Positions 1-26,417 of a DNA stretch of 26,417 nucleotides are shown piece after piece. Each line of letters begins with the position of its first letter. Positions within the stretch are counted from its first letter, which is position 1. Source of the stretch: a virus (Duplodnaviria > Caudoviricetes); IMG/VR virus record IMGVR_UViG_3300022666_000338, positions 1 to 26,417 of that record; one strand, given 5' to 3'. The position numbers and the translations under genes are program-made. The notes under the pieces were generated by a model. The model was not told the DNA's origin. It did not search any database and saw only the letters and a program-made list of their open reading frames with translations.

Positions 1-4
1 GATT

Positions 5-205
5 ATGATGCAACAACTTTTCCAAGAAAAAAAAATTAATCAATCCGCTGAACTCTCCGCTGAGATAAGAGAACAGCTTTTAATATCTCGTCGCATGGTA
101 AAGAATTTGCGCGAGCAACAACTATCAGAAGGTAAGGATAGATCTTTGAATACCAACATTCTCAAGATTAGACCGAACACGTCTCCTGCTAGTTTGTCGC
201 ATTAA
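5..205 (+). CDS. Hypothetical protein, possibly the 3' end of a flanking gene entering from the left edge
   Basis: AT-rich ORF converging on and overlapping the hub gene end. The frame is open to the window edge; no recognisable motif. Confidence 0.3.
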   Translation: MMQQLFQEKKINQSAELSAEIREQLLISRRMVKNLREQQLSEGKDRSLNTNILKIRPNTSPASLSH

Positions 206-1265
206 ATTCTGTTCCGAACACATCATTAATATCCGCAAGATGGAGCACCGCTAAACATCCGTCGTACTCCACCCGCTGAATTCGCAATACCTGACCGGAA
301 AGAATTGATGATGCTCCGCTTTTCACGTTCACGATCTTTACCGTATCGCCAGGCAAAATCGTCTCGATGGCGTAATTCGCATTAACAGTGATTTGAGTTT
401 TGGTGAATGGACTTTTCAATCTCGCCACCTCCCCATTGCCCTTTGAATCCGCCGAACCGCTATTCTGAATTCCTGAGTCAGACAATGCCTCGTCTCGGTG
501 GCCATACGACGCCTGGCTCGTAGCATCCGAGTAGACGGCATATGTGGGTCCGCTCCCCCAACCCAGCCGCGCGAGGTTCTTCACATCCAAGATAGATTTG
601 CCAGTTTGGATTGAATCGACATTTTTTCCGAGCGCGAGCGTGTGCGTTGCGGTTACGTCAGAATATTGCTGGAGGTCAATCTGCCCGTTTGCGCGAACGC
701 GCCAATACCAAGTCGCATCCAGAAAATCAAACGCGGATCCGAGAGCTTCGAGATGAGTCTTTTGCACGAAGTTCACGGAAACCGACAAGGCTGGGTTTCC
801 CAGATTCTTTGAGAAAAACGTACCATGAACGGAATTGAGGTCATCGATCGCATCTGAAAACATCGTGTCAACGTCAGCGCTCGCGTAGCTCACGGTGTAA
901 GCCGTGCCGACCCAAAATGCGTTGCCGATCAGCGCATCGATTGGGAAAATCCTTAACGAGGCATGATTGCTGTACGCGTCATACATCGCGTTCGCTTCGA
1001 TGATGTGTCCTTGGTAAACCAAAAGCCCTCCTGGGTTCGCGTCATTCACGATATAGACTCGCACGAGGTCAAAAAGATTGATCGTGGAACCATATCCGAA
1101 GCTGTCCCAGGGCAGGGCAAGATCGATCGTGATCTCCCCTGCCGGTTTGTTTACCTCGCGTACGATTCTCGGAACAGATAATAGAATTCCGGAATCCAAA
1201 ACCCTGCGGAAGGTGACCCCGTTGCTCGAATATACTTTCGCAAAGAATTTTGCCGCAGTCGGCAT
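189..1265 (-). CDS. Tail tip / baseplate hub (Tal-like) protein
   Basis: 358 aa, last gene of the tail module. Hub-like features: DATSQASYGHRDEALSD, ILPGDTVKIV, LRIQRVEY. Confidence 0.7.
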   Translation of the reverse strand: MPTAAKFFAKVYSSNGVTFRRVLDSGILLSVPRIVREVNKPAGEITIDLALPWDSFGYGSTINLFDLVRVYIVNDANPGGLLVYQGHIIEANAMYDAYSNHASLRIFPIDALIGNAFWVGTAYTVSYASADVDTMFSDAIDDLNSVHGTFFSKNLGNPALSVSVNFVQKTHLEALGSAFDFLDATWYWRVRANGQIDLQQYSDVTATHTLALGKNVDSIQTGKSILDVKNLARLGWGSGPTYAVYSDATSQASYGHRDEALSDSGIQNSGSADSKGNGEVARLKSPFTKTQITVNANYAIETILPGDTVKIVNVKSGASSILSGQVLRIQRVEYDGCLAVLHLADINDVFGTEFNATN

Positions 1266-1271
1266 ACGCCT

Positions 1272-2792
1272 TTATGTTTTGATGATGTAGTTGAACGTGT
1301 TATACGGTTGAAGGTTGTTGTGCGCTCCGCCGCTTCCAGCAGAACCTGATGTCCAACCTCCTGAATTTTGAGCCGTCGCAGGCGGATAACCACCAGACGT
1401 TCCAGATGCGCCAGGAATGTTGTGAGTGTGCGAAGGCATTTCCGTTGTCGTGAGCGTGTGCGTCTTTTCGCCACCTGTTTTGCCCAGCGTATTGAATTCA
1501 GTTTGTCCGGAATCATAGCCAGCCGGTACGTTCCCCTTCATATTCGGCAAATTGAAGGTTGTGGAACCATCACCCGTTCCATAAGCCGTACTGATCGCCG
1601 CGAATAGTGCTGAATATGTCGTTCTTGAGACTGCAGTTCCATCGCACAAAAGCCATCCTGATGGGACTGATGATCCGCCGAATGGAACCATGACTCCTGC
1701 CGGCAAACCTGACGCAGCGGTGGGTGAAGCCTGGAATCCTTGCGTGACTTTCGTCAGATCCCATTTGCTATCCGTCCCGTGAAAACGAAACTCCAAATAA
1801 TCGACTGCGGACACGGCTGACGTGACCGCGTACGAAGCAATGTCGTTAGAGAAGCGCGTCCCGCCCGCAGTATTTAATGCGATCGTTTTTGCAGATGACG
1901 CATGCTGTCTAAAACGGATGAAGTACGATTCACCATCCATGCCGTTTTGCCATGTTACCTGCGTGATATTTTCTGTAAGCGTGCATTCAAAAAAGTTTGC
2001 CGCCGAACAGTCGCATGTCAACACGCCTCCCGACGAGGATACGGATGCGGTCACGATGTTTAAGTACCGAACATTCCCCGAGCTGTCACGCGTGTACCAT
2101 CCCCCGTTCTTTGTCCAAAGGAAAAGGTATCCAGACGGAGGATTCACGCTGGGCGCATTCGTAACCTGTTTAATAAGCTCGATGTCGACGGCCTTGTTTA
2201 CGGATTGGTTGAATTCGAAGCCCGAGGCCGTAACGGTTCCCGCTGCCGGCAATCCGTCTCCGAGCAATGTGATGGTCGTATTCGGAGCTCCGTACGAAAC
2301 GGCAGTAATGAGCGCCCGATACCAAGTGCTTGATACCTTGAACAGATACACGCGTCCGACGGTGAAGATGGCAGTCTTGTCACCGCTGATCGTGTGGCTT
2401 GTGGCGGACGCGATCGTCGTAACGGCTGTTTGGACGATATAGCCACCATCGTCGAGCGTCGCGAGATAATCCTGTAATTGGTCGTAGTGCGCTTTGGTGA
2501 GATGGATTTCGATAAGCGAACCCGCAGCATGCGTGGCCGCCGTGGTTCCGTTATACCCGCGCGTATCGATCGTGCAGGTAATCGTTCCGCCTGTGATGGA
2601 AAGTCCAGACAGCAGAATTTGCTCCTGTTCGATTGTGATGACCGCCTTATGCGTGGAAGGCATGTTCCACGATTGCGTTCCGAGCACGGACGATGAGGAG
2701 CCTGTGAAGGTTCCGGCGGAAAGCGATGATAGGAGCTGGGCGTCGAGCAGGAACGACGCGCGGTCCAAGACGTAAAGTTTTTGGTATGACAT
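1272..2792 (-). CDS. Tail fibre protein with C-terminal phage tail collar domain
   Basis: Collar signature PAGVMVPFGGSSVPSGWLLCDGTAVSRTTYSALFAAI...FNLPNMKG, GGEKTHTLTTTEMPSHTH, HNNLQPY..FNYIIKT. Ser/Thr/Gly-rich. Confidence 0.9.
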   Translation of the reverse strand: MSYQKLYVLDRASFLLDAQLLSSLSAGTFTGSSSSVLGTQSWNMPSTHKAVITIEQEQILLSGLSITGGTITCTIDTRGYNGTTAATHAAGSLIEIHLTKAHYDQLQDYLATLDDGGYIVQTAVTTIASATSHTISGDKTAIFTVGRVYLFKVSSTWYRALITAVSYGAPNTTITLLGDGLPAAGTVTASGFEFNQSVNKAVDIELIKQVTNAPSVNPPSGYLFLWTKNGGWYTRDSSGNVRYLNIVTASVSSSGGVLTCDCSAANFFECTLTENITQVTWQNGMDGESYFIRFRQHASSAKTIALNTAGGTRFSNDIASYAVTSAVSAVDYLEFRFHGTDSKWDLTKVTQGFQASPTAASGLPAGVMVPFGGSSVPSGWLLCDGTAVSRTTYSALFAAISTAYGTGDGSTTFNLPNMKGNVPAGYDSGQTEFNTLGKTGGEKTHTLTTTEMPSHTHNIPGASGTSGGYPPATAQNSGGWTSGSAGSGGAHNNLQPYNTFNYIIKT

Positions 2793-2793
2793 A

Positions 2794-3645
2794 TCAGAAA
2801 TAGCGTGAGTAATGGACTTCAGTCACCGCGATCGAGTAGCCCGATCCAGTGAGCGTTATCTTGAAAGAATTCAGACCCGAAATAATCTTCGGCAGGATGC
2901 CCGTGTAATCGATATCGGAACCGTTCTTCGTCACGCGCTTATTCTCCCCGTCGATGACGATCTGGTCGCCGTTCGTAAAGCTTCCCGAGATGATGAGTTT
3001 GTCTCCGTTCGTCGAGTTCTCCCATGTAATTTGCGAAACGGTTCCCGCAGTAACTAGCGTGAGATACGCGACTGAATCAGCTTCAGCGGTTCCTGCATTC
3101 GTGAATCCCATGACCGTCGGGGATGCGGTGATCGGCGTCGGAACATCGGTGGTCGTGCGGAGCTGATCTCTTCCGAACGGTTGGAGCGCGACCAGTTCGA
3201 TTTCGAACGGGCACATGGTCATATGGTAGTGGTCGCGTTCTTGGAACATCCGATCAAGGCCGATTCCGTAGCACTCGTAGTAGCGATACGAGCCAGCCCA
3301 CGGGATTTTGAGTACGCCTCCGAACACGGACAGGTTCTGGCGCATCGCGTCCATCCTCGTTTCCATCTCCGTCCGGCTCGAACCCTTTACCGTCCCGCGC
3401 AAAACGATGTGCGTCTCGCGCCAATACGCGGTCTCGGCATAGCCTCCCTGCGCGCGCGGGTACGCGCGTTTCTGGAGATCGAGGATCGGAGCCGATACCT
3501 TCACGAATCTGGTTCTGATGTTCGTGTTTTGCAGGCCGTAATTATTGAAAACGATATCGTCCGTGGATCCTGAGGGCGGTGACGGCGAAAGGCCGTCCCA
3601 GAGAGCGGTATCGAGTCTCGCGGAGTCAAGCTGGTAAACGGACAT
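2794..3645 (-). CDS. Distal tail protein (Dit)-like
   Basis: 283 aa directly after the TMP. Motifs ELVALQPFG, NAGTAEA, GDQIVIDGENKRVTKNG, ISGLNSFKI are typical of siphophage Dit. Confidence 0.8.
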   Translation of the reverse strand: MSVYQLDSARLDTALWDGLSPSPPSGSTDDIVFNNYGLQNTNIRTRFVKVSAPILDLQKRAYPRAQGGYAETAYWRETHIVLRGTVKGSSRTEMETRMDAMRQNLSVFGGVLKIPWAGSYRYYECYGIGLDRMFQERDHYHMTMCPFEIELVALQPFGRDQLRTTTDVPTPITASPTVMGFTNAGTAEADSVAYLTLVTAGTVSQITWENSTNGDKLIISGSFTNGDQIVIDGENKRVTKNGSDIDYTGILPKIISGLNSFKITLTGSGYSIAVTEVHYSRYF

Positions 3646-3646
3646 A

Positions 3647-5971
3647 TTACATTTGGGCCGCTAGGCCGTAGCGGTTGCCTTGCAGGACTTTCGCGAGCTC
3701 CTTCGCGACCGTACGCGCAAGCCTCGTCTCGTCGGCCTGATTCGAAACGTTCACGGTCGCGCCCTCCATGATGGAAACCGATACAGGCTGGGAAAGCTGT
3801 CCAGAGTTTCCCCTGAGCGGAATGACTGCTTCCGGACCGGATTCGCCGATCAATGCGATGGTCGGCTTCGTGACGATTCCGCCCGATGCGAGATGGGTTT
3901 GCGGAATGACCGCAGCCGATCCAGATGGCGCAGATTTGATGGCGTTCTGAGCGTTTTGGATGGCTTGTACCGTGGCCTGGACTTGGGCTTCGATCGCTAC
4001 CAGCTCCGCGTGCTTTGCCTTCGACTCGGCAATGATCTTGTCGTATCCGTCTTTGTATTCCTGCAACAACAAATCGAACCGGTGCGCGGTCTCTTCTTTC
4101 AAGCGCTCGGTCTGCTTCTTGTGCTCGTTTTCCTCTTTCTGCATGTCGACCTTGAGCGCGGCCATCTTCTGATCGAAAGCGATCTTGTCCTGCTGTTTTT
4201 CGTCTTCGTATTTCAAACGCAACCGTTCGAGATCGGTCGTCGTGCGGAATTTTTCCGCATCCGCCTTGAGGGAAGCGTATTGGTTGACGATGGCCTGCTC
4301 CGCGTCGAGCTGTTTCTGGATTTCCGTGATTCGAGATTGCAATACCTTCTGTCTGTCCGCGTCATCCGTCTTTTGCAGGTCGTCCTTCAGGCTTGCTAAG
4401 TCCTTTTGCGATTGGGCGAGCTTGTCTTGGTGGGACATGAACAGCTGGAGCTGCTCGTCCTGGTATTGTTTTTGCTTGTCGGCGGTCGATTTGGCAAAGT
4501 CGCTTTGCAGCTGCGCCATCTTGGACGCGATATCCGCAATCTTCTGGTTGTACGTATCGAGCTGGTCGGAAGATTTTTGCGTGTAGTCGCGAATGAGCTC
4601 GCTGAGCTTCGTCTGCGTCTGCTTCGCGTCGTCCTTGATTTTAGATAAGGCGTCGGACGCTTTTGACGCGCCTTGCGAAGCTCCGCCGCCGATCGCGTCG
4701 GTTATCTGTTGTTTCACGATCGGCGCTGCGTCTTCGATGGGTCTGAATCCCTGCTGGATAACGCCCTCCTTCATGGCCTCCCCCGCTTTGATAAATGCGG
4801 AGTCCATATCGGTCGCGAATGCGCCGATGGTGTTGTTGACCTGCTTGACCGATGCGTGGAAGCCAGAAAAGTCGAACGCGTTCGAGGCGCGCGCCATTGC
4901 GTCTCTCGCTCCCTCGAAGTCCCCCGTGAGCGCCTTTGCCAACGCGGAGTATACGTTCTGTCCGATTTCTCCGATCCTTTGGAATGACTTGGCGACATCC
5001 GTTGCAAACGCGACCGCTTCGATGGCTCCGCCTACAAGCACGCTCGCAAGGGCGAGTACCGCGTAGCCCACGCCTTCCAAAACATAACCAGCTGCCTTCG
5101 CGCCTGAAGCGAGGCTGTAAAAACTGCGCGACCACGTATCGTTCTTCGAGGTAGCGGTTTGCGCCGACTTCGCAGCCGCGACCGCGTCGTTCACGAACAG
5201 ATCCATGGCCGGCAACACCGTCTTGCCGATGTTCTCTTGGATTTCGTGGAGCGAATTGTCGAGCTGCTTTATCTTTCCTTGATATGTATTGGCCGCAGCC
5301 GCTGCGGATCCGCCAAACTCCTTTGAGAGCTCAGCCAAGATGAGCTTCTGGGCTTCCATGGTCTTCCCCGCTTTTTCAAGCGTTTGGATTTGTTCCTTCT
5401 GCTGTTCAGTAAAGGAAACGCCGATGCGCGTGAGCGCCGTGAGTCCTTCCGCCGGATTGTTGAGCGCCTTGCCGAGCTGGATAACGGATGAATGCAGATC
5501 ACTGCCCATGGCCGTACTTACGTTGAGCGCGGCTTGGATCGCGTCAGGAAAAACCTGCTTGCTCACTTTGGTGAACGTCAGCATCAGGTTTTCTCCCGCG
5601 AGCACTTGGTCTTTGCTGAAGGTCGTGAGATTCGACATCTGTCCGGCAAGGTCATTCGCCGCCTGGGCGGTGACGCCGGCCGCCATTCCAGTGGATTTCA
5701 AAACCGCCGAGAGCTGGGCTTGGGTGGCCTCCGCTTCCTCGGCTGCCGTGACGGTTCCTTTCAAAAAATCACCAAGGGCGTTGAACGCCGAACTGGCAGC
5801 GTTTGCCGCGAGATTGCCCAGTCCGATCGCGCCGACAAGTTTTCCGAACCCCATTCCGGACGAATCGGTGGCCGTTGAGACGCCGCGCAAGTCGTTTTCG
5901 AGCGACTTCAATTGCCCCGTCGCATTGTTCGACGCTTCGATAGCGATTTGGAGCTTAGCGTTTATGGCCAT
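3647..5971 (-). CDS. Tail tape measure protein
   Basis: 774 aa, Ala-rich helical/coiled-coil protein. QLGKALNNPAEGLTALTRIGV core and C-terminal LASGGIVTKPTIALIGESGPEAVIPL; follows the tail chaperone. Confidence 0.93.
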   Translation of the reverse strand: MAINAKLQIAIEASNNATGQLKSLENDLRGVSTATDSSGMGFGKLVGAIGLGNLAANAASSAFNALGDFLKGTVTAAEEAEATQAQLSAVLKSTGMAAGVTAQAANDLAGQMSNLTTFSKDQVLAGENLMLTFTKVSKQVFPDAIQAALNVSTAMGSDLHSSVIQLGKALNNPAEGLTALTRIGVSFTEQQKEQIQTLEKAGKTMEAQKLILAELSKEFGGSAAAAANTYQGKIKQLDNSLHEIQENIGKTVLPAMDLFVNDAVAAAKSAQTATSKNDTWSRSFYSLASGAKAAGYVLEGVGYAVLALASVLVGGAIEAVAFATDVAKSFQRIGEIGQNVYSALAKALTGDFEGARDAMARASNAFDFSGFHASVKQVNNTIGAFATDMDSAFIKAGEAMKEGVIQQGFRPIEDAAPIVKQQITDAIGGGASQGASKASDALSKIKDDAKQTQTKLSELIRDYTQKSSDQLDTYNQKIADIASKMAQLQSDFAKSTADKQKQYQDEQLQLFMSHQDKLAQSQKDLASLKDDLQKTDDADRQKVLQSRITEIQKQLDAEQAIVNQYASLKADAEKFRTTTDLERLRLKYEDEKQQDKIAFDQKMAALKVDMQKEENEHKKQTERLKEETAHRFDLLLQEYKDGYDKIIAESKAKHAELVAIEAQVQATVQAIQNAQNAIKSAPSGSAAVIPQTHLASGGIVTKPTIALIGESGPEAVIPLRGNSGQLSQPVSVSIMEGATVNVSNQADETRLARTVAKELAKVLQGNRYGLAAQM

Positions 5972-6457
5972 GGGTTAGGAGGTATAAAAAGTCTTCAACG
6001 ACATCGGCGGGCGCGTCCTCAAGATCCCGCCACGTCCAACCGAGTTCGCGGCAGAGCAGGAACGCCTCGATCCTTCGGCTCGCGAGGGCGAGATCGCGCT
6101 CGGATATGAGCAGAGCGGAACCTCGTCCCTCGACAAGGTGCTCTAACGCACTTTTGGGCCGTCATCAGGCTTAGAACGGAATCCGATGGCTTGAAGGGCT
6201 TGATCAAGCAGGTTCTCCCCTTCCTCGGCGGTGAGGTTGTTCTCAAGCGATTCCTTCGTGATCGGGTCCGCGAATGACCAAGCGGTCACGAATTTCGCGA
6301 GCAGGGTCGCCGACCAATCGTTGAGCAAGCTCGGATCCACCGTCTCGCCTTCTTTGGCTTTGGCGTACGGACTTGCTTCCTGCATCCGACGGCGTTCGCC
6401 CCAGCTGAATGAGTCTTTGACTTCCGCCCATTGGGCGTTTGAGAGGTTGATACGCAT
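5955..6457 (-). CDS. Tail assembly chaperone frameshift product (gpGT-like, about 167 aa) via -1 shift at 6152-6158
   Basis: The -1 frame after CCCAAAA is open for 65 codons: SALEHLVEGRGSALLISERDLALASRRIEAFLLCRELGWTWRDLEDAPADVVEDFLYLLTHGHKR*. It overlaps the TMP start and is not in the ORF track. Confidence 0.85.
6143..6457 (-). CDS. Tail assembly chaperone (lambda gpG-like)
   Basis: 104 aa just upstream of the TMP, ending in an in-frame slippery heptamer C CCA AAA. Confidence 0.8.
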   Translation of the reverse strand: MRINLSNAQWAEVKDSFSWGERRRMQEASPYAKAKEGETVDPSLLNDWSATLLAKFVTAWSFADPITKESLENNLTAEEGENLLDQALQAIGFRSKPDDGPKVR

Positions 6458-6507
6458 ATATCTGAAGCATATTCAAAAGACCGCTTTGCAAGCGGTCTTT
6501 GTCCACA
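6458..6507 (-). promoter_or_regulatory. Late-promoter-like motif copy E (upstream of the tail chaperone/TMP block)
   Basis: Minus strand: TGTGGACAA-N27-TATGCT-N8-ATG. Confidence 0.7.
6472..6500 (-). terminator. Intrinsic terminator-like hairpin after the ImmA/membrane cassette
   Basis: Minus strand AAAGACCGCT-TGCAA-AGCGGTCTTT-TGAA: 10-bp perfect stem ending in a T run, just after the stop at 6513. Confidence 0.7.
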
Positions 6508-6512
6508 TGTAA

Positions 6513-6836
6513 TTATTTTCCTTGGGGCTTTATCCCTGATCGTTCATAAACCATGCTAGAGAAAAAGCCAAAAATCCAAGTTGCGGCAGCTCCGCCCATA
6601 GCTTTGACGTCATCAATCTTCCCCAAGGCGCAGAGATAAATGATGAACCCAACAAAGCATATGGCAAGCAAAATTGGCGCCCATACGATAAAGCGTTTCA
6701 AGACCAGTGTCTTCACATCTTCAATACCCTGCTTGCGTTCATGCTCGCGTTCAGTAGCATCGTATTTTAGCCTCTTGTTCAAATCTTGATCATTGACGAA
6801 GCTGCCTTTCCTTGGATTAATCTTCTTGCGCGCCAT
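6513..6836 (-). CDS. Small membrane protein (107 aa, two predicted hydrophobic helices), moron-like
   Basis: Start re-called at MARKKINP (6836) to avoid overlap with the upstream gene. Hydrophobic FIVWAPILLAICFVGFIIYLCAL and GGAAATWIFGFFSSMVY; lower GC. Confidence 0.7.
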   Translation of the reverse strand: MARKKINPRKGSFVNDQDLNKRLKYDATEREHERKQGIEDVKTLVLKRFIVWAPILLAICFVGFIIYLCALGKIDDVKAMGGAAATWIFGFFSSMVYERSGIKPQGK

Positions 6837-6858
6837 ATCATTCGGGTCTGTTATGCAT

Positions 6859-7383
6859 CTAGAAAAGAACTTCGCCGAATAGTGTCTTGGCGCGGATGGT
6901 TGCAGCTGCAGGAGAAACGCCAAACTTTTCCGCCACTTCCTCAATAGCATTAGCGTGTTCAAATGCAATCCGGAACTGTTGGGCTGGCATCAATATTTCC
7001 GCAGCAATTGAATTTGCCTCCCATTCCATTTTTCGTTCAGCTTCTGACATGAGACGGTCAGCACGCTGCAAAACTTTCTCACCATTTACGGGCTGAACGA
7101 TGAAGTCAAGGTGTTCTTCCTCAGCATCAAGAAGGTTTTTGTGTTTTACGAAATGAGCGATCTCGTGAGCGATCGTGAAGCGCTGTCTATTCGCAGGATG
7201 TCGCTCATTGATGTAAATCACGTAATGGTCATCCTCTTTTTTAATCATTCCGGACTGACGATCCTCCAAATCACCCGTAAGATACACGTCTAAATTAAAA
7301 TCCCTCGCCAAAGCAGCCACCGGAAATGGAACTTGCCCGGCGTACTTGTCCAGTTTTTCCTGGAGTGTTTCTGGGATTTTCAT
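6859..7383 (-). CDS. ImmA/IrrE-family Zn metallopeptidase
   Basis: RQRFTIAHEIAH (HExxH), EWEANSIAAEILMP and C-terminal VAEKFGVS. No N-terminal Xre HTH. ATG at 7383 preferred; TTG at 7404 possible. Confidence 0.9.
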   Translation of the reverse strand: MKIPETLQEKLDKYAGQVPFPVAALARDFNLDVYLTGDLEDRQSGMIKKEDDHYVIYINERHPANRQRFTIAHEIAHFVKHKNLLDAEEEHLDFIVQPVNGEKVLQRADRLMSEAERKMEWEANSIAAEILMPAQQFRIAFEHANAIEEVAEKFGVSPAAATIRAKTLFGEVLF

Positions 7384-7442
7384 ACGCTTCAACCTTATCA
7401 GCAAAGCAAGCCTAAATCCAGCATTTTGGCAATAATCCGGGG

Positions 7443-8012
7443 TTAAAAAATTTGGCCAAAATACGAAGCAATTCCTTTTGAGGCGGTCTGCGAATTTGTA
7501 TTCATGTCCACCGCATTTGTCACGAATCCCGCCTCTATCAACAAAGCGAGCGGAGTCGTATCCCGCACCATTCCAATCCTGCCGAATCGACCATCCCTGT
7601 CGTCGAACGCTCCCCCGTTCCAGATTGGAACGCCCGTAGCCTGCGAGTACGCCTGCGAAAGTTTGATAGCTTCCAGGCGTGCAGACTCAGATCCTCCCAT
7701 GAAGCAAGTCGTGACGCCTCGAACGTTGGAATTGGTCGCGGCGTTTCCATGGATCGAGAGCAGCAGGTCGGATGGTTTTGATCTCGCATTGATCCATTTG
7801 ATTCGTTGTACGAGATTATTGTTTGCGGATAGCTCGATAAGGAAATTCGTCGGGACCGGAACGAGCGTCCAACCCTTCTTGACGCAAAGCGCCTGGAGCA
7901 TCGGCTGAAGCGATGCCCAGATCGCGCGATTCCAATCCACCTCAGCCTTGATGCCCACGGCGCCAGGCCAGCGCTTGGAGTGGCCGAGATCGACGAATAG
8001 TTTTCTCTGCAT
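7443..8012 (-). CDS. Endolysin, N-acetylmuramoyl-L-alanine amidase (Amidase_3)
   Basis: Zn/catalytic motifs VDLGH, E(VDWN), LSIHGNA, LIEAGFVTN. Catalytic domain only. Confidence 0.9.
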   Translation of the reverse strand: MQRKLFVDLGHSKRWPGAVGIKAEVDWNRAIWASLQPMLQALCVKKGWTLVPVPTNFLIELSANNNLVQRIKWINARSKPSDLLLSIHGNAATNSNVRGVTTCFMGGSESARLEAIKLSQAYSQATGVPIWNGGAFDDRDGRFGRIGMVRDTTPLALLIEAGFVTNAVDMNTNSQTASKGIASYFGQIF

Positions 8013-8028
8013 ATTGAAACAGACCGCC

Positions 8029-8244
8029 TTAGGAGGCGGTCTTTGCTTCGAGCTCGGCGATTTTGGCGTTCGCTTCTTCGAGCTGTCTGTTCACGGCGCC
8101 GATGACCTGCTGGTCATGTTCTTCGGCGGTCGCGAGTTCGAAACCGTCGTTCAGGTAGCCCTGAAGTTTGGTTTCGAGTGATTCGGCGTCGATGTCGCCG
8201 ATGCGCTCGACGTTCCCGTCCTTCTTGATGAATCGGTAAAGCAT
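8029..8244 (-). CDS. Hypothetical protein (71 aa, C-terminal coiled coil) in the lysis cassette
   Basis: Fills the gap between the holin-like gene and the amidase; QLEEANAKIAELEAK heptads. Confidence 0.7.
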   Translation of the reverse strand: MLYRFIKKDGNVERIGDIDAESLETKLQGYLNDGFELATAEEHDQQVIGAVNRQLEEANAKIAELEAKTAS

Positions 8245-8270
8245 ATGGATGCGGTTAAGGAATAAATGGA

Positions 8271-8513
8271 TTAGTTAGGTGATTTCTGGAGTAGCATGGA
8301 CATGCGTTCGGTCGCTTGGGTGTTGGCCTGCATGTTCTTGTCGATTTCTTTCAGCACTTCCGTCTGCCCCTGGAGGGCTGCAGAAAAACTTTCGATGGCC
8401 GCTCCGTGCTTCTCGAATATTTGCAAGAGCTTCCAACAGATGATTCCGATGACGGCGACTGATCCGAGAGCCGGACCGAGGCTGCCGAGGTCTTTAAGGA
8501 GAGATGGGTCCAT
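8271..8513 (-). CDS. Putative holin (single TM + coiled coil, BhlA-like architecture)
   Basis: N-terminal hydrophobic LGPALGSVAVIGIICWKLL followed by an amphipathic helix; upstream of the amidase. Confidence 0.6.
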   Translation of the reverse strand: MDPSLLKDLGSLGPALGSVAVIGIICWKLLQIFEKHGAAIESFSAALQGQTEVLKEIDKNMQANTQATERMSMLLQKSPN

Positions 8514-8514
8514 A

Positions 8515-8595
8515 TCAGACGGCGGTTAGGATTGAATAAAAGGCGATGATGATTGCCGCCGCCATGATTCCGACCGGAATGAGGCAGCCTCGCAT
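8515..8595 (-). CDS. 26-aa hydrophobic peptide (MRGCLIPVGIMAAAIIIAFYSILTAV)
   Basis: Exactly fills the tail tube-holin gap with TGA-T-ATG junctions on both sides; below the ORF-track cutoff. Confidence 0.6.
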   Translation of the reverse strand: MRGCLIPVGIMAAAIIIAFYSILTAV

Positions 8596-8596
8596 A

Positions 8597-9565
8597 TCAG
8601 TAGCTCGCGACCGTGTTCCGTACGGTGCTCGTAAGCATCGACGAATCCGTCTCCGAGTAATACGCCTTGAATTTCAGCGTCTGGGTGACGATGTCTCCCT
8701 TATTGAATTTGCGCGGAACCTCTTCCAGTATCACCTTGGCGAATTCAAAGCGGATGCGCGGGCTCGATGAGACGCCGATCGTGACGGCGGAATTCAAGAA
8801 ATCGATACGCAGCGCTTGAGCCGTATTGCCAAGCAAGTTGGTGATTTGGGACTGGTCGTCGTAGTTAAGCTCGATTTCCCCTTCCGCTTGGAACTGGCGG
8901 TTCAAAATATCGACGGGGTCGACGCTTCCCAGTGCTCGGTCATCGTCCACGTTCTTCCCGATTTTGACCGTCACCTTGCGCACCTTGATCGGAGTCGCGA
9001 CATTCAATCCGGAAATGCTGGAAGCGACTCGAATATCCCCCATAGTCGGTAGGAAAATGTTCTCCGCGACATACGTGGCGGTACGCACTTGCGATGCGCC
9101 CGTCTTGGAACGGAACCCGAACTTGGCCATGGCGTGCTTATCGAGCTCAACCGCGAATTCGAGATCGGTCAGCATGGAGAGTGCATAGTCCTTGCCGGCG
9201 TTCGGCTCCTTGAGATGGACGGAAAGCGATTGATGCTGGTTGGACTGCTGCACGGAAAACGCGTGGTCATAGACGCCCGTTTCGACGGTCGTGTCTGCTA
9301 CCGATCCAAACAAAGACAACATGAGTAACCCGATGGACTTGTCGCGGACCGGAAGCGTGAAGCTGCCCTCCGCATATTTCTCCACGACTTGAGCGTCGAT
9401 GGAGTTCTCGATGAGATTGCGGGACGATTCGTCGACCGCGTGCGCGACTCGTTCGTCGATGGAAACTTCAGACGGGCGCAACCAGTAGCCTGGAGCGACG
9501 GCCGTGCCTCGGACGGTTTCCTTCCCGACGCCGAGATCGATGCGCGAACCTGTGAATTTGGACAT
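8597..9565 (-). CDS. Major tail (tube) protein
   Basis: 322 aa after the neck genes. N-terminal LGVGKETVRGT, YDHAFSV and EGEIELNY resemble tube proteins. Confidence 0.8.
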   Translation of the reverse strand: MSKFTGSRIDLGVGKETVRGTAVAPGYWLRPSEVSIDERVAHAVDESSRNLIENSIDAQVVEKYAEGSFTLPVRDKSIGLLMLSLFGSVADTTVETGVYDHAFSVQQSNQHQSLSVHLKEPNAGKDYALSMLTDLEFAVELDKHAMAKFGFRSKTGASQVRTATYVAENIFLPTMGDIRVASSISGLNVATPIKVRKVTVKIGKNVDDDRALGSVDPVDILNRQFQAEGEIELNYDDQSQITNLLGNTAQALRIDFLNSAVTIGVSSSPRIRFEFAKVILEEVPRKFNKGDIVTQTLKFKAYYSETDSSMLTSTVRNTVASY

Positions 9566-9568
9566 ATG

Positions 9569-9781
9569 TTATGGAGTTGAGATATCAAAACGGCGGTTGT
9601 ATTCGGCAACCGCCTCTTCGAATGAATCGGCGACGATGGTCGTGGGCGGACGCCCGCCTTCCGCGCTGAAATAAAATTCCTGCGCGCTAACTCGCGCTTC
9701 ATTTTGGATGGCGAGCCTGCGCTCCTCGCTCTTCGAACGGGGTGCGGACGCAAACGCCTTGTTTTCGGCTTTTTCGATCAT
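9569..9781 (-). CDS. Hypothetical protein (70 aa)
   Basis: Tiles between the tail terminator-like gene and the tube gene; starts 8 nt after motif D. Confidence 0.7.
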   Translation of the reverse strand: MIEKAENKAFASAPRSKSEERRLAIQNEARVSAQEFYFSAEGGRPPTTIVADSFEEAVAEYNRRFDISTP

Positions 9782-9831
9782 ACGGATGAAGCGTATCCAT
9801 CCGCCGACCTGCGAAGCCGAAGCTATCCACA
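9782..9831 (-). promoter_or_regulatory. Late-promoter-like motif copy D (upstream of the tail tube block)
   Basis: Minus strand: TGTGGATAG-N27-TACGCT-N8-ATG. Confidence 0.72.
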
Positions 9832-9832
9832 G

Positions 9833-10270
9833 CTAGGAATTCCCCTGCACTTTCCGGCACTTGAGCGTGACGACTGAAACGTAGTGCGGTTTGCCTCTCC
9901 ACTCGATGACGCCTGACCGCGAGAGCGCGGGATACACGTCGCCGTCGCATACGCCTCCGAGCGTGCGATCATGGGCGAATTGATAGATGAGGTCGTCGAT
10001 GACCGAATCCAGAGACTTCTCCGCCGCCGACGTGCCCGCGTTGTCCATTTCGGCGTACAGCAAAATGTCGAATTGGTATTCGATCAAATCCTCTTGGTTC
10101 GTGAAGTACGAACCTTCGGACGGCGCTCTGCGAAGTTCGGCGACGGGATAGCTCGCGATATCGAGCTTCAGCTGGTCTTGTTCGCCGTCATAAACCTCGC
10201 CCAAAACGCCTGCGGTCTTGCGGGCGTCGAGTTTCGCTTTAAGTGCTGAACGGATGGATACGAGCGACAT
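9833..10270 (-). CDS. Tail terminator / tail completion-like protein
   Basis: 145 aa, between the gp10-like gene and the tube gene; SYPVAEL and DRTLGG motifs. Confidence 0.6.
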   Translation of the reverse strand: MSLVSIRSALKAKLDARKTAGVLGEVYDGEQDQLKLDIASYPVAELRRAPSEGSYFTNQEDLIEYQFDILLYAEMDNAGTSAAEKSLDSVIDDLIYQFAHDRTLGGVCDGDVYPALSRSGVIEWRGKPHYVSVVTLKCRKVQGNS

Positions 10271-10271
10271 A

Positions 10272-10658
10272 TTAAAATGCTGGGACGCGCATAGTTTCCA
10301 CGATCTTCTGCGCGGCTTCGTCGAAGCGTTTGTTGATGAGCGGTTCGGACGCCTGGGCGAGCTTCTCCATGAACTTGCGAGGCTTGATGTACCGCGTGCC
10401 TTGGTCCACGTAAATCGCGTATTCGACCGTTGGACCGACGGCGCGCCAGAGGTTTCCGCGAACGATTCCTTCCTTGAACGATTGCGACATGCGGGTCGTG
10501 CGGTACGGGACGATACCGCGATGCGGCAATGCGTAATTCAAAACGATGTCGACCGAACGGTCGAGCGCCTCGTCGATGCATTCGAGGGACATGCGCGGAT
10601 ATCTCGCGACGGCCAGCCTCAGATCGTCGAGATTACGGATGCGGATCGTGATAGGCAT
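10272..10658 (-). CDS. HK97 gp10-like neck protein
   Basis: VPYRTTRMSQS and VEYAIYVDQGTRYIKPRKFM motif; start re-called at MPITIRI (TGA-T-ATG junction). Confidence 0.8.
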   Translation of the reverse strand: MPITIRIRNLDDLRLAVARYPRMSLECIDEALDRSVDIVLNYALPHRGIVPYRTTRMSQSFKEGIVRGNLWRAVGPTVEYAIYVDQGTRYIKPRKFMEKLAQASEPLINKRFDEAAQKIVETMRVPAF

Positions 10659-10659
10659 A

Positions 10660-11277
10660 TCAACCGAGATAGACGCGTCGATAACGGTCGAGCGAAAGCT
10701 GTTCCTCGGGCTCGAGCGTCTCCATCCACATCGCCATGGCCTCTCCGGCCTGTTCGCGGCTTTTGCCGACGCTTTCGCGCTTTTTGAAGGCTTTGATGGC
10801 CAGCCTTTCGCAGAGATCGGACAAATCGAACGGCAACGTGTGCTTCGTCGCGTCCGTGTCATGGGAAAAATCGATTTTGTAACCGGCCGTATATCCGACT
10901 TGGATATTGTTTGTCCCTGCGGGTACGCCTCCGTAGATGCGGATGAGTCCGGAAGATCCGTCTCCTACGAGTTCGAAGTCCGTGGGTAGGAAATCCGTCC
11001 ATGAGGGAGCCGACGGGACGCCTGCGCGATATTGCAGGCTCGTAAGCGCGGTGACGGGTGCCTGCTTCAGCATAAGCATCCGTGCGCCTTCGGATTCGAC
11101 CAAATAGACTTCGTTGGAATAAGCGGTCTCCTTGAAACGCCGTCCGCAATACGACTCGATGAGATCCGTGGACGCGTTAATCAGGCGCTCCAAGAGCGAA
11201 TCAAAACCCGAACTCGTGAGTCCGAGCCGGTCTTTGACCCTCTGGAGCGAGGTGAGCGCGTATGCGGTCGTGGCCAT
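10660..11277 (-). CDS. Head-tail connector (gp6-like adaptor)
   Basis: TSLQRVKDRLG, DSLLERLINASTDLIESYCGRRF, YTAGY, LPFDL, LDRYRR. Confidence 0.85.
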   Translation of the reverse strand: MATTAYALTSLQRVKDRLGLTSSGFDSLLERLINASTDLIESYCGRRFKETAYSNEVYLVESEGARMLMLKQAPVTALTSLQYRAGVPSAPSWTDFLPTDFELVGDGSSGLIRIYGGVPAGTNNIQVGYTAGYKIDFSHDTDATKHTLPFDLSDLCERLAIKAFKKRESVGKSREQAGEAMAMWMETLEPEEQLSLDRYRRVYLG

Positions 11278-11302
11278 AGCAGTATTCTAAACGATGCGGG
11301 AC

Positions 11303-11331
11303 TGTCGGGGAGCATGCTCGACTCCCCGACA
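11303..11331. other. GC-rich intergenic hairpin after the capsid/decoration genes
   Basis: TGTCGGGGAG-N9-CTCCCCGACA perfect 10-bp stem; no clear U tract. Confidence 0.6.
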
Positions 11332-11344
11332 AAGGCCGCCCCGT

Positions 11345-11761
11345 CTAGACCACGGCGTCCGGCACGATGGCCGGATTCTGTGCCGCGCTTCCGAGGTTGA
11401 ACAACCCAGCGAGGTCGATCGATGGAGTCGTTCCCGCGGCCGTCAGCACAAGGCGCACGTAGCGCTTGCGGCTGCCGGTTCCGAGGCCGTTTACGCCGAT
11501 CGTCTTGAGTTGGCCTGATTCGGTGATCGTCACCGATGCGCCGGCGACGTCGGCCATGTCCGACCCATCCGATTCGTCTCCTTCTTGGAGCTTCACGGCG
11601 TAGGTTTCGTCCGTGCTTGAAGTGTCGATCGTGCCAGCCGCGATGACGGCTTGCAGGTTGTCGAATCCCATGGTGTCCGCGACCGTTCCATCCGTGCTTG
11701 CGGTGAGCGTAGCCGGACCGAGCGATGCGAGGACGTTGATGTTTTCTGCCACTGTGTTCAT
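11345..11761 (-). CDS. Capsid decoration/cement-like protein (Bbp16-like)
   Basis: 138 aa beta-rich protein after the capsid gene, with VKLQEGD and KRYVRL motifs. Confidence 0.6.
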   Translation of the reverse strand: MNTVAENINVLASLGPATLTASTDGTVADTMGFDNLQAVIAAGTIDTSSTDETYAVKLQEGDESDGSDMADVAGASVTITESGQLKTIGVNGLGTGSRKRYVRLVLTAAGTTPSIDLAGLFNLGSAAQNPAIVPDAVV

Positions 11762-11937
11762 AGGTGTGGTTTGAGTGAATGAGGTTTGGGTGCGCGCTTT
11801 ATTTTCGGCGTCCCTTCTTTCGCGAGATACTCCGAACCGTAGGCGAGCGCCTCCTCGTCCGTGAGTTCAACCGTCTCCCCCGCTTCCTTGCGGTCGCCGA
11901 GGACGATGATCGGCCTCAAAACTTTGAAGGCGCTCAT
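11758..11937 (-). CDS. Small head-module protein (59 aa; MSAFKVLRPIIVLGDRKEAGETVELTDEEALAYG...)
   Basis: Fills the capsid-decoration gap, with ATGA overlap to the next gene. GETVELTDEEA-type small proteins commonly follow capsid genes. Missed by the ORF track. Confidence 0.75.
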   Translation of the reverse strand: MSAFKVLRPIIVLGDRKEAGETVELTDEEALAYGSEYLAKEGTPKIKRAPKPHSLKPHL

Positions 11938-11941
11938 ATGG

Positions 11942-13129
11942 TTAGGCGCTTGCCGTCTTGATGGCGGTAAGGGCTTGCGGGAGCGAGATCACGGCAGCAT
12001 GGCGGTTACCCATGACCATGCCGATCTGGCGGGACAAGGCGACTTCCTTGCCTCCGAACGTGCCGCTCGTGAAGCGGTCCATTTCCATTTCGCCCTTCAT
12101 GCCGAGTCCGACGGCCTTGAGCGATCCGAACACGCCGAAGCGGGTTCCGGACGCAGAGTCGCTGAATTTCGGCAGGTGGCGGACTGTGTAGACCGGGAAT
12201 CCGAGGATGGAACCTGCGGGCTTCGGCCCGCCGTTCGACGGGTTCACTGAAAGCGTTTGCGGGTTCAAGCCTGCGAGCTGCAAGACGTAGAAACCTGCGT
12301 CGTCTTTCTGCGCGCGGAGTTTCGCCCAGACCGTGCGGCTGAAATAAAAGGCAGCCGAGTCGAGGGTGGATTCTTCCACGCTCGCGATCACGTCGGACGA
12401 ATCGTCGATGACCTTGTACTTGTCGAATCCGGTATTGCCGGACGACATCGTGTACGTGTTGACTTCCTTGCTCGGGAGAATGCCGACGAACGGATGGCCG
12501 GTCCCCACGAACACTTGCTTGTCGATCATGTTTGCCAAAGCTTCGGCGGCCAATGCCATGAGCCAATCGGCAACTGCTGGCGTCGCTTCGGCCAAGAGAT
12601 CCTTGCCCAAAACGAATGCCAGTTGCCAGCTCTTGGCGATGAGCCGGGCGGTCTTGAACGTGATGCCCGTGACGTTTCCGACGGCATCGACGCCAAGATA
12701 TTCGCCTTCGAGGAACGAGCCTCCGTAGGCTGGAATATCGAGTTCGTCGCCCTTCATTTCCCAACGCGCGCACTGCGAGATGGCGACGCCGACGGTCGCG
12801 GAGATGCGCAAGATGGCGTTCGCCACTTCGGTCGGAACGAGGTATCCGCCGCGAGAGTCCTGATCGCCGATCAATGCCTCGCCGGATTTCGTCTGCAACA
12901 CCACCGTCTTCACGAATTTCGCGAATTCGGTTTTCTGCGCGTCAGACAAGCCCGTCTTGTCATGACCCAAAAGGATACGTTCGAGCTTCAATTGCTCCAC
13001 GGCTTCGCGCACCATTCCGGCGCGTTCGTCGCCGATGAGCGCCTTCACTTTCTCGTGGAGGGCATTGTCGAGATGGCCCTTGATGTCTTCCGCGAGTTCG
13101 GTTTTGAACTGTTCGAGTTCTTTCAACAT
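11942..13129 (-). CDS. Major capsid protein, HK97 fold
   Basis: GGYLVPTEVANAI, DKQVFVGTG, LRAQKDDAGFY, ILGFPVYT, FGSL. Start re-called at MLKELEQF. Confidence 0.95.
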   Translation of the reverse strand: MLKELEQFKTELAEDIKGHLDNALHEKVKALIGDERAGMVREAVEQLKLERILLGHDKTGLSDAQKTEFAKFVKTVVLQTKSGEALIGDQDSRGGYLVPTEVANAILRISATVGVAISQCARWEMKGDELDIPAYGGSFLEGEYLGVDAVGNVTGITFKTARLIAKSWQLAFVLGKDLLAEATPAVADWLMALAAEALANMIDKQVFVGTGHPFVGILPSKEVNTYTMSSGNTGFDKYKVIDDSSDVIASVEESTLDSAAFYFSRTVWAKLRAQKDDAGFYVLQLAGLNPQTLSVNPSNGGPKPAGSILGFPVYTVRHLPKFSDSASGTRFGVFGSLKAVGLGMKGEMEMDRFTSGTFGGKEVALSRQIGMVMGNRHAAVISLPQALTAIKTASA

Positions 13130-13134
13130 AGAGA

Positions 13135-13953
13135 TTACTTTTTGATGAATAATTTGCTCTTTGCGAGAGCTTCCGAGGTTGCCGTGTTCACGGCACGCAA
13201 GACCTGACGTTGGAGAAGCCATTGCTTGAAGACTTCTTCGTCAGACCCTTCGTCACTCGACCTTTGTTTCGGGGCGCTCCCATCCGGCGCGTCTTTCCCC
13301 TCGGTACCCTGGTCTCCCGCTCCGCTTAGGAGCTGTTCCAGAGCACCGCTCGCTTGTTCCAATAGGTTGATGGCATTTTCAATCTGCGTCCGCGTATCCG
13401 CCGAGATCGTCCGGCCTGTTTTGGCCTCGACGGGTGCAGGCTCGGGATCAGCAGGCTTCTCTTCCGGTTTTTCCGATTTTCCGATGAACGCTTCGACGGC
13501 TTTCGCCTCGGCGTCACCGATATCCTTCACGGAAAGCGTCCGCGCATTCGGATTGCAGGGAACGGCAACGAAACTGATCTCGAGCAATTCATTCTTCATG
13601 GTTCCGTCCTGCGCCTGATTCCGCATGAAGCCGACGGACACCGTGTCGAGGAAACCTTGCTCGACCATCTCTCTCGTTTCACGCGCGGCATCGGTGATGT
13701 CGTGGAATAAAGGCTCGAATAATAGCTGTCGATTTTCCGCGCGGATGTTTTCCGCGAGTCCGACGATGGACTTTACGGAATAGTCATGATCGATGAGCAA
13801 TCGCGGTGACTTCTGGAAGTTCAAAAGATCCCAGCTCGATACCGGAATCGCTTCGCCGGAGCGGTCGATCGTTTCGTCGCTGGCAACGATCGTCACCCGC
13901 CCATCGGCGGCTTTCGTGACGGTTGCCTTGAGTTGTAGTTGTTCGGTCTGCAT
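13135..13953 (-). CDS. HK97-family prohead protease
   Basis: ASDETIDRSGE, LLIDHD, VSVGF, ELLEISFVAVPCNPNA. Confidence 0.93.
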   Translation of the reverse strand: MQTEQLQLKATVTKAADGRVTIVASDETIDRSGEAIPVSSWDLLNFQKSPRLLIDHDYSVKSIVGLAENIRAENRQLLFEPLFHDITDAARETREMVEQGFLDTVSVGFMRNQAQDGTMKNELLEISFVAVPCNPNARTLSVKDIGDAEAKAVEAFIGKSEKPEEKPADPEPAPVEAKTGRTISADTRTQIENAINLLEQASGALEQLLSGAGDQGTEGKDAPDGSAPKQRSSDEGSDEEVFKQWLLQRQVLRAVNTATSEALAKSKLFIKK

Positions 13954-14005
13954 ACCTTGGTGAAGCGTATCGGGTTAATGACGCGCATTGGTTTCTTTAT
14001 CCACA
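13954..14005 (-). promoter_or_regulatory. Late-promoter-like motif copy C (upstream of protease/capsid) containing a perfect DnaA box
   Basis: Minus strand: TGTGGATAA-N27-TACGCT-N10-ATG. TTATCCACA on the + strand at 13997-14005. Confidence 0.75.
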
Positions 14006-14006
14006 A

Positions 14007-16109
14007 TCAATCTTGAAGTTCTTCTACCTGAGGCACGACTTGGCATCGGCAATTCGGATGGAGCGCTCCGCCGGTCACGTCCGCGTAGTCCACGGGCATA
14101 GTTCCGCCGTCCGATCCCTGCACCACGTCGCCCTTGTCGTAAAAGTTTTCGTCAATGCCCACGACGGTTCCTTGGAGCGGGGCGCAGAATTCGCATACGA
14201 GTTCGTCGGCAGCCGTGTACCAAACGAGTTTCTGCACGCCTGACTGGCGATATGCTTCTCGTCCGGCCATATTGGCAACGCGGAACGCTTCGGTTTTCGC
14301 CACGCGTTCAGCCCTGACGTCGGATGAGAATTCGCCGATATCGCTGATGCGGTTCTTGAGCTTGTCGATCCCCTCGCCTGCATCGAGTCCATCCCTGAGG
14401 GCGTCCCTGAGCAGTCGAGTCGTTTCTTCCTGGTACGATTCGGCCATGATTCCGACGGCATCGTTCACGGCCTGATGCACGCGGGCAGTCGTATCGTCGA
14501 AAGCTCCACCGATGAGATCGGCAGATGCCCTGCCCTCGCTTCGATATAGATCATCGAAAATGGGACGGACGGCGCTTACGATGATGCGGACTTCGGAACG
14601 CGGATCAAGCAAAGTCGCGAGATCGAATGCCTTGGACTGCTCCTCGAGGCTTGCCGATGCGCGTTCAACCATACCTTGTGCATAGTCCGCCATCGTCTTC
14701 CGGATCCGTTTCTCGTATGGAGCGACGCGCTTCACGAACGCGCGCCATCTCGCCTCTTCCTGCATGAGCTTGATGATTTTTCCAAAACGGCTGAAACCTT
14801 CAGCTGCTTTGGATGCAACGGCTTTGACGGCAACCTCAACCTTCACCTCCACATCGTTCATGTTCTTGGCGGCCGTAATCGCCAGGTATGCCGAATGCGG
14901 AGCGAGCGATTTGTTCGGTTGAGATTTCGGGGCTCCGACGGGCGTCTGGGTAAATGAAGCCATGACCGAATCGCCGTTCTCGATAGGCTCGAGTCCCAGT
15001 TCGTCGCGGACTTCATTGACGCTCTCATATGGAGCTCCGCCCAACGCCGCGACGCGTTTCTTGATTGCAAGGTCCTCGTCCTCCGGAACTACGTTGTCGA
15101 ATTCGACGATCAGATCCTTGCCGAATCGCGGGATAAGCAAAACGTTCAAAAATGTTGCAATGCGCCGTAACCGCGGCATGACCGTGCGGAGCGCATAGAT
15201 GTAATTCGTTGCTTCAGCAGTTGCGCGGTTCAGGTTCTCGCCAGCTCCAAGTCCGAGTACGACATGAGGCGTTCTCAGTCCGGACAAAATGTCGTCTCTG
15301 GACCATTTAAGCTGTTCCACGAAATCCATCTCCTTCTGGCTCCAGCCCATCTTGTCCGGCTCGACGCCGTCCGGAAGGATTGCGACTTTGTGCGCGTTCT
15401 CGGTTCCACGATACCGATCTTCGAACTGCATGCGGATGGGATCCATCTGCTCCCGCGTTTTGAACTTGGATTTGAGGATGAGGTCGGGACGCGCGCTGTT
15501 ACGGAAAAAAGCCCGATTCCATTGGCGGGCGGATTGGTCGAGATCGACCGAGTCCGACATGGCTTGCACGGCTCCAAAACCGAGAATCGGATCGTCGGGA
15601 TTGGATTCGCGAATATGCAGGATCTGGTAAGGCTGAAAAATGTATTCGCGCGATTTATGCCGGTACTTGTATGCGACGATGGCCTCGGGAAAAGAATCGG
15701 TTCGTACAAGAGTGACGTTTTGTGCCTTTAGGAAGTACAGCACCTTTGGTTTCGAGTGCGGCGAATCGGCTCCGTCCATGTAGACGTAGGCGTTGCCGTA
15801 GAAGTCGAGCGACATGCTGACCATTTCGAGCAGTTCGGAATGCGTAGAAATGGGATTCGGTTTGTGCAACAGGTCGAGGGCGGGATGGGAATCGAGCTCG
15901 CTCCACGATCCGTCGGCTTTGACGCGATACAGGCGGAACGTGGAATATCCCACGGTCTCGCCGAGAAGTTTCGCAGCCTTGAATTGCCAGCCGAACGCGA
16001 CGTTGGATGCGCCGTTCAGCCAAGACGAAAACGCGTGGCCGACTTCGGCGATGCTTTTCCCGCTGCGGTAGAAGCGCCACGTTTCTTTCACGCGATCGAA
16101 GAAGTTCAT
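14007..16109 (-). CDS. HK97-family portal protein fused to a Mu gpF/SPP1 gp7-like head morphogenesis domain
   Basis: Portal motifs HPALDLLHKPNP, GNAYVY, FFRNSARP, SVNEVRDELGLEP. C-terminal RAERVAKTE, WYTAADELVCEFC, LHPNCRC. Start re-called at MNFFDRVK. Confidence 0.92.
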   Translation of the reverse strand: MNFFDRVKETWRFYRSGKSIAEVGHAFSSWLNGASNVAFGWQFKAAKLLGETVGYSTFRLYRVKADGSWSELDSHPALDLLHKPNPISTHSELLEMVSMSLDFYGNAYVYMDGADSPHSKPKVLYFLKAQNVTLVRTDSFPEAIVAYKYRHKSREYIFQPYQILHIRESNPDDPILGFGAVQAMSDSVDLDQSARQWNRAFFRNSARPDLILKSKFKTREQMDPIRMQFEDRYRGTENAHKVAILPDGVEPDKMGWSQKEMDFVEQLKWSRDDILSGLRTPHVVLGLGAGENLNRATAEATNYIYALRTVMPRLRRIATFLNVLLIPRFGKDLIVEFDNVVPEDEDLAIKKRVAALGGAPYESVNEVRDELGLEPIENGDSVMASFTQTPVGAPKSQPNKSLAPHSAYLAITAAKNMNDVEVKVEVAVKAVASKAAEGFSRFGKIIKLMQEEARWRAFVKRVAPYEKRIRKTMADYAQGMVERASASLEEQSKAFDLATLLDPRSEVRIIVSAVRPIFDDLYRSEGRASADLIGGAFDDTTARVHQAVNDAVGIMAESYQEETTRLLRDALRDGLDAGEGIDKLKNRISDIGEFSSDVRAERVAKTEAFRVANMAGREAYRQSGVQKLVWYTAADELVCEFCAPLQGTVVGIDENFYDKGDVVQGSDGGTMPVDYADVTGGALHPNCRCQVVPQVEELQD

Positions 16110-16157
16110 GGCGCAAGCATCGCAAAAACGCGAACGCCAAAGCCCGCTATATCCACA
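16110..16157 (-). promoter_or_regulatory. Late-promoter-like motif copy B (upstream of portal); box lies within the last codons of terL
   Basis: Minus strand: TGTGGATAT-N27-GATGCT-N6-ATG. Confidence 0.62.
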
Positions 16158-17517
16158 GCATCTCTGGAATCCAGTTTGCCCGCTTCGCGTAATGGCAGAT
16201 CGCAAGCGCGTCTGCGCGGTCAGGCGAACGCAATCCCCGCTTCTTCGCATCGTCCTTCGATTCGATCTTGATTTGTCCCTTGGAAGTCATCGCGTATTTG
16301 ATTGACGCAAGCTGGTTCACGAGCACCGGATCATTCGGAATCGAGATGCGGTTCTTTTCGAAATCCTCGCGCAGACACCAGAATATTTCTGCTTTGAGAT
16401 TCGCGAACCGCTCCGAATCTTCGGCGGCCGATCCGAAATTGACGGGGACGACCGATACGCCCTGCTCTCGCAGCATGTCGGTGACGCCTCCGCCCACGCC
16501 CGTGTCGTCGACTGCGACGAATTCCGCGCCGGAATCCTTGGCGGCAAGTACGAGCCGGCCAGCCGTCTCGTTCGTCGGCCTCCGGTTGACGCACTCGACC
16601 AGCTCATACGTGTTGCCAATGGATTTGAAGATGACTGTCTCGTCTTCGCCGAAACGCGCAACGTCGCATCCGACGCTCTTTCGATCGTCGCCAGGCACTT
16701 CCGCATTTGCCGCCCTTTCGACCCATGAGAGCGGAATCAGCGTGTCCGAACCTTCGACTGGAAACTGTCCGAGCACCTTGGCTTGGAACAGCGGGCTTGT
16801 TTCACCCCATTCCGCCTTTCGCTCTTCAACCCAATCAGCCGAAACGGCGCCGGGAATTACGATTTCACCCGTTGTAACGTTCGGGTGATCAAGGCATGAG
16901 ATTTCGATCTTGTGCCAGATCGGGCTTTTGAAGGTGTCGTAGAACGGACCGGACGGGCTCGCAGGGTTTCCAATCGCCACAATGCGGTTGTTTGCCCCCG
17001 TGGCGAGAGATGTCGCGCCTGTCCACGTTTCTGGCGGTACGCCCGCCGCTTCATCAAGAATGACCAATAAATTGGGCGAATGAAAACCCTGAAGTTTCGT
17101 GGAACCGAAATCGCGCTGGTCGACGCCTTCGCGGGTCGAGATACCGAGCGCAAAACAATCCTCGGAAACCTTCCATTGGGTCGTAAGCAATTCGCCCCCG
17201 AGCGGGATACGAGACGATCGGTACGCTGCCGCAATCTCTCCCCAAAGCACTTTTTCGACCTGCGTCCACGTCGGAGCGGTCGTCACCACCTTGGATGGTT
17301 TGAACACGGTCAAAAACCAGATAGCAAGTCGTGCCATGAGCCATGACTTCCCTACCCCGTGTCCCGATCGGACGGTGACTCGTTTGTGGCCGACCACGGA
17401 CTCTGCGACTTCGATTTGCTTCTCCCAGAGCACCGCTTCAGGCCAGCATAATTTCACGAATCCTACGGGGTCGCGCTGGAGCCTAAGCAGGATTCCTTCG
17501 GTTCGCCGACTTGCCAT
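16147..17517 (-). CDS. terL: Terminase large subunit
   Basis: Walker A VRSGHGVGKS, Walker B LVILDEA, IGNP coupling motif, nuclease GCDVARFG and SPDRADAL. Confidence 0.95.
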   Translation of the reverse strand: MASRRTEGILLRLQRDPVGFVKLCWPEAVLWEKQIEVAESVVGHKRVTVRSGHGVGKSWLMARLAIWFLTVFKPSKVVTTAPTWTQVEKVLWGEIAAAYRSSRIPLGGELLTTQWKVSEDCFALGISTREGVDQRDFGSTKLQGFHSPNLLVILDEAAGVPPETWTGATSLATGANNRIVAIGNPASPSGPFYDTFKSPIWHKIEISCLDHPNVTTGEIVIPGAVSADWVEERKAEWGETSPLFQAKVLGQFPVEGSDTLIPLSWVERAANAEVPGDDRKSVGCDVARFGEDETVIFKSIGNTYELVECVNRRPTNETAGRLVLAAKDSGAEFVAVDDTGVGGGVTDMLREQGVSVVPVNFGSAAEDSERFANLKAEIFWCLREDFEKNRISIPNDPVLVNQLASIKYAMTSKGQIKIESKDDAKKRGLRSPDRADALAICHYAKRANWIPEMLWI

Positions 17518-17860
17518 AGAGCGAGTAGATGAAGTCCTGCAAATTATCGATGCTCACACCTCCAGACATTTCGACGGAAGTCAGCGCCTTGCCTGCCGAT
17601 TGGTCGAGCAAGTATTTGACCATGTCGGGATTCGGTTCGCGTTCGTAAACCTTGGAACGCTTGCCGTCCTTGCCTGGAACGTAGACCACGATGCCTTTGG
17701 CGAGATCGATGGCGGAATCCATTATCGGTTGGAATTCCTCTTCGATGCGATCAAGCATCTTCTGCCGCATCTGGTTCCGCTTGATGGTTTCCGGATTCAA
17801 AGTCCCGAGCGGTCTCCCGCCTAATTTCCCGTTTTCCCTGCTGGACTTCGATTTCGGCAT
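17483..17860 (-). CDS. terS: Terminase small subunit (putative)
   Basis: Overlaps the terL start; basic N-terminus NGKLGGRPLG and LLDQSAGKA...VEMSG pattern. Confidence 0.7.
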   Translation of the reverse strand: MPKSKSSRENGKLGGRPLGTLNPETIKRNQMRQKMLDRIEEEFQPIMDSAIDLAKGIVVYVPGKDGKRSKVYEREPNPDMVKYLLDQSAGKALTSVEMSGGVSIDNLQDFIYSLYGKSANRRNPA

Positions 17861-17876
17861 ACGAAAACCTAAAAAC

Positions 17877-19109
17877 CTAAAACTTGGCTAACTTTACAGC
17901 CTGCTTTCCGGTGAATTTCTCCCATCTGTCGACGATAACGTCGCAATAGGCCGGATCCATTTCGATCATGTAGCACCGCCGTTCGACCTGCTCTGCTGCG
18001 ATAAGCGTGGAACCTGAACCGCCAAAGCAATCGAGCACGATTCCGTCCTGCGGAGCGCTGTTCAGGATGGCTTTGGCGCAGAGCCGGACCGGTTTCATGG
18101 TCGGATGTTCCGGTGATTTGGTCGGACGGTCGAAAAACCAAACATCGCCTTGCTTCCGTCCGCCGTACCACGCATGACGCGTCCATCCATACAGAATTGG
18201 TAGTGCTTCGACGTCCTCGTTCGGATCGTCAAGTTTCGCGTCCTGCTCTTGGGATAGACCATGCATGATCGGTTCGGATTGGTGCTGGTAGTCGGAACCC
18301 CCGAGCGTAAATCGCTGCTTCGCCCAGACGATATATCCCTGCCAATGTCCGCCGGCATCCGTGAACGCCTGCCAGAGTGAATGCAGTTCTCCGTATGACA
18401 TGCAGACGTAGAACGCGCCCGAAACATGGGCGACAAGATTGGCCATCACCTTGCGAAGGAACGCGACGAATTCATCCCGTGGCATTTCGTCGTTGGCGAT
18501 TTTCTTCCGGCGCTTCCCAGACCCGCCGACGTAGCCCATGTTGTACGGCGGATCCGTAAAACACATGCTGGCTTTCGCGCCTTCGAGCAAACGGTCAAAA
18601 CAGTCCGGATTGGTCGAGTCTCCGCACAAAAGCCTATGAACACCAAGTTGATACACGTCTCCCGTCTTGGTTTTGGGGTTCTCTGGCACGATCGGGTCGT
18701 AGTCGTCCTCGACCGGCTCCTTGGCGAGGCGGTTCAACGCTTCGGTTATTTCGTCTTCGTCGAAACCAGAGAGCCTGCGCGACTCGGCATCCAGCTCGTC
18801 CAGGAGTCTGGCGAGCATGTCCATGTCCCATTCGCCCGAGATGCGGTTGAGCGCGAGGTTCAGCGCCTTCTCCCGATCCTTGGGAATGTCGACGCGGATG
18901 CACGGCACTTCGGCCATGCCGAGGCGTTCTGCCGCCTTGATGCGTTGGTGCCCGCCGATGACCGTCCCGTCCGCGTTTATGATGACCGGATCCACGAAAC
19001 CGAACGCGCGGATGGACTCCGTGAGTTTCGAGAGTTCGCGTTCGCTGATGGAACGCGGATTGTATTCCGCCGGTTTGAGCGCGGTGATTGTTATTTGTTC
19101 GTATTGCAT
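17877..19109 (-). CDS. ParB-like domain + N6-A/N4-C DNA methyltransferase (beta class)
   Basis: YNPR, FGFVDPVII, IGGHQR (ParB); FTDPPY, HPTMKP, LDCFGGSGST. Start re-called at MQYEQI. Confidence 0.92.
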   Translation of the reverse strand: MQYEQITITALKPAEYNPRSISERELSKLTESIRAFGFVDPVIINADGTVIGGHQRIKAAERLGMAEVPCIRVDIPKDREKALNLALNRISGEWDMDMLARLLDELDAESRRLSGFDEDEITEALNRLAKEPVEDDYDPIVPENPKTKTGDVYQLGVHRLLCGDSTNPDCFDRLLEGAKASMCFTDPPYNMGYVGGSGKRRKKIANDEMPRDEFVAFLRKVMANLVAHVSGAFYVCMSYGELHSLWQAFTDAGGHWQGYIVWAKQRFTLGGSDYQHQSEPIMHGLSQEQDAKLDDPNEDVEALPILYGWTRHAWYGGRKQGDVWFFDRPTKSPEHPTMKPVRLCAKAILNSAPQDGIVLDCFGGSGSTLIAAEQVERRCYMIEMDPAYCDVIVDRWEKFTGKQAVKLAKF

Positions 19110-20164
19110 AGGATTGTTCTTGCGACATGTTCGACCACTCGGCTTACGACTCCGTTCCCGCACATCTTGTACCGCTGGGTGTCGCTCATTTCGATTTCGT
19201 TCCCCTTTTCGTCGATTCCCCATCTCGTCCATTCGTCCGGCCATGACATGAGGCGTTCGCATTCGAGCGGAGTGAGGCGTCTGACTCGGATACCGTCCGT
19301 GACGCCTGATACTTCGGCGGTGCGGTGGCTGTATCCCTTGGCATATCTGGCTTGGATCGTCCGTGCGGCAGACGTGATCTTGGGATTTTCCGTGCTGAGA
19401 TCGATGAAGGCGATTCCTCCCGTATTGGCTCCATCGATTGTGAAGGCGTAGTCTCCCTCGATTTTCTTCTGGTTGCGGTTCAGGTATTTGAGCGGGCAAC
19501 GGACGGCGTAACAGCCGGTCTTAGCACCTATGCCTCCGCCGTTTGCCTTGAGTGTCCGTGCTACGCCGTGTTCGGAATAGACGCGCTCTGCTTGAGCGAC
19601 CCGAGACGTGATTTCGCTAAGATTCGCTTCAGTACCTTGAGGCTCAAAAAATACTTCTCGTGTACGTTCGCCTCGAGTACCGATGATAAAGACGCGCTCG
19701 CGGTTTTGAGGGACGCCGAAGTCTCTTGCGTTGAGAATCTGCCATGAGAGAGCGTAGCCCTCTTCGGCCAGCGCATTGAGAATGAAGGCGAAGTCTCTTC
19801 CTCCATTCGATGACAAAGCGCCTTTAACGTTTTCCCAGATGAAATGGCGTGGCTTTTTCTCGTGCAAGGCGCGGACGTACTCCGCGAACAGTCCTGATCG
19901 CGACCCTTCGAGTCCCGCTCGCTTTCCAGCGATGGACAGGTCTTGGCATGGGCTTCCGCCGACAAGAAGGTCAAAGTCGGGAACGTCTTTCCAGTTGATT
20001 GATTGGATGTCTCCATAATTTTTGATTGTGGGGAATTTTCGCTTGAGCACCGCTGATGCGTATTTATCTATCTCGCTCATGCCGACGCATTGCGATCGAG
20101 GCATGCCCGCTGAAATGCCGAGTTCGAATCCGCCCACTCCGGTAAAAAGGGAAAAATACTTCAT
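19091..20164 (-). CDS. dcm: C5-cytosine DNA methyltransferase
   Basis: Motifs SLFTGVGG, GGSPCQ, ENV, QNRERVF, RRLTPLECERL, YKMCGNGV. Confidence 0.95.
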   Translation of the reverse strand: MKYFSLFTGVGGFELGISAGMPRSQCVGMSEIDKYASAVLKRKFPTIKNYGDIQSINWKDVPDFDLLVGGSPCQDLSIAGKRAGLEGSRSGLFAEYVRALHEKKPRHFIWENVKGALSSNGGRDFAFILNALAEEGYALSWQILNARDFGVPQNRERVFIIGTRGERTREVFFEPQGTEANLSEITSRVAQAERVYSEHGVARTLKANGGGIGAKTGCYAVRCPLKYLNRNQKKIEGDYAFTIDGANTGGIAFIDLSTENPKITSAARTIQARYAKGYSHRTAEVSGVTDGIRVRRLTPLECERLMSWPDEWTRWGIDEKGNEIEMSDTQRYKMCGNGVVSRVVEHVARTILCNTNK

Positions 20165-20490
20165 ACGGCCTTAATGCCGAGGGCGTCGGCGACGCTTTCC
20201 CATGAACGCGCGAGCACATAGGTACCTCCGGCGGATTCGATTCGTCTCTGCCAAAGCTTCTGCTCGTCTCGTTGCCGTCCTTCCGGCGATTTGACCTCGA
20301 TGCCGATGAACGAGCCGTTAATCACGCAGACGATGTCGGGCATGCCTACGTTGAAGGCGTCTGATTTTCGAAAACCGATGATGGCCTTCCCCTTCCTGAT
20401 CGGAATTGGCGCGGGCTGGCAACGGAACGCGAGAATGTTCCGGTAGCGAAGGTTCGCGAGTATGGCGTATTGGATGTCTGATTCCCTCAT
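20161..20490 (-). CDS. VRR-NUC domain nuclease (putative Holliday junction resolvase)
   Basis: MRESDIQ start, GMPDIV, IEVKSPEGRQRDEQ, AGGTYVLARS. The start at 20490 is supported by motif A. Confidence 0.88.
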   Translation of the reverse strand: MRESDIQYAILANLRYRNILAFRCQPAPIPIRKGKAIIGFRKSDAFNVGMPDIVCVINGSFIGIEVKSPEGRQRDEQKLWQRRIESAGGTYVLARSWESVADALGIKAV

Positions 20491-20539
20491 GCGTACAAGC
20501 ATAGGCGCGCGAAGGCTTGAAAATGCGCACTTATCCACG
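20491..20539 (-). promoter_or_regulatory. Promoter-like motif copy A (upstream of the VRR-NUC/methylase/terminase block)
   Basis: Minus strand: CGTGGATAA-N27-TATGCT-N7-ATG. Confidence 0.7.
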
Positions 20540-20929
20540 TTTTCCGACGGTCGGAGCGAACAGAGGCGGTGGTTTGTCGACGTACACGATGACGGCCTTT
20601 GGAATTTCGTGTCCTCGATCTACGAGGGCAGACAACCGTCCCGCAAGCCTGTCCGCCGTGCAAAGCCACCGATCCGCGGAGAGTTCGAGCTCTTGGTCTT
20701 TGCAGGAAAGGTAGCGTTCGTACGCTTCGTTCAATGAGCAGATGAGGCTTTCTTCTTTGCTTGGGATGTCCTCGACCTGCCAGATCCGCCTCTCTGCCCA
20801 TTTCGCAAGCTCGGCCATCGAGACATGAATGGAGCCGCGCCTTCGCCGGAGCAGGTATGCATGGCCGTCCGAACCCATGATGAGGATGGAAAGCACGTCG
20901 ACCTTGAGTAAGTTGCGTTGGGCTATCAT
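20531..20929 (-). CDS. Hypothetical protein (132 aa)
   Basis: Tiles the operon; no motif recognised. Confidence 0.6.
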   Translation of the reverse strand: MIAQRNLLKVDVLSILIMGSDGHAYLLRRRRGSIHVSMAELAKWAERRIWQVEDIPSKEESLICSLNEAYERYLSCKDQELELSADRWLCTADRLAGRLSALVDRGHEIPKAVIVYVDKPPPLFAPTVGKRG

Positions 20930-20932
20930 GGT

Positions 20933-21109
20933 TCATGTTTTTGGAGGTTCGAATTTCGGGATCTTCCGGACCGGTACGAGCCTGACCTCCCATAGCCCGT
21001 TTCGCTGTTCGACCATGACGGATTCGAACGTCCGGCGGTTCGCCTTCTCGGCAAATTTGTCTGCGTTTCCCTTATCGCGAAAACGCGCGACGATTTCCTT
21101 CTGCTGCAT
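20933..21109 (-). CDS. Hypothetical protein (58 aa; MQQKEIVARFRDKGNADKFAEK...)
   Basis: Hand-translated ORF filling the gap between 21128 and 20929; below the ORF-track cutoff. Confidence 0.65.
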   Translation of the reverse strand: MQQKEIVARFRDKGNADKFAEKANRRTFESVMVEQRNGLWEVRLVPVRKIPKFEPPKT

Positions 21110-21127
21110 AAATTGTGAATCCGCTTT

Positions 21128-21340
21128 TTAATCAAGAAGCCGCTGAAAGCGGGAAATGATTCGGTCCATGCGATCGCGGTACCAATCCTCGAATGGCGTT
21201 TGCGATCCAGAGCGTTCCCAGAGACGATAGAGAGTCGACCGCAGGCGTTGGCTTTGCGTGGGCGCGCGGTATTCGTCACGCCGACATGAGATCTCGAGAA
21301 AACGTCCAACGGGTAGAGCGTCAGGATGGTTTTGGCGCAT
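21128..21340 (-). CDS. Hypothetical phage protein (70 aa)
   Basis: TQSQRLRSTLYRLW...FEDWYRDRMDRII helical pattern; tiles the operon. Confidence 0.65.
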   Translation of the reverse strand: MRQNHPDALPVGRFLEISCRRDEYRAPTQSQRLRSTLYRLWERSGSQTPFEDWYRDRMDRIISRFQRLLD

Positions 21341-21809
21341 ATGATTCGGATGAAAGCAGAGCCGCTACAGGCTTGAATCCGCCTGCAAGTCTCGGAGCTT
21401 CCGATTTGGCTGCGAGCATTTTGGCTTTGCGCTCTGGAACGGTTAGCGCGCGGTACTCGCGTTCGAATTCTTCAGGCGTCGGCACGCTGTCTCGCGCGAC
21501 TTCAGGGTAATAAACAGGATCGAGACGGACGGTGCGCAGTCCGCGTTGGTCTGGAGCGGAATCCGCGTCGAACCATTCGCCGAATTGCTTTACGACCCTT
21601 GTTCCATCATGCAGTACGCCTTGGGTCTGTTTTTGCCGTCCTTCGATTTCGTCTGATGCTTCTTCGGGAAAAGCATCCGCAACGGATTTTAAATTTACGA
21701 ATACGCCCGTCCGATTGCAGGCGACGCCTCCGTCTCGGATGAGCGCGGCATATTCTTCTTCCGTCAGGACGTGCCTGTCGTTGTTGATCATTTTCACGAT
21801 AAAACTCAT
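21321..21809 (-). CDS. Hypothetical protein following the replication initiator (helicase-loader position)
   Basis: ATGA overlap with the initiator stop (start MSFIVKM). Function inferred from position only. Confidence 0.65.
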   Translation of the reverse strand: MSFIVKMINNDRHVLTEEEYAALIRDGGVACNRTGVFVNLKSVADAFPEEASDEIEGRQKQTQGVLHDGTRVVKQFGEWFDADSAPDQRGLRTVRLDPVYYPEVARDSVPTPEEFEREYRALTVPERKAKMLAAKSEAPRLAGGFKPVAALLSSESYAPKPS

Positions 21810-22576
21810 ACGATGGTTGCTCCTCTCCCCCGTTTGACGGGATCGAACTTGTCGACCTTTTCCATCCACGTCGCTATGCGTCGGTAGACCTCGAAAGTCC
21901 GCTGCAATTCCCAGCGCTGCTTGGTTCCCGAGCGGTTCCGCTCGGTCCAGTAGCCGACGAATTTTCGGATCTCGGAACGTACCGGCTCAACCGGCGCGGA
22001 CTTGGCTTCCGCGATTCGCAAAGCCAGAGCTTCCTGTTCGCTAGGATCATGGAAAAAAGTTTTTGCCGTTTGGCTTGGGGTCAGCGCGGGAGCGCCTCTC
22101 TCAGAATCCGAATCCGTATCGGAATCAATATCCGTCTCAGAATCAGGCTCTAATGCGGATGCCCCTTCCATATCCCCTGCATGACCCATTGAAGGGGTAT
22201 CAGTTCTTGGCTTAGCTGACGTGATTTTTTTCACGCGAACGAGTATTTCTTTCGGGATGCCCTTCTTTTCGTTTTCGATGCCTATCCTCACTTTGGAATT
22301 GCCACGAGCGAATTGGTGCCGTTCGAAATTACGGATAAAAACCCACCCGTCGAAATAGTAGATTTTTCCGTTGAGCCGCTCGAGGATTTTCACGAGTTCT
22401 CTTTCCCTCACGCCTGTTTCATAAGCGATCGTGCGAAGCGGGAGCTCGTAGATGCCGCAGATGCTCGTATGCTCATTCGTAAGGAAATACAAGAACAGGT
22501 ATCTCTCGATAGGCGTAAGCGCGACGATGAAGCTATCGCTCCAGAATCGCGTGTTGATGAATCGTTGTTTTGCCAT
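21806..22576 (-). CDS. Phage replication initiator / replisome organiser-like protein
   Basis: N-terminal wHTH-like RFINTRFWSD...RYLFLYFLTN...GIYELPLRTIAYETG, low-complexity DSETDIDSDTDSDSE linker, C-terminal KFVGYW...IATW domain. Confidence 0.8.
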   Translation of the reverse strand: MAKQRFINTRFWSDSFIVALTPIERYLFLYFLTNEHTSICGIYELPLRTIAYETGVRERELVKILERLNGKIYYFDGWVFIRNFERHQFARGNSKVRIGIENEKKGIPKEILVRVKKITSAKPRTDTPSMGHAGDMEGASALEPDSETDIDSDTDSDSERGAPALTPSQTAKTFFHDPSEQEALALRIAEAKSAPVEPVRSEIRKFVGYWTERNRSGTKQRWELQRTFEVYRRIATWMEKVDKFDPVKRGRGATIV

Positions 22577-22602
22577 ATGTCCTCCATGGAGCCACGCGCC
22601 GA

Positions 22603-22890
22603 TTAGGCGTGACCGACGCGCAGCCCCCTTGCGTCATCGTCTAGGATTGAGAGATCTTTGATCTCCTTCTCGCGCTGGCGCGAAACGGCTCGCACGACGT
22701 CCTCGAACGCCATCCGTGCTAAGTCATTTTGTTCGCGCACCCGCATCCGCTCGACCACGTTCAATACCCAGTCGAGCGAACGGATTTGTCCGACCTTTCG
22801 TTTTTGCATGAGCGCGACGTTTTTTGCCTGCTCATCCCTGCCCATGCGGCGAAACGGCGCCGCATGGGTTGCGCGTTGTGCCTCCTGCAT
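22603..22890 (-). CDS. Hypothetical protein
   Basis: Tiles the operon; ATG at 22890 or TTG at 22902. Confidence 0.6.
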   Translation of the reverse strand: MQEAQRATHAAPFRRMGRDEQAKNVALMQKRKVGQIRSLDWVLNVVERMRVREQNDLARMAFEDVVRAVSRQREKEIKDLSILDDDARGLRVGHA

Positions 22891-22898
22891 AACGCGGA

Positions 22899-23144
22899 TC
22901 AAAATGGGATGTCGTCCAAGTTAACCTCGTCGGTCGCGGTGGACGTCTGATCCGCCGGTGCATGCTGTTCCCGCCGTTCCTCGGAAACGATGATTTGGTA
23001 GTCCGGCTGATTTTCTTTCTCCTTCCGGTCGTTCTTGAAGATCGCGATGCGGATTTCTCCGCGCAGATCCTCAAGTACGCCGGAAAAGTATTTCTTCCCG
23101 TCTTTGGTTTCCTTGAGCCATAGGGCTCCGATTTTTCGTGACAT
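22899..23144 (-). CDS. Minimal single-stranded DNA-binding-like protein (DUF736-like) with SSB-type tail
   Basis: IGALWLK...GKKYFSG...NDRKEKENQPDY and acidic C-terminus DEVNLDDIPF, matching the bacterial SSB tail. Confidence 0.75.
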   Translation of the reverse strand: MSRKIGALWLKETKDGKKYFSGVLEDLRGEIRIAIFKNDRKEKENQPDYQIIVSEERREQHAPADQTSTATDEVNLDDIPF

Positions 23145-23155
23145 AGGTTTGGTGG

Positions 23156-23398
23156 TTAATCGTTCAACGCCTTCTTGAGCAATGACGAGATTTCCTCGTA
23201 CACGCTCACGGCGTAGAGCGATTTGTGAGCCTGTTCCTCGGGATCGTAGACGCTCTTGAGTCGGTGGTTATCGCGCATGCGAGCACTCCACGTCTCGGCG
23301 TCTTCCTTGAATTCCCAAACGCTCGCGTCCACGTCTTTGATAAGGCGCTCGTAGATTTCAATGCGGATTTTCTTGAGCGTTTCCATGGATGCCTTCAT
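23156..23398 (-). CDS. Hypothetical protein (80 aa)
   Basis: ATGA-coupled to the upstream gene. Confidence 0.7.
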   Translation of the reverse strand: MKASMETLKKIRIEIYERLIKDVDASVWEFKEDAETWSARMRDNHRLKSVYDPEEQAHKSLYAVSVYEEISSLLKKALND

Positions 23399-23583
23399 AC
23401 TTCTTCGTCCTCCTTTCCTTTCAGGTATTCGGCCTTGAGAGTCGAATACTGTTTGTGAATCTCGAGCACCGTCTTCCGATCGAGGCCGGATAAGCGGCTG
23501 ACTGCGACGATGTCGAACATGTTCGTCACGCCGGATCGGCGAACGTCCTCGTATGCCAAGAATTCTTCTTTGGTGATAGGCAT
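23395..23583 (-). CDS. Small phage protein, DUF5049-like
   Basis: RRSGVTNMFD motif recalled from that family. Confidence 0.6.
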   Translation of the reverse strand: MPITKEEFLAYEDVRRSGVTNMFDIVAVSRLSGLDRKTVLEIHKQYSTLKAEYLKGKEDEEV

Positions 23584-23587
23584 ATGG

Positions 23588-23851
23588 TTAGAACGTTTCC
23601 TCGGCGAACGCTTCGGAATCCGTGTCCTCGAGTTCGACGGTGAGTGAATCTTTGGCGTGCTCGATGGACTTCTTCCATTCGAGCACGGCGCGCGTCGCGC
23701 TGAACGTCGCTTCCTGATTTTCCTGATGCGCGAGATACGAACTCATTTCTTGCATGAGCGCTGCGTGGAACATCTCTCCTGACTTCGCGGCTTTGATTGA
23801 TGCGTCATGAGCCTTGGCTTGGAGCTGGTCAAACGTGTAAAAGTTTTCCAT
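23588..23851 (-). CDS. Hypothetical protein (87 aa)
   Basis: Tiles the operon, TGA-T-ATG junction. Confidence 0.7.
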   Translation of the reverse strand: MENFYTFDQLQAKAHDASIKAAKSGEMFHAALMQEMSSYLAHQENQEATFSATRAVLEWKKSIEHAKDSLTVELEDTDSEAFAEETF

Positions 23852-23852
23852 A

Positions 23853-24632
23853 TCAAGCTTTGGCTAATTCCTTTTCGCGCTTCTTTAGCGCGAAGCAGGC
23901 TAAGAACGCGGATTCGTCCGTTTTGAAGTCGTCCTTCGTGTATTCGTATGGCGTGCAGACTCCGGATTCCTTGTCGAAATGCAGGATCATGGCGCCGTCC
24001 AGCACTTCGCCGTTCTCTTCCTCGTATGCGAGGCAGTAGCCGGCGACTTGATAGCGCATTTCCGTATACACGCCCTTGGCGGTCTTGTAGTCGATGAGCA
24101 TCCGCTTGCCGTTAACGGTCGCGATCGCGTCGACCAATCCCGCGTAACCGTGGACGCGCGAGTAGATGAGCTTTTCGGCGTGTTCGAATCGCACGTCATG
24201 TTCGTTGAACCAATTCAGGAACGCGTTGATACCGGCGCGGACGCGTTCGTCCGAATCGTCAGGAATCGACGGCACGTCGGATCGATGGATGACTGCAAGC
24301 GCGAATGCTTCCGCGTACGCGTGCACCATGTCCCCGACGGACGCGGCCTGTTCCTTTTTGATCTGGTGTTGGCGAACGGCTTCCTCGATGATCGGAACGA
24401 TCTCCTCGACCGTGAACGGTCCGGAGTTGGATTCGAGGAATGAACGGAGATGCTTTTCGGCAAGCCCGACTGCCCAAGGAATGAGGAATCGGGACTTGTC
24501 GATGATGCCCGTGCAGGCCGTGACCGAAAGCAGGTATTCTTTCGAACCTTCGATCCGGTAACGATGCGAGTCAGGCAGGTGCTCGAGCGTGATTTCACCG
24601 CCGTAGAGCTTCTCGGTGATTTTTTCAGCCAT
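23853..24632 (-). CDS. PD-(D/E)XK exonuclease (phage recombination nuclease)
   Basis: SVT..GII, GDMVH, AEKLIYS, AGLVDAI, LIDYKT, QVAGY. Confidence 0.88.
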   Translation of the reverse strand: MAEKITEKLYGGEITLEHLPDSHRYRIEGSKEYLLSVTACTGIIDKSRFLIPWAVGLAEKHLRSFLESNSGPFTVEEIVPIIEEAVRQHQIKKEQAASVGDMVHAYAEAFALAVIHRSDVPSIPDDSDERVRAGINAFLNWFNEHDVRFEHAEKLIYSRVHGYAGLVDAIATVNGKRMLIDYKTAKGVYTEMRYQVAGYCLAYEEENGEVLDGAMILHFDKESGVCTPYEYTKDDFKTDESAFLACFALKKREKELAKA

Positions 24633-24636
24633 ATGG

Positions 24637-25467
24637 TTAGACGGCTGCCGCGACTTTGGTTCGCGCGGTCTCGAGAGCCTGATTAGGATTGACCTGTGGC
24701 TTGGCTGGCGCGGGCGGAGTTGCCGGTGCTTCTGCCTTTGGTTCCGCAGTCACGGGTTTCTTCGACCACGCGTAACTTTCGGTGCCGTGAACCGCTTTGA
24801 TGATCTTTGCAAAGTCCGGCTCGATGATTTTTCCGAGCTGGCCGGTGCGGTCTTTGGCCGTGAACTTGTCCGATGACGGATCCACGAATATGACGCGCTT
24901 GGATTCGCCGTCAGCTGTTTGAACGACCGTCATGTAACCGACTACGTCGACCATGTTCACGATGTCCTTGGATACCTTGGTCGTGATAAGCGGACGCAAA
25001 AGCACCCGATCTTCGTCGGGCTTATCGTCCACATGCGCTACCAACAGAACGTGCATGCCGGAATCCCGGAGCACTTTCACATAATCGCGCATGGTTTTTC
25101 TGAGCCATCCCCAACCGGCTTGGCTGGGAGAGCCATCCTTCTGTACGAGTTTGGAGTCACCCAATGCGACCATGTGGCGCATGAGCTTTTCCATGAGTTC
25201 TCCGATCGGGTCGATCACGGCGGTTTCGTACCCGCTTTTTTTGAGAGCCTCGGTGTACTCCCGCATGTCCGCCCATTTCTCGACGTGAGCCACGTCGAGT
25301 TTGATCCCGCGCAACCCGAAATACTTGGAACCGTTCTCGCAATCCGCCATGAGCGGTTTTGGAGCGGTCGATGCGAACGTTGATTTACCGACTCCGCCTT
25401 CGCCATACACGAGCATGACGAGGGGAGGTTTCACCGACGGATCGCCGGTGTTGATGATTTTGAGCAT
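24637..25467 (-). CDS. Sak4-like AAA ATPase recombinase
   Basis: Walker A YGEGGVGKST, AVIDPI, LLVAH, DVVGYM, AKDR. Start MLKIINTG has an AGAGGA RBS. Confidence 0.85.
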   Translation of the reverse strand: MLKIINTGDPSVKPPLVMLVYGEGGVGKSTFASTAPKPLMADCENGSKYFGLRGIKLDVAHVEKWADMREYTEALKKSGYETAVIDPIGELMEKLMRHMVALGDSKLVQKDGSPSQAGWGWLRKTMRDYVKVLRDSGMHVLLVAHVDDKPDEDRVLLRPLITTKVSKDIVNMVDVVGYMTVVQTADGESKRVIFVDPSSDKFTAKDRTGQLGKIIEPDFAKIIKAVHGTESYAWSKKPVTAEPKAEAPATPPAPAKPQVNPNQALETARTKVAAAV

Positions 25468-25499
25468 AGATATTTGTCCTCTAAGAATGAATTGAATAA

Positions 25500-25790
25500 G
25501 TCCTCGAATTGCCGGATGAACCGCCGGCACGGTCGACCTTTTGGGGCGGCCTTGTGTCCCCGCGTGGTGTCCGGTCCATGCTTGGCAGGTGCGGTTTCAA
25601 TGAACCCGCCCAGCCCTACCGGACACCGCGCCAAAACGAAAAGCCGCTGATTGACAGCGGCTTCGCGGTGGGCGGTATTTCTGCTATCCTAGATACAGAA
25701 AAACCGCCCACCCCTTAAAGGAGTGGACGGTATAAATCGGCTAGAATTGGCCGATTTTTGCGTCACGTAAGTTGATTTGTGCGACGCTTG
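25500..25790 (-). ncRNA. Highly structured non-coding leader / candidate regulatory RNA upstream of the early operon
   Basis: At least six adjacent inverted repeats (25510-25529, 25566-25627, 25641-25663, 25667-25712, 25734-25757, 25760-25787); no convincing ORF. Confidence 0.5.
25633..25663 (-). terminator. Intrinsic terminator / attenuator inside the early leader
   Basis: Minus strand AAGCCGCTG-TCAAT-CAGCGGCTT-TTCGTTTT. Confidence 0.7.
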
Positions 25791-25841
25791 ATAGAATATA
25801 TACAAAACCGCTTTTACCGCCGCCGCTCCTCTACCCTTCCG

Positions 25842-25859
25842 CGATTTTCCGGAAAATCG
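25842..25859. promoter_or_regulatory. Perfect 18-bp palindrome, operator candidate
   Basis: CGATTTTCCGGAAAATCG between divergent transcription units. Confidence 0.45.
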
Positions 25860-25974
25860 TCTGTCCTAAATTCGGTCCCGTTTATGTGTCGATGAAGGAA
25901 AAATATCGATGCGAAAAAATAAATTTATTTCCGGCTCCTTTGATAAACCTATTTTGATTTATTCCCTGGGTTCC

Positions 25975-26003
25975 TTGACCTTTGCCGCAAACCGCACTAA
26001 CCT
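25975..26003 (+). promoter_or_regulatory. Sigma70-type promoter for the rightward gene
   Basis: TTGACC-N17-TAACCT, followed by GGAGG at 26025-26029. Confidence 0.55.
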
Positions 26004-26033
26004 CTCCCCCGCGCCCCTTCACCTGGAGGCAAG

Positions 26034-26417
26034 ATGGACGCCTATCGACGCGCCGAAGAGCTGATGGATTTTGTCCGTCTTGTCCATCGCGATCGGCAAT
26101 TCAAGGTTTACGCCAAAGACTTGGATAAGTTGTTCCGCTTAGTCAGCCCGTATGCCTTTATCGACCCGACCCTGGGCTCTGAAGTCGACTGGGAGAGGCT
26201 CAGTTCGTTCTGCGAATATTTCCTGGTCAAATGGCGGTTCGATCCCCGGCAGTCGGTCCAGCGGACGGTCCTGCCCAGCGCCTTGTATGAGCTGGCTTGG
26301 CTGACGCATGCGGAAGGCTATCGGCGGGCGCTCCTGCGCAGCATCGCGCATTCGTTCGCGGCTTACGCGGCATACGGCCTGCCCGAGACCCTCAGGCCGC
26401 CGCCGGCCAAGCCTTGA
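26034..26417 (+). CDS. Hypothetical protein (127 aa), divergent from the phage early operon
   Basis: GGAGG RBS, upstream promoter match, complete ORF; no family recognised. Confidence 0.75.
   Translation: MDAYRRAEELMDFVRLVHRDRQFKVYAKDLDKLFRLVSPYAFIDPTLGSEVDWERLSSFCEYFLVKWRFDPRQSVQRTVLPSALYELAWLTHAEGYRRALLRSIAHSFAAYAAYGLPETLRPPPAKP

Follow-up and report, generated by a model that had tools for sequence, protein, structure and literature searches.

P2 Ogr, Mu C/Mor and RinA/ArpU are phage-encoded activators of late genes, and all act at -35-less promoters through sites of their own. The prophage locus described here resembles these systems in having an upstream activator site, a weak core, fixed spacing and several late promoters, but no such family is matched in it and the site is a host DnaA word. 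DnaA is itself a transcription factor, with targets that include nrdAB (which it activates), dnaA and gua in E. coli, and ftsZ, gcrA and mipZ in Caulobacter (PMC8203912). The likeness to these promoters is a DnaA box upstream of a sigma70-type promoter; here, in contrast, single boxes at one exact spacing are predicted to serve the entire set of virion genes through near-leaderless promoters without a -35, and the alpha subunit of the host RNA polymerase lacks its C-terminal domain (alpha-CTD).

In lambda, transcription is stimulated by DnaA via RpoB (PMC8203912 and PMC3985674), and lambda thus offers a likeness in the use of host DnaA as an activator by a phage, with a proposed direct contact to RNA polymerase. 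The lambda transcription is early and replication-linked, however, whereas here five late blocks each have a box, always at the same upstream position. Among gene transfer agents (GTAs), GafY (HdaB) of Caulobacter and GafA of Rhodobacter have a DnaA domain-IV fold that switches on virion-like genes; GafY is a homologue of DnaA domain IV that activates GTA genes and interacts with RpoD (PMC9632790 and PMC11150451). GafY works from far upstream as a separate, dedicated protein together with IHF and GafZ, whereas searches of the prophage, of its genome and of ten related genomes gave no stand-alone domain IV. Transcriptional control by DnaA and the presence of its boxes at phage promoters are known themes; new here is that chromosomes of the host phylum share the box ahead of TATAAT, most often at the spacing of the phage.

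Five box-hexamer elements head the late gene blocks

The window (the whole 26,417-nt stretch analysed) derives from a prophage in a small-genome Patescibacteria bacterium (genome 1.41 Mb, G000). No repeat of at least 14 bp fitting both prophage ends was found in the search for att sites, and the boundaries are therefore approximate. The original prediction described five minus-strand elements, each a DnaA-like box followed after exactly 27 nt by a hexamer close to an ATG, and all five are present at the positions given; as it also stated, one box is a perfect TTATCCACA and four are one mismatch off, judged against the consensus TTATNCACA. The elements and the associated genes are as follows.

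20498..20539, minus strand: Site 1, CGTGGATAA-N27-TATGCT (box 20531-20539, hexamer 20498-20503, ATG 7 nt further), heading VRR-NUC, two DNA methyltransferases, a terS-like ORF and terL
16116..16157, minus strand: Site 2, TGTGGATAT-N27-GATGCT (box 16149-16157, hexamer 16116-16121, ATG 6 nt further), heading the portal gene
13964..14005, minus strand: Site 3, the perfect TGTGGATAA-N27-TACGCT (box 13997-14005, hexamer 13964-13969, ATG 10 nt further), heading prohead protease, major capsid and head-tail connector genes
9790..9831, minus strand: Site 4, TGTGGATAG-N27-TACGCT (box 9823-9831, hexamer 9790-9795, ATG 8 nt further), heading a 70-aa ORF, tail tube, a holin-like ORF and amidase
6466..6507, minus strand: Site 5, TGTGGACAA-N27-TATGCT (box 6499-6507, hexamer 6466-6471, ATG 8 nt further), heading a putative tail chaperone, tape measure, Dit, fibre and tail tip
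189..20490, minus strand: gene blocks under the five sites, from Pfam and PHROG scans
20531..20929, minus strand: orphan 132-aa ORF directly ahead of Site 1, a candidate timing co-factor
22603..22890, minus strand: conserved 95-aa early ORF, a long helical hairpin in its model and a weaker timing candidate

The products encoded in 189..20490 include VRR-NUC, methylases, terminase, portal, protease, an HK97-type capsid and connectors, together with tail tube, lysis genes, tape measure, Dit, fibre and tail tip. Two of the boxes overlap the last codons of the gene upstream (the Site 1 box contains the stop codon of the 132-aa ORF, and the Site 2 box lies over the end of terL), and two begin 1 nt past a stop codon. 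Counted without the hexamer, boxes are no more frequent in the window than expected by chance (five, against a shuffle mean of 2.97, with at least five in 15 of 100 shuffles); the bipartite pattern occurs five times against none in 100 shuffles, with the caveat that it was fitted to these sites. Two tests are independent of this fitting, conservation in relatives and a whole-genome count, and in the latter only 5 of 247 genomic GTGGAYA sites are followed at N27 by [TG]A[CT]GCT, these being the five prophage elements.

Conservation in related prophages

A clade of 14 phage loci was compared, with sites scored by gene position, and there are several features of interest. First, N27 is present at the portal and the protease/capsid sites of all 14 loci (the protease/capsid box being a perfect TGTGGATAA in every one), at the tail-tube block site in 13 of 13, at the chaperone site in all nine loci having the orthologue, and at the VRR-NUC site in eight of the nine having that gene. 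Second, box identity between sub-lineages is 0.82-1.0 while spacer identity is 0.27-0.41 (0.27 at the protease site), so that the combination of invariant spacing with unrelated spacers, first noted within the window, extends to relatives. Third, matches on the coding strand form a spike at N27 (56 among 531 boxes, with 1-14 at nearby offsets and 1 on the opposite strand), and an xAxxxT hexamer stands at N27 in all position-defined clade sites; the T following every hexamer in the window is not kept in relatives (27 of 55 distinct sites). Fourth, further sites occur: G403 and G404 have equivalents of Site 5 and extra N27 sites ahead of other tail genes, and six of nine clade loci have an additional site, absent from the present window, ahead of an amidase cassette, where a two-mismatch TGTGGATTT/G box is found. 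Finally, GTGGA is constant in the phage boxes, including its fifth base, and the TAA side is variable; the second T of TTATCCACA, a position important for E. coli DnaA, is changed in several clade sites (TGTGGATTA). Both features speak against DnaA as the reader.

Outside the clade, a search of 401 phylum genomes with the major capsid protein (MCP) gave matches in G000 and in G190 only, and the distant G190 prophage (MCP 31%) has no N27 sites. Sister phages have a reversed box ahead of the same genes, without a DnaA-IV gene, although the one before the tube block is inside coding sequence at N28-29, off the reversed mode seen on host chromosomes.

The hosts of the clade share a truncated RNA polymerase alpha. 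Their RpoA open frames are of 237-262 aa (10 of 10 genomes checked, with ORFs of 232-235 aa in G402 and G403), and judged from these frames the C-terminal domain of alpha is missing, a domain present in 55 of 61 phylum genomes; region 4.2 of sigma70 appears intact. The missing domain may explain the rigid spacing. The clade and the hosts with short RpoA form one lineage, so the match between RpoA and motif counts as a single event, and in locus L205 the motif is absent although the host RpoA frame is 247 aa.

Promoter character

At the -35 position there is less resemblance to TTGACA than in shuffled spacers, with at most one of six bases matching in 42 of 65 sites compared to 16% of shuffles; a canonical TTGACA-like element at 16-18 nt is lacking, in agreement with the earlier claim of no shared -35. 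The second base of the hexamer is A and the sixth is T, and the hexamer lies 6-12 nt ahead of the start codon, as in host genes, where TANNNT peaks 12-18 nt ahead of start codons. Transcripts had been proposed to be leaderless or nearly so, and this host norm of a TANNNT peak close to start codons is consistent with such predicted starts.

Six RNA runs are listed with shares of 0.06-0.09, and the four examined hold contigs of relatives, mostly below 95% identity, that cover early and late genes alike; being contigs only, they cannot show starts or expression ranking. A shared RNA structure of the spacers was rejected, with only the Site 5 spacer folding unusually (z of -3.7, the other four being -0.25 to -1.04); this spacer is a strong hairpin, likely the terminator of upstream cargo. 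An Rfam scan of six sources gave two tRNAs only, and no Rfam family in the window.

DnaA boxes on host-phylum chromosomes

A fixed-N27 pattern matched 60 of 301 phylum genomes, mostly once, with many control matches, and a variable-gap test was therefore adopted. Among 181 phylum genomes, TGTGGATAA-N14..43-TATAAT gave 134 matches against 19 backward controls, with the mode at N27-28 (26 of 134) in the phage orientation, and the reversed box gave 140 against 19, with the mode at N31-33 (34 of 140); the backward control leaves the shared intergenic bias of both words in place. The contrast between N26-29 and N31-34 was defined with an initial 101 genomes and recurs in 80 others (p 0.005). The reversed set by itself is non-significant in the replicate (p 0.14-0.19), and the forward periodicity has p of about 0.05 once five congeneric genomes are dropped, so these statistics are modest. 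Variants at the fifth base, where DnaA tolerates change, show a modest signal in the same phase (46 against 24 controls, with 9 at N26-29 and 1 at N31-34).

Phased boxes occur across many families of the phylum. Forty sites were picked by hand, and among the 30 ORFs scanned downstream are lexA (four times), dnaB, ftsA and nrdR, which are examples in the phylum of a DnaA box ahead of a sigma70-type promoter, and none belongs to a virion gene family; other genes after host boxes include pilin, glycosyltransferases and phosphofructokinase, and many are unrelated to replication. The proposal that the host chromosome be checked for the same pattern thus has a divided outcome, in that the phylum shares the box and its modal spacing but this prophage's own host does not use the N27 architecture outside the prophage.

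What reads the box

We consider it somewhat probable that host DnaA activates -35-less sigma70 late promoters at the five elements. The spacing is the one commonest on phylum chromosomes, and the phage therefore likely relies on DnaA of the host and not on a phage-encoded regulator. DnaA is predicted to bind these single boxes at about -48 to -40, replacing the missing -35 element, and would contact sigma70 region 4 or the beta flap directly, near-leaderless mRNAs beginning 0-4 nt ahead of the ATG; the zero tolerance in spacing could reflect the want of an alpha-CTD linker for the DnaA contact. Host DnaA domain IV keeps the RDHTT motif, Pro and Arg of the E. coli protein (aligned to 1j1v and 8btg). 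Comparison supports the host-DnaA proposal as regards promoter geometry, conservation and box use in the phylum, but DnaA alone cannot explain late, lysogen-silent genes. As DnaA is present in the lysogen, late genes activated by it only would be constitutive, and a second input has to be postulated; lateness would come from a phage early protein, the best candidate being the 132-aa ORF (20531-20929), or alternatively from induction altering how much DnaA is free or ATP-bound.

The claimed absence of phage sigma, Q, RinA or Ogr genes agrees with Pfam, PHROG and NCBIfam scans, which gave no Q, RinA/ArpU, Ogr, Mor or phage sigma among the window ORFs (38 against Pfam and PHROGs, 12 against NCBIfam), and the prophage gave neither a DnaA domain-IV gene nor any other that is recognisable as an activator. 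The only PF08299 match in G000 at E<=10 is host DnaA. G401-G405 each have one above the cut-off, in a full-length frame, and across G401-G410 there is nothing over the cut-off beyond one host-type match per genome, that of G406 being a 233-aa frame on a different contig from the prophage. Stand-alone DnaA-IV is likewise absent from five of five virus records, which are mostly partial, and a phmmer query with host domain IV found nothing in six frames of 146 loci.

A different role for the same protein is unlikely but has some attractions. Host DnaA would repress in the lysogen, blocking RNA polymerase just upstream of the -35 region, and the late genes would open when replicating phage DNA, with five to six boxes per copy, titrates DnaA or when induction lowers it. 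Silencing and late timing would then follow without a phage regulator, and the early end of this prophage and of four related ones showed no CI/Cro-like gene. Repression by DnaA is documented for dnaA, gua and rpoH (PMC8203912), and good -35 and -10 words are present at many host N27-28 promoters; since host sites were chosen for a perfect TATAAT, and a good -35 is frequent in them, DnaA could act there by repression instead of activation. The phage cores, however, have no -35 and weak -10 words and so offer little to repress, single-base spacing and one orientation would seldom be needed for repression, and the best box is at the capsid promoter, where the highest output is needed.

It is rather improbable that a phage protein reads the box, the 132-aa orphan being a new late activator whose site converged on the DnaA word. 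Its gene is directly ahead of the first boxed promoter and has homologues in 13 of 14 clade loci (the fourteenth does not reach the region) and in 0 of 132 others, of which only 34 extend more than 6 kb before the portal; it has only 11 representatives among 1.84 billion proteins. The fixed GTGGA and drifting TAA side would suit such a reader, and GafY provides an example of a phage-encoded reader of DnaA-like boxes (PMC9632790). Yet the protein diverges to about 20% identity while the best box stays an unchanged DnaA consensus, the homologues in L182, L130 and L183 are weak (E of about 0.005 when left out of the profile), and hosts and sister phages use the box without this ORF. Its model (pLDDT 81, pTM 0.51) comprises a beta-hairpin, a helix and a helical hairpin, with no helix-turn-helix or DnaA-IV fold; Foldseek returned nothing at E<=0.001, and VIA-align only generic helical hairpins, with residues 1-52 barely tested. 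The 95-aa early ORF is present also in the motif-less L205 and was not found in G403. Atlas searches with the 132-aa and 99-aa ORFs gave no usable match.

Quite improbable, too, is recognition of the box as an upstream promoter element by another host protein with DnaA-box-like specificity, or by the alpha-CTD-less polymerase itself. The box does sit at the usual binding place of alpha-CTD, in a host without that domain, the diversity of genes after host boxes would fit a reader not devoted to replication, and the dnaA-dnaN interval of the host has, by eye, only degenerate boxes. But the word is the exact DnaA consensus, used in both orientations with a half-turn shift and with tolerance at the fifth base as for DnaA, and phased boxes span many families of a phylum in which most genomes keep alpha-CTD. 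Sigma70 region 4.2 is apparently intact, and the 27 nt exceed the spacing of a sigma -35/-10 pair; an alternative host sigma (there are four further PF04542 proteins in the host) was set aside as reader because 27 nt is too long for one sigma. That the elements are not promoters at all, but coding constraint at gene ends, translational coupling or RNA structure, is highly improbable, since for all the boxes overlapping or abutting gene ends and the one hairpin spacer, box to hexamer stays at 27 whatever the distance to the ATG or to the stop codon upstream, both of which vary, the spacers have no common fold or Rfam family, and G403 and G404 carry their extra sites before other tail genes.

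Implications for Patescibacteria and their phages

Activation by host DnaA, if correct, would mean that a temperate phage has handed its late switch to the host replication initiator, so that the making of virions is coupled to how an obligate symbiont stands in its replication. Lysis may be tied to that state as well, holin-like and amidase genes sitting downstream of the tube-block site. We tentatively put forward a wider possibility: DnaA may be a phylum-wide promoter factor whose boxes follow a helical grid of N27-28 (forward) and N31-33 (reversed). In an alpha-CTD-less lineage a prophage family may run its whole virion programme on DnaA, with no conventional repressor or activator; at the -35-less promoters DnaA would dock directly on sigma70 or the beta flap, and a small orphan protein of the phage would license the switch. 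A search chiefly of openly available literature found no papers linking DnaA boxes or leaderless transcription with promoters in Patescibacteria. A rigid single-box promoter together with an alpha-CTD-less polymerase makes a clean setting in which to ask how an activating DnaA touches RNA polymerase, and the elements would, if they act as proposed, constitute the first testable promoter grammar for Patescibacteria.

The sites and their prophage

The window covers the greater part of a prophage of siphovirus type, situated on contig C1 of a host genome of 1.41 Mb (G000, 100% complete), whose phylum we infer to be Patescibacteria because close relatives carry that label. Two hosts of the clade of 14 related phage loci are titled Gammaproteobacteria, a label that looks wrong (genomes 1.0–1.3 Mb; RpoA 72–82% identical to that of a Patescibacteria host). 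Pfam and PHROGs identify the following genes.

Window, minus strand: Sak4, exonuclease, replication protein, VRR-NUC, two methyltransferases
Window, minus strand: terminase, portal, protease, HK97-type capsid, connectors, tail tube
Window, minus strand: amidase, tape measure, Dit, fibre, tail tip

Some 8 kb past the tail end come two tRNA-Arg genes and a gene that, read by eye, is integrase-like. Cargo between the tail tip and the tRNA-Arg pair (L001:10742-18476; G000:C1 about 489700-497500) includes, as named by eye, type I restriction-modification genes and T5orf172-like, small HTH and peptidase-like ORFs. Low-GC cargo in the amidase-chaperone gap (window 6513-7386) encodes an IrrE/ImmA-like metallopeptidase (PF06114) as well as a small membrane protein, neither seen in close relatives.

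The original prediction described five minus-strand sites, each a DnaA box, a 27-nt spacer (N27) and a -10-like hexamer, heading the VRR-NUC, portal, protease/capsid, tail tube and chaperone/tape-measure blocks, and a sequence check of the window agrees in all five. The boxes by themselves are at chance level in the window (five reached in 15 of 100 shuffles); the box-N27-hexamer pair is above chance (0/100), only these five among 247 GTGGAYA sites genome-wide in G000 have [TG]A[CT]GCT at N27, and it is highly improbable that they are no promoters at all. The spacer of the fifth site contains a near-perfect hairpin (window 6473-6497; z -3.7), with hairpins seen by eye at this position in several relatives too, and a terminator may be nested within this promoter.

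Conservation among relatives

Capsid alignment gave 206 loci, 146 of them non-redundant, window included. Among 531 GTGGA[CT][AT] boxes in the 145 other loci, TAnnnT follows at the N27 offset in 56, vs 1–14 at each remaining offset and a single case on the other strand; the source of this signal is the 14-locus clade (capsid identity at least 57%). When clade sites were located by gene position and not by motif (the L097 protease position being assigned by hand), N27 was present at the portal in 14/14, at the protease in 14/14 with every box a perfect TGTGGATAA, at the tube block in 13/13, at the chaperone in 9/9 and at VRR-NUC in 8/9, the exception, L097, having a perfect box at N23/26. The spacing given in the original prediction is kept in the clade at these five positions (8/9 to 14/14), and between sub-lineages the spacer is 0.27–0.41 identical, vs 0.82–1.0 for the box and 0.68–0.88 for the hexamer. 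The reported lack of a shared -35 also held, with at most one base matching TTGACA in 42 of 65 clade sites, vs 16% of shuffles. A sixth N27 site precedes the amidase cassette in 6/9 clade loci, the window being without it, and two related genomes (G403, G404) have extra sites upstream of chaperone and tail genes.

There is no forward N27 peak in the 132 loci outside the clade, many of which have a reversed box, TTATCCACA, ahead of the portal, the protease or tube genes at broad spacing (38 matches at N27–33 from 83 boxes). A sister lineage has these at the protease (N20–37), at the tube block (N28–29, within tail-terminator codons) and before the tube.

Sister lineage with reversed boxes: L214, L197, L195/L081, L036, L079, L077, L084, L163, L166
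Portal leader with hairpin and T run: L023, L104, L025, L034, L150, L189, L031, L058, L205 and others

Several sister-lineage phages sit in 5–9 Mb genomes labelled Alphaproteobacteria or Acidobacteriota. In many non-clade relatives a conserved leader downstream of the reversed-box promoter closes with a strong hairpin plus T run abutting the portal ATG; it is a candidate attenuator or antitermination element, and the three leaders examined have no Rfam match.

Candidate readers of the box

The only PF08299 match in G000 at E<=10 is host DnaA; aligned to E. coli 1j1v, its domain IV retains RDHTT. In each of five clade and five sister-lineage genomes there is a single match over cut-off, outside the prophage in all; among five virus records, most of them partial, there is none, and host domain IV has no match in six frames of the phage loci. 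Sigma, Q, RinA/ArpU, Ogr and Mor families likewise had no match in prophage ORFs, as the original prediction had stated for all but the last. The best phage-encoded candidate is a 132-aa ORF (window 20531-20929, minus strand) directly before the VRR-NUC site. Homologues occur in 13/14 clade loci and 0/132 others, only 34 of which extend beyond 6 kb upstream of the portal, and there are 11 representatives among 1.84 billion proteins; its model is confident, with helix-turn-helix absent and no informative fold match, and we consider it unlikely to read the box.

Box spacing at putative host promoters

The hexamer lies 12–16 nt from the phage start codons, in agreement with a TANNNT peak 12–18 nt upstream of 782 G000 lead genes (crude gene call); no fixed box position was found before these genes. 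Outside called genes lie 18 of the 21 perfect G000 boxes, the call leaving 24% of the genome uncovered and missing some real genes. In 181 genomes of the phylum, perfect boxes lying 14–43 nt upstream of TATAAT number 134 in forward and 140 in reversed orientation, vs 19 backward controls for each (tallied by hand), with modes at N27–28 (26/134) and N31–33 (34/140), respectively. Spacing has a 10.5-bp periodicity (pooled p 0.0001 forward and 0.003 reversed), weakening to p about 0.05 forward and 0.02–0.04 reversed with five congeneric genomes removed; kin among the genomes are not independent, and both words lie in intergenic DNA. The split between N26–29 and N31–34 depends on orientation (p 0.002 for the initial 101 genomes, 0.005 for 80 new ones); the reversed set by itself is not significant in the replicate genomes. 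Fifth-base box variants (46 vs 24 controls; 71 genomes) have the same phase (p 0.03–0.07).

Among 40 host sites chosen near the spacing modes, 35 have a downstream ORF. Of 30 ORFs scanned, 13 have no family, and lexA occurs four times in three Patescibacteria families (forward N28 in L221, L228 and L235; reversed N32 in L247), beside dnaB, ftsA, nrdR (N21), a pilin, PadR and enzymes. G000 has a box near lexA (tblastn, one mismatch; C3:119616) and others near genes read by eye as recA, mraZ and clpB. Three perfect boxes cluster about 9 kb from dnaA (G000:C4:41726-41890), the dnaA-dnaN interval having degenerate boxes only (C4:30860-31190); either may be oriC.

RNA polymerase and proposed mode of action

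G000 RpoA is a 237-aa open frame, alpha ending at about 232–237 aa, and no C-terminal domain (PF03118) occurs anywhere in the genome.

G000:C1:708717-709409 (L275): short RNA polymerase alpha
L261:9783-10478: short RNA polymerase alpha
L263:10406-11110: short RNA polymerase alpha

Each of the 10 clade hosts checked (G000 and nine others) has a short RpoA; the alpha-CTD is present in 55/61 phylum genomes, and RpoA frames are 320–469 aa in 12/15 hosts of non-clade relatives. In the clade host this domain is therefore unavailable to an activator at -48 to -40. Sigma70 region 4.2 appears intact, and the rigid spacing would make sense if the activator touched sigma region 4 or the beta flap directly, as judged from this single host lineage.

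We favor host DnaA as the most likely activator of these -35-less promoters, as argued by geometry, conservation, the missing -35, the lack of a recognisable phage reader and the same grid in hosts. DnaA is predicted to bind the boxes at -48 to -40 and activate transcription from putative start sites, presumably touching sigma region 4 or the beta flap directly. Repression by DnaA, relieved through titration, would place DnaA at the same boxes and leads the alternatives, though improbable; the 132-aa ORF comes next, followed by a different host protein, a doubtful reader.

By analogy, the system resembles known DnaA-activated promoters: DnaA activates nrdAB (PMC8203912) and, by way of RpoB, stimulates transcription of phage lambda (PMC8203912; PMC3985674). 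GafY, a DnaA domain IV homologue that activates GTA genes (PMC9632790) and works with IHF from a far upstream position while making contact with RpoD (PMC11150451), differs in that the prophage has no domain IV match. The literature searched yielded no publication that treats DnaA boxes, leaderless promoters, loss of the alpha-CTD or late promoters for Patescibacteria.

Silence in the lysogen

No CI/Cro-like gene was seen at the early end of this prophage or of those in related genomes G401–G404, and silence in the lysogen therefore needs a second input; in G402 and G403, the early genes of the phage directly follow ribosomal protein genes. Upstream of sak4 lies a structured leader of 300 nt that contains nested inverted repeats; it is nearly identical in G401 and has no Rfam match.

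Window 25470-25830: structured leader, early end
L261:11730-11913: early end
L263:12230-12740: early end

A 13-bp word of this leader recurs before the integrase-like gene at C1:488978, and the leader possibly represents RNA-based immunity.
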